A stretch of 64,000 bases of DNA from Dipteris shenzhenensis (lineage: Eukaryota), in NCBI GenBank assembly GCA_047967505.1, contig CM106538.1. One strand, 5' to 3'. The translations under genes were made by a program, and so were the position numbers. The first letter of the stretch is position 1. The number at the start of each line of letters is the position of its first letter. The notes below the pieces were generated by a model that had not been told where the DNA came from, ran no database searches, and worked only from the letters and a program-made list of their open reading frames with translations. Below are positions 1 through 64,000 of the stretch, piece by piece.

Positions 1-41
1 ATGTGTTTGAATGTCTGATGTTTATCACTTGGGGCCGGATG

Positions 42-385
42 TGTTGGGATAAGTATGATCAAGGGCTTGCTCTATGGTGCATGTGTGCATCTAGGGGAGT
101 CACATGTGTGTTTGTGTGTGTTGTAAAGGCACATCAAGTGCTATGATGTGTCTAGTGTGTGACCTAAGTGATGATGTAAGACAAAGGCAATCCACTAATG
201 TAGGGATTGATTCCCACTGATCTAGGGGCTGATTGCCACTTATGTAGGGAAGGTTATACCTTCTCCCCCTTTCTATAAGAGAGAAACCTCTCTCTCACAA
301 TCATAATAGAGAACTACCATCTTTCTTTCATTGTGCTCTCACACCTCTTGCAAGATGCATCTATTCTATCCTACGAGATCCTACA
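42..385 (+). repeat. 5' LTR of Copia element 1
   Basis: TG...CA ends, TATA-like CTATAAGA near 273, PBS 2 nt downstream. No partner LTR in the window. Confidence 0.7.
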
Positions 386-1968
386 CTTGGTATCAGAGCT
401 TTAGGTTCTAGATCTAGCCTAGCCTAGCATTAGATGCTATCTCAAGCATAAACTACAAGTTTCTTCATCTTCTCCATTTTCCTCCTTCTTCCCAAAATCT
501 TTGAGAGCTGTGTTCTCTGCCTACAAACAACCATTTGAGCTACAAACTCCTCACATATGGGCAAAATTCCATCTGCAAGCATTTGGTGAAATTTTGTCTA
601 TATGCGCAATGCCAACACTCACACTCCTCGATGAACATTCGTGCAATTTTGCCTCTGTACCTACCTATCTGCAAATTCCTTTGAGCCCATGCTGGATGAC
701 ACTGAGGGCAAGCTGCTGCTGAAATCTGATCTCATTTGGACAATAGATGGGAAAATGACAAAAAACTAGTCGGTCTTCTCAAGCTTGGCTATGGCAACCT
801 GATGCAACATTGCACCTCTCCTTGCTGGTAGCCCTTCTCTGGTATAAGGCCCTTCTTCCTGCATAAAAATCCCCTTGAATAGAGCTATGAGTTGTGAGAA
901 TTGCACCCTCCAAGTTCTGGTCTCTGTTTTGGACAATTTCGACAATGTTGTGAGTTTGATGCTACAGTAGATGCTACTTTAGCATTTTTGATGTTTTAAA
1001 GTGTTGAATAGCATCAGTACAACTGTGGCTACAACTTTACTTAAAGCTATTATACTTGGATTTGCTTGGAATACTTTCATTTAGCCACCTCTATGAAGCA
1101 TGCAAGTGAAAGCATCATTGATTTGTAGTATGGAATTTGGTTACAAGTCTTTGCTACTCTAAATGCTTGTATTTTGAAGCTCTTCAACTGTTTCTAGCCT
1201 TGTAAGAGAGTAGACACTGCCCATTTTAGACCCTCTCATGGCTACCATCTTGAATATGGATAAGTTCAATGGTAAAGGCTTTCACACATGGCAGATGAAG
1301 GTTAAGTTCAAAGCATTAATGAGGGAAAACCTCTGGGGGCTTGTCAAACCTGCTTCAACTACTTCTTCAACAGCCTCTAATGCTGGAGAATCCTTAGCTC
1401 CGACACATTTGGTAAGAGATCCTGCTAGAGAGGAGAAAGCCTATGGCATCATTGCTCTTGGCTTAGGAGATGACTATATTCATCACATTTCTAATTTAGA
1501 GTCTCCTTCTGAAGCTTAGCAGAAGCTTGACATTATTTTTGGTGCTAGCTCTCACATCTCAAAATTGTCACCGAATTAAAGATGGCTAGTGGCACTCCTT
1601 TGGCTGCCCATGTCAATTATATGCGGAGTCTCATGACTCAACTTGCTTCTATCAACTCTCCAATCACTATAGATGATGCAATGAAAGTGTTGCTCAAAAG
1701 TATGCCTGAAGATTATGATCATGTTGTTACCACTTTGAAAAATCTTCCTAATCCTACTCTTGAAGGTCTTATTACTGCTCTTCAAGAAGAAGAAAGGCAC
1801 ATGGAACTCCGGAGAGGCAAAGACATAGCCTATGCCATAAAAACTCAAAAGGGGAAGTTTTCACCTTGCAAACATTGCGGGAAGACTAATCACCTCTCAA
1901 AAGATTGCTTCAAGATCAATCCTTGCAAACATTGTGGCAAAAACAATCGCCATGAAAAGTATTGTGCA
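42..1968 (+). mobile_element. Ty1/Copia LTR retrotransposon, 5' part only (LTR, PBS, leader, gag)
   Basis: LTR TGTTGG(42)...CTACA(385), then PBS TGGTATCAGAGC at 388-399 (tRNA-iMet). Gag remnant follows and ends abruptly at about 1968 against CACTA-derived sequence. The LTR start is inferred from the break in homology with the repeat at 25841-25873. Confidence 0.85.
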
Positions 1969-1971
1969 TGA
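1238..1971 (+). pseudogene. gag: Copia gag (UBN2-type) with two zinc knuckles, disrupted
   Basis: DKFNGKGFHTWQMK N-terminal motif; LLKSMPEDYDHVVTTL; CKHCGKTNHLSKDC plus a second degenerate knuckle CKHCGKNNRHEKYC. Stop at 1517-1519 and a frameshift. Confidence 0.88.
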
Positions 1972-3765
1972 GCATATGCTCATATGCTTATACATAAACA
2001 TAAGCATATGCTTTCTCTCTTTTTCTCTTATGCATATGCTTTCTCTCTTTTTTTATTATGCATATTTGGTTCTTTTCCCCTTTTCTTTCTCTTCTTTTCC
2101 CCTCTCCTTCTCTTATGCTTCTCCTTCTCTTTTGCTTCTCTTATGCTTCTCTTATGCTTCTTCTTCTCTTGTGCATATGCTTTTCCTCATATGCTTTCCG
2201 CTTCTTACCTGCTATTGTTTTTTGTTTTTTGTTTTTGTCTTTGTGTCTACATTTGTCCAATCCCCCCAAATTAGACATGGGATCATGTCGCATGTCCGAG
2301 GAGTATGAAAACCCTCATAGGAGCAGACATCATGATCTCTATTCTCCAGAGGACTTTGATTCAACTTAGGCGACACCTCAGGGGCCTACCCCTGCGAGTT
2401 ACCCTTGGCCCGACTACTCTCAGACGTAGCACTGTGACTACCTCTCAGGGAACTCCTTTGCTAATAGCCCATGGCTTTGAGAGTCCCGATGAGTTTGTCG
2501 CACAGATGACCAATGCGGAGGCAGTGAGATTCTTCTCTTTACTATCCCATAGGACCTCAGCAAATCCCTCTCCTACACCGATGGCTGGACCTACTGTCCA
2601 ACCATCCCCTCTAGCCCCTTTGACTAAGAGGTCATCACTTGGGCATGCCCATCGTAAGGGAAGGAAGAGTAGAAGGGGTTGCTTATGTTGTGCTGACTCA
2701 GGAGATGTAGACGAGTCAACACACTCACATCGCTACAAGTCTCCACATGGTCCTGAGACCCAGTACTAATCAGGTCTCTTGCTCTCTCGTACTCCCACTA
2801 TTGCTACTCGCTCCGGAAGTGCTTGCAGTAACACCACTCGATCTGACTCTGCCACTACCATGAGTCCTCCTTACCCAGTCGAGGACCTATTATATGAAAT
2901 TACGGTTGCTAGAGAGATAATAGAAAATAAAAAGGGCGCAAGAGTGATGGCCACCATGAAGCAGTTGATGAGACACCACTTCAAGAGCGGCATAGCTACT
3001 GACTGGTGGTACCAAGATGAGGGATAGAAGTAGGCAGTCATCGATGAATTGAAAAGACAATACCCTAACCCTCCAAATTGAGAGTTCAATTCGGATTACA
3101 TGAAAGAGTGCATGGGGGTCCTCTTGAAGCATCATAGGTCAACCTTGCGTACTTCCATCGCAAAGGGGAAGGCTAAACCCAGCTGGGCAGACAAAGCTGA
3201 TCTAGAAGCAGTATAGGGACCATCCCGAAATGTTCGAGGGTCAGAGGAGTGCTGCGAGGAGATGGCTAGACTCCATAGGTACTTCGCACTTGGTGCAGGT
3301 GGACGGTTGGCTTTCATGGCTACCACAGTAAGTCTACTTCTTCTCATTTAATGTATTGTTCTATTTATTTTACTACATATTGCATGCACTTTATTTAACT
3401 CTCATAAATTGGGCCCACAGCAAGCTACGATGGGTCACCTTCCTATAGACATAGAGACGAGATGTGTGTTTTGTGTAGGAACAAAGCCGTGGTTTATTGA
3501 GTAGGAGGCACTCGAAGCGACGGTCGACTGGGCTGAGGTGGCTGTTCGCATGGTATAAGTCTACTCCTACTTGTAATCTCACTTTTTAAATTGTTTTATT
3601 CTTTAAATTCCACTCTAATTTCCAATTAATATGGTTTCACTCTTAGAATCAAAGCTCAAACATCCTATCAATGGAGGTGAGTAGCAGTGATGATGAGGGA
3701 TTAGGCTTACATGGCTTCGATGAGGGCCAAGGATCAGGCGTAGCTCACGAGGGCCAGGGATCAGG
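1966..3765 (+). pseudogene. Degenerate fragment of the CACTA family A accessory (TnpA-like) gene
   Basis: Collinear with about 21700-23650: HDLYSPEDFDS, CCADSGDVDES, HFKSGI, YPNPPN, same intron positions. Many stops and frameshifts. Confidence 0.85.
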
Positions 3766-4005
3766 GCATTGTTATGTCAATAGATCAATACTAGCAGGTG
3801 GTTATAAGATGGCGGCCACTCTTTGTGCACCATTGCCTCTATACCGTGGCATTGTCTTATTAACATCTCCCATGAAGCGCCATAACATCCTCGCTGGTGA
3901 GCCTCAAAATTCTTGATGGCAGATATCACATTTCCAATGATTTCTTGCTATTATTGTAATGTAGTTGCGTGCTGCTGTTGAACCTCCATTCCTCTCTAGA
4001 GCCAT
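3766..4005 (-). pseudogene. BED zinc-finger gene fragment (truncated copy of 30540-30993)
   Basis: Minus strand reads WKCDICHQEF*GSPARMLWRFMGD; aligns with 30751-30993. Confidence 0.65.
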
Positions 4006-4112
4006 TTCATAATGTCAAATTAAGGTGTTCAGTTAATTTAATTGCTTTCATAATCATCAAAAATAATTTATTCCTTTGAAATTCATTTTCAACCAAACTT
4101 CCAACATGTGAG

Positions 4113-4374
4113 TACTCCATGCAAGCTTGCTAGACCTTTTGAGAGAGAAATCATAGAACTGTCTTGCCCCCTCCCGACGTGGTTCGATGATTATAAATGT
4201 GGTAATCTACCTGTTAAAACAGGCGTGGTATGGCAAGTCGCCTTTTCCCATGTCCTTGTCTCTCTTGAGTAAGCATCTATCTACACTATGATCATCTGCA
4301 ACATCATGCTCTATTGACGAATGTTGGTATTTTGTACACACTAGTGCAGCAGCTAGCATCACTTACACAAGTAC
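4113..4374. repeat. ~260 bp dispersed direct repeat (other copies 7102-7363, ~24445-24690, 31101-31342, 34092-34353)
   Basis: TACTCCATGCAAGCTTGCTAGACC...GTAAGCATCTATCT...GCTAGCATCACTTACACAAGTAC occurs on both sides of each hAT transposase. Confidence 0.9.
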
Positions 4375-4737
4375 ATCAAGGTTGCAAGCAATTGGATATT
4401 GAAGTAAAACAATTGTAATACCATCTAAATACTGTAGCAATACTTAAATTGGTATGATATATCCATCAACAAAATTGATGACGTCAATGCATGTTAATTT
4501 TATTTTAAACAGAACGTGAGCACGATTCTAATATCATCTAAATGCTATAGCATAATTTCCAATTGATATGATGCCAATTAATAAAATTGATGTGGATGCC
4601 AAACAAAAAAATGCTTTAGCATAAATTCCACATGCTATGATGTCAATCAACCAAATTGATATGATGTCAATCAATTAGCATAATATTTAATAAGTCAAAA
4701 TGTAAGCATGATCAACAGTGTATATAGTATTTCAAGC

Positions 4738-6919
4738 CTAGGAATGATTGCTCATGAGTGACCACAAAGTTTCCTTTTCCTCATCCTCCTCATTGCTAGA
4801 GCTTGCTTTGGCTACTGCTGTGACTTGCAATTGTCCAACATTGGGAGGATCATGCAATGGACCTGGGAGATCACAATGTACCCACTTGGCTAAATCTCCA
4901 TCATTGCTCTCTCCCTTAACATCATCCAAAACTCTACCATTTGCATAAACATATACCAATTTCTCTACTCTTTCTGTCTTCAAGCAATTTCTTGTGACTA
5001 AATTAATGAACAAACTTGTAATTACTCCAATTTCATTCACTTAACGAATTGCTACAAGGTTGCGATAGCACTTTCAATGCCAACATTTGCAAATGAGGTG
5101 TCGAAGCTCCACACTCTTCCCACCATCTCCATCCAGGCATCTCCTTTGCAAGGTCTTGTATTCTTGTATATGCAAACAAACCTTCCCTATTTCAAAAAGT
5201 GGATAATTCCTTGACAGCAACAGCATATTCAGATCCATCCTCAAAAAATCATCCCAAGAGATTATGCCAAGGCTGCATTACGAGTTCCAATGTTTCTAGA
5301 CAATACTCCCACCATTGGGGATCTTTAATATGGCCAGCATAATGGAGGTCATTGTGAGCATGATTCCATCGCTTTTGAAACATCTTTTGCAAAGCGGCAC
5401 GATGAACGGAGCTGTAGCCAACGTTGTCACTTGTGCATCTTCTATTTTCTTTTAAGAGGTCTTGCTCGATAGTCCACCACACCATGTAAGCATTGCCCAA
5501 ACTTGGACCTTTCACGTCTAATTTCCAAATGGCAAACCATACCGACCTCATTGCATCAGCCGCATTAGCTATTCTCCCGCTATTCTCTTCCAAAAACTAG
5601 CAATGTGAGCCATTTGCTTCATCTTTGTGAATTCAGTGTGAGCCATTTCTGTGGTTAACTTAGCTATCCACTCGCTAGCTTCTACATTGGATAATGTCTC
5701 TGTTACTACTCCTTGTAGCTTGCGCAAATGGTCCAACATTATATAGTTTGTTCCAAAACATGTTTTGCTAGGTTTCAAAAACTCTAGTGGATGTTCTGCA
5801 AGTTGGTGGTTTCTGAATATGCCCAACAATCTCTCATGGTTGAGAAAGTATAACACCAATCCTTTTCCTTCATCTACAGTGGCTTTGAACCACGTAGTTT
5901 TCGTTGATTTATACCAATCCTCAAGCACAAGGTCAAGGAAATGGCAAGAGCACGGCGATGCCCAAATGGTAGGATATTTTTTATTTATAATTTTTCTAGC
6001 TTTCCTATAGTTCTTCGCATTGTCGATGATTATCTAAACAACATTATGATCCCCAACATCTAGGATTGGAGCCTCCAATTGTTTAGTAATGTATTCACCT
6101 ATCTTGGATGTCCCACTTGTGTCGATGGATTGACAAAAAGCCTCCCCCTTAAATTTCACTACCATGATATTGATAAGAGGCCTCTTAGTGACATTTTTCC
6201 ATCCATCACTAACAATGGTACATCCCATTCACTCAATACCATCGTATACTACTTGCTCCATCGCTAGTTTCATCCTCTCATAGTATGCATCTAAGTAGTT
6301 GTTGCGAGCAGCATTGTAACTGGGCAACGTAAAGCCTGGACCCGCCTTTGCTACGGATGCCATAGCTCTCTTCCAATGTGGGTTTTGAACCATGCTTAGT
6401 GGGTAACCAGTGCGACAGATGGCCTTGTTGGGCTTTCTCTATATGTTGTTGTCTAAATGACTCTTCCAAAGATCTTTGATGTGGACGTGCATGCAATTGC
6501 GAGTGAGAAATGTCACTACATTGTCCACTATCCATATACTTCATAGAGCAACTTGCCATCTATGTGAATGAGGCCACACCACTACTTTGAGGTGGCACAT
6601 CTAGAGATTGACTAGCTGAAGCTATGAGTAAATCATCAGGCATATGTTCTTAAGGCTGGTGACATGCGACTATATGATCTACTTGGTTGTCCGTACTTTT
6701 AGGCATTTGACTGCCTAGAGTGGCTATAACTCTCTCAACTCCTAGTCCCTTGAATTTTCCAATCTGTTTGTTCCTATCACCCAAGAAGTGCTTTTGCATT
6801 CTTGTGCTAGAGCCTGAGTACTCTTCATGACAAAAGTTGCAATTCCACTTCTTGTTAGGAAAAATCATAACATAATTGCGAGCCTTTGTTGGATTCCTTC
6901 CTCGTTTTTTGGGAGCCAT
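4738..6919 (-). pseudogene. hAT transposase (BED finger, DUF659/RNase H-like core, C-terminal dimerisation domain), disrupted
   Basis: WNCNFCHEEYSGSSTRMQKHFLG (BED); GCTIVSDGWKNVTKRPLINIM; PCSCHFLDL; KPSKTCFGTNYIML; KRWNHAHNDLHYAGH; RNCLKTERVEKLVYVYANGR. Multiple stops and frameshifts. Confidence 0.9.
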
Positions 6920-8116
6920 GCTTTCAATAAAGGCTATAAGAGAAACATACAAAAACTTAATAATTTCTATGTATATTCACATTAGTAATCATGTTCTGGA
7001 TACTACCATATCATTGAGGATCTATGCACATCACATTCTCTTGAATCATTTGCAGTTCTATGTCCAAAATCGATGTGGCTATTTGAAATACTGACTTAGA
7101 ATACTCCATGCAAGCTTGGTAGACCTCAAGAGAGAGAAATCATCGAACTGTGTTGTCCCCTCCCGACATAATTGGATGATTGTAAACGTGGTAGTCTACC
7201 TCTTAAGATAGGCATGGGACGGCAAATTGTGTTTTCCCAAGTTCCACCCTCTTTCAAGTAAGCATCTATCTACACCATGATCATCTGCAAGATCATGCTC
7301 TATTGATGAATGTCGGTATTTTACACACACTAGTGCAGTAGCTAGCATCACTTACACAAGTACTTATAAATAATTTGACTACTACTTTCTAAGCTATGAG
7401 AAATTGTTTTACTACTACTTTCTAAGCTGGGAGAAATTGTTAACCTAATATCCTCAGTCCTCAATATTGTTTTTTTCTATGTATACTGTACTATGGGGTT
7501 TCAATTCTAATAAAATCTACAAAATAAAATGGATGTAATATATTCATACTTGATTTGTTTCACCTAATAATCTATAAAACATAAGGATAGTGAACCTATG
7601 TATATCACTATCTTTCCACACATATGCCACATAATTTTGCGAGTTGCTATGAGCCAACAATTGCAAGCTCCACAATTGGCTAGACTGATGCAAACGATTG
7701 ACATAAGCGAGCCCGCAACCAGCTCAAAATCAAATATTTTCCCATCACTCTTAAATACTAGTTTGTAGAGCTTCAGTAATATATAGTATGAATTTTAACC
7801 ACATACGAGATGTTCTAGGTTGGCCTCAGAGAACCTCCATCCGGCATGTGGTATAACATTATTGATCAATGAATGAGTTGTTACAGGTCGGCTTAAGTGA
7901 ACCTCCAACCACAACCCATTGACTTTTTCTTTAGGTATAGTTATAAGCTATAGTTACATGCTTATAAATAAATACATATGCTAAAATTAAGAAAATCATA
8001 CACACAAACATAAACTATTCCAAAAGTAAATCATTTTATTCACTATGTCTACTCTACCATTTTCCTAAATTTTGCTAGTATTTATGTACTATATTTCATG
8101 CATCTAGAATGAAATC

Positions 8117-8482
8117 ATAAGTTATGAAACAAAACTAAAATTACAAGCCATGCAACTACCTAGTCCTAAGTGATAAGTCATGCCAAAGAGTTTATAATCT
8201 AGACAAGTAACAACTTCTATACTTCATGCATAAAGTCAAAATCACCTATTTTTTCAACGCTAAGTACAATGTCACATGCAACTACCTTACTCTTCATCTA
8301 TAAGTTATGAAACTAAACTAAAATTCCAAGCCATGAAACTACCTAGGCCTAAGTGACAAGTCATTCCAAAGAGTTTCCAATCTAGACAAGTAATAACTTA
8401 TATACTTCATGCATAAAATCAAAATCATCTATTTTTGCAAAGCTAAGTACAATGTCACATGCAACTAACTTACTCTTCACCT
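8117..8482. repeat. ~183 bp tandem duplication
   Basis: Two copies of ATAAGTTATGAAAC...ACTCTTCA(T/C)CT; the paralog at about 35098-35280 has only one. Confidence 0.85.
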
Positions 8483-8739
8483 AATAGTATGTGTAATGCA
8501 ATTGCTAATTTTCCAATTAGGATCTAACTGCGACTGGACTCCGACCAGCCAAAGTGAGCCCACCATGGGCACTAGATACTTTTTCATACTTGAAGGACTA
8601 ACAAAACTTACAAAATTCTTTGTAGCTTTGTGTATCCTCTTTCTTATGCTTCTTGTCTTTTCAAAGACTCCACAGTATCCTAGGAATCTCGGATTTTGTG
8701 AATAGTACAAGTGCGACGCAGGTATATATAACATTAACG

Positions 8740-8940
8740 AGATCAGTCGGTGTCTCTAAACACTGGTCGGTGTTGCTAATTATACCGGTCGGTATCAAGA
8801 AACACCGGTCGGTGTAGATGTATACCGGTCGGTAAAATTGTATACCAATCGATATATTCTAAGCTGGTTGATATTATAAGATATCGATCGGTATGGTATG
8901 AAGATACCGGCCAGTGTATAAGTATACTAGCTTGAGCCAG
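8740..8940. repeat. Array of near-palindromic ACCGGTCGGT motifs
   Basis: About 9 degenerate copies at roughly 20 bp spacing; a similar array lies at 25115-25420. Confidence 0.8.
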
Positions 8941-10075
8941 TTACGAATAAAAATCGCTACTGGGGCATTTTAAAACACCCCAAAGCAACTTTAAAAATAT
9001 TTTAAACGTTTTAATACAGCATTTTAAAACTAACGTTCTAATACCGCCGCAAATCCCTGAGGACGCATGGTAAGAACACACACAAACATGCACACACGTG
9101 CGCATGCGCACACAGACACACACATATCTCTTTTCTCAAGCATGCACACACACACTCATCTCATCTCAATTTTGAAACACACCACCCCTCCCTTCTCCTA
9201 TTCCCCTTTTCTTTCTTAGTTTTATTAAAAGCTTTAACATCATGGCCTTCCACTATTCCCATCGCCAGCTCCCTACCACAAACTCCACTCATCACTCCAC
9301 CCTTCAATGCTCCACCACCACTCCTCCCACCACCACCACCACCCCTCGCATCACCTCCACCCCTCCCACCAACACAACCACCCTTTCTTTTGGAGGCTGG
9401 CCCATCTAATTAATATTGGAATCCCCCCGATGAAAACGTGTATTGTTGTACCAACCATTTGTTCATACTCTTTCCTCTTTGGATAGAAAGCTTGTCTTGG
9501 CTCTACTCTCATACCAACCATGTGTTCGTACTCTTCGGATATAAAGCTTGTCTTGGCTCTTATCACTAAATTACTTACATAACTTTAAAAAGCAAATGCA
9601 ACTATAGCTTCCTACAAGACATTACAAAAGTTTCTTTCTCTGCAACCAATATCAAAGAGATTGAAATTTTTTATAGGAATAGTCGAGGCACATATCTAGT
9701 GCAAAACACTGAAAACTTAAAAAATGACAAAAGCAAGGGGAATACAGAGAACAAATCTAGGCCATTGGATTATCTAATTATGGAATCAGTAAGTTAGAGA
9801 TTAGCATGTGGCTCAATGGGAGCTCAATGTGAGTGTGTGAAAAGAGTTTTTTTCCGGGTTGCCTTGGCTGGTAGCTTCATTGGTATGTTTGTCCTATGTC
9901 TCACGGTAGACAAGCCTTGTGGTTTGAGTTTAAAAAAGGAAAAAGGTTTTGTATTTGCATTTTATAGTTCGGTCGGCCTGAGTCTACCCGCACGACGGCC
10001 GACTAGACTCATCTCCGATCCATAAAAAGCTCGCGGCCTGCTTCATTGGTGATCTTTGCTCTCCAATCTTGCACA

Positions 10076-10648
10076 ATGGCAATGAGCAATATCTGCGTCA
10101 TCTGCATTTTCCTCCTCCTTTCGCCATGCGTTTTGAACGTCATCGCTCCAAACAGCGGCAATCGTAAGCTTATGCAGGACTCTTCCTCTACTGTACTCGA
10201 TCCTTTTGGATGTTTCTCTTCCAGACTGAAGAAAATAGCAGCGATGTTAGTAGTAAGACTTAGGCTCCTCTAGAAGCTCTCAACTTCGTCTAGGATGATT
10301 TAAAAGCACAGTAATACTTTCTGCTTGTAGCTTTCATGGTAACACCTCCTCTTCGTGTGTGATGCTGCAGAGTCGTGTACGGTTTTGGATATCGGGGCCA
10401 GTTTCCAAGTAGCTGACGGCGCTTGCAATCTCAGTTTCTACAACGGGTGCCAATGGTGCACCGCGTACAACATCGCTTACAACTGCGGTGCAATAGACCC
10501 GGATATAAGACAAGTAGGTACCATCGACTGCTTAGTCAACGATGGCTTGCCTCTCAAATATGGGGAGTCCGCGGGAACAACCGAGACGTCGTGTGACCAT
10601 CCCAACCTGCTGGAGGTCGTTTCGGTAGCTTATAAGGATTGTGTATGA
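10076..10648 (+). CDS. TPD1-like: TAPETUM DETERMINANT 1 (TPD1)-like small secreted cysteine-rich protein; exons 10076-10163 and 10371-10648, 121 aa
   Basis: Hydrophobic signal-peptide-like N-terminus. GTAAGC donor at 10164 and TGCAG acceptor at 10370 are both phase 1. Mature part has SCTVLDI...NGCQWC...NCG...DCLVNDGLPL, matching the TPD1-family DCLVNxGxPL motif. No internal stops; CATAAAAA about 55 bp upstream. Confidence 0.75.
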
Positions 10649-11337
10649 TAACGATGCTAGTCCATGGTTTTGTCGGCAGGTTATTCTAGACCACGAATGG
10701 ATAACCTTAATGAATAAGGATACTCTTTGTTTAGCTCAGTATAGCTAAAGATTTTGTTCTCGAAAATTTTTGTCATATAATCTGAGAAGCAGATTCCAAA
10801 CTGAAACACGTCGACTGTATCTGCTTTCTAGATTGCTTAGCAATAGTTGCAGATAGCGTACGTATGGAATTGTCTTGTGCGTGCTGCATGGCTAGTTGTA
10901 GACCATCCTTATATTTGAGCAAAAAATATTGTTCTTGGGAAATGTTGACCTTGAAATGGCTCAGCTTCCAAGCTTCTAATAGTTTTCAGTCGCGTGTTCT
11001 ACATTTGTTATTTCGTCTTTGTTGCAGTCATTTGCACAAAGTGCATTGTCCCTCACCCGAATTACGGTCCTATTAAGTTGTGGGAAATTGCAAGACGACT
11101 TGCATACGTTCTTGTTTAAATTCAAACTTTTTGGCCTGCACTTTAGGGTAGGTCTTAGTAATGGTTTCATCTTTTCAAAAGAGAATTATTTTTCATGATC
11201 TTTTCATGGTATCCATCTTGGAAAACTATCTTTGGGGCCTCAATAATTGGGGCAATAATGGGCCACTCCTATTTTGGGGCACCTTCTCTCTTTCTCTTCT
11301 CTCTCTTTGAGCTTCTTCCCTCACCTCCTTCCACCAC

Positions 11338-11347
<10 letters not shown>

Positions 11348-11375
<28 letters not shown>
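11348..11375. repeat. (CT)n microsatellite
   Basis: Direct reading; preceded by a C-run. Confidence 0.9.
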
Positions 11376-11379
<4 letters not shown>

Positions 11380-11510
11380 GAGCTTCTTACCTCACCTCCT
11401 TCTACTCCACCATCCCTCCCTGGCCTCGCCTTCATTCGCTCTTTGCCTCCCCATTTGTTTTCGGCAAGCCTTTTGAATAGTATTCACCTTGTTTTCTTTT
11501 TTATTACATC

Positions 11511-11700
11511 CTCGGGCAGGTCACTTAATATAATATGACTATATCACGTGCTTTCAAGGCTCCTTTTCTAAATCCCTATGTAAACTATTCTTAGCATTTC
11601 CTTTCACCACCTCTGTAAATTTTTCTAAATTTTATAAATCGCATTATGTAAATATATATTTATCTAGGAAGCATTTTAAAATTCCTTATCTGAGAGATAC
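11511..11700. mobile_element. Degenerate one-ended relative of the MITE at 55211-55457
   Basis: CTCGGGCAGGTCACT...TATATCACGTGCTTTCAAGGC...AAATCCCT matches the MITE left arm; right TIR not found. Confidence 0.6.
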
Positions 11701-12155
11701 ATTACTACTTTTGGAGTCACTTTGGAGAAAATATGAGACATCTAGAATGTAAGATATCTACATCATGTGCATTATTTCAATCTATACATAAAAAAGTAAG
11801 GTATTGGCTACAACATTAGGAAACATGCAAGCTCAGGCTTGGTTTTGACACTTGGCAATGCCACAAGACTAAGATAAACAAAGAATAAATAGACAAAGCA
11901 TGTGTGCTAAAAGTAAGAGAAACAAAGACGAAACAAGACAAATCATGTATGCCATATACAAAGACTAAGGAAATGTGTTAGGTCACTTGAAATATGCAAA
12001 GAGCTCATGCAAGCTTAACAAAACAACATATATAGAAATATTGCATCAAAGATTGGGAACTTCTATAAATTCAATATATCTTTCAAATTGTGACAGAACC
12101 ATATGGTCCCAATCCTCTATAAGTTAATCAATATATCCTTCAAATTATGATAAAA

Positions 12156-12810
12156 CACAACACCACAATGCATCCATAGACATGCACATAGACGCGTTTT
12201 CTTAATTTTAAAAAGAAGTTACGGGCGCATCTTTTTGCATGTCTATTAGTGCATCCATAGATCCGCATGTATAGGTGTGCCTATATAACAAATAGATGCA
12301 CCTATAGACGTGCCTATAAACGCGCTATTAGACGCTCTATAGAAAATTTAAAAAAATAGAAAGATGCACTAATAGATGCTCTGCATAGTATTTTTTTTTA
12401 AAAGGATGATTCTGTGTGGTTGAACAGAATGTTGTATATATTGTGTGGTTGCAGGAATCCCATTTCTACAGTGTACAATTCAACTCTTATAGCCAATCGT
12501 ATTTTAATTAGCACGATTCCATGCACGTCTATAGCTGACGATTACAATTTCGAATAAAACATTAAAAACTCCAAAACGTTTAGTTCACAAGGCATTCATT
12601 GATAGAACATGGAATTCCTCCCATCGATCAACTGATGGCAAGTGGAGAACTCCCGCAGACACACCTGCGTGGAAGCATATTGAAGACACATGGCCAAGCT
12701 TCAAGAAAGAATCTAGGAACTTGAGACTTGGATTGGGTGTGGATGGTGTGAGCCCATTTGGTCTCAAAAGCACCTCTTACAGTGTATGGCTAGTGGTATT
12801 GGTGAACTTT
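12156..12810 (+). mobile_element. Rearranged CACTA family B fragment (terminus, subterminal repeats, transposase piece)
   Basis: Starts CACAACACCAC, followed by ATAGACGC repeats. 12400-12510 is the reverse complement of about 63785-63900. 12600-12810 encodes WNSSHRSTDGKWRTPADTPAWKHIEDTWPSF...DGVSPFG. Confidence 0.8.
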
Positions 12811-14670
12811 AGAAAGCACTCGCTTCCAATCGTGTAATAGAGAATAGGAGTAAGGATAGCTAGTGATAATGCCATGAAATTTGCCAATGACTAGTTCCCA
12901 ATGATTAGTAATCCAATCCCCATATGCCTTTGTCCTAATGTTCATACACATGGCTGCCAACATGATAGACCATGGCTGATTTTGTTGAAATTAAAAGGTA
13001 GGAAGCATGGTAATATTTCTTGCTAATATATGATAATGTCGAGAATGTTAAGAGCCCCATGCATCTTTGGAGAACATATAAAGTGCATTTTTAACAGCCT
13101 CAAGTCCAATGTAAAAGGGGCAAATAAAACTGAACATGAGCCATAATAATGGATTGAACAATTATGAGACGAACATGTAGTGGCAATGTGGATAATTTCC
13201 AATAATCCAACTTCTGATAAAGCTTCTGAGACACCCATGCCATTTTCTATTTGATGGTAATATTCTAGCCGACATGATACCCTAGATGTCTGACAATTCG
13301 ATCAAGAGGCAAAATTTGACCAAGCCAAATAAGTGGGTGACAAGCCCAAGCTTTCAATGGCAATCTTAGATTTGTCAAAATTGATATTCAGACCAACTAT
13401 CAATCTAAAGTCAGAAAGAGTGCGATTGAGAAGCCTGATTTCAATAGGACTATTTTGAGGCATGAAAAGAGAATCATCAGCATACGCGTGTGCCAAAAAA
13501 GATTGTGCTCCAGGCAACTGAAGACCATGAAACTATAAGTTAGTCAAATAATCCATATATAACAGCAACAGATGGGTAGCAATTGCATACAACAGAGCAC
13601 TAAAGGGGCGACCTTGCCACACATATTTAAACAGAGTCCATGTCCTGGACAAGTGCTTTCCAAGTATGCATTGAGAAGAGGAAGGTGAGTGAACAGTATT
13701 GAAATCTTTAGCAACATCAACTTGCATAATCAAAACATCTTGTGAATTATATTTAGCATATTCAATGGCAACAAGTGTATTGGAAATGTTGTCATTTATC
13801 TATCTCCTAGGAACAAAACCATGATGCAATATCCCTTTAACTCTCTGCACAATCATCTTAGCAAGGAGCTCATAAATGATAGGCTTGAGAGTAATTTGCC
13901 TTCAGTCAGCAAAAGTTTCACACAACCGGTTTTTAGGAACCAATTTCACTATGCCATGCTTCTAGGAACGAGGTAGCTGCCTTTCTTGCTAGGCCAAATT
14001 AATCATTTTAAGAACGATATCTTTCAGATCAGCACAAAAAGCCACAAAAAATTCCACTGTTAATCCATCCCATCTTGGGGATTTACCTTTAGCCAAATGT
14101 GCCATAGCATCATCAAGTTCAGTGTCTTAGAAATGCTTTTCAAGATTTGTAGCAACCTTTGAATCAATATTTGACTTGACATGATCCAAAAATCTACGTT
14201 GATCTTGGAACTGCTGATCAGAGGAAGGCAAAGGCTGCAAGAAAATGTTTTTGAAATGCTGTACACATTCAATCTCTAGTTGGGATTGAGATTGTGTCCA
14301 GCAACCATCCTGTTTTTGAATCCTTTCAATTGATTGTCTTTGTCTTCCTACATGCAAGCTCTTAAAAAAGCATTTTGAAGAATAGCCTTTGTCCAACGAG
14401 GGCTTAACCTTGGCTCTAACTTGCCATTTACGAAGCTTTCTTTGATCATTTTGAGTCAATATATTCTGGGTAGATGAAATAATATCCATCTCATGAGTAA
14501 GTTGTCTTTCATGGCTAATTTGAGTGAGGCTTTGAGACTTTGCAGGATATGACATTTTTTATGTAGCCACTTTGAGTTTTTCAGGAGTATGCATCTTAGT
14601 CAAGCATGACTTGCATCCTTTGCTAGCTTTTAATGATTAGCATAGTAGATGGATGGTGTTACAATGCATG
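12810..14670 (-). mobile_element. Non-LTR retrotransposon (L1/Tx1-like) ORF2 reverse transcriptase fragment, degenerate
   Basis: SSKCFFKSL, GKSPRWDG (KSPGxDG-like), DVAKDF (DxxKAFD-like), QGRPFSALLY, AYADDS, GLNINFDKSK. Boundaries approximate. Confidence 0.85.
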
Positions 14671-17600
14671 GTTGCACTTGCTCGGCTATCTTGTGTGAAG
14701 TTAGCCATGACTCCACAATCATACGTGACTCTCTTTGAATCGATGCGTTCCACGCAAAAATGTCGTCCATATGACCATAATGCACTGTACTTTTTGTACT
14801 GTAAAAGAGCATCGTTAAATCAATGAAGATGCACCTATTTTATAGCATATATTGCCACAAATAATTACTTAATTACGTCAAGAGATAAGAAACTTACATG
14901 CACCATACATCCAGATGATAACTCCCGCTCGCGCTCGTTTATTGTCTCTCCATCACGTTCGGCTTTACGTACAGCTAGTTGTAGCCAATCAAGTGACATG
15001 TGAGTAGGGAGAAGAGCCAGATCTCATGGATATGGTTGTGATCGCCTGTACATTACTATGAATCTCGTCCTTGCATTTATTCTTTCTGCTTTAGCCACTT
15101 CATATCCCTCAATCCACTTCTGCATCTCAGGGCTATTGAGGATACAAAACTTATTGAATTTTTCCATTTGCTCTTCGCTCATCTTTCTTTCAATCCCTTT
15201 TCCTTGGGGGACCTCGCCAATGATGCGATCATCATCCCGTTGTGCCAAGCTTGCGGCATATCAGGATCCGTGGATGCAAGAAACTCTGTGATATATACTA
15301 ATGACTCTTGCACAAGCCATCCCTCTGCCATGCTTGCTTTTGGTCTTGCTCTTTGTCTTACAAACCCCTTTAAAGTTTTCATAAACTGCTCGAGAAAAAA
15401 CATCCATCGATTATGAACGGTACCTACTATAGCCACCTCATCAACTATGTGCACAAGCAAGTGGACTTGAGTTGTCATAATGCTTGAGGGAAAGTGCTTC
15501 TCAAGCAAGCATACGGCTTCGATGGATTCCACCCTAGCCTTCTCGATGCTCGATATAGAGATCTCTTTTTGAGATATCCACCTATTTCACATGTCCATGC
15601 ATATGTAAGATATTTGAGATATCCACCTATTTCACATGTCCATGAAGAAAATACATAATGCGAATTGATAGTAAGCATACCTCACAATACCACAGATCTT
15701 GAATATAGCATTTCTAACATCTTCTTGTAAGCACCCTTTTATTGTAATTGGAAGGATGAACTATCAAAGCAACAATGAAATCATGTCAACAATATAACAT
15801 AATAATAATTACGCTAATGCATCACTATTATCGGTACACTAATTCTACTTAGAATACCTGTAAGACCTTGTGCCAATCATGGGACTTGAGGCCACTAAGC
15901 TTATTGTCCTTTGAAAATGCTCCTTTCAAGCAACGCATGTACCCTGTCGGTGTTTGAAAAGAGGCAATGTCTGCCTTGATCGCTGCCTCCTCCCTCGTAG
16001 AGAGGATCCACGTTGCTTTCGGGAGGACAACTTTTCCTGAAGCATGCACTTGGGGCCACAAACGAGACATCCTATTCATAGCACGCAAGTCTTCTCGCAC
16101 TCCTCTCAGTCCTTGGAACCAACCAAGTGTGCCCAAATGGTAGCCCCCACATTCTTAAAGATATGCATGGGATCCAAGAGATGATTGATTTGTAACTGAC
16201 CCCAATAAGGAAGCTCGTGAAAGATCGATAGCCTCTTCATACCAGGAGGAGGTTCCTCTCCATTCTCCCTCCAAGCTTGAATCCAATCACTTGCTTTCAA
16301 ATATGATGGTGGTGGATCAAGCTGACCTCCACGTGCGAGATGGTCGAGTGGAAGGTATCGAGCATGACCTTCATAAACATTTTTCCTCATATGTTTGGAG
16401 TAGCGTGCAAGCGATTTCAAAGCGGGTCCACAAACAGGACAAGCATGGTACCCACTTGTAACAAGTCCTGCACGCGTGCATGAATATGTTAGTACAAGAC
16501 ATGCGTGCAAAAGAGAGTAAAAAAAGCATAATCCCTCATTGTACATGTAAAGACATAACCACGTACCTGCGCACTCTCCATATCCTGGGTAGTCATGCAT
16601 GGTCCACATCAAGATACCCCTGACCAAAATATCATTGGTATGCCTAGGAGCTCTGGAAATATCAGAGACCTGCACTCCTCTCCATAATATCTGTAACTCC
16701 TCTATCAAAGGTGCCATGTACACGTCCATGTTTTTTGCCTTGTACTTTCCTGGCACAAGTAGTGCAAGCATGAGGTGTCCCTTTTTTATTGTTAGCCATG
16801 GTGGGATATTGTAATTCACCACGACTATGGGCCATGTCGACCAAGATGTCGAGCGTAACCCGAAAGGATTCACGCCGTCCATGGCTAGCCCAAGATGTAA
16901 GTTGTGTGGCTCCCTCGCAAAGTCCGGCCACTGATTATCTATGTGCTTCCAAGCTGCACAATCTGCGGGAATCCTCAATGTGTGATCAGTGGACCGATGA
17001 GATGCATGCCATGTCATCAACTCCGCTATGGATTTGCATCGAAACATGTGTTGTATTCTTGCAATGATGGGAAAGTGTCTTAAGACCTTTACCGGTATCC
17101 GCTCACCCTGCAAGTCATCTCTATATCGTTGTTCCCCACACTTTGGACAACTAGCCAAATCTCCATGCTCACGACGAAAGAGAATACAATCATTACGACA
17201 AGCATGGATGGTATCATAATCCATAGCCACCGTTGTTAGCATCTTTTTCGCTTCATCTCTTGATGCGGGCATGGTATTTGGTGCAGGCAACATCTTCTGG
17301 AGCAACCTATGACAAAGACACTATCCAAATGATGATTCTCAAAACAAACAATATCCAAATAATGAGTCAAATTAATGCAAGGGCTAACCTCATTAAGACC
17401 GAGACACTTGTATCCGACCACCCATACTGTACTTGTAGATTCAAGATTGAGAGACAAGCACGTAGTTTAGACATCCTAGCACCCTCGTACAATTGTGTTG
17501 ATTGCAACTCTCGCATTTTCACCTCAGACTCTGACATCACGTGTACGTGGGATGTAGTGTCCCTAAAAATGGAATCCATCATGTCAACCATACCCTCGTC

Positions 17601-17961
17601 ATCATCCGGGAGACTATAGTCTTGTTGAAAGTGAGAAGGTATATGTGTACCCTCGTCACCCTCCTCATCCTGTCATAAGCTCATTCGTGTAAATAGAAGA
17701 TCTTCTATTTCCGGGTATACAATAAGATTGCGAACTTAAATAGCTTTGACTTACCGATGATCCATCAACATGTGCAACACCAACAGGGGGTACTGGTTCC
17801 GGCTCCTCCCCATACATCCGCAAGTGGCGCATGATAATACGACGTTGATGTCGTACTTCTCGCTTGCAATGAGTGCAATGACAATATAACCTCTCCGTAA
17901 GCCACTTCGTGCTCCCGGGCGTTGGCGCATCATCGGATGAGCTTCCACTCGTCCCTTCCAT
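14670..17961 (-). pseudogene. CACTA TnpD-like transposase (Transposase_21, DUF4218, start of DUF4216), multi-exon, 3'-truncated
   Basis: HCTHCK; IHACRNDCILFR...CPKCGEQRY; LGLAMDGVNPFG; WTMHDYPGYG; LDPMHIFKNVG; GLKSHDWHKVLQ; HLLVHIV...RWMFFLEQFMKTLKGFV. GT-AG introns; frameshifts present. Confidence 0.93.
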
Positions 17962-19099
17962 CTACACTTATAAAACCACAACATAAGCATGAAGAGGAGA
18001 TATTGACAATTATGAGCATAGCATGTTTAATTTGAGCTTCTCTTGAGGCCATATAAAAAGAATGACGTCGCTATATAGTAAGGATTGAAACAAAAAATCC
18101 TATATGGTAAGGCTATATAGTAAGAGGAGATATTGACAATTATAAGCATAGCATGTTTGAGCTTCACAAGAGGCTACACAAAAAAATAAACAGTAAGCGT
18201 CGTTATATAGCGACGCTGTTTCGTCGCTATATAGCGACGCTATGGGTTAAAACCCGAAACGACGAAACGCGCGGCGTTTTGCATAAGCCATTCCTAATCT
18301 CTCAAGTAAGCAACCCAAAATCTCCTCCCACCTATTTTCGACGACCTCCCATCTATTCCAGGCAAACTCCCACTCTATTTCCCACTCCTCACCCTTCTCC
18401 TACCTCTTGTACTCCCTCTCTCTCCTTTTTCCCTCTTTGGTTTCCAGAAAGAAAGTTTTTCAAGAGGTGAGTTTGTTTCAACAATGTAGGTTGTTTGTTT
18501 GTTAGCTTTGGTTTTGTGAGTGTTTCTACTTGTATTGCTAAAGTTGTAAACTAGTTTTCATGCTTGATTTGAAAGGATTGAAACAAAAAACGAAATTTCA
18601 AGAAAGAAAGAAAGAAAGAAAACTCACCTCTTCTTCCTGTATTTCTTTCCTTCTCTTTCTCCTTGTCTCCTCAATCTTCTCTTTCCTTGTCTCCTTTCAA
18701 GAAGTTGCTTTTGTGATCTCCTCTTTCCACTAACATCTTATTTGAAAAAATGGGTTGTTTTCTCTCTTTTGTAGGGCCAGTCCACTACACCGAGTGGGAC
18801 ATACTCTCTCTTTTGTGGGGCCAGTCCACTACACCGAGCGGGACATACTTTTACAGGTAAGTGCTTCCTCTTCTTTCCATTTAATATTTTTGTTATTTGC
18901 ATTGGCCTGCAGCTAGCGCCTTAAGCGCTAGCTGCAGTAATGGGCGTAGGAACCCTCTCTTCCCCTCTCTCTCTTTCCGTCTTCCCCCTTCTCTTTTTCT
19001 CATTTTTCCCCCTTCTCTTTTTTCCCTCTTCTCTTATTCTCTCTTTCCCCCTTCTCTCTTTCCCCCTCTCTCTTTTCCCTTCTCTCTTTCCTTTCCCTC

Positions 19100-21850
19100 T
19101 TATTCTCTTATGCTTATGCTTCTCTCATTCCCCCTTCTCTATTTCCCCCTTCTCTCATTCGCATAAGCTCTTTTTCCGCATGAGCATAAGCTCCTTCTCT
19201 ATTTCCGCATGAGCATAAGCATGAGCTTATGCTTATGCTTAAGCATAAGCATGAGCATAAACTCATGCTTATGCTCATGCATGAGCATGAGCTTATGCGT
19301 AAGTTTCCGCATAAGCTTATGCGGAAATAGAGAATGAGAGAAGCATATGCTTCTCTCATTCTCTATTTCCGCATGAGCATAAGCTCCTTCTCTTTTTCCG
19401 CATGAGCATAAGCATGAGCTTATGCTTATGCTTATGCTTGCTTAAGCATAAGCATGAGCATAAACTCATGCTTATGCTCATGCATGAGCATGAGCTTATG
19501 CTTAAGTTTCCGCATAAGCTCTTTCTCTTTTTCCGCATGAGCATAAGCATGAGCTTATGCTTATGCTTATGCTTAAGCATAAGCATGAGCATAAACTCAT
19601 GCTTATGCTCATGCATGAGCATGAGCTTATGCGTAAGTTTCCGCATAAGCTTATGCGGAAATAGAGAATGAGAGAAGCATATGCTTCTCTCATTCTCTTT
19701 TTCCGCATGAGCATAAGCTCCTTCTCTTTTTCCGCATGAGCATAAGCATGAGCTTATGCTTAAGCATAAGCATGAGCATAAACTCATGCTTATGCTCATG
19801 CATGAGCATGAGCTTATGCGTAAGTTTCCGCATAAGCTTATGCGAAAATAGAGAATGAGAGAAGCTTATGCTTCTCTCATTCTCTTTTTCCGCATGAGCA
19901 TAAGCTCCTTCTCTTTTTCCGCATGAGCATGAGCTTAATATGCTTGTTTCCGCATGAGCTTATGCGGAAATAGAGAAAGGGAGAAGCTTATGCTTCTCTT
20001 ATTCTCTTTTTCCGCATAAGCTCTTTCTCTTTTTCCGCATGAGCATAAGCATGAGCTTATGCTTAAGTTTCCGCATGAGCTTATGCAGAAATAGAGAATG
20101 AGAGAAGCTTATGCTTCTCTCATTCTCTTTTTCCGCATAAGATCTTTCTCTTTTTCCGCATGAGCATAAGCTCCTTCTCTTTTTCCGCATGAGCATAAGC
20201 ATGAGCTTATGCTTATGCTTATGCTTAAGCATAAGCATAAGCATAAGCTCATGCTTATGCTCATGCATGAGCATGAGCTTATGCTTAAGTTTCCGCATGA
20301 GCTTATGCGGAAATAGAGAATGAGAGAAGCTTATGCTTCTCTCAGTCTCTTTTTCCGCATAAGCTCTTTCTCTTTTTCCGCATGAGCATAAGCTCCTTCT
20401 CTTTTTCCGCATGAGCATAAGCATGAGCTTATGCGGAAATAGAGAATGAGAGAAGCTTATGCTTCTCTCATTCTCTTTTTCCGCATAAGCTCTTTCTCTT
20501 TTTCCGCATGAGCATAAGCTCCTTCTCTTTTTCCGCATGAGCATAAGCTCCTTCTCTTTTTCCACATGAGCATAAGCATGAGCTATGCTTATGCTTATGC
20601 TTAAGCATAAGCATGAGCATAAACTCATGCTTATGCTCATGCATGAGCATGAGCTTATGCGTAAGTTTCCGCATGAGCTTATGCGGAAATAGAGAATGAG
20701 AGAAGCTTATGCTTCTCTCATTCTCTTTTTCCGCATAAGCTCTTTCTCTTTTTCCGCATGAGCATAATCTCCTTCTCTTTTTCCGCATGAGCATAAGCTC
20801 CTTCTCTTTTTCCGCATGAGCATAAGCATGTGTTTATGCTTATGCTTATGCTTAAGCATAAGCATGAGCATAAACTCATGCTTATGCTCATGCATGAGCA
20901 TGAGCTTATGCGTAAGTTTCCGCTTGAGCTTATGCGGAAATAGAGAATGAGAGAAGCTTATGCTTCTCTCATTCTCTTTTTCCGCATAAGCTCTTTCTCT
21001 TTTTCCGCATGAGTATAAGCTCCTTCTCTTTTTCCGCATGAGCATAAGCATGAGCTTATGCTTATGGTTATGCTTAAGCATAAGCATAAGCATAAGCTCA
21101 TGCTTATGCTCATGCATGAGCATAAGCATAAGCATAAGCTCTTTCTCTTTCTCTTTTGTGTGAGCATATGCGGAAACATGAGCATAAGCTCATGCTCACC
21201 CATGAGCATAAGCATAAGCTCATGCGGAAAAAGAGAAGGAGCTTATGCGGAAATAGAGAATGAGTTTCCGCATAAGCTTCTCTCCTTCTCTTTTTCTGCA
21301 TAAGCTCCTTCTCTTTTTCTGCTTATGCTCATGCATGAGCATGAGCTTATGCATAAGTTTCCGCATGAGCTTATGCGGAAATAGAGAATGAGAGAAGCTT
21401 ATGCTTCTCTCATTCTCTTTTTTCGCATAAGCTCCTTCTCTTTTTTCGCATAAGCTCCTTCTCTTTTTCCGCATGGGCATAAGCTCATGCGGAAAAAGAG
21501 AAGGAGCTTGTGCGGAAATAGAGAATGAGTTTTCGCATAAGCTTCTCTCCTTCTCTTTTTCCGCATAAGCTTATGCGGAAAAAGAGAAGGAGAGAAGCTT
21601 ATGCGAAAACTCATTCTCTATTTCCGCACAAGCTCCTTCTCTTTTTCCGCATGAGCATAAGCATGCGGAAACTCATTCTCTATTTTAAGCATAATCTCCT
21701 TCTCTATTTCCGATGCCTATGCTTAAGCATAAGCTCATGCTTATGCTCATGCATGTGCATGAGCTTATGCTTAAGTTTCCGCATAAGCTCATGCTTATGC
21801 GGAAATAGAGAATGAGAGAAGCATAAGCTCATTCTCTATTTCTGCATAAG
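19100..21850. repeat. Complex satellite of GCATAA/GCATGA/GCTTAT hexamers and TTCTCTTTTTCCGCAT units, with local inversions
   Basis: Direct reading. It lies between a CAG/GTAAGT donor (18857) and the AG at 22168-22169 preceding the accessory ATG. Confidence 0.92.
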
Positions 21851-22171
21851 CTCATTCTCCTTTTCCCACTCTATTTCCGCTCATTCTCCTTTTCCCACTC
21901 TATTTCCCCCTTCTCTCATTTCCCCCTTCTCTCCTTCTCTATTTTCCCTCATCTCTTTCCCCTTCTCTATTTCCCCCTTCTCTCATTCTCTATTTCCTCA
22001 TTCTCATTCTTTTCTTTCCTTTACATCTTCTTTCCCTCTTCTTTTCCTCTTTCCTTTCCCTCTTCTTTCATTTCCCTCTTCTTTCTTCTTGCCTATGCCT
22101 ATGCCTATGCCTATGAGAATGCTCATGTTTGTTTTTTGTTTTCTGTTTTCGTGTTTGTGTCTATGTTAGAC

Positions 22172-23750
22172 ATGGGATCACGTCGCTCATCCGACGAGTA
22201 CGGACAGCCTCGCAGGAGGAGAGCTCACGATCTATATGCTCCAGAGGACTTTGATTCCTCTCAGGCGACTACCCCGAGGAGTACCCCTGGTCCGACTCCT
22301 CTCGGTCCTAGCACTGTGACTACCCCTGGTCCGACCCCTCTTCCACGTAGCACTGCGACTACCCCTCAGGGGACTCCTTTGCTAGCCGCGCATGGCTTTG
22401 TCGGGACTCCCGACGAGTTTGTAGCGCAGATGAGCGATGAGGAGGCAGCGAGATTCTTCTCTCTACTCTCTCAGAGGACCTCCGTAATTCCTTCCCCTAC
22501 ACCGACGGGTGGACGTATTGCCCAGCCATCCCCTCGCGCCCCTTCGACCGCGGGATCATCACCTGCGCATGCCTCCCGCAAGGGAAGGAAGAGTAGGATG
22601 GGCGGCTCATGTTGTGCTGACTCAGGAGATGTAGACGAGTCAGCACACTCACGCTCCTTTAGGTCTCCACTTGGTCCGGAGACACAGTATCAGTCAGGTC
22701 CCTTTCCCTCTCCTACTCCCACAGCTACTCCTCGATCCGGAAGCGGTCGCGCAGCTTCCACTCCTTCAGACTCTGCTACCGTCAGTCCCCCTTACTCATA
22801 AGGGGATCTCTCCTATCAAATCACATCTGCCGGAGAGATAATAGAAGACAAAAAGGGCAAAGCAGTGATGGCCGCCATGAGGAGGTTGATGAGTTATCAC
22901 TTCAAGAGCGGCATAAATATCGATTGGCGGTATCAAGATGCCCAAAAGAAACAGGCGGTGATCGATGAGTTAAAACAAAGATATCCTAATCCGCCAAATG
23001 TGGAGTTTAATAACAATTATATGCTCGAGCGCATGGGTTTGGTCCTAAAGCATCGCAGATCAACCTTGCGTACTTCCATTACAAAGGGGTTAGCTAAACC
23101 CAGCTGGGCAGACAAAGCTGATTGGAAGTACTTCAAGAAGCAACATAGGGACCATCCCGAAATGTTCGAGGGTCAGAGGAGGGCTGCGAAGAGATGGCTG
23201 GACGTCGTAGGTACTTCGCACGTTGGTGCAGGTGGACGGTATGCGTTCGAGGCAACCGTGGTAAGTCTACTTCTTCCCATTTAATGTATTGTTCTATTTG
23301 TTTTACTTACATATTACATGCACTTTAGCTAGCTCTAACTCTCGTAAATTGGATCCACAGCAAGCTGCGATGGGTCGTCTTCCTACGGATGCAGAGACGC
23401 GGTGTGCATTTCGGATAGGAACAAAGCCGTGGTTCATTGAGCAAGAGGCAATGGGAGCGACAGTCGATTGGGCTGAGGTGGCTGCTCGCACGGTATAAGT
23501 TTACTCCTACTTGTAATCTCACTTTTTAATTTAAGTTCCAATCTAATTTTCGATTTATATGGTTCACTCTTAGGGTCAAAGCTCAAGCGTCCCATCATCA
23601 GAGACGAGTGATCAACAGGGGCAAGGATCGGACGCAGATGCCGAGGACGAGGGAGAAGACGCAGGTGTCAGGGACGAGGGAGAAGACGCAGGTGTCGAGG
23701 ACCAAGGAACAGGCCAACAAGACGATTCAGATTCGGATTCGGATGAGTAG
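22172..23750 (+). pseudogene. CACTA family A accessory gene (TnpA/Ptta-like); exons 22172-23260, 23361-23492, 23574-23750; one in-frame stop
   Basis: Pro/Ser/Thr-rich N-terminus, RYPNPPN, SHVGAGG, acidic tail. Both GT-AG introns are phase 0. Only a TAA at 22799-22801 interrupts the frame. Confidence 0.78.
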
Positions 23751-23950
23751 TGGTAGTAGCTCATTGTATATCCGCTCGTTTGAGCAATTTTGTATCGCCC
23801 TTTCACAGGGTAATTTTATTACAAACACAGTTGTTTATGTATATGCATTTCTTCCTCATCGTTCACAAGAATAATTTTGTATCACCCTGCAAGCAAGGGA
23901 AATTTTGTTATAAAAAACTTTCTTTTGTAATTACAAAAAAAAAAAAAGGA

Positions 23951-23999
23951 TTAGTGGGGCTAAACAGGGCCAAAAGGAAGCCCTGTTTAGCCCCACTAA
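23951..23999. other. Perfect 20 bp-stem hairpin flanked by A- and T-tracts
   Basis: TTAGTGGGGCTAAACAGGGC, 9 nt loop, GCCCTGTTTAGCCCCACTAA. Confidence 0.9.
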
Positions 24000-24021
24000 C
24001 CCTTTTTTTTTACTTCTATTA

Positions 24022-24160
24022 ATCGTCGCTATATAGCGACGTTTACCGTGTCGCTATATAGCGACGATTAACAGTGTCGCTATATAGCGACGTTTTCATC
24101 GTCGCTATATAGCGACGATTAACAGCGTCGCTATATAGCGACGGTTTATAGCGACGCTCC
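24022..24160. repeat. CACTA subterminal array of the palindrome GTCGCTATATAGCGAC
   Basis: Five full copies and a partial one; the same motif occurs internally at about 18066 and 18198-18240. Confidence 0.92.
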
Positions 24161-24399
24161 TTTTCCGACGATTTTAACGACTTTTATAGCAACCTTTGCG
24201 CCCGTGAAAAAAAAAAATTTTAATGTAAAAAGCGTCGGTATTTCCGTCGGAAAATGGCCTATGCCTTGTAGTGATAAGCAAATTTTTTCTATAAGTGATA
24301 TGTTCATTTATGAACATTTCCATGTTTACATTTCAAGACATTACTACCATGAAACTTAGAACAAACAACAATATTTAGCTTCATTCATAGTTCCACATC

Positions 24400-25010
24400 C
24401 AAAAATTGATGTGGCTATTTGGCACATGTAACTTAGAACATATATAAGCTTGCTAGTCCTCAAGAGAGAGAAATAATCCAATTGTCTTGCCCCCTCCTGA
24501 ACATGATTGGATGATTATGAGCGTGGTATTCTACCTAGCATGGGATGGCATGCAACCTTTTCCCACATCCCTCTCTCTCCCAAGTAAGCATCTATTAGCA
24601 ACATGATCATTTGCAACATTATGATATGTGGACAAATGTCGATATGTCACACACACTAGTGAAATAGATATAAGCATTACTTGTAGAAGCACATACAAGC
24701 ACTCTTTTGTTCTATACTCTAAGCTAGCATACTTTGTAAACCTTGAGATATATTTTCCACATAAGTGTGGCTTCATGGGGTACAAATTGTAATATATTAA
24801 CAAGCTCATATCTAGATTTTCTCACGTGATAACACGTGAAAAAGAAGGATCATAAACCTATGTATACTACGATCTATCCACACAAGTGCATCATAATTTT
24901 GTGAGTTGCTACAAGCCAGCAATCGCGAGCTCCACAACCAGCTAGACTTTGATCGAGATGAAAACGGCTGACATAGCAAGCCCACAACCATTTCAAGTCA
25001 AGTATTCTCT
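24400..25010 (-). mobile_element. Diverged third copy of the region upstream of the hAT transposase
   Basis: Aligns with about 7065-7750 and 34055-34720 (260 bp repeat and the CATAATTTTG(T/C)GAGTTGCTA block). Confidence 0.7.
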
Positions 25011-25114
25011 CTGCACTCTAGGATTTTTTTAGTATGTTTTTTAAAAGAAAAGAAAGTGTTTTTTGAATTAAAAATGCATGTGGACGTTCAAAATGCAAAA
25101 AAACACATTTTTTA

Positions 25115-25420
25115 TAATCGGTCAACATGCACTGGTTGACCTGCTACATACCGATCGGTGAATCCCAACACCAATTGGTATTTTTTCAAAAATACCGAAC
25201 GGTGTTGGGATTCACCGATCGGTGAAAAAATACCGGTTGGTGAATCACTACACCAGTCGGTATATAATAAACTGATCGGTGAAACAAAACACCGGTCAGT
25301 ATATTCAAGAAAATACCGGTCGGTGTAGTGAAATACCGATCGTCGATGTGCATCGACCGAACACATGGCATGCATGCATTGGCCATGAAAATCGACTAGT
25401 TTGGACATACCAGCCAGTAT
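25115..25420. repeat. Array of ACCGATCGGT/ACCGGTCGGT motifs
   Basis: About 12 degenerate copies at roughly 20 bp spacing. Confidence 0.8.
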
Positions 25421-25579
25421 GTTGAGTCGAGTTCTTTAAAAGGGCACCTTCACGTCATTTTTTCCCACCTCTCACCAAAATTCACCATAGCTTTTCGTTG
25501 TTTTGTGCATCCTTGCCTTTCCGCTTCTCCTTTAGGCTTTTGGTGAGCTTCTAGCCTTACTATTATTCTCAGTTAGGGT

Positions 25580-26075
25580 TGAGTGATGGCTCGCTTTGGC
25601 CAGCTGGATTCACCTCGCCTAAGCTGAGAGAAAAGAGAGAGAAATATGCCATATGTTTGTGCTTGCTTGCTTTTTTGTGTGTGCTTGCATGATGTGTTTC
25701 ACTTGGGGCCAAATGATGACTCGCTTTAGCCAGTTGGATTCATCTTGCCTCAAGTGATATTCTAGTAGTGTCATGATTAAGGTCGAGTGATAGCTGGCTT
25801 CGGCCGGTTGGATTCACCTCATCCCAATTGAGAGAGAGGAATATGTGTGATGCTTATCACTTGGGGCTAGATGATGAATTGCTTCAGTTGGTTGGATTCA
25901 TCTCACCTTGAGTGATGTTCTATTAGGTAGTATCATGATCAAGGGCCGCTCCAGCCGGTTGGATTCATCTCACTTTGGTCTAGTATCATATATTTATATA
26001 TATTGTACGTAGTTGTCAATAGAGCCACTTATTTTCCGGATGATAGCTCACTTTGGCCGGCTGGATTCATCTCGA
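25580..26075. repeat. Six dispersed copies of a ~35 bp motif (GCTCGCTTTGGCCAGCTGGATTCACCTC-like)
   Basis: Copies near 25585, 25715, 25788, 25872, 25945 and 26040. Confidence 0.8.
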
Positions 26076-26522
26076 CGATGACCTTCCCAATGTGCTCAAG
26101 ATGTGTGATCACACAATGTTGATCTAGATCATCTTGGTTCATTACATCGTGATTGCGGTTATATGTTTTCCTATTTCATTTTTTATAGCCTATCCTTCTT
26201 CGATAGCTTGATAGGGTTTCTTGGAGTAATTTGTATGAGGCACGCTATTGCTTGTAGGGTTCTCATTATAATTATCTATTAGAAATCCATGTTAGCATGT
26301 CCGTAGATCTCAATTTTATTTCTTGATTTTTTTGCATTTGTTTTTGTAATGACTATTGAGTGTTAATGTAATGCATTATGATTGGACCTAGATGTCTCAA
26401 TTACTTAATTGCTATGCGTTGGTTTTTGTATGTACACGTCATGACTCATCGTGGTAGTAGAACCTCACGAGTGCTTACGTAATTGTTGTTGTGTGAATTA
26501 GATCCATACCTCTACCTTCCTC

Positions 26523-27996
26523 ATGGCAGCCACCCCTTCAAAGAGAGAGAGACACACTTGGAGAATCGAGTTGCAACACCTTGTTTGTAGGGTGTGCGTT
26601 CGACATATTATATCATTGAGTGAGGAGAAAATAAGAGAGATTTTGCATACCAAGTCTAAGCTGGATAAAATGCATCAGTGCATACTTGCTCAATTTGATT
26701 GTAGCTAGATGAGGTGTGGAGAGGTGGAGCGGACAGAGGAGAACGAGGCTAAACTAAATTTCCTACCTAGAGTGCTGGATCATATAGTGTACAATGGGAA
26801 ATGGTAAAGCAATATTCAGAGCCCTTGATAGATGCAGCAAGGTCAAAGTTGGATAGGTGGCTTGTAGAAAGAATCCCATGCTGCCATTCATAGGAAAAAT
26901 CGAAAGGAAAAAGGTGCGGTCGGTAGACTATCAAATGTTGCCATGCGCGCAATATTATACCCAGTTGCTAGTGGCTCATAAAAAAGAATAGACACAATAA
27001 GTCAAGATGGCAAGGCACAAATAGACTTGTGCACAAAGTTTGCAGACGTGCTCTACAATGGTACACTTCCCACTATTAACATCGACAATTAATCTTGAGG
27101 CATTAGGTAGGGGAGTGGAAGGAAAAGCATACCAAGTTAATATAAAGGGTGTGCCAGGTTTCAAGCCAACCCTATCTTATGCTCACAAGAAGTTGAGGCA
27201 CGATACTGCACATGCACATAGATCATTGAAGATAGAGCTAGCCATGACTGTAATGCATAGGGCCGTGTGTCACGCAATTGGTTACATACACATTAGTGAT
27301 CTTTTGTTAATCAGTCCATACTTCAATGGAGGTAGTATTCACGACATGCTCATGAGCCTACCTTCCATGTATCATGATTATCCAAACTGGGCAAGGTGAG
27401 GCAACCCTCGTGAGCAACCCGGCAATGCATGGCATGATACACAAATGCGAGAACACCTATTCTATAAGAATGCTCTTGCCATTTGCACAGCTATTGCTAG
27501 TGCGATGAAAGAAGTGCATAAGAGGGGGTTCAGACACACTGATTTGAATGCCAGAAACTATGTGATGGATTTCACACTAGATGGGAAATCTGCATGGATG
27601 AGCATTATTGATTGGGGCAGGTGTCTCCACAGAACTAAGAGTAGGTTCAGGCACATGCTCCAAAGTCAAGATTTCCTTACACCAGAGCTTTACACAAGAA
27701 ACGATGCTATACCTCAATCAAATGGCGCATGGTCAGCCATGTCAGATTACTATGTTGTCGGTCGATTACTTGTTGAAATAGCCAACTTCCTTGTGGGGTG
27801 CAGGTCCGCACTATCAAGTGATGAAATATACTCAGGGCATGTAATCAAGCTGTTATGGGATTGTAAACTCCACTTGTGCTAGAATGAGCCTCGGGAATGG
27901 ATGAAAATGGAATCACTGCTAACTAAACTTCATGCACACGGTGTTAATGAACATGACGCAATGCGTCCAATGGGCGATATGAAAACGTATCTATAA
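26523..27996 (+). pseudogene. Divergent intronless protein kinase with N-terminal extension, disrupted
   Basis: LGRGVEGKAY (Gly loop), YAHKK (beta3 Lys), PYFNGGSI, HKRGFRHTDLNARN (catalytic loop), IIDWG, FLTPE, SDYYVVG. ORFs 27040-27399 and 27445-27882 share a frame, with stops at 27397 and 27880; the frame closes at 27996. Confidence 0.85.
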
Positions 27997-28252
27997 AATT
28001 GTAATTTTGACATATCATCATATTTCCAGTTGCAAGTCCCGTAGTTTTTAAATATTCCTAAATTAAAATTTGCACTGTTTTGAAATGGATGTTGGATAAC
28101 ATCATTGGTTTTTAGGGTTTATGTTTTGAAATTTTGAGAAAACAATCTTCTACAATAGGATAAGAAGCAAATGTGTTTAAATGTATGTATGTATCATGTC
28201 CTGAACTCATATCTTTGCTATTATGTTTAGGGTTTAGAATTTCAACAAAACA

Positions 28253-29463
28253 ATGGCATCATCATCAAGAGAACCCTCTTGACCATCCACATAGGCCAAG
28301 TACCAAGCCCGAACGCACACGTGGTAGTCAAGCAATGAAGTTCATGATGGATGTGGTTGATGCTACCACGCATCTATCATTAAAAGAGCAAACAAAGGAA
28401 ATTTCCGCTCCCAATATTTTCCACAACCCTAATGGCATGAAGTACTCATCTATAGAGGTCCTCATCTTGGATGACAATTTATTGGCTATATGGGATTGTA
28501 CCAAAAATGTCCCAAGCCACGAGCAATGGTCCCTTACACAGTGTTATAATGAAAGGATGAAAGAGAATGCACAATGCATCTGGGAGATGAGCTTTGCTAG
28601 GAAATTTGACTCTGAAATTCCCAAATACTTTGCAAAGATGCTATATGCAAAGTTTGTGCTTGGTCATGAAGTGGACTTTGCCTCAGTCACTCGAGTACAC
28701 AAGGAGCCATGTACGTAAAGCACCAGACCCATGGTAGTTGAAACTCCAAAAAGCATCGACAGTCGAGTGTCAGGTGAATATGATATTTAAATATGTCGAT
28801 TATTTACTTTTGGTTTTTTTTGAAGAATTCCAACCCAACATCAATTGATAAGTTTTTATGTGACTTTATTGAACGTGTAGCCTCTATCACAAGTGAAGAA
28901 CTCTATATGAATATCAAAGAGGGAGCTAGACAGGGAGTGAAGGATGTCACATTTACGACTGCCACTGTACGAGATGAAACTATGGATCATCGATGAGTGC
29001 TACAAGAACTTGAGCAAGTGAGGAGCGACAATGAAATATTGCATGCACAATTATCCCAAACTGGCCAGTGGCTTGATATCGACAATGCGTATGTGGAGAT
29101 GTGCATAATAGCAAGCAATTATTCTCAACAAGCACATGATGCACAATCCACCTTACAACATTTTGAAGAAGGGGCGTAGTCTCGATAATCAGTCATGATT
29201 TTGTTGGCCTCGCCATGATGCCTACAACATTACAATACATCATGGATGGGCCATGTTGCCCAATCTACCAAGATCATTTTGACAGGGCCACAAGATACTA
29301 TGCCCTCCCTTGTGATCATCCCTTTCACCTTGTCTATCTTGTGAACACTTTAAAGGTGAGAAGTGCATGTGCGACATGCAATGCTACTGTGGCATGTGAG
29401 TTGTATGACATGCTCGGCATCGGCGCAACATACTATCCCGATCCGAGGCTACGTACAATTTAA
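28253..29463 (+). pseudogene. Unknown N-terminal domain, coiled coil and C-terminal RING-H2 finger, disrupted
   Basis: CPIYQDHF...LPCDHPFHLVYL...ACATC fits C3H2C3 spacing with two Cys replaced by Tyr (TAC, TAT). LQELEQVRSDNEILHAQL is coiled-coil-like. Upstream FAKMLYAKFVLGHEVDFA domain is unassigned. Confidence 0.72.
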
Positions 29464-30539
29464 ATAATGAGAGGAAGAATTTTGTATACAAACATATTTA
29501 TAATATAAAATTAATTTTTGGACATGTGTTATCTATTTGCAATAACTATTTTGAAGGTTTGTTTCAAAGGTGTATTGAATTAATATTCTTGTTACAATGG
29601 TGTATTTTCAATTCTGAAGAAATTTGTTTATGATGATAATGGAAATGGATCTTATTCTCATAAATGTAATGCTTTGTTTTAGTAGTCGACCATCTCCATG
29701 GTGATCATCCTTGCTATACTCATGCTTATCACTAGCATGGTGCTCGGGGTGACGATTATTTGTGGCTGTTTCATGCTCGAGGTGACGATTTTTTGTGTCT
29801 ATTTCATGGTGCATATTCTACTGGGGGCTTAGTGCACCCCACGTGCCACCTACTGGCGCATGAGTCAGCTAGAGAATAGTCTTGATAGCATATTATATGC
29901 GTGTAGCCATCTGTTGGCTTAGTTTTTGCTGTGGTAATTTTGTATTGATATTGCCATATACTCGATATTGTATGAATATTTCCATGTTACGGCCTATTTT
30001 TTTTATGGGCTCATTTCGTATGGATAGTGCTAGCCCATTTTTTGTAACAATAATATTTTCAAATGGTGGACACGCAATCTCCAAGTTAGATTATTACTGT
30101 GAAAAGGCTGAAGTGCTCCATGTTGAATTGTTAAAAATGCAATGTTTGTTGAAAATTGCTGAATTCATTAACATGGATGCATTGATTGTTGAAAATTATT
30201 GAAGTAATTAATGTGGATGCATTATTATTGTCATACTTTGAAGTGGAATTGTAAATAATGCAATGTCTACACCACTTAAATAGGGTCCACTCGAGGAACT
30301 TTAATAAGAGATCGTAGTTTGCAAATGATAATTTTAACATCCTTCAGTCAACTTGCAAAACTAGGAATAAGTGCAATTGCTGAAGTAATTATTATGAGCA
30401 TGATTTGAAGTGAAATAAATATTCAATATTAGTTTCACCATATTCACCCTTTGCAAAATCAATTTCACCATATGTCAATTCAAAATTAAAAAGGTGATTT
30501 ACAATGTCTCAAAACAATAATGTTGGACAACAAGTCGCA

Positions 30540-30993
30540 AAATGGTAGCAACAAGAGTTTGCAGGGCCCTAATCTCTTGGTCCCTTGCATTTTCAAATTC
30601 TTTCATGCACATCACCCAAGAAATGCAACCTCCTTCTTAAGCAAGAGCCAATGTATGCCTGATGACAGACATTACATCTCCACCATCCACCGTCTAGCAT
30701 CATAACATTATTATCCACATGTGCGACAACTTCACCTGCATCTTTAGACTGCATTGTTATGTCAACATCAATGCTAGTAGGTGGCTATAAAATGGCGGGC
30801 TGCCACTCTTTGTGCACCATCGTCTTTGCAACGTGGCATTGTCCTATTGACATCTTCCACGAAGTGCTATAACATCCTCATCGGTGAGCCTCGAAATTCT
30901 TGATGGCAAATATCACATCTCCAACGATTTCCTGCTATCATTGGTAACATAGTTGCATGCTGCTGTTGAACCTCCATTTCTCTCTGGAGCCAT
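30540..30993 (-). pseudogene. Gene with two tandem BED zinc fingers, disrupted
   Basis: Manual translation gives MAPER...WRCDICHQEFRGSPMRML*HF...MPRC and WRCNVCHQAYIGSCLRRRLHFLGDVHERI*KCKG, both similar to the transposase BED finger. Confidence 0.75.
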
Positions 30994-33900
30994 CGCATAC
31001 TGTCAAATTAAGGTGTTCAGTTAATTCAATTGCTTTCATAATCATCAAAAACAATTTATTTCTTTGAAATGCATTTTTAACCTAACTTCCAACATGTGAG
31101 TACTCCATGCAAGCTTGCTAGACCTCGAGAGAGAGAAATCATCCAACTGTCTTGCCCCCTCCCAACGTGGTAATCTACCTATTAAAATAGGCATGGGATA
31201 GCAAATCACCTTTTCCCACATCCTTCTCTCTCCTTAGTAAGCATCTATCTGCACTATGATCATCCGCAACATCATGTTCTATTGACAGATGTCGGTATTT
31301 TACACACACTAGTGCAGTAGCTAGCATCACTTACATAATTACATTAAGGTTCCAAGAGGGTTCAAGCAATCGGATAATCTGTTCCAAGTTTGAACATTGA
31401 AGTAAAACAATTGTAATACCATCTAAATACTGTAGCAGTACTTCCAATTGGTATGATATCCATCAACAAAATTGATGACATCAATGTACGTCAATTTTAT
31501 TTTAACAGAACGTAAGCACGATTGTAATACCATCTAAATGTTGTAGCATAATTTCCAATTGATATGACTTCAATTAACAAAATTGATGTGGATGTCAAAC
31601 AAAAAAATGCTTTAACATAATTTCCAATGGGTGTGACATCAATTAACAAAATTGGTATCATGTCAATCAATTAGCTAGCATAATATTTAATAAGTCAGAA
31701 TGTAAGCATGATCAATAGTGTATATAGTATTTCACGCCTGGGAATGATTGCTCATGAGTGATCACAAAGTTTCCTCATCCTCCTCATCGCTAGAGCTTAC
31801 TTCGACTGCTGCGACTTGCAATTGTCCAACAATGGGAGGATCATGCAACAGACCTGGGAGATCACAATGTGCCAACTTGGCTAAATCTCCATCATTGCTC
31901 CCTCCCTTAACATCATCCAAAACTCTACCATTTGCATAAACATATACCAATTTCTCTGCTCTTCTGTCTTCAAGTGATTTCTTGTGACTGAATGAACAAA
32001 CTTGTAATTACTCGAATTTCGTTCACTCTTCGAGTTGCTACAAGGCTGGCATAGCACTTTCAATGCCAACGTTTACAAATGAGGTGTCAAAGCTCCACTT
32101 ACTTCCCACCATCTCCATGCAGGCATCTCCTTTGCAAGGTATCCTATTCTTGTATATGCAAACAACCCTTCCCTATTTCGAAAAGTGGATACTTCCTTGA
32201 TAGCAGTAGCATATTCAGATCTATCCTCAAAAAATCATCCCAAGAGATTATGCCAAGGCTACATTATGTGTTCCAATGTTTTCGGATGATACTCCCGCCA
32301 TTGGGGATCTAGAATATGGCCAGCATAGTGGAGGAGGTCATTGTGAGCATGATTCTATCACTTTTAAAACATTTTTTGCAAAGTGACACGATGAACGGCG
32401 CTGTAGCCAATGTTGTCACTTGTGGATCTTCTATTTTCCTTTAAGAGGTCCCGCTCAGCAATCCACCATGCCATGTAAGCATTGCCCAAACATGGATCTT
32501 TCACATCTAATTTCCAAATGACAAACCATACCAGCCTCATTGCATCAGCCGCATCACCTATTCTCTTCCAAAAGCTAGCAGTGTGAGCCATTTGCTTTAT
32601 CTCTATGAATTCAATGCGAGCATTTTGTGCGGTTGACTCAACTATCCACTTGCTAGCTTCTACACTGAATAATGTCTCCGTTACAGCTCCATGTAGCTTG
32701 AGCAAATGGTCCAACATTATATAATTTGTTCTGAAATGTGTTTTGCCAAGTTTCAAAAATTGTAGTGGATGTTCTACAAGTTTGTGGTTCTTGAATATGC
32801 CCAACAATCTCTCATGGTTGAGGAATTATAATACCAAATTTTCCTTCATCTACACTAGCTTTGAACCACACAATCTCTACTGATTTATACTTATCCTCAA
32901 GCACAAGGTCAAGGCAATGGCAAGAGCATGATGATGCCCAAATGGTAGGATATTTTTTATTTATATTTTTTCCAGCTTTCCTACAGTTCTTCACATTATC
33001 CATGATTATCTAAACAATGTTATGCTCCCCAACATCTAAGATTGCAACCTCCAGTTGTTCAGCAATGTATTTATCTATCTTGGCATTACCACTTGTGTCA
33101 ATGGATTGACGAAAAGCCTCCGCCTTAAATGTCACTACCATGATATTGATAAGAGGCCTCTTGGTGACATTTTTCCATCCATTAATAACAATGGTACATC
33201 CTGTTCTCTCAATACCATTGTATACTACTTGCTCCATCTCTAGTTTCATCCTCTCATAGTATGCATCCAAGTAGTTGTTGCAGACAGCATTGTAACTAGG
33301 CAACGTAAAGCTTGGACCCGAAGCTTGGACCTGTCGCCTTTCCTACATATGCCATAGCTCTCTTCCAATGCGGGTTTTGAACCATGCTTAGTGGGTAACC
33401 AGTGTGACAAATGGCCTCAAAAACATCTTGTTGCACTTTCTCTATATGACTCTTCCAAAGATCTTTGATGCAGACACGAACGCGATTGCGAATGAGAAAT
33501 GTCACTACATTGTCCATTATCCATATACTTCATGTTGTCATCTGTGTGAATGAGGCCACACCACTATTTTGAGGTGGCACATCTACAAATTGACTAGCTG
33601 GAGGTGTGAGTAAATCATCAGGCATACGTTCTTGAGGCTAGGATTGGTGATGTGCGACTATATCATCTACCTAGTTATCTATACTTTTAGGCATTTGGCT
33701 GCCTAGAGTGGCTAAAACTCTCTCAAGTCCTGGCCCCTTGCATTTTCCAATCTATTTGTTGCTATCACCCAAGAAATGCTTTTGCATTCTTGTGCCGGAG
33801 CCTGATTACTCTTTATGACAAAAGTTTCATTTCCACTTCCTGTTAGGCAACATCGTAACGTAATCGTGAGCCTTTGTTGGATTTCTTACTTGTTTTTTAA

Positions 33901-35306
33901 GAGCCATGCTTCCAATAAAGGCTGTAAGAGAAACATACAAAAACTTATATAAGTTCTATGTATATTCACATTAGTAATCATGTTTTGGATACTCCCATAT
34001 CATTTAGGATCTAGGACACATCACATTATCTTAAATCATTTGTAGTTCTACATCCAAAATCAATGTGGCTATTTGCAACACTGACTTAGAATACTCCATG
34101 CAAGCTTGCTAGACCTCGAGAGAGAGAAATCATCCAACTGTCTTGTCCCCTAACGAAATAATTGGATGATTGTGAATGTGGTAATCTACCTCTTGAAATA
34201 GGCATGGGATGGCAAATTGCCTTTTCCCACGTTCTTCTCTCTCTCGGGTAAGCATCTATTTGCACCATGATCATCCGCAACATCATGCTCTATTGATGGA
34301 TGTCAGTAGTTTATACACATTGGTGCAGTAGCTAGCATCACTTACACAAGTACTTATAAATAATTTTACTACTACTTTCTAAGCTATGAAAAATTGTTTT
34401 ACTACTACTTTCTAAGCTAGGAGAAATTGTTAACCTAATATCCTCAACTCTCAATTTTTCTTTTTAGTGTATATATGTACTATGATGTTTGAGTTCTAAT
34501 AAAAGCTACAAATTAAAAAGTGTGTAATATATTCATATCTAATTTGTTTCACCTAATAATCTATAAAACACAAGGATAGTGAACCTATGTATACCACTAT
34601 CTTTCCACATATACGCAACATAATTTTGTGAGTTGCTATGAGCCAGCAATTGCGAGCTCCACAACTAGGTAGACTTCGAGCGAGATGCAAAACCCGCAAC
34701 CGGCTCAAAGTCAAATATTTCCTCATCAATTTTATATACTAGTTTGTAGAGTTTCAGTAATATAAAGTATGAATTTTACCCACATACGAGATGTTCCAGG
34801 TCAGCCTAAGTGAACATCCATCCGGCACATGGTATAATATTATTCATCAACGAATGAGTTGTTACAGGTTGGCTTAAGTGAACCTCTCACTGGCCCATTG
34901 AATTTTTCTTTAGGTATAGTTACAAGCTATAGTTGCATGCTTATAAATAAATACATATGCTAAAAGTAAGAGAATCATACACACAAACATAAACTATTCC
35001 AAAAGTAAATCATTTCATGCACTAATGTCTGCTCTACCATTTTCCTAAATTTTGCTAGTATCCATCTACTATATTTGATGCATCTAGAATGAAATCTTAA
35101 GTTATGAAACTAAACTAAAATTCCAAGCCATGCAACTACCTAGTCCTAAGTGACAAGTCATTCCAAAGATTTTACAATCTATACAAGTAATGTAACTTAT
35201 ATACTTCATCATAAAATCAAAATCATCCATTTTTTCAAAGCTAAGTACAATGTCACATGCAACTAACTTACTCTTCACCTAATAGTATGTATAATGTAAC
35301 TACTAA
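30751..35306 (-). mobile_element. hAT-family module, copy 2
   Basis: Collinear with 3766-8510; cut on the right by the truncated LTR of Copia element 2. Confidence 0.8.
31740..33907 (-). pseudogene. hAT transposase (BED, DUF659, dimerisation domain), copy 2, disrupted
   Basis: GCTIVINGWKNVTKRPLINIM; MDNVKNCRKAG...CSCHCLDLVLED; KVLCQPCSNSKSERN; VYVYANGR. Confidence 0.9.
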
Positions 35307-35308
35307 TA

Positions 35309-35580
35309 GATCTGACTACCACCCTCATAGCTATAAAGAGACAATCTCCCTAGTCCATTGTATCAAATCAATTCAGATCAGATCAGATCTTCGAGCTAGT
35401 ATCTCTTCACCTAGTATCTGTCTAGATCACCATCTAAGCTCCACTGTGGGAGCACATGGGTGGACGGAGCCATCATCTGTACTACATCAATATTGAAAGA
35501 AAATTTTGTTCATCTCCAATTTGCTATGTACTCTCTATTCTTTGTTCAATTTTTGTTCCGCTGCATCGTGTAATTTAACA
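35309..35580 (+). repeat. 5'-truncated 5' LTR of Copia 2
   Basis: Aligns with 46786-47039; both end GTGTAATTTAACA. Confidence 0.88.
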
Positions 35581-35654
35581 TAATATCAAAGCCCAGGCAG
35601 CTCTAAGGATCAAAGAGCAGAGGAGAGGCAAGGGCTTCAATAGTATACAGAGTG

Positions 35655-38595
35655 ATGGCAATAGGAAGTGGCTCGAGTTGAGTAGCTGCAGCTGCACCAA
35701 CAATCTAGGCATTGAGGATTCACCCACCAACCTTCACTGAAGGCAAGCTAGATGGTACAAGCTACACTCTGTGGAAGTTTAAAATTACTGCTATTCTAGA
35801 TTCATATGAGCTTCTAGAGATAGTACTAGGGACTGACCCAGAACAATAAGGAACCCCCAACCCAGCAAATTCGGGGACTACGATACCTCCTAATGCCGAC
35901 TTTCTACGAGCTTGGAAATGCAAGAATGCAGATGCTCTGTGTGCCTTGGTTACAAGTACTACTGATAGTGTTTTGACCTTGATTTAGCATACATCTATGG
36001 CAACTGTGGCTTGGAACATATTGAAGAGTTAGTATGAGATGCAGAATCATACAAGGATCCAGAACCTGGAGAATCAGCTCATAGCTGAGAAGTTTAATGA
36101 AGGACAGATAGTGGAGGCATTCATAACCCGAATCAAAAATCTGCGTGACCAGATGGCTAGTGCTAGGATACAAAAGACTAGTGAAGAGCTAGCTCGGCAG
36201 TGTCTCTGAATATGTCTGCCAAGGTTTGATGGACTAGTAACAACACTTAACACTCATGTGAGACCCCAACCATTGTCATTTGAGGAGTTCTATACTTTAC
36301 TTATGGAGGAGGAATTGAGGCTTAAAGCTCAAGATGGAGACAACAATGGGGATGCTGCGTTCTCTGCCACTGTGAAAGACAAAGGTGGTTCCTCCACCAA
36401 AGGTGAGTCCTCTACTAGTGGTGACAAAAAGAAGGGCAGCAAGAAGAAGTTTTAGGGAGAATGCTTCTAGTGCAAGAAGAAGGGCCATGTGATTGCAGAT
36501 TGCCGGTACAATAAAGCAGATATATGAAAAGAATGGTACCCTGAAGAAGATAGATAAGGGGAAAGAGATAGCTAACACAGCGGAAGCAAAGTTGGATCTA
36601 TTTCTGGCCATTGAGGAAGAGTGTTTCTCATTTCAAGAAGTGTCAACCATGGATTCATGTGTGTTGGATAGTGGTGCCTCTCGTCACATGACCTGCAAGA
36701 AGGGTCTATATTGTTCCATGCAGCCTCTACAAGAACCCATCACCATGGCGGTTGGAAATAATGCAAAATGCTCTGTTGAGGGTATAGGTATGGCTTCATT
36801 TGTTTCTGTAAATGGAGATGTTAAGAAACTATGTAGTGTGTTGTATGTTCCACAAATCAAGAGAAATTTGCTATTAGTTTCTTCCATAACTGACCTTGAC
36901 CATGAGGTTAGGTTCAACAAGACGAGCAAAAATTATGGATAGAGCATGCTGGCAATTTTGTTGGCACAAGAGTAAGGAGGAACAACCTGTATGAGCTAAG
37001 TACTCTTACAGCCACCACTAGAGTAGGCACAAGCAACCTTTGGCATGAAATATTTGGCCACATTGGATTTGTAGTGCTGAAAGAGATGTAGAAGCAAGGT
37101 ATGGTTGCTCACTTACCTACAGTAGCAGAAATCAAAGAACCGTGTGAAGCTTGCATGATGGGCAAGCAACAAAGGAAGGCATTCCCACAAGAAAGCAAGA
37201 ATAGAGCAAACGCTCCCCTAGAGTTTATGCATGTTGACTTGTGCGATAAGATGCCTACACGGGCCTTGGGGGGATCTTCCTATTTTTTATTGATTGTCGA
37301 TGACTATAGTAGGAAGATGTGGGTGTACTTTCTTCGCGAAAAGGCTCAAGCTTTTGGTAAACTGAAAGAATGCCTACAGCTTGTTGAAAATGAAACATGG
37401 AGAAAAGTGAAGAAAATTAGATCAGATGGTGGTGGTGAGTTTGTTTCTATAGAGTTTGGAGATTTTTGCAAGAGCAAAGGGATCAAGCAACAAATGATGA
37501 CACCACATATGCCTCAGCAAAATTCAGTTGTTGAACGCCGAATGTGGACCACCGTGGAGATGGGGAGGTGTATGTTGAAAAGTGCTGGATTGCCAAACCA
37601 CTTTTGGGCTGAGGCTATCAATACTATGGTTTACATCCTTAATCGTAGCTATACAAAGGCACTGAAGGTAAAACACCACATGAGGCTTACAGCGGTAAGA
37701 AGTCATTTGTCTCCCATTTCAGAATGTTTGGGTGTGAATGCTATGCGCATGTACCAGACAAAGGGAGAAACAAGCTACAACCAAAAAGCACCAAATGTAT
37801 CTTCTTAGGCTATTGTGATGACAAGAAAGCCTATAAGTTGTATGACTGAGAGGAAAAGAAGATCATAGCGAGCTGCAATGTGGTGTTCAGGGAGCAACCA
37901 CATGCAGTGGAGGCAGAGAAGAGCTCTTCCACTTTATCATCAAACGAAGAGGTAATTCACTATGGACCTATCCTAGGAGCTATAAAGGAGGAGGAAATAT
38001 CAGATGATGAAGGTATAAGTCACCAACCTGTTGTTACACCACCAGAAAATCCATTACCATGATGGGTAAGGCAGCTCTATGACCATGATAACTAGATGCC
38101 TATGTCTGTTGAGCAGGATCCAGATGGACCAAGGCAGTCTCAAAGAATCGAGGAGCAAAGGAGGGCTTCTGCTCACATAGTCAATATGGCCTTGATGGCT
38201 GAGATTATTGCAAATGTAAAGGAGCCTGTGAGTTTGGAGAAAGCACTTGCAGACCGAGATTGGAAAAATGCTATGCAAGTAGAATATGACAGCATCACGA
38301 AGAATGAAACTTGGGAGTGGTAGATTGACCACCCAACACAAAGGTTATTGGCACCAAGTGGGTTTGGAAGGTAAAGTACAAGGCTAATGGGACTTTGGAA
38401 AAGTACAAAGCAAGATTGGTTGCACAAGGATTTTCGTATGTTGAAGGGTTTGATTTTCAAAAATCTTTCACTCCAATTGCTAGAATGACCACTATTCGCA
38501 CAGTACTATCGATGGCTGCTCATAAAAAGTGGCCAGTTTATCAAATGGATGCTAAATTTGTATTCTTGAATGGTGACCTCAAGGAGGAGGTGTAC
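35655..38595 (+). pseudogene. Copia gag-pol 5' part (gag, protease, integrase, start of RT)
   Basis: KLDGTSYTLWKFKI; VLDSGASRHMT; HVDLC...IVDDYSR...RSDGGGEF...PQQNSVVERR; KYKARLVAQGFS; QMDAKFVFLNGDLKEEVY. Confidence 0.93.
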
Positions 38596-39339
38596 TATTG
38601 AGCGGAAGAGAAAGAGGAGAGAGACGGACACAAGAGTTGTGTTGAGAGGAAGAGAAAGAAGAGAGAGACTGGAACACAAGAGTTGCTCCTAATAAAGTGA
38701 TTCTATTCATAGATCATAAGCATATATATAGTTGAGGACTAGGCTAAGGTAGGGAAAGCTATATATAGCTCTAACACCCCCACTCAAACCAAGCCACTCA
38801 AACCAGGCCCTCTAGCTACAGATGAAAAAAACCCTTGGGGAGTACAAGGGAAAAACCCAAGCGACTATATATATCTATGTGAAAATATATATACAAAGGA
38901 TGGCCATATGCCAATTTGAATGATATAGTGTAATGCTGGATGATACAATCGAAATTGCATGTGGATGCATGTGGATAGTACAAGGGCATAAGAGAAGCAC
39001 TTGTCCATAGTATAGTGCAAAGTATAGGGGTTTGGTGCATGATACAGTGCAAAGTATGTGTGAAAAATAGAAAAATTTTCTTGGAAATCTCAACTTGTTT
39101 GACATAGTGACGATGCAAAATCAGGGCTTGAGATCTTCAACTTCGATGTTTGAGCTCTTCATCTAAATAGTAGAGCTTGTTTCTCCAAGTTCAATTTGGT
39201 CAAACCTCCTCAAACCTTTATAATCATGCCTTCATGTTTTGCACAATTCATCCACATAAAATGACCGATTTCATGCAATGTATATGAACACAACAAATAT
39301 ACAAGTGTCCGTTTCTATTGTACCAAGAATGAATGTATG

Positions 39340-40520
39340 AGGAAATTGCTTTGGTCACTCTAAAGATGAGTATGGAGGGGAGATTTGAGATGTCCACAAA
39401 GCCAGGGCTAAAATGTCTCTTGGGTAGTGTAAGAAAACCGTAGCAACACAATAGGAAGGCCCATAAGTTCCTGCAAATCAAGAACCAATAATCCAAAAAC
39501 ACAACGAGTATTCGAGCATCCTGAAGTATCGGATTTGATATGTCCATAAAGCCAGGGCTGATATGTCGCTTGCGTAGTGTAAGAAAGCCATAGCAACACA
39601 ATATAAAAGCCCATAATGATCTTGCAAATCAAAAACCAATAATCTAGAAATGCAATGAGCATCCGGACATCCGAAAGTACCGAACAATTGAGCATCCCAG
39701 AAGTACCGAACAATTGGGTAGCCAGAAGTACCAAACAACTAAAAATATGAACAATTGGGGATCCCAGAAGTACCGAATAACTGCGCAACCAAAAGTACCG
39801 AACAACCAAAAATACAACGAGAATAAGCCATGCACATATGACAAGAGGCAAGCTTGTGTGGATTAGACATAGCTTACATAATCATAATGAGAATGAAATA
39901 ACAACCTCTTCGCATCCGAAAGTATCGAACAACTGGGAAGATGAGCATCCAAGATTACAAAGAACATGCATAAGTAACCAAAAAAATGGGCATCTGAGCG
40001 GTGATCACATCCAAGCAAGTACTCAACAGTAATGTATATGTGCCACATCCAAACGAGTACTTAATAAATAATCCATATGTGCCACGTCCAAACGAGTACT
40101 CAAGAAGTAATCCATATGTGTTCATCTGAAAGACGTTGAACCTTGCCACATGCAAATGAGTATGCAATATGACCATGTCCAAATGAGTACTCAATAAGTA
40201 ATCCATATGTGTCCATCGTGAAAGCCAGATAAATATGTGTTGCATCCAAATGAGGACTTAGTAATAATGTACCACATCTAGACGAGTAAATATGTGTCAC
40301 ATCCAAACATGGAGTCAGTAATAATCCATGTACCATGTCCAAACAAGTAATCAAGTAGTTAGCCATATGCCACATCCAAATGAGTACTCAAGCAATTAGC
40401 CATATGTGTTCATAAATATTGTCACCTGAAAGACATTAGACCTTGCCATGTTCAAACAAGTATGCCATAAGTAATCCATAGATGCCACGGCCAAACGAGT
40501 ACTCAATGAGTCAGCCATAG
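39340..40520. repeat. Three adjacent tandem-repeat blocks in the 3' region of the nested element
   Basis: About 130 bp duplication (39385-39660); about 30 bp GAAGTACCGAACAA units (39660-39815); about 40 bp CCACATCCAAACGAGTACTCAA units (40005-40520). Confidence 0.85.
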
Positions 40521-41010
40521 GTTTTCATCGTCGTGAAAGACATATAAGTATACCTCACCACATAAAGGGAGAAATAAAAGTATGCCTTGCTTGAACCAAT
40601 AAGTAAATACATACCATAAGTCATCAATAAGTTAATCAACAAAGAAGGAACAAATTTTTGGTCTAGCAAGACCTTGCATGCACTATAGATGAGTATGAAA
40701 AACAAAGTAGATGTACTCATCCTGTAGGTATCGAATGTGCATTGAGTTCGTTGGATTATATCTAGGCATCTATGCAAACCTGCATGTACTTGGAGAAACA
40801 ACTGAGTACTGTGATGAAAGAGAACATATGAGCTCACCTTGGAAATAAATGAGTGCCTTGAAAACGACAAGAAAACATGTGAGAAGCACCTTTGCATATG
40901 TGACGTAACGTATCCAAGGAGTAATGATATCAAAGCTAAATAGAAAAGAAACATTGAAAGAAAACATGTTCGAATGTTAACAACATAAAACATTCGGCAA
41001 GTCCTTTTCT

Positions 41011-43164
41011 TGTTGGGTGTAAGTGCTCCACTAGGAGTGCTCTTTGTGTGTGGTCCTTTGTGTGTGAGTGTGTAGGTGTGCCATGTGGCACCTAGGGATT
41101 TATCCCATATAGATTAGTGTGTGGTACATTGTACTTGGCACTATATATTGTAGTGTCACATCATGAATAAATCAATCTAGATCTTTGTGCCTTCTACCAT
41201 GTGTACTTTCCGTTCATTTCTCTTTCATCCTTAGATTTTAGGATGATACCAATTCCCAACAATTGGTATCAGAGCCATAGACTCCTCATCCATAGCTCCC
41301 TCTTCCTAGCTCATAGTTAGTCTACTCTAGTTTTTCTCCCTCTTCTAGCTTATCTCCTAGCTCCCTTTCATCTTATTCTCTTCTCCTCTCCTTCACCTCA
41401 GTCATAGCTCACCTAGCCTAACGTAGATTCTTCTTCCCTCTCAGCTCGAGATTATCCTCTCCAAACTCCTCTATTTCTGGTTGCAGGCCGCCATGGTTCT
41501 GGTTACACCTACCTCTAGCTAAGCGCGGAAATGCTTCTCTTCATAGGCCCGCACCCCTTCTGGTTCGTGTCAAGATGTTTCACGCCCTGCATCAATCTTT
41601 CTCAGGCTGCTGGCTGCGAACACCTTTCCAAGATTGTGCGCATCTCATGAGCTGCTCGTGACCGGAAAACTTTGGGCTGTGCACATGCCCTCTCTCCATC
41701 TCGATGTGCCCACGTCTTCTTTCATGATACGATGCTGGTCGCTTCCATTTTACTGTCGCAGAAGAAGGCCATCCTTCTCTGTTGTGCTACTGATGGCCGT
41801 CATGATCTGAAGCATATCCCTGTTGCTACTGCGTGACATTTCTACTGGAGGGGTTTGTTCCTGATCAACATGTTGCTTTTCATGGCTTCTCTAAGGCTGC
41901 TCAAGCTGTCGACAGCCATCTCTTCTTTATTCATTATCTTCGATATAAGGTGATGCTGCAGCAGTGCGCCACACTTCCTTCTCAAGCTGCACTGCACACA
42001 TTCATTTTGTGATTGGTCTCTACTCAAGGTTCTGCTGTCCTCTGTTATATTCAGCAAGAAAGTATTGTTCTGCTTCTTTTTGGATATCTTGCTGAAGAAC
42101 AAATTATTTTTCTGCTCTTGATTATGTGGTTCCAAAGGGAGTTGTTTTCACTCAGATATTCTGATATCTCAGCTCTTTGTTGCGTTCTCTTGCCATACAA
42201 AAAGATGTATTTTTTATGAGCTACAGATTTTTATTTCAGTTCTCTTCTCAAAGATATTAAAGAATTGAATCTTATTTCTCATGTAAGGGATTAGACACTG
42301 CCACGAAAAGTGGTAAGACCTTCCCATTTTCTTCATGGTTCTACTGGGTTCTATGCACTTGCCTTGTGCATAAAAAGATTTATTCTCCATGATGATATTT
42401 TATGATTATGGGTACTCTACCCTGGTACAGCCTAAAATGAATCTCTCCTTTTGTACACACCTTTGGCCACCACATGATGTAGGCCATGTGGAAGATCTCT
42501 CTTTTATGTGTGTTTTGATATGTGTAATGAGTTGTGGGCCTTATTATTTTGTCCCTACCCATGAGGCACCCCTGACATGGCATGAGAAACTGGACCATGA
42601 GTACCAGATTTATCCTTGACCAGCAGGAGAGATGTCCCTTGAGGAGGGTTATGTGGCAAGTTCCATCTCTCTCTCTCTCTCTCTATGTGATTGTGTTTAC
42701 CAGATCCTTCTCTTGTCTCTACCCTTGGAAACTCATAACTGGCATGTGACACTAGTGCTATGAGATTTATCCTTGACCAGAGACACTGGCATGAGAAACC
42801 ATAAGCCTAGATTTATCCTTGACACAGTATGAGGATATTCCTTGAGGAGGGGTTCTTTGGATCTTGGTTCTTTTGTGGTTTTTGTCCTCCTAGTGTATCA
42901 CTTAAGGAGGGTTTGTTGGGTGTAAGTGCTCCACTAGGAGTGCTCTTTGTGTGTGGTCCTTTGTGTGTGAGTGTGTAGGTGTGCCATGTGGCACCTAGGG
43001 ATTTATCCCATATAGATTAGTGTGTGGTACATTGTACTTGGCACTATATATTGTAGTGTCACATCATGAATAAATCAATCTAGATCTTTGTGCCTTCTAC
43101 CATGTGTACTTTCCGTTCATTTCTCTTTCATCCTTAGATTTTAGGATGATACCAATTCCCAACA
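41011..43164 (+). mobile_element. Young non-coding LTR retrotransposon (large TRIM / small LARD type), 2154 bp
   Basis: 251 bp LTRs 41011-41261 and 42914-43164, identical by eye (TGTTGGG...CCCAACA); TSD TTTCT; PBS TGGTATCAGAGC 41264-41275; PPT AAGGAGGG 42904-42911; no gag/pol ORF. Confidence 0.96.
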
Positions 43165-45229
43165 TTTCTTTCATAGGATGGACCAACTTATGAAAGTGAA
43201 GCTCGTGTTGAATACATGACGATGAGCTCAAGTAAGATGTTAGCTTAAAAGAGAGAAAGAAACATTAGATTGTCATTTTCTTCTACATATCGAGCACACG
43301 TACATGATATTTATCCTACTCCAAATCAAATATGTGGCCTATAGGCATGCTTGATTAACAAAGATGAAAGAGAACCTGCTTTCAAAATTATAAGATAATT
43401 GAAAGTAATTCTCACCTTCACAATAACATAAAACATTTAGGAAATCAAAAGTAAATGATAAGATAATCGAAGAAAATCTAGCCTTCAAAACAATACAAAA
43501 TATTTTGGAAGCTCCTTTGAATCAATCAGCTCATGCTGAAAGTAAAGCTTGATATAGAATATTTGGCAAGTCTCTTTAATCGAGATTTATGAAAACTTGA
43601 AGCTGTAGCTAAACTTGCTAGCAAAACATAATAATACATGTATTATCATTGTGAATAAAGCACCAATCATATGAATGTAGTGGAATACAAATAACATAAC
43701 CTCTCAAGTAAAATATCAAGAAGAAAGCATTGTACTAAACTACGATGATATCATGGTTCCCAATCATGTACAACATTAAAGAAAGTTGGTTTATCTCTAT
43801 ACCAACAGGCAAAGAAAAGCTCCAACACATAGATGCATGTCATAGTGATTGCTGAAAAACAATCAAGTTTTGTGAGGCACCTGAGTATATATATTAACAA
43901 AGCTCTTTGGTTGAAGGACATTCTATAAATGTTGAGTAGCAAAGCACTTACACAAAGACTCAGCAAGCGATGAACTAAATAAGAAACTAGTCAATAAAGG
44001 ATGCACTAAATAAAAAACTAGCTTAATATATGTGAAGCATCATTGGCTTTTACTTTTACAAAAGTAGCATGAAACCACGAGTGCTGAAGCACTAAACTCT
44101 TGTTTTCACTGATGACCTAATAGAAATAAAAAATTGCTTTCATATGATAGATAACCTTTTGTCCAAGTGATTTTCTCAATCAACTTTCTGGTCTGTCAAA
44201 CGTATATAATTATCACTACAAAAGCATAAAGATTGGGCTACCTTACTCTTAATGACAAGATTGAGACTCTACTTGGCATCGATTAGATAAGATCTTGATT
44301 CCTAAAGATTGACTACGCTTACAACAACGATCTTGCGCTCTTGGATTTTATGGATATGTCCAATGGGTGTTGGGTCTCCTCTTCATCTAAATTTTTATGG
44401 AGTCCTATAGCTAAAGAAGTTTGCTTTATGTGATTGAGCATCTTATTTCTTCATGTGGGAATGTAAAAGCATGATATGCCAGTGTGTTAAATCCAAGGGA
44501 ACACAAATACTGAGTGCAAGATGGTGTGATCAACTGGTGGAAGTACTGAAAGCGAGAGGGTGACACCGTATCAAGAAGCTTCTTTTCATTAAGTATATAT
44601 ATTTTTATTGCTTTTGCTTTTGGTTTAAATATTTTTGATTCTATGAAAGTATGCACTTTCTCCATCCTCATGTTCTACATGAATTCTTCTCTGTTATGAG
44701 TGTTCATCTTCCTGTCCAAACACTCTTCTACCAGTTTATTGATAGCACGCAGCAAAAAGAAATAACCATAACTTTCTTACCTGAAATCGGAATATAGTGA
44801 TCCAGCCAGTCAAAATAACTGGCGCATATGCTTTGAACAAGCCACCATGGGCTGTTTTCATCAATCATGACCATAACACTGATTTGTGATGCATCTTTGA
44901 TAACTTTTGCATATCGACTCAAAACTTAGCAATCAAGTAGTTGAAAAGATAAGAAAGAACGTTATCTGAATGATCATGTTGCCAGATTAACAAAAAAAAT
45001 ATCGCTTTCTCCTCATAGTCACCCTAGAGCATAGCCAGGCTCTGATCTCATGTTGAGAGGAAGAGAAAGAGGAGAGAGAAGGACACAAGCATTGTGTTGA
45101 GAGGAAGAGAAAGAGGAGAGAGACCAACACAAGAGTTGCTTCCAAGAAAGTGATTCTATTCATAGATCATAGGCATATATATAGTTGAGGACTAAGCTGA
45201 ACTAGGGCAAGCTATATATAGCTCTAACA

Positions 45230-46343
45230 TGTACATGGCTTAGCCACCTGGGTTTGAGGCCCCCCATTCTAAGAACAAGGTATGTAAACTGAAGAAGGCT
45301 CTGTACAGGCTGAAACAGGTCCCAAGATCATGGTACCAATGGATAGACAAATTTTTTCATAAATTAAACTTCAAAAGATGTGCCTCAGATGCTAACTTGT
45401 ATGTGTACAGGAAAGGTGGAAAATTTGCTATTATTGTTCTATATGTGGATGATCTCCTTATTACAGGTGACTATGAAGACATGATCCAGCAAACTAGAAA
45501 GGCATTGAGCATAGAGTTTGAGATGACAGACTTAGGCTTGATGCACTACTATTTGGGGATTGAAGTCTGGCAAGAGCCATGCAAGATCTTCATCTCTCAC
45601 CAGAAATATGCAAAGGAGATCTTGAAGGCATTTGGTATGTCCGAGTGCAAGGAGATAGCTACACCTATGGAGGTAAAGCAAGGTTGTCTATGGAGGAAGG
45701 ATGCCTCACCACCAACAGACATCGAGAGGTATAGGAAGTTGGTCAGAAGTCTCATCTATCTGTGCAACATACCAGACATCAGTTTTGCTATTGGCGTTTT
45801 GAGCAGATTCTCCAATAAGCCCCAAGAGAATCATTGGAATGCAAGGATGCGAGTGCTCAAAATGTGAAGGGCACTCTTGATTATGGCATCACATATGGTA
45901 TGGGCACTTCCTTGGTTGGTCATTGTGACTCAGATTGGGCTGGAGATGTTGATTCCATGAAATTAGATTTTGGATATTGTTTCTCTTTAGGTTCAAGTAT
46001 CTTCTCTTGGATCCATAAGAAACAACCAATAGTGGCATTGTCTTCTACCAAGGTTGAGTACAAGGCAGCATGTTTTGCTGCATGTGAAGCAGTGTTGCTG
46101 AGGAGGATCGTATGGCACATGGGAGTGCAAGAGGATGAGGCAATTGTGCTGAGGTGCAACAATCAAAGTTGCATGGCCATTGCTGAAAATCCAGTGTTTC
46201 ATGCATACACGGAACATATAGAGATTCAATATCACTATGTGCATGAGTTGATCAAGGATGGGATAGTGGAATTGGTCTACTATCCAACAGACCAAAATGG
46301 AGCATATATCTTCACCAAGGCACTTGGGAAGGATCAGCTTTAG
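45230..46343 (+). pseudogene. Copia pol 3' part (RT and RNase H)
   Basis: KLKKALYRLKQ; VLYVDDLLITG; EFEMTDLGLMHYYLGIEV; CDSDWAGD; KKQPIVALSSTKVEY; TEHIEIQYHYV; IFTKAL. Confidence 0.93.
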
Positions 46344-46411
46344 GGTCATCTTTAGAGACTCGACATTGGGCCGAGAAGGTAGTTCACCTATGTGTGGACA
46401 TTGAGGGGGGG

Positions 46412-47039
46412 TATTAGATATGCTCAATGCCCCACCCTCCTGGTAACCACCAGTGGTCCAAGGTGCTCAAGTTGTAAGGCCCTCATATGAGGAGAAGCCA
46501 TGTGTGAGCGTGAGACATTGGATGGATCCTGACTTGCATATGTCAGATGAGGTCTATCAACAATGAGACTGTTGATGGTACAAAGGTGATTGTGTGGGAG
46601 CCCCTTGCTCTAGTTAGGGTCCCACGAGGGGCCAGCGGCCCCCTTGGTGGGGGTTCGAGGGTGAGATCCCCTGAGGCGATGCTATAGGGAATATTCCTTG
46701 AATATTTCATGGACGACTAGTCAGTGACTAGATTGACTGGTCGGCTCCACCGACAGGTTGATTGGTCGGTTCCACCAACTACGTTGATCCGACTACCGCC
46801 TTTATAGCTATAAAGAGGTGACCTCCCCAGTCCATTGTATCAGATCAGTTTAGATCAGATCAGATCTTCCAGCTAGTAGCTCTTCATCTAGTATCTGTCT
46901 AGATCGCCATCTAAGCTCTACTGTGGGAGCGCGGAGCCATCATCTGTACTACACATATAGAAAATTTTGTTCCTCCAGTTTGTTGTGTACTCTCTATTCT
47001 TTGTTCAGTTTCTGCTCCACTTCACCGTGTAATTTAACA
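46412..47039 (+). repeat. 3' LTR of Copia 2
   Basis: Follows the PPT; begins TATTAG (TG changed to TA) and ends TTAACA. Confidence 0.85.
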
Positions 47040-47104
47040 CCAACATTCGTAAAGCACAAATTGACCTATGGTCCATTTGGAAACAAAAACATTTTTTGAA
47101 TTTT

Positions 47105-47207
47105 TGTGTGTGTGTGTGTGTGTGTGTGATGATCAAAACGACCTAAGTTCTATTTGCAAAGCCTAGTGATTGTGTTTGACACATAGAGAGAGAGAGAGAG
47201 AGAGAGA
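47105..47207. repeat. (TG)n and (AG)n microsatellites
   Basis: (TG)12 at 47105-47128 and an AG run at 47185-47207. Confidence 0.9.
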
Positions 47208-50200
47208 CATTTAAAAAATAACCATTATATTAATTTGTGTTTTTTATTTATAGGCATTAGGTCATTGTTTGCTTGGGCATAGCCATTTTTTGTGAGGTTC
47301 AAGGTCTTTTCTTTATATAGGTAGCTTGCATGACCTATAACTTTTGCATTGCTCAACGGAATTCAGCAAGATTTGTCTTCAAGTTGTAGTACACATTCGA
47401 AACTTGAACATGAGAGCAAAAGATATTGGAATGAGACCATTAAAGCATTACAAGTGCTATGTTGCATGTGAAGCATGCATCTTGAAGACTATAGGATATA
47501 GCAATTTATTCAAAAACATCAAAATTTTATTCTATAGATACATGCAACCAAGTAATCATTCAAAAGAACACGATGTGAGCTTCTCCTCAACCCAAGAAAA
47601 CACCTAAATGAGAACATTAGGCTCGGTTTAATGGGCCTCAAATGTTGTGCTAAAGTGATGCATACGCATTTGAGGCTCCATATCTTTTTTTGTATTTGTT
47701 GAAAACCAAAATGGACTGAAAATTTGGAATCCAACTAGTGGGACTACTGCATGGTGGTCTTAAAATATTGATAATTGTTGGTATTGGTATCTAGATTCAT
47801 GCTAAAATTAAAGAGTTGAAAAAGTGCAATTCGTCCATGTGAAAAGATATTTTAATAAATCCAACATTATTTACAATTTTGAATTGTTTATTTTTCCATG
47901 CACTTGCTTTCTATATGGCTCTCATAAGCATGCCAAAGCTCATTGCATTTAATAATACATAGCATCAAACCTAATAGTGTACCCTCTGGCCTATTTGTGT
48001 TTTGAAGCATTTTAGGCCACATTGCACTTGTTTGGGATATCCAATTCTGTTGACGTGTATCGCCGGAGGGGGGAAAACCAATGGCTAAAATTTAGTTACT
48101 CCCGCAAATTTCAAATTTTCATACCTCCATCAAATCTTGGAAGATTAAGTACCTAAAACTTGCCCCCACCCTACAAATGCCTTGCAACCCACATGCAGCT
48201 CGACGTGATCTTGTGCAGACTTTGGTTTACCATCGTCGTCTTTCGGGTAAATTGTCTTCTATTCTTTGCTTGCCTCACCAGCTAGGTTCTCTGACGCTCA
48301 ACCTAGACCTTGAATTCTTATTGGACCTTCCTGTAACAAATCCCATACAGAGAATTGGTGTAGGGGTTTTGGGGGGGGGGACATAGAAGAGTGTAAGGCT
48401 AAGTGGTTGTGAAACTATTGCAAATCTTCCACTTGTGTGATTGAAGGCCCTACAAAATGATAATTTACTAAGGACATCCATCAAGCTCGATCCAACTCAA
48501 CACACAATAAGAATGTAGCTTTTTTCTTAGATAGGACTATAAAGAAGTTCAGTGAAAAGAAGAAGCACATAGCAAGTACCCTTAATGCCCCTTTACAAAT
48601 CTATTGAAGACATTCCAATCATTCTCATCCAAAGTATATTTGTTGCTATTACATTCATAGGTGAGGTCTGCCAATGCAATGATGATCTCAATATCTATCA
48701 TGCAAGGTTTGTAAGGTCATATGTGAATAATCTTGAGCCTTTTGCCTTTTGATACCACCCAAGTTGGACTTCTACTCCATAAGGTCTATTTGAGAGGTTG
48801 AACCCTCTCTTATATTCCACATATCCCCCACCAGCCTTTCTCCTCATTTTTTGAACTTGTCCATGATACCAGATAGCTTGTTTCTTATTTCTTTGCGAAG
48901 AGATTGGATTGCATTTCCTTTTGCTTTCTCTCATTTTGTCTTCTTCTTGAAAGTATATAGCATGGTTAGAAGTATTCCAAATATGTTCTCATCTGATGCA
49001 GCAAGAGGTATCTCTTCCTTATAGTAGTATACTCCTTGTTAAACCCTTGTAAGTCTATCGTTAGAGAGTGTGGGATTTCCATTAAGCTGGCTTGCAATGT
49101 GGACTTAAAGAGAGTATTACCATCAATGCTAACAACTGGGTTTACTAGTTCTTGTTCTCTAGGAGAGAATCTGCCAAATGTCTAATTTCACTTATTGAGG
49201 TACCATTTTTATTGTCCTCTATTTTCTACACATGATCTGCTTGTTGGTCTTCTTCTTCAGAATTAGATTCTTGTGCATATGCACTTGCAAATCCAACTGA
49301 CTAACTTTCTAGCCATGGCTTCAAGTCCTCACCCTTTGGCTTCATATGCAAATGTTCACACATTTCATGAGCACTTTTCATCCCTTTATTCAAAGATTCA
49401 ATTATTTTAGCATCAATTGAGATACAATTATAGTCTCCTAGATTAGCTTTCGGCATGTTCTCTTGGAGGTTCAATTCCCTCTAGAGATGTTCTTGCTTCT
49501 TGGTCCTTGTAAATAAAGGACTAGCCTCTTTACATTCAAAGTGTGCAAGCTTGGTCAGACTACCAACACTATGCCGAAGTCATAAGCACGTTCTTGTCCC
49601 ACCATGTTTCCAATCTTACTGAAGAAGATTTCAGCTACATCTGATGTTGTAAGATGTAAAGGGCACCTAATGCTTGGACAAAATTCTCTAAATTACTTTA
49701 CTAATAAGACCACAAAATGGCATGAGAGCTGTACACTTAAGAAAGCCTCTATTCAATTTATAGTGTGTATGATGAACAATCTAAGACCTCCAAATCTAGA
49801 AGAAAAAGGAAAGTTTGCCCACAAGATGGACTCGGTCCACAAGGCTCAAGTGTGACGACAAGAACATGCCAATGTAGTCTCTGAAAATTTCAAGATAAGC
49901 TTGTGTTCCCAACATGCTCCTCTCTTTTCTATGCATTCCATTGGTTGCCAATTCCCCCAAACACCATTGCACTTGCCCACTACCATGGATGATATTTTCA
50001 ATTTAGTTTTGTTAAGAAGCTAATCTTTTATATTGGCATCAAAATTCTATATGCCCTAATAAAAATAAATGTTTGAAATATTCGCAACGATTTGAAACTT
50101 TCATGCAAGAAAATATAAAGTTTCGCAAGGATTTGCATTTTTTCCTTCAAAATTCAAGAGGAAATATATAAAAAAGTACTACATTCTTAGATCGTGACAC

Positions 50201-51279
50201 CCATGAAGTCTTTGAATGATGACAGCTGTTGTAAGGCCTTCAACCTTCAGTTGCTCTATTGAAATTTCCTTCTAATCATGACACCCATGAGGTTTTTGAA
50301 AGATGACATGTGTAAGGCTTCCAAGGTGAAATCCTCATCTTCAGCTAGTTGAGTTTGATTTAATATCCCACTGTATATACTCACATTGAGTCAAAAACAT
50401 TTACTTAAACTCCATGATAAAAATCTAACTGTACATGTAATGTATATCATTGATCATTTGTCATTAAGCAATAATGTGGAATTTGCCTATGGCATTGTTT
50501 CATATGGATCTATCCAAGTTGCCTTGTGAGATCAATAGTAAAACCCCTCATAGGCATTGCATTGAAATAAAGCTAAAATCATGTTCTAGAGAGATAGGAT
50601 TTAGCAAAAGCTCCACACGTGAAGATCAATATCTAACCCATGCACATAACAAGGATATCATCCATTAGACCAATGAGTGATAGTGCCGCTTCATCTTTTT
50701 CCTTCCAGGCATCATTTTGTGCAATGGGTATTTCTTCTTTAGCATGGATAATCCCTAGTCATTTTTTGATTTGCCTTATTTTTTACTAACCTTTATATCT
50801 ATTTTGCAAAAGTGGTTTACGCATTTACTATTGGCATTCATTTTTCATTTTGGTGCTTATTATACAGATCCACTTTTATTCACTTATTATCAGTAGGTAG
50901 GGAGTAAGTTTCACATGGTGGGTTTACTCCCCACCATGTGGTCTTACCCTTTGGGTTAGGGGTGGGCCACACACACACACACACATATGGATACTTCACC
51001 AAGTACAAAAACAAAATCTAACTCTGACAACCTCAAAAAATTTAAACACCAAGCTTTTTTCTAGAAAAATAAATCTATCTTGAGAGCACAACCTTATAAT
51101 ATACTCATATAAACTAGTTCCATTTTAAACACACTTATAATTGACTAATATACATCCACAAATCTAGAATTAACACATTTCATTCAATTTAAAATCATCA
51201 TAAAAAATCTAGTGCCAATTAATAAAATTTTAATCTACTCCTACTTAAATAAAATCATATGTGTGTACTTCTTAGAATG

Positions 51280-51782
51280 TGTGTGTGTGTGTGCACGTGC
51301 ACACGCATGTGGGCAATCATCAAATCGACCTAAGGTGGATTTGCAAAGCTTGGCCATTGTGTTCAACAACCTATGCTATCACTTCTCAAATCAACCCAAG
51401 GTTGATTTTAGTGTGTGTGGGTGTTTGAGAATATGTTTGTATGTGCATTTGATTGATCTTCAAATCGACCTAAGGTCAATTTGTAAAGCTTAGAAACACC
51501 CTATGCTATCACTGCTCAATTCAGCCTCGGATTGTTTTGTAGTGTGTGTGAGTGATTATCTAAGGTGGATTTGTATAGCTTAGCCATTTAGTTCAACAAC
51601 CTATGCTATCACTTCTCAAATCAACCCAAGGTTAATTTATAGTGTGTATGGATAAGTCTTAGAATGTGTTTCTTTGTCTGTGTAATTCTTAGAGTATTTT
51701 TGTGTGTGTGGGAGAGTGATCATCAAATCAACCTAAGGTCGATTTGCATAGCTTGTCCATTCTGTTCAACCACTTATGCTAT
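51280..51782. repeat. Degenerate tandem repeat with palindromic core CAAATCGACCTAAGGTCGATTTG
   Basis: Units near 51320, 51460, 51560 and 51722; related motifs at 47055-47165. Confidence 0.8.
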
Positions 51783-52410
51783 CACAACAACACAAAGCAA
51801 CTATAGACGTGCAAAATAGCGGGCGTGTCTATAGGCGTTGCTTGAGTAGAGGAATTACGGGCGCGTCTAATAGCACGTCTAATAGCTCGTCTATTTGCGC
51901 GTGCATTAACACGTCTATTTGCACGTTTAAACTGAGAAAATACGGGCCCGTCTAACATTGCGTTTATCAGCGCATCTATTTGCGCATGTATTAACACGTC
52001 TATTTGCGCATTTGAACTGAGAAAATACGGGCCCGTCTAACATTGCATTTATCAGCGCGTCTATTTGCGCGTGTATTAGGGCATTTATTTGCGCGTTTAC
52101 ACTGTGAATTAGACGCATATTTAGATGCAAACTAGAGAATACAGAAAGTGAGATTTTGGTGTACATCATTGCTTTCCAAACATTGCCCATGATTACCAAA
52201 GCACATAATTTTAACAAAAACATCAATGCTTTTTTGCAAGCCCACATATACAAGAATTAAGTGAGGTGAGGAGAATGAGACAATATGTAAAATAGTTTTA
52301 CCAATCAATCTCATCCTCAATGAGATCAACCCTTGCCAAACTATCTACTTTAAAATCCAAACAAGTGTTTAGATCTACAAATACATTCAACCCACTACTA
52401 CTTGTGCTAC

Positions 52411-55400
52411 TCATGTACTCATTGAAATCAGCATCACCAATGGTAGGCGAGTGGTAGGCTCGTCCTCACGGGTAATGGCCTCAATATCTGTATCTCCTAT
52501 CTCATGATCATCCTCCTCTCTTGTATCACGGTCATCATCACATCCATGGCCATGATCATCCTCCATACACTCCATATTAGTAAATGTACTATACATCACT
52601 TTGGAACATGGCATAATAGGTATGACATGCCACCATCTATTATTATCTACCATTGGTTGATAGACAACCTAATTCAAACACAAATACAATCATGTTATTT
52701 TTCTTGCATCAAATATTTAAAAGCGAGTATTTTTATATGTGTGCATAGTACCTGTTCACATTGTTGCGGTAGTACTAGTGTGTCCTTCCTACTTTGCCAA
52801 AACTTTGTGGAGTCAATAGTTACAAAGCCACTTGCATGGCGTTTGATTGTTGCATTAGGGCCTCTTTCCACCACGTCCTTAAACCACTTTACATCCAAAA
52901 CATACACAAAGAAGCGTCGAAATTCAAGCTTAATAATATCTTGGATTATGCCACAATAATCATCCATGGCTCCACTGGCTCCCTCAAAGCTAGCAATGAT
53001 GCCGCAATCTTGTGTGTTTCTCTTATCATCAATCCGTTGTGTTCAAAAATGCTTGCCCTCACACCATATAGCATTGAACATAGTGCACTACACTAAGAAA
53101 AAATCAATTAAATAAGCAATCTAAATTATTGAAAGCTCCTAACTTATGCATAACATTCTATATACCGACCTTGCTCATGCATCCCCTAGCATACTCCCAT
53201 TCTTCCATTGTGATATGCATCCCCTCGTCTTTCTCTGCTTTCTCCATTTCATCAAGTAGCCAATCCACATGAATATCCTTTGGAAGTGCTCTTAGATACT
53301 GAGGGTATGGCACATGAGATCCGTGGTGTGTACGAAAGAGGGCCCTTTCTTCTTGTCTTCTTGCCTTTGCATCCTCGTATCTTGTCACCCATCTTTTCAT
53401 CACATCACTATTAAGCATGCAATAGAGGTTGATACTTTGTTGCATCCTTTCCCTTGAGGCACAATAGAGGTCATCCTTAGGTCTTCCTCATCTCTCCATA
53501 GTCATGGGAGAGAGCTATCCACATCAACAAGAAACTCAGAAATATATACAAGTGACTCTTGTACCAACCAACCCTCGGCCATGCTACCTTCGGGTCTTGC
53601 ATTTTGTCTCACGAAGCCCTTCAAGGTCTTCATGAAGCGCTCAAGGAAGAACAACCATCGTGCATGTATAGTACCGCATATAGCAATCTCATCCACCAAA
53701 TGCACTATAAGATGTAGTTGGCTTGTGAGAATAGAACGTGGAAATGTCTCCTCCACTAAACAAACGACCTCCACTGACATAACTCGAGCATTATCAAGCG
53801 TGGTGGGATCTATTTCCTTTGAGCTCACATACCTAGAACTGAAAAAGTACATCATATTAGCAATATGCATTCAAAATTGCATGGAGCATTGATACGCATC
53901 ATATTTTGTATCATGTAAAGTACCTCACAAGCTCGCCCATCTTGTAAATACAATCTTTCATGTCCTTCGATGCACTACGTGAAATGCTAGTAGGTAGTAT
54001 GAACTGAACCCACGAGGAGGTGGTTGATTAGTTGCTTATAATTATTCACTCACAAATTTGAAAGGAAAAAGACATTATGCACATAAAATACTTACTTGGA
54101 GCATCTTGTGCCAATCATGAGATTTCAAGCCATATAATTGCTCTACACCTCTTTTTTTGCTCTTTGTAAAGGCTCCCTTCAAACACCTCATGCATCCAGT
54201 GGGAGTACGAATTGTAGTAATAGCACGCTTCACCGTCACCATCTCTAGCTTTGATAACCTCCATGGTGCACGAGGTAAAAAAACACACCCATTTGGTCTC
54301 TCTTGTGGCCAAGCTTCATGCATCCTCCCTGTGGTACGTAGATCCTCCCTTATGCCTGCGGAATCTCGTGTCGCATTCAAATGCTCCCAAATTGTAGATG
54401 CCACATTCTTGAAGATATGCATGGGATCAAGCAGGTGATTGATCTTGAGGTGGGACCAATATGGTAAATGATAAAAGATGGAGTATCTAAACAAAAGTTG
54501 GTGTTAGCGGGCAATCTTTATTTCCAGCCAATATAGCACACAATAGTTACAAACCCTTACCGACTCATGCCAAATGGTGGAGGAGTCATGGAACCATCCC
54601 AAATTCTCATCCAATCTCCTGTTGTGAGTGATTGTGAGAGGACTTCATTCCAAGGGGCAACATATCTAGGATGATCAGGTGGGAGAAATCAATGGTGATT
54701 CTCATAGATGACCTTCTTCAATGCATCTGCCCGTGAGGCAACTAGTGAAGGACCAAACAGGACATGCATGGTAACCCAATGTAGTGAGACCTGAACAATA
54801 GATGCAATTAAGAGTTGAAGGTGGGTTTAGGGTGCCACATCCTTTGCCTATTCATAATTAGAAGTGCAATGCTTACTTGAACATTTGCCATAGCCTAGGA
54901 AGTCATGCATCATCCACATCAAGACTGCTCTGCAGTTGAAGTCTCATGATGAGGGAGGCCTACTCACATCATGCACCTCGATACCTCTCCAAAGTATCTC
55001 TAGCTCATCAATCAAAGGCTCCAAATAAACATCAGGATATTTGACTTTATGTTTCCCTAGAATTAGAAGAGACAGCATAACATGTCCTTTCTTTTAATAG
55101 CCATAAAGGGTGGAAGATTATAATTCACCAATATCACTAGCCATACATTGTAAGAGGTGCTTTTGAGACCAAATGGGTTCACACCATCCATACCCAATCC
55201 AAGTCTCAAGCTCGGGGGGGTCACTATGTATAAACCCTCTATATCACGTGCGTTCAAGGCCTATATTTAAAATCCCTTATCTGTAAATTTTTTCATTAAT
55301 AAAATGTACCCCTTTTCTATACAAATCTGTAAATTTTTTCCAAAACTATTTTAAATAGTCCCTTATGTATATTTATTTCTGTAAATTTTAGGAAAAAAAA

Positions 55401-56586
55401 ATATCCTTCTATTGAACTCACGTGATAAGGTTACATATGATGAGTGACCCCCCCGAGGTCTCAAGCTCCTAGGTTTTTCCTTGAAGCTTGGCCATGTGTC
55501 TTCAATATGCTTCCACGCAAGAGAGTTCATGGGAGTTCTCCACTTGCCATCGGTTGATCGATGGGAGGAATGCCATCACATGAGCTCTGCAATAGATTTG
55601 CACTTGAACATATGTTGGATGCGAGGGATTATGGGAAAATGTCGTAGAACCTTACGAGGCACGTGCAAAGTTTTGAGATCTGCTCTATATCTTGCCTCTC
55701 CACAAGGACACTCTCTTGCATCCTTATGTAGTCCACGAAACAAAACGCAATCGTTGACACATGCATGGATGCGCTTGTAATCTAATCCTCTAAGAGAGGT
55801 CAATTGTTGCCTTGCCATATCTCTTGAGGTCGGTAATTTATTCTCCCTTGGATGCATTTTACACAATAGCCTACACGTGAAGACCATAAATGAGGAAAAG
55901 CATTCGAGTAATTGACCCACTAGCATAATTCACCATGTTTGCAAAACAGACTTTAAAGCTTACTTGAGTAATGCATTTAAACTTGCATTGCTCCATCCAT
56001 AGATGGTTTGCAAGTTTAGTAACTCAAGAGAGGCACATAGAACAGAGAATGTGGACCCCTCAAATAGTGGAGTCGATGCTGCAGTAAAAAGATCATCCTG
56101 CTCCATGCTATCATCCCTCCCTTGATGGACATATAAATCCCGCACCATATCATCAAACACCACCTCCTCCATGGCTTCATGAGGTAATGGTGGAGGGCTA
56201 CTATCACCATCACTCCATGCATCCGTAACGGTCCCTCCTGAAGATTCCACCTCATATCGCCAACGCTTCGCCTCACAGCGAGCATAGGGCAACATATGCG
56301 GGTGTGGCACTGTATCTTGTATCAAATTAAAATAGGATCATAACTCAAACATATGAACACCCATAGGTATCTCAATCAACCTTAACTTACAAACCCTTAC
56401 CATGTTTATGGTCACATCCCATTCTTCATACTTTGAGATGTGATTGAGTGTAATCCTGCGTGCACGATACATGTTTCCTCGACATCGATCACACATACAT
56501 TTGATTTTTTGCTCCAACCACATTTTGTGATGGTGGATACGGAGGGATTCATCCTCACTGGAGCTACTTGTTGAAGATGAAGACAT
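52411..56586 (-). pseudogene. CACTA TnpD-like transposase, family B copy 1 (MITE-interrupted)
   Basis: KCMCDRC; IHACVNDCVLFR; LGLGMDGVNPFG; LDPMHIFKNV; GLKSHDWHKMLQ; HARWLFFLERFMKTLKGFV; YCGIIQDIIKLEF...VKWF...PQQCEQV (DUF4216). Confidence 0.92.
55211..55457. mobile_element. 247 bp MITE with 15 bp perfect TIRs and 8 bp TSD
   Basis: TIRs CTCGGGGGGGTCACT / AGTGACCCCCCCGAG; TSD GTCTCAAG (55203-55210, 55458-55465); empty site at 60124-60131. Confidence 0.95.
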
Positions 56587-57348
56587 CCTTCAAACAAACA
56601 ACCCAAAAAAATTTGCTTTTCTTCAAATATTTAATTTTAAACTCTATGGTGCATCTAAAGGCACGTCTAAAACCGCGTCTGTCTATTTTGTGGTGCACGT
56701 CTACAAGCGCGTCTAAAAGCACGTCTATCTATTCTGTGGTGCGCATCTACAAGCGCGTCTAAAATCGCATCTGATCTGTGTACTTAGACGTGTATATAGA
56801 TGCGCTATTAGACGCATCTATAGATGCGACTTTTAAATCTGCTTTTAGCGCGCTCGCTTTGCTTTTCTTCACATTACTTATACTTCGCACGGCTTGCTTG
56901 CTTCGCAATTAGTAGATCCACAGTTTCGATGCTTAAGAGGAAGGCACCTATCCAAGGTAAGTCTTTTTGCAGTTGATCTTTTTTGGAAGTTTGCTCTCTT
57001 TGGATTTGTACTTTCTCATATCCAAAAAACACATGATTTGGGTATCAGTGTTACATTTTTACGTCGGGCGCATGTCCTTTTCTACTTTTTAGAAAAGTCC
57101 ATCTGTCGGAGCGCATCTATAGGTGCATCTCAGAGCACGTCTAAAACGGCATCTACAGGCGCGTTTAGACACACGTCTCGTCTGTTTGCAAACACAGACA
57201 GTCGCGTCTATAGACGTGCTGTTATACACGAAAATAGATGCGCTAGTCAGATGCGTCTATAGACGTGCTTTGACAGTAATCCTCTCTTCCCTTCCCCTTT
57301 CTTCTCAGCTCATCAGTAATCGTCTTTTTTTCTTTTTTCCAGTTCATC

Positions 57349-58799
57349 ATGTGGCCAGGAAGCGCTTCGGGCTCACCTGATCTCCGAGAGTCTATTTTTA
57401 GGGACTTATATAACCTTTTAGGGCACCCTCCTAGTCCTGCGGAGTTATACGGTATATGACGAGTACTCTAAACACGCCCAGGAGTTGGACACTACAGACT
57501 CCAAACCACCCCACACTAGTTGAGATCACCCTAGCGGAGTCAGCACAGCCCAACCGACTACACAGCGCAGGCCCATCTCCCATGCCATCTTATGCCCCTT
57601 CCCCCATGCGACTATGCCCCTTCCGCCATGCCGTCTTATGCCCCTTCCCCCATGCCATTAGGAGGTCCTTCTATCTCGCAGAGCCATTGGCATACTCCTG
57701 TGCAGTCGAGACTCGGTTCTCCAGCTACGAGTGGTCCACGTAGTCCCGTGTAGTCTCCAGCTACGAGTGGCCAATGTACTAGCTCGACACGACACGGTAG
57801 CAAGCGTAGTAGCAGGGAGAGCGGTGGGGGATGCATGGTACAGTGCTTTGGGAGGAGTGGCGGTGGGGACGATGATGATTCAGATGAATTAGGCATGCCT
57901 CCGGGTGACGGTACGATATTCTATGACAGCACTCAGATAGGAGGCATCTTGATGGATGCACGGGGGAAGGACATCATGGCCTTCATGCGCTCTGTAATTG
58001 CTAACAATTATAGAGATTGCTTTATCCACTACAAAGACTAGCCAAAGAGGTTGGCTGATGAGACCTTCGCTGCTGTTCGCTCTAGGTATCCTAACCCCCC
58101 CAATCGCCAATTCATAGATAAATGGGCCAAGTCAAAGATTGTTACGATACTTGGCAATAAAAGATCTTCGCTTATTAAGAGGCAGGCACTAGTGGAGCTT
58201 GCCAGGCTCGAGGGAGGTTAACCACCAAGGGACCCGCCCCACACCGCTCACAAGCATGAGTGGAAGAAAGCAATGAAGTCAGCGAGGGAGGACCCCAGTC
58301 TGGAGCACGTGAAGCCACGAAGGATCTAGATGGAGCAATATGGAAGCGTGCATTTCGGAGCAGGGGGTGTTGATTCATGGGAGGCCCAATTTGTAAGTAT
58401 CGATCTCAAATTAGATTGCTTATGTAGTTTATTAGGAGGTTGTTTCTTTGTACTAATCCCTCCGCAAATTGTGTCGTCTTGTAGCTTGATATCGTGGGCA
58501 GATACCCTACTCCTGTCGAGATAGCCTACCACCACCACCATCACAGAAGAGATACATGGAGGCACTTCTATCATGACGGGTTGATTATTGAGGAGTAGTA
58601 TATCCAGGCTACTGGAGCGGCCCCCGAGGTATTTGAAAGTAAAGATTTGATTTTTCATACATTGATATATGTTGTCCCTTGTTTACAAGTCAATGCACAA
58701 GACGACGAGGAAGAAGACAAGGAAGGAGGCAGAGAAGGGAGCGCAGAAGGGAGCATAGAAGGGAGCGTGGAAGGGAGCATGGAAGGGAGCGAGGATTAG
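57349..58799 (+). pseudogene. CACTA family B accessory (TnpA-like) gene, copy 1
   Basis: Pro/Ser-rich N-terminus, RYPNPPN, VHFGAGG followed by a GTAAGT donor, acidic tail; same layout as the family A accessory gene. Confidence 0.75.
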
Positions 58800-58808
58800 T
58801 CATAGAGG

Positions 58809-61283
58809 ATTGATACGCATCATATTTTGTATCATGTAAAGTACCTCACAAGCTCACCCATCTTGTAAATACAATCTTTCACGTCCTTCGATGCACTATG
58901 TGAAATGCTAGTAGGTAGTATGAACTGAACCCACGAGGAAGTGGTTGATTAGTTGCTTATAATTATTCACTCAAAAATTTGAAAGGAAAAAGACATTATG
59001 CACATAAAATACTTACTTGGAGCATATTGTGCCAATCATGAGATTTCAAGCCATATAATTGCTCTACACCTCTTTCCTTACTCTTTGTAAAGGCTCCCTT
59101 CAAACACCTCATGCATCCAGTGGGAGTACGAATTATAGTAATAGCACGCTTCACCGTCGCCATCTCTAGCTTTGATAACCTCCATGGTGCACGAGGTAAA
59201 AAAACACGCCCATTTGGTCTCTCTTGTGGCCAAGCTTCACACATCCTCCCTGTGGTACGTAGATCCTCGCTTATGCCTGCAGAATCTCGTGTCCCATTCA
59301 AATGCTCCCAAATGGTAGATGCCACATTCTTGAAGATATGCATGGGATCAAGCAGGTGATTGATCTTGAGGTGGGACCAATATGGTAAACGATAAAAGAT
59401 GGAGTATCTAAACAAAAGTTGGTGTTAGCGGGCAATCTTTATTTCCAGCCAATATAGCACACAATAGTTACAAACCCTTACCGGCTCATGCCAAGTGGTG
59501 GAGGAGTCATGGAACCGTCTCAAATTCTCATCCAATCTCCCACGGTGAGTGATTGTGGGAGGACTTCATTCCAAGGGGCAACATATCTAGGATGATCAGT
59601 TGGGAGAAATCGATGGTGATTCTCATAGATGACCTTATTCAATGCGTCTGCTCGTGAGGCAACTAGTGAAGGACCACAAACAGGATATGCATGGTAACCC
59701 GATGTAGTGAGACCTGAACAATAGATGCAATTAAGAGTTGAAGGTGGGTTTAGGGTGCCTTATCCTTTGCCTATTCATAATTAGAAGTGCAATGCTTACC
59801 TGAACACTCGCCATAGCCTCGGAAGTCATGTATCGTCCACATCAAGACTGCTTTGCAGTTGAAGTCTCGTGACAAGGGAGGCCTGCTCACATCATGCACC
59901 TCGATACCTCTCCAAAGTATCTCTAGCTTGTTAATCAAAGGCTCCAAATAAACATCAGGATTTTTGACTTTATGTTTCCCTAGAATTAGAAGGGACAGCA
60001 TAACATGTCCTTTCTTAATAGCCATAGAGGGTGGAAGATTATAATTCACCAATATCACTGGCCATACACTGTAAGAGGTGCTTTTGAGACCTAATGGGCT
60101 CACACTGTCCATACCCAATCCAAGTCTCAAGCTCCTAGGTTCTTCCTTGAAGCTTGGCCATGTGTCTTCAATATGCTTCCACGCAGGAGAGTTCGCAGGA
60201 GTTCTCCACTTGCCATCGTGGGAGGAATGCCATGACATGAGCTCTGCAATAGATTTGCACTTGAACATATGTTGGATGCGAGGGATTATGGGAAAATGTC
60301 ATAGAACCTTACGAGGCACGTGCAAAGTGTTGAGATCTGCTCTATATCTTGCCTCTCCACAAGTAGGACACTCTCTTGCATCCTTATGTAGTCCACGAAA
60401 CAAAACGCAATCATTGACACATGCATGGATGTGCTTGTAATCTAATCCTCTAAGAGAGGTCAATTGTTGCCTTGCCATATCTCTTGAGGTCGGTAATTTA
60501 TTCTCCCTTGGATGCATTTTACACAATAGCCTACACGTGAAGACCATAAATGAGGAAAAGCATTCGAGTAATTGACCCACTAGCATAATTCACCATGTTT
60601 GCAAAACAGACTTTAAAGCTTACTTGAGTAATGCATTTAAACTTGCATTGCTCCATCCATAGATGGTTTGCAAGTTTAGTAACTCAAGAGAGGCACATAG
60701 AACAGAGAATGTGCACCCCTCAAACAGTGGAGTCGATGCTGCAGTAAAAAGATCATCCTGCTCCATTTTATCATCCCTCCCTTGATGGACATATAAATCC
60801 CGCACCATATCATCAAACACCACCTCCTCCATGGCTTCATGAGGTAATGGTGGAGGGCTACTATCACCATCACTCCATGCATCCGTAACGGTCCCTCCTG
60901 AAGATCCCACCTCATATCGCTGACGCTTCACCTCACAGCGAGCATAGGGCAACATATGCGGGTGTGGCACTGCATCTTGTATCAAATTAAAACAGGATCA
61001 TAACCACTGCATCTTGTATCAAATTAAAACAGGATCATAACTCAAACATATGAACACCCATAGGTATCTCAATCAACCTTAACTTACAAACCCTTACCAT
61101 GTTTACGGTCACATCCCATTCTTCATACTTTGAGATGTGATTGAGTGTAATCCTGCATGCACGATACATGTTTCCTCAACATCGATCACACATACATTTG
61201 ATTTTCTGCTCCAACCACATTTTGTGATGGTGGATACGGAGGGATTCATCCTCACTGGAGCTACTTGTTGAAGATGAAGACAT
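58809..61283 (-). pseudogene. CACTA transposase family B copy 2, 3'-truncated at the duplication junction
   Basis: Highly similar to 53888-56586; lacks the MITE; lacks most of DUF4218 and DUF4216. Confidence 0.9.
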
Positions 61284-62569
61284 CCTTCAAACAAACAACC
61301 CAAAAAAATTTGCTTTTCTTCAAATATTTAATTTTAAACTCTATGGTGCATCTAAAGGCACGTCTAAAACCGCGTCTGTCTGTTTTGTGGTGCACGTGTA
61401 CAAGCACGTCTAAAACCACGTCTGTCTATTCTGTGGTGCGCATCTACAAGCGCGTCTAAAATCGCGTCTGATCTGTGTACTTAGACGTGTATATAGATGC
61501 GCTATTAGACGCATCTATAGACGTGGCTTTTAAATTTGCTTTTAGCGCGCTCGCTTTGCTTTTCTTCACATTACTTATACTTCGCATGACTTGCTTGCTT
61601 CGCTATTAGTAGATCCACAGTTTTGATGCTTAAGAGGAAGGCACCTATCCAAGGTAAGTCTTTTTGCAGTTGATCTTTTTTGGAAGTTTGCTCTCTTTGG
61701 ATTTGTACTTTCTCATATCCAAAAAACACATGATTTGGGTATCAGTGTTACATTTTTATGTCGGGCGCATGTCCTTTTCTACTTTTTAGAAAAGTCCGTC
61801 TATTGGAGCGCATCTATAGGCGCATCTCAGAGCACGTCTAAAACGGCATCTACAGGCGTGTTTAGACACCTGCATGCATCTATAGACGTGCTATTAGACG
61901 CATCTATAGACGCAACTTTTAAATCTGCTTTTGGCGCGCTCGCTTTGCTTTTCTTCACATTACTTATACTTCGCGCGGCTTGCTTGCTTTGCTATTAGCA
62001 GATCCACAATTTCGATGCTTAAGAGGAAGGCACCCACACTTACTTCCAAGCTTACACTTAAGAGGAATGCACCCACACTTACTTCCAAGCTTAAAGGAGA
62101 AGAGGGCGAACAAGGAAGAGAAGCAACTTGAGAGCAACTTTGAAAAAGGAGAAGAGCCTTCCATACCTCTATCCAAGGTAAGTCTTTTTGCAGTTGATCT
62201 TTTTTGGAAGTCTTCTCTCTTTGGATTTGTACTTTCTCGTATCCAAAAAACGCATGATTTGGGTATCAGTGTTACGTTTTTGTGTCGGGCACATGTCCTT
62301 TTCTACTTTTTAGAAAAGTTCGTCTATCAAAGCGGGTCTATAGGCGTGTCTCAGAGCGCGTCTAAAACTGCATCTACAGGCGCATTTAGATGCGTGTCTA
62401 GGATGTTTGCAGACACAGACAGTCGCATCTATAGACGCATTGTTATACATAAAAATAGACGCGCTAGTTAGACGCATCTATAGACGCGCTCTGACAGTAG
62501 TCCTCTCTTCCCTTCCCCTTTCTTCTCAGCTCATCAGTAATCATCTTTTTTTCTTTTTTCCAGTTCATC

Positions 62570-63592
62570 ATGTGGCCAAGAAGCGCTTCAAGCTCACCTA
62601 ATCTCCAGGAGTCTATTTTTAGGGACTTATATAACCTTTTAGGGCACCCTCCTAGTCCTGCGAAGTTATACGGGTATATGATGGGTACTCTAAACACCCC
62701 CCAAGAGTTGGCACTACATACTCCAAACCACCCCACACCAGCTGAGATCACCCCAGCGGAGTCAGCACAACCCAGCTGGCTACACAGCGTGGGTCCATCT
62801 CCCATGCCGTCTTATGCCCCTTCCCCCATGCTGTCTTATGCCCCTTTCGCCATGCCGTCTTATGCCCCTTCCCCCATGCCGTCAAGAGGTCCTTCTGTCT
62901 CACAGAGCTATCGGCGTACTCCTGTGTAGTCGAGACTCGGTTCTCTAGCTACGAGTGGTCCACGTAGTCCCGTGCAGTCTCCAGCTACGAGTGGCCAGCG
63001 TACTAGCTTGACACGACATGGTAGCAGGCATAGTAGCAGGGAGAGCGGTGGGGGATGCATGGCACAGTGCTTTGGGAGGGGTGGCAGTGGGGATGATGAT
63101 GATTTAGATGATTTAGATGTGCCTCCAGGTGATGGTACAATATTCTATGACATCACTCAGATAGGAGGCATCTTGATGGATGCACGGTGGAAGGACATCA
63201 TGGCCTTCATGCGCTCTGTAATTGCTAACAATTACAGAGATTGCTTTATCCACTACAAAGACCAACCAAAGAGGTTGGCTGATGAGACCCTCGCTGCTCT
63301 TTGATCTAGGTATCCTAACCCCCCCAATCGCTAGTTCATAGATAAATGGGCCAAGTCAAAGATTGTTACGATACTTGGCACTGAAAGATCTTCACTTAAG
63401 AGGCAGGCACTAGCGGAGCTTGCCAGGCTCGAGGGAGGTCAGCCACCAAGGGGCCCGCCCCACACCACTCACAAGCATGAGTGGAAGAAAGCAATGAAGT
63501 CAGCGAGGGAGGACCCCAGTCTGCAGCACGTGAAGCCATGAAGGATCCAGATGGAGCAATATGGAAGCGTGCATTTTGGAGCAGGGGGTGTT
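62570..63592 (+). pseudogene. CACTA family B accessory gene, copy 2, truncated
   Basis: Collinear with 57349-58372; homology stops after GCAGGGGGTGTTG. Confidence 0.75.
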
Positions 63593-64000
63593 GTAATGCT
63601 AGCTACTCTTTTTTGTACTTAAAGCCACTGGCTTGGCTTCGTGCCTCTTGTATATACACTCCTCTTATTTTTTGTACTTGAAGCCACATGACGTGGCTTA
63701 GCTTTGTGCTATATGTACATACAAGCACTTTTTGAGCTTTGAATTTTATTGTGTTTTGGAGTTGTAATGTTTTATTTGGAATTGTAATTAAAATGCGGTT
63801 GGCTATAAGAATTGAATTACACAATGTAAAAATGGGATTCTTGTAACTATATAGCATACACAACATACATAGCATTCTGTAAATTTTAAAAAAAATATTA
63901 TAAAGCGTGTCTATCAGTGCATCTATATACGCGTCTGTCTGTTCGAGAAGCGTTTATTTGCGTGTCTATAAACGCATTTATAAAACCGTTTAAAAACACG

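Follow-up and report, generated by a model that had tools for sequence, protein, structure and literature searches.

A kinase pseudogene and a degenerate RING-like gene among CACTA-type, hAT-type and Copia remnants in Dipteris shenzhenensis

Genes and repeats at the locus

The window, a stretch of 64,000 nucleotides of contig CM106538.1 from Dipteris shenzhenensis (assembly GCA_047967505.1), contains at 24400–35306 a block in which the remains of a hAT transposase gene lie beside a kinase pseudogene and a degenerate RING-like gene. The stretch that includes the block is referred to as copy 2, and a related one near the start of the window as copy 1. The following features were identified:

1966–8966: copy 1, comprising a satellite remnant, gene A, a hAT block (3766–8509) and an ACCG array (8744–8921), and lacking 7,054 bp with the kinase and RING
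15179–17961, minus strand: TnpD-like transposase gene of the CACTA type, to the left of the block
18955–22128: satellite array (self-BLAST)
22166–23750, plus strand: gene A, partner gene of the CACTA transposase
23932–24018: 39-nt hairpin, left of the block
24024–24158: array of the palindrome GTCGCTATATAGCGAC
24381–25019: S′, an old copy, in direct orientation, of the hAT upstream region
25145–25405: ACCGATCGGT subterminal-type array (ACCG array), probable end of a transposon unit
25573–26074: irregular array of repeats with the motif CCRGYTGGATTCAYCT, ahead of the kinase
26725–28062, plus strand: kinase pseudogene, domain at 27079–27789
28164–29463, plus strand: degenerate RING-H2-like gene across three frames (ORF 28164–28718, RING motif 29254–29382)
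30560–30941, minus strand: BED-like finger modules, finger 3 (30560–30784) and finger 2 (30798–30941)
31098–31346: R265, a 250-bp repeat found by self-BLAST (78–82%) also at 34089–34356, upstream of the transposase finger, and at 24446–24661, inside S′
31700–33952, minus strand: BED-DUF659-hAT transposase pseudogene (finger 33644–33952, DUF659 32851–33300, dimerisation domain 31965–32132)
34036–35307: S and further sequence upstream of the hAT gene, with homology to copy 1 ending at 35307
35308–47039, plus strand: Copia LTR retrotransposon setting the right edge of the block (LTRs 35309–35580 and 46786–47039; Pol_BBD, rve and RVT_2 domains)

The gene to the left of the block contains a Transposase_21 domain of the TnpD type (16106–17320, E 2.7e-52), a DUF4218 match (E 1.4e-24) and a weak Transpos_assoc match (E 0.019), and is thus a CACTA (En/Spm) transposase gene. 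Its partner, gene A, is built of a main ORF with one stop (22166–23284), followed by an acidic ORF containing a 27-bp tandem repeat (23574–23750). No Pfam family matched gene A; tblastn found paralogs in the window at 57898–58413 (E 9e-16) and 63134–63589 (E 3e-13), each to the right of a Transposase_21 gene, and its counterpart in copy 1 is at 2271–3765. Judging from donor-like and acceptor-like sites read by eye, gene A probably has a 5′ intron in which the satellite array is located; self-BLAST found a remnant of the array, 250 bp long, at the head of copy 1 (1966–2215). Five of the seven window matches to the palindrome GTCGCTATATAGCGAC are in its array and two at 18199–18238, with 0.01 expected.

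S′ is 73–74% identical to both S copies, at 34036–34750 and at 7046–7751 in copy 1 (K2P 0.32–0.34), whereas these differ from each other by only 0.14, which makes S′ the outgroup. Sequence from upstream of the hAT gene is present on both sides of the kinase–RING segment, as the original prediction had it (24381–25019 against 34036–34750, 74%), in direct and not inverted orientation. Together with the ACCG array, S′ forms an old direct duplicate (24381–25405, K ~0.33) of the end that closes copy 1. The homology stops just before the kinase, at most ~60 bp past the array, and the flanks differ beyond that point. The array aligns with 8744–8921 in the same orientation (direct score 58, inverse 23, shuffle maximum 26). 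The predicted ACCGATCGGT repeat was recovered with nine window matches at up to one mismatch, five at 25150–25324 and four at 8784–8892, against 0.33 expected and with none of 100 shuffles reaching nine. The motif CACCGRYCGGT behaves likewise, 20 of its 23 window matches falling in the two arrays (8761–8916 and 25149–25325; 0.48 expected), a clustering of the kind found in CACTA subterminal arrays. CACTACACCGACCGG occurs exactly at 25316–25330 on the minus strand; related copies with one to three mismatches are found at 18783, at 18827 and within the arrays themselves. We infer that the arrays belong to a CACTA rather than a hAT element, of which they may instead be a subterminal array.

These features recall two-gene CACTA elements of the En/Spm type, which also have a Transposase_21/DUF4218 gene with a family-specific second gene beside it, short-motif arrays near an end and a terminal-type motif starting CACTA. 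The unit differs in that its two genes are divergently oriented and the second has no Pfam match; no terminal inverted repeats were identified for it, and its left end, a left partner of the CACTACACCGACCGG motif and a 3-bp TSD were not found in the window.

The kinase domain was correctly predicted as intronless and on the plus strand. It matches Pkinase (E 3.3e-8) and PK_Tyr_Ser-Thr (E 1.9e-9), and a family HMM aligns 27079–27789 in one frame (E 9.5e-33). The marks of a eukaryotic protein kinase (glycine loop, catalytic Lys, Asp and Asn, and metal-binding Asp) are recognisable from the alignment to the family's motifs, with GRGVEG, the Lys of AHKKL, HTDLNARN, DWG and TPE at the corresponding places. 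In translation the gene carries in-frame stops at 27397–27399 and 27880–27882, and three more just upstream. The family is small and its named relatives all come from one fern and one lycophyte; it includes a 19-member cluster at 90% identity in one fern, and many truncated predictions. All six window matches to CCRGYTGGATTCAYCT lie in the array upstream of the kinase (0.23 expected). Of bases 1–41 of the window, described earlier as matching this repeat, 31 nt (11–41) do match 25843–25873 at 87%, and the rest is unmatched.

The second gene could not be upheld as RING-H2. Its zf-RING_2 match (E 0.0057, 17.3 bits) is under the Pfam cutoff of 27.3, and Tyr is found at two expected Cys ligand positions, leaving the eight-ligand C3H2C3 pattern incomplete. 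Its N-terminal ORF matched no Pfam family, and the gene gave no atlas match.

The transposase expected on the minus strand is present, its DUF659 (E 1.1e-31) and Dimer_Tnp_hAT (E 1.9e-6) matches falling in separate frames. Together with a zf-BED match in copy 1 (E 5.7e-6), these provide the BED finger and the hAT dimerisation domain of a hAT transposase. The copy 1 counterpart (4738–6976) has longer ORFs. By tblastn, finger 3 (E 6.5e-11) and finger 2 (E 2e-9) resemble the transposase finger; in copy 1, finger 2 is present (3805–3996) and finger 3 is reduced to its first ~11 codons. The three BED-like fingers described earlier are thus real as paralogs, although the zf-BED cutoff is passed only by the intact finger of copy 1 (26.7 bits against 20.6); the other four of the five finger segments had no zf-BED match and are paralogs of that finger at 41–73% identity (tblastn). 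The BED finger of copy 2 contains four stops in 103 codons, against one stop in the kinase domain alignment, so that the genes of the block are only roughly, as had been claimed, similarly decayed. An autonomous hAT element of the Ac type shares the transposase with its BED finger, DUF659 region and C-terminal dimerisation domain. Here, by comparison, no hAT TIRs or 8-bp TSD were found, two extra BED-finger modules lie downstream, and the gene is inside a CACTA-associated unit in copy 1 and dead in copy 2.

The LTRs of the Copia element differ by a K2P of 0.14. The sequence past the element, from 47040, is not the counterpart of what follows in copy 1 from 8510, and the true right end of copy 2 is therefore unseen.

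Comparison of copy 1 and copy 2

Self-BLAST pairs 2271–3670 with 22166–23597 and 3766–8509 with 30751–35307, the latter at 88%, and the hAT module does resume at 3766 as stated in the original prediction. The predicted second copy of the same unit contains none of the kinase, ORF 28164–28718 and the RING, each of which matches only itself in the window. Copy 1 matches 23176–23696 and 30751–35307 at one divergence level (K ~0.13) and lacks the intervening 7,054 bp. Windowed comparison of 3244–3656 with 23176–23583 gave 85–87.5% identity and transversions of 0.030–0.035, the same level as in the hAT block (85–92%, 0.022–0.058). These comparisons rest on two copies, both in one window.

The breakpoints fall within features. 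The left one is in the last unit of the 27-bp tandem repeat, in an ORF that runs to a stop at 23750 in copy 2, and the right one interrupts finger 3, complete in copy 2 alone. Since both cut features that are whole in copy 2, it is probable that at least 12 kb were copied once and that copy 1 then lost the kinase and RING. The duplicated stretch, beginning in the 3′ part of gene A and reaching into the sequence upstream of the hAT gene, would have been copied at K ~0.13, and the later loss of 7,054 bp from copy 1 would have joined the acidic repeat of gene A to BED finger 3. On the evidence of the breakpoints, the kinase–RING segment was probably part of the copied stretch and was carried along once, both genes being passive passengers. 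In the left part of gene A, divergence is roughly double that seen elsewhere (75–80% identity, transversions 0.075–0.11), an observation at odds with a single duplication, which therefore needs later recombination or conversion, or a faster rate, in that part.

An alternative that we regard as quite unlikely is that the kinase and RING are trapped host pseudogenes, never copied with unrelated transposon fragments, and that some or all of 23697–30750 entered copy 2 after the duplication. In its favour, each gene occurs once in the window, the two are closely preceded by a transposon end at ~25405, and no TE domain was found in 25406–30560. Such an insert, however, would have to start in phase inside a tandem repeat and ORF and finish inside a BED-finger module. 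No TSD was seen at the junctions read, the true left end near 23697 having been read by eye only, and no TIR was found in the part scanned (left 25300–26800 against right 29400–30800). A viral source of the segment was also considered, since giant viruses often encode kinases and RING proteins. In the atlas, a family member matched many generic kinase clusters, with one row being a kinase cluster of Nucleocytoviricota. A pattern search of 2.9 million viral contigs, however, gave 72 matches of which none encodes a relative, no viral hallmark domain was found, and the fern and lycophyte origin of all named relatives also argues against an integrated giant virus relic, which we consider extremely improbable.

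The duplication-then-loss scenario leaves two vehicles for the copying: a local segmental duplication, or the outer transposon ends in the manner suggested for capture by Pack-CACTA elements. The hAT transposase acting on its own ends is very unlikely to have been the vehicle.

Element ends and the nature of the block

The original prediction was of a single hAT element of more than 10 kb, whose transposase would mobilise the kinase, RING and double-BED genes as cargo on its own termini. The hAT-upstream sequence on both sides of the kinase–RING segment speaks for it, as do the copy 1 breakpoints, which suggest that the segment was once part of a copied stretch; even so, it now appears very unlikely. 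The flanking copies S′ and S are direct, not inverted, the transposase is full of stops, and the only other copy is without both cargo genes, which are themselves dead. The block's left third is probably the terminal part of the CACTA-associated unit, and its right edge a Copia insertion. Scans for TIRs and TSDs, of 25300–31500 against 34000–35320 and in copy 1, gave no matches, so that no hAT TIR with an 8-bp TSD was found to frame the block in either copy.

One pair of sites, 23520/34522, has a perfect 12-bp inverted repeat and an 8-bp flanking repeat with one mismatch. It was rejected as a hAT TIR/TSD: it is AT-rich, copy 1 shares both flanks, and all three copies, the copy 2a remnant included, are collinear across the right-hand site. 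The shared flanks and the collinearity at 34522 exclude an independent insertion there. Nothing shows a hAT element carrying the kinase and RING as cargo, and the suggested role in host silencing is without evidence. Linkage to a different transposase, named at the outset as a point against a hAT unit, is partly what was found, with the CACTA Transposase_21 gene and its partner flanking the block. Of the proposed multi-gene mobile unit, what stands is that everything between the 3′ part of gene A and the hAT-upstream region appears to have been copied as one piece, probably with the kinase and RING; the hAT vehicle is not supported.

Taken jointly with the duplication and loss described above, we find it somewhat more probable than its alternatives combined that the block is a three-part mosaic of decayed CACTA-type and hAT-type pieces around two dead genes, one for a kinase and one RING-like, and not one hAT element. 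The first part (24400–25405) would be the end of the CACTA-associated unit formed by the Transposase_21 gene and gene A, with the ACCGATCGGT array as its subterminal repeat array and S′, beside it, as an old duplicate of the same type of end. The second (25406 to ~30560), present once in the window, would hold the two dead genes, and the third (30560–35307) the two extra BED-finger modules and the transposase pseudogene. In copy 1 the hAT gene of the third part sits between gene A and the ACCG-type end; in copy 2 the Copia element cuts it off on the right. No TIR/TSD pair was found to separate the parts, as had been noted, but homology-defined boundaries at ~25405, 30751 and 35307 do divide them. 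The block does not differ in kind from the nested-insertion mosaics of large plant genomes, where Copia, CACTA and hAT pieces likewise interrupt and truncate one another and divergence varies by piece, and which are the ordinary background for judging it. As the evidence stands, its main value is a corrected annotation: a nested CACTA/hAT/Copia mosaic in which two dead genes are passengers.

Direct copies of one transposon end bracket the kinase and RING, S′ with its array on the left and S, possibly with an array, on the right. This would fit a composite Pack-type transposon, in which two elements of one family, as direct repeats, enclosed host DNA with the kinase and RING, the inner end was lost or bypassed, and the outer ends moved the stretch, copy 1 being a transposed and internally deleted copy. 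We hold this possibility to be rather unlikely. A capture route for DNA enclosed between neighbouring transposon ends is proposed, for Pack-CACTA elements, by Catoni et al. 2019 (PMC6379663). Copy 1 closes at the same type of terminus with a different flank, and the 19-member fern cluster and the many truncated kinase predictions also fit. Against it, copy 1 has no left end, being truncated within the satellite, where it abuts a Copia gag fragment, no TSD is visible, and local duplication would account equally well for two copies that share an orientation and lie 20 kb from each other. Diploidization after polyploidy in the fern with the kinase cluster, the subject of PMC9387920, could moreover explain multi-member clusters without transposition.

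Pack-CACTA and Pack-TYPE elements (Catoni et al. 2019, PMC6379663; see also PMC8903248) share with this locus host-like genes between direct copies of one DNA-transposon end, an adjoining CACTA transposase gene with its partner, and a second, internally deleted copy. They are short and non-autonomous, with gene fragments between proper TIRs, whereas the stretch here measures at least 12 kb, contains a kinase gene with a whole domain and a RING-like gene, yielded no TIR or TSD, and is at most a candidate for mobility. If the kinase–RING segment travels with transposon ends, a DNA transposon would here have captured whole genes and not fragments, in a plant lineage that has received little study, and the locus would offer a handle on an uncharacterised kinase family. 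We consider unlikely the wider proposal of a composite transposon of seed-free vascular plants, with CACTA-type ends, a nested hAT transposase gene, and lineage-specific kinase and RING E3-like passengers amplified along with it; if true, it would account for the fact that kinase predictions in the fern and the lycophyte are multi-copy and often truncated.

Organization of the block and its right edge

The window is eukaryotic, plant-like and transposon-dense, and the structural conclusions rest on its 64 kb together with protein databases. The block at 24400-35306 had been predicted to be a single hAT-associated element of more than 10 kb with kinase, RING-H2 and double-BED cargo. As to what was observed, the original prediction was largely right, in that most of the features it named are real. 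Two direct copies of a DNA-transposon end enclose a dead kinase gene and a dead RING-like gene in this block, which is a nested mosaic. The main features of the block and its surroundings are the following.

22166-23750, plus strand: gene A (22166-23284 with one stop, and an acidic ORF reaching 23750; no Pfam family)
24381-25019: S', an old direct duplicate of S
25145-25342: ACCG array, directly after S'
26725-28062, plus strand: kinase gene
28164-29463, plus strand: RING-like gene (RING motif 29254-29382)
30560-30784, minus strand: BED-like finger 3
30798-30941, minus strand: BED-like finger 2
34036-34750: S, the region upstream of the hAT gene
35309-35580 and 46786-47039: LTRs of a Copia element (LTR K2P 0.14), with gag, protease, integrase and RT between them

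The predicted BED-hAT transposase is present as a BED-DUF659-hAT pseudogene on the minus strand, with DUF659 (E 1.1e-31) and Dimer_Tnp_hAT (E 1.9e-6) in separate frames. Two more BED-like finger modules are found downstream of it, as the proposed two-finger gene implied, but the fingers of the block have no zf-BED match: this domain passes the Pfam cutoff only in the intact finger of copy 1 (E 5.7e-6; copy 1 is the second version of the locus, described below), with no match in the other four of five finger segments. A 250-bp repeat occurs in five copies (31098-31346, 34089-34356, 24446-24661, 4110-4374 and 7099-7363), four of which are followed, ~140-160 bp downstream, by a module coding for a BED finger; tblastn detects no finger downstream of the fifth, at 24446-24661 within S'. 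This arrangement suggests a duplicated promoter/5'UTR-plus-finger unit.

On the right, homology to copy 1 stops at 35307 because the Copia element begins at 35308. The sequence beyond this element does not continue as in copy 1, so the true right end of copy 2, the version that includes the block, is unseen. Sequence nested in the Copia element contains a 252-bp direct repeat (41010-41261 and 42913-43164), 100% identical and 1.9 kb apart, which could represent either a duplicate produced in assembly or a small, very young element of the LTR type.

Two copies of the gene A-hAT stretch

Self-BLAST matched 3766-8509 with 30751-35307 (88% in global alignment) and 2271-3670 with 22166-23597, and thus in copy 1 gene A directly abuts the hAT block. 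In copy 2 the two are separated by 7,054 additional bases (23697-30750), which contain the kinase and RING genes. A second copy of the same unit had been proposed, which holds for the hAT module but not for the cargo: the kinase, the ORF at 28164-28718 and the RING ORF each give only a self-match in the window by tblastn. Likewise, the reported resemblance of bases 1-41 to the repeat upstream of the kinase is present over 31 nt at 87%, with one copy of a 14-nt motif recurring there, but nothing kinase-like follows.

The left breakpoint of copy 1 falls in the final unit of a tandem repeat (27 bp), in an ORF that runs on to its natural stop in copy 2, and the right one lies ~11 codons into BED finger 3, a module that only copy 2 has in full. 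Read by eye, the junctions of the 7-kb segment showed neither a target duplication nor an inverted repeat. A TIR/TSD scan of the kinase-RING part (left 25300-26800 versus right 29400-30800) gave no matches for TSDs of 3, 5, 8 or 9 bp, and three for a 2-bp TSD, against a shuffle mean of 1.9.

In windowed comparisons, 3244-3656 and 23176-23583 are 85-87.5% identical (transversions 0.030-0.035), and the two hAT blocks 85-92% (transversions 0.022-0.058); this equal divergence indicates that both flanks of the 7-kb segment share one duplication date. In the simplest reading, at least 12 kb would have been duplicated as one stretch in a single event, with copy 1 later losing 7,054 bp by deletion, in which case the kinase and RING genes probably lay inside the copied stretch. 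The left remainder of gene A is only 75-80% identical between the copies (transversions 0.075-0.11), an older divergence that needs later recombination or a faster local rate.

The probable transposon end and its CACTA context

Nine matches to ACCGATCGGT (at most one mismatch) were found in the window, where 0.33 are expected: five at 25150-25324, which bears out the predicted array, and four at 8784-8892. The hAT upstream sequence was also correctly placed on both sides of the kinase-RING segment, S' being collinear with S and with 7046-7751 of copy 1. The K2P distance of S' to both S copies is 0.32-0.34, and that between the S copies 0.14; by these distances S' is much older than their split. 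A second ACCG array (8744-8921) is located ~235 bp past the end of the hAT block of copy 1, and the two arrays align in the same orientation (score 58 versus 23 for the inverse; shuffle maximum 26). Beyond each of them similarity ends within ~60 bp, giving way to different flanks. Such a combination of a shared end and differing flanks is the signature of a transposon terminus, and S' with its ACCG array is a probable transposon end. The change of flanks after the array sets a boundary between 24400-25405 and the kinase. CACTACACCGACCGG occurs exactly at 25316-25330 (minus strand), with related copies within the arrays as well as at 18783 and 18827. A CACTA terminus-pairing scan and a consensus end motif yielded no convincing left end as its partner.

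The hAT inverted repeats and 8-bp target duplications expected around the predicted element were sought as 12-bp inverted repeats (up to two mismatches) flanked by 8-bp repeats (at most one mismatch); there were no matches in the plausible end regions of copy 2 or in copy 1, with a mean of 0.3 over 20 shuffles. No hAT ends were found; instead, two direct copies of one transposon end bracket the kinase-RING segment. The reading as a multi-gene cargo element driven by hAT is not supported. An AT-rich pair of candidate hAT ends at 23520/34522 was rejected: both flanks are common to copy 1 and the right-hand site is collinear in all three copies, including the remnant of copy 2a, so no independent insertion is marked.

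Catoni et al. (PMC6379663) include a proposal that Pack-CACTA capture originates from closely spaced direct-repeat insertions, one end being lost thereafter; the starting configuration proposed there, direct copies of one end, is like that bracketing the kinase and RING genes here. A local segmental duplication, instead of transposon-end capture, would account equally well for copies 1 and 2, which are in the same orientation, 20 kb apart. The kinase and RING genes were probably copied once, together with flanking transposon ends. Among the papers listed in a literature search on kinases and CACTA or hAT elements in ferns, none was relevant by title or abstract.

Gene A has a Transposase_21/DUF4218 gene (15179-17961; E 2.7e-52 and 1.4e-24) on its left, and each of its paralogs in the window (tblastn; 57898-58413, E 9e-16, and 63134-63589, E 3e-13) likewise has a minus-strand Transposase_21 gene on its left. 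Because the two distal pairs arose as tandem duplicates (95%), the independent co-occurrences number two; we infer that gene A is the partner gene of a CACTA family. The tandem duplication (53880-63593) has a period of ~4.9 kb, 95% identity and a K2P of 0.05, its unit comprising a CACTA Transposase_21 gene (minus) and a gene A-like gene (plus).

Upstream of gene A, a 3.2-kb satellite (18955-22128; units of roughly 125-250 bp, internal inverted segments) lies between donor-like and acceptor-like sites and appears to belong to a 5' intron of this CACTA partner gene; ahead of copy 1 there is a 250-bp remnant of the satellite (1966-2215). The 16-nt palindrome GTCGCTATATAGCGAC is arrayed on either side of gene A, at 18199-18238 and 24024-24158 (seven matches versus 0.01 expected), and may form a binding-site array of the CACTA family. 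A Copia gag fragment (1214-1971; Retrotran_gag_2 and zinc knuckle) is cut off sharply at copy 1's satellite remnant, with no Copia domain or pol continuing it beyond copy 1 on the plus strand of 8901-15200.

The kinase and RING-like pseudogenes

The kinase called in the original prediction is present, with a single reading frame spanning its domain at 27079-27789 (Pfam Pkinase E 3.3e-8; family HMM E 9.5e-33), but its translation meets in-frame stops at 27397-27399, at 27880-27882 and at three positions just upstream, and it is therefore a pseudogene. For the RING-H2 gene the similarity to zf-RING_2 remains, although it is weak and below the Pfam cutoff (E 0.0057; 17.3 versus 27.3 bits); Tyr is found at two positions where Cys is expected, and the gene is readable only across three frames. 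The ORF at 28164-28718 gave no usable match in an atlas look-up.

A word-indexed protein search with the kinase retained none of 345 candidates. The exhaustive HMMER search among 1.84 billion representatives returned 19 proteins with E ≤1e-3, one of them with E ≤1e-10; eight of the 19 align with the window kinase in a coherent family that has motifs of its own. The family (P0002-P0010 and P0020-P0029) is small and distinctive; where sources name it, the name is always "hypothetical protein", and the only organisms named are the fern Adiantum nelumboides and the lycophyte Diphasiastrum complanatum, which account for four and two of the 11 members named by profile search, the other five being unnamed ENA records. 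Longer members (339-476 aa) contain no Pfam domains other than kinase families, and a search for longer, fused forms found just one weak generic kinase among 4839 candidates. The atlas look-up of one member gave generic kinase clusters only, and none of 72 pattern matches in viral contigs was a relative. From 389 pattern matches in metagenome contigs, 12 were scored and only two (L001 and L002) belong to the family; these contigs are each at most 1.4 kb long, and so provide no flanks.

One cluster at 90% identity holds 19 member sequences, and many of the predictions are truncated. Decay and multiple copies among the members would fit transposon carriage, and they would also fit polyploidy in A. 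nelumboides, a fern for which diploidization after polyploidy is the stated topic of PMC9387920.
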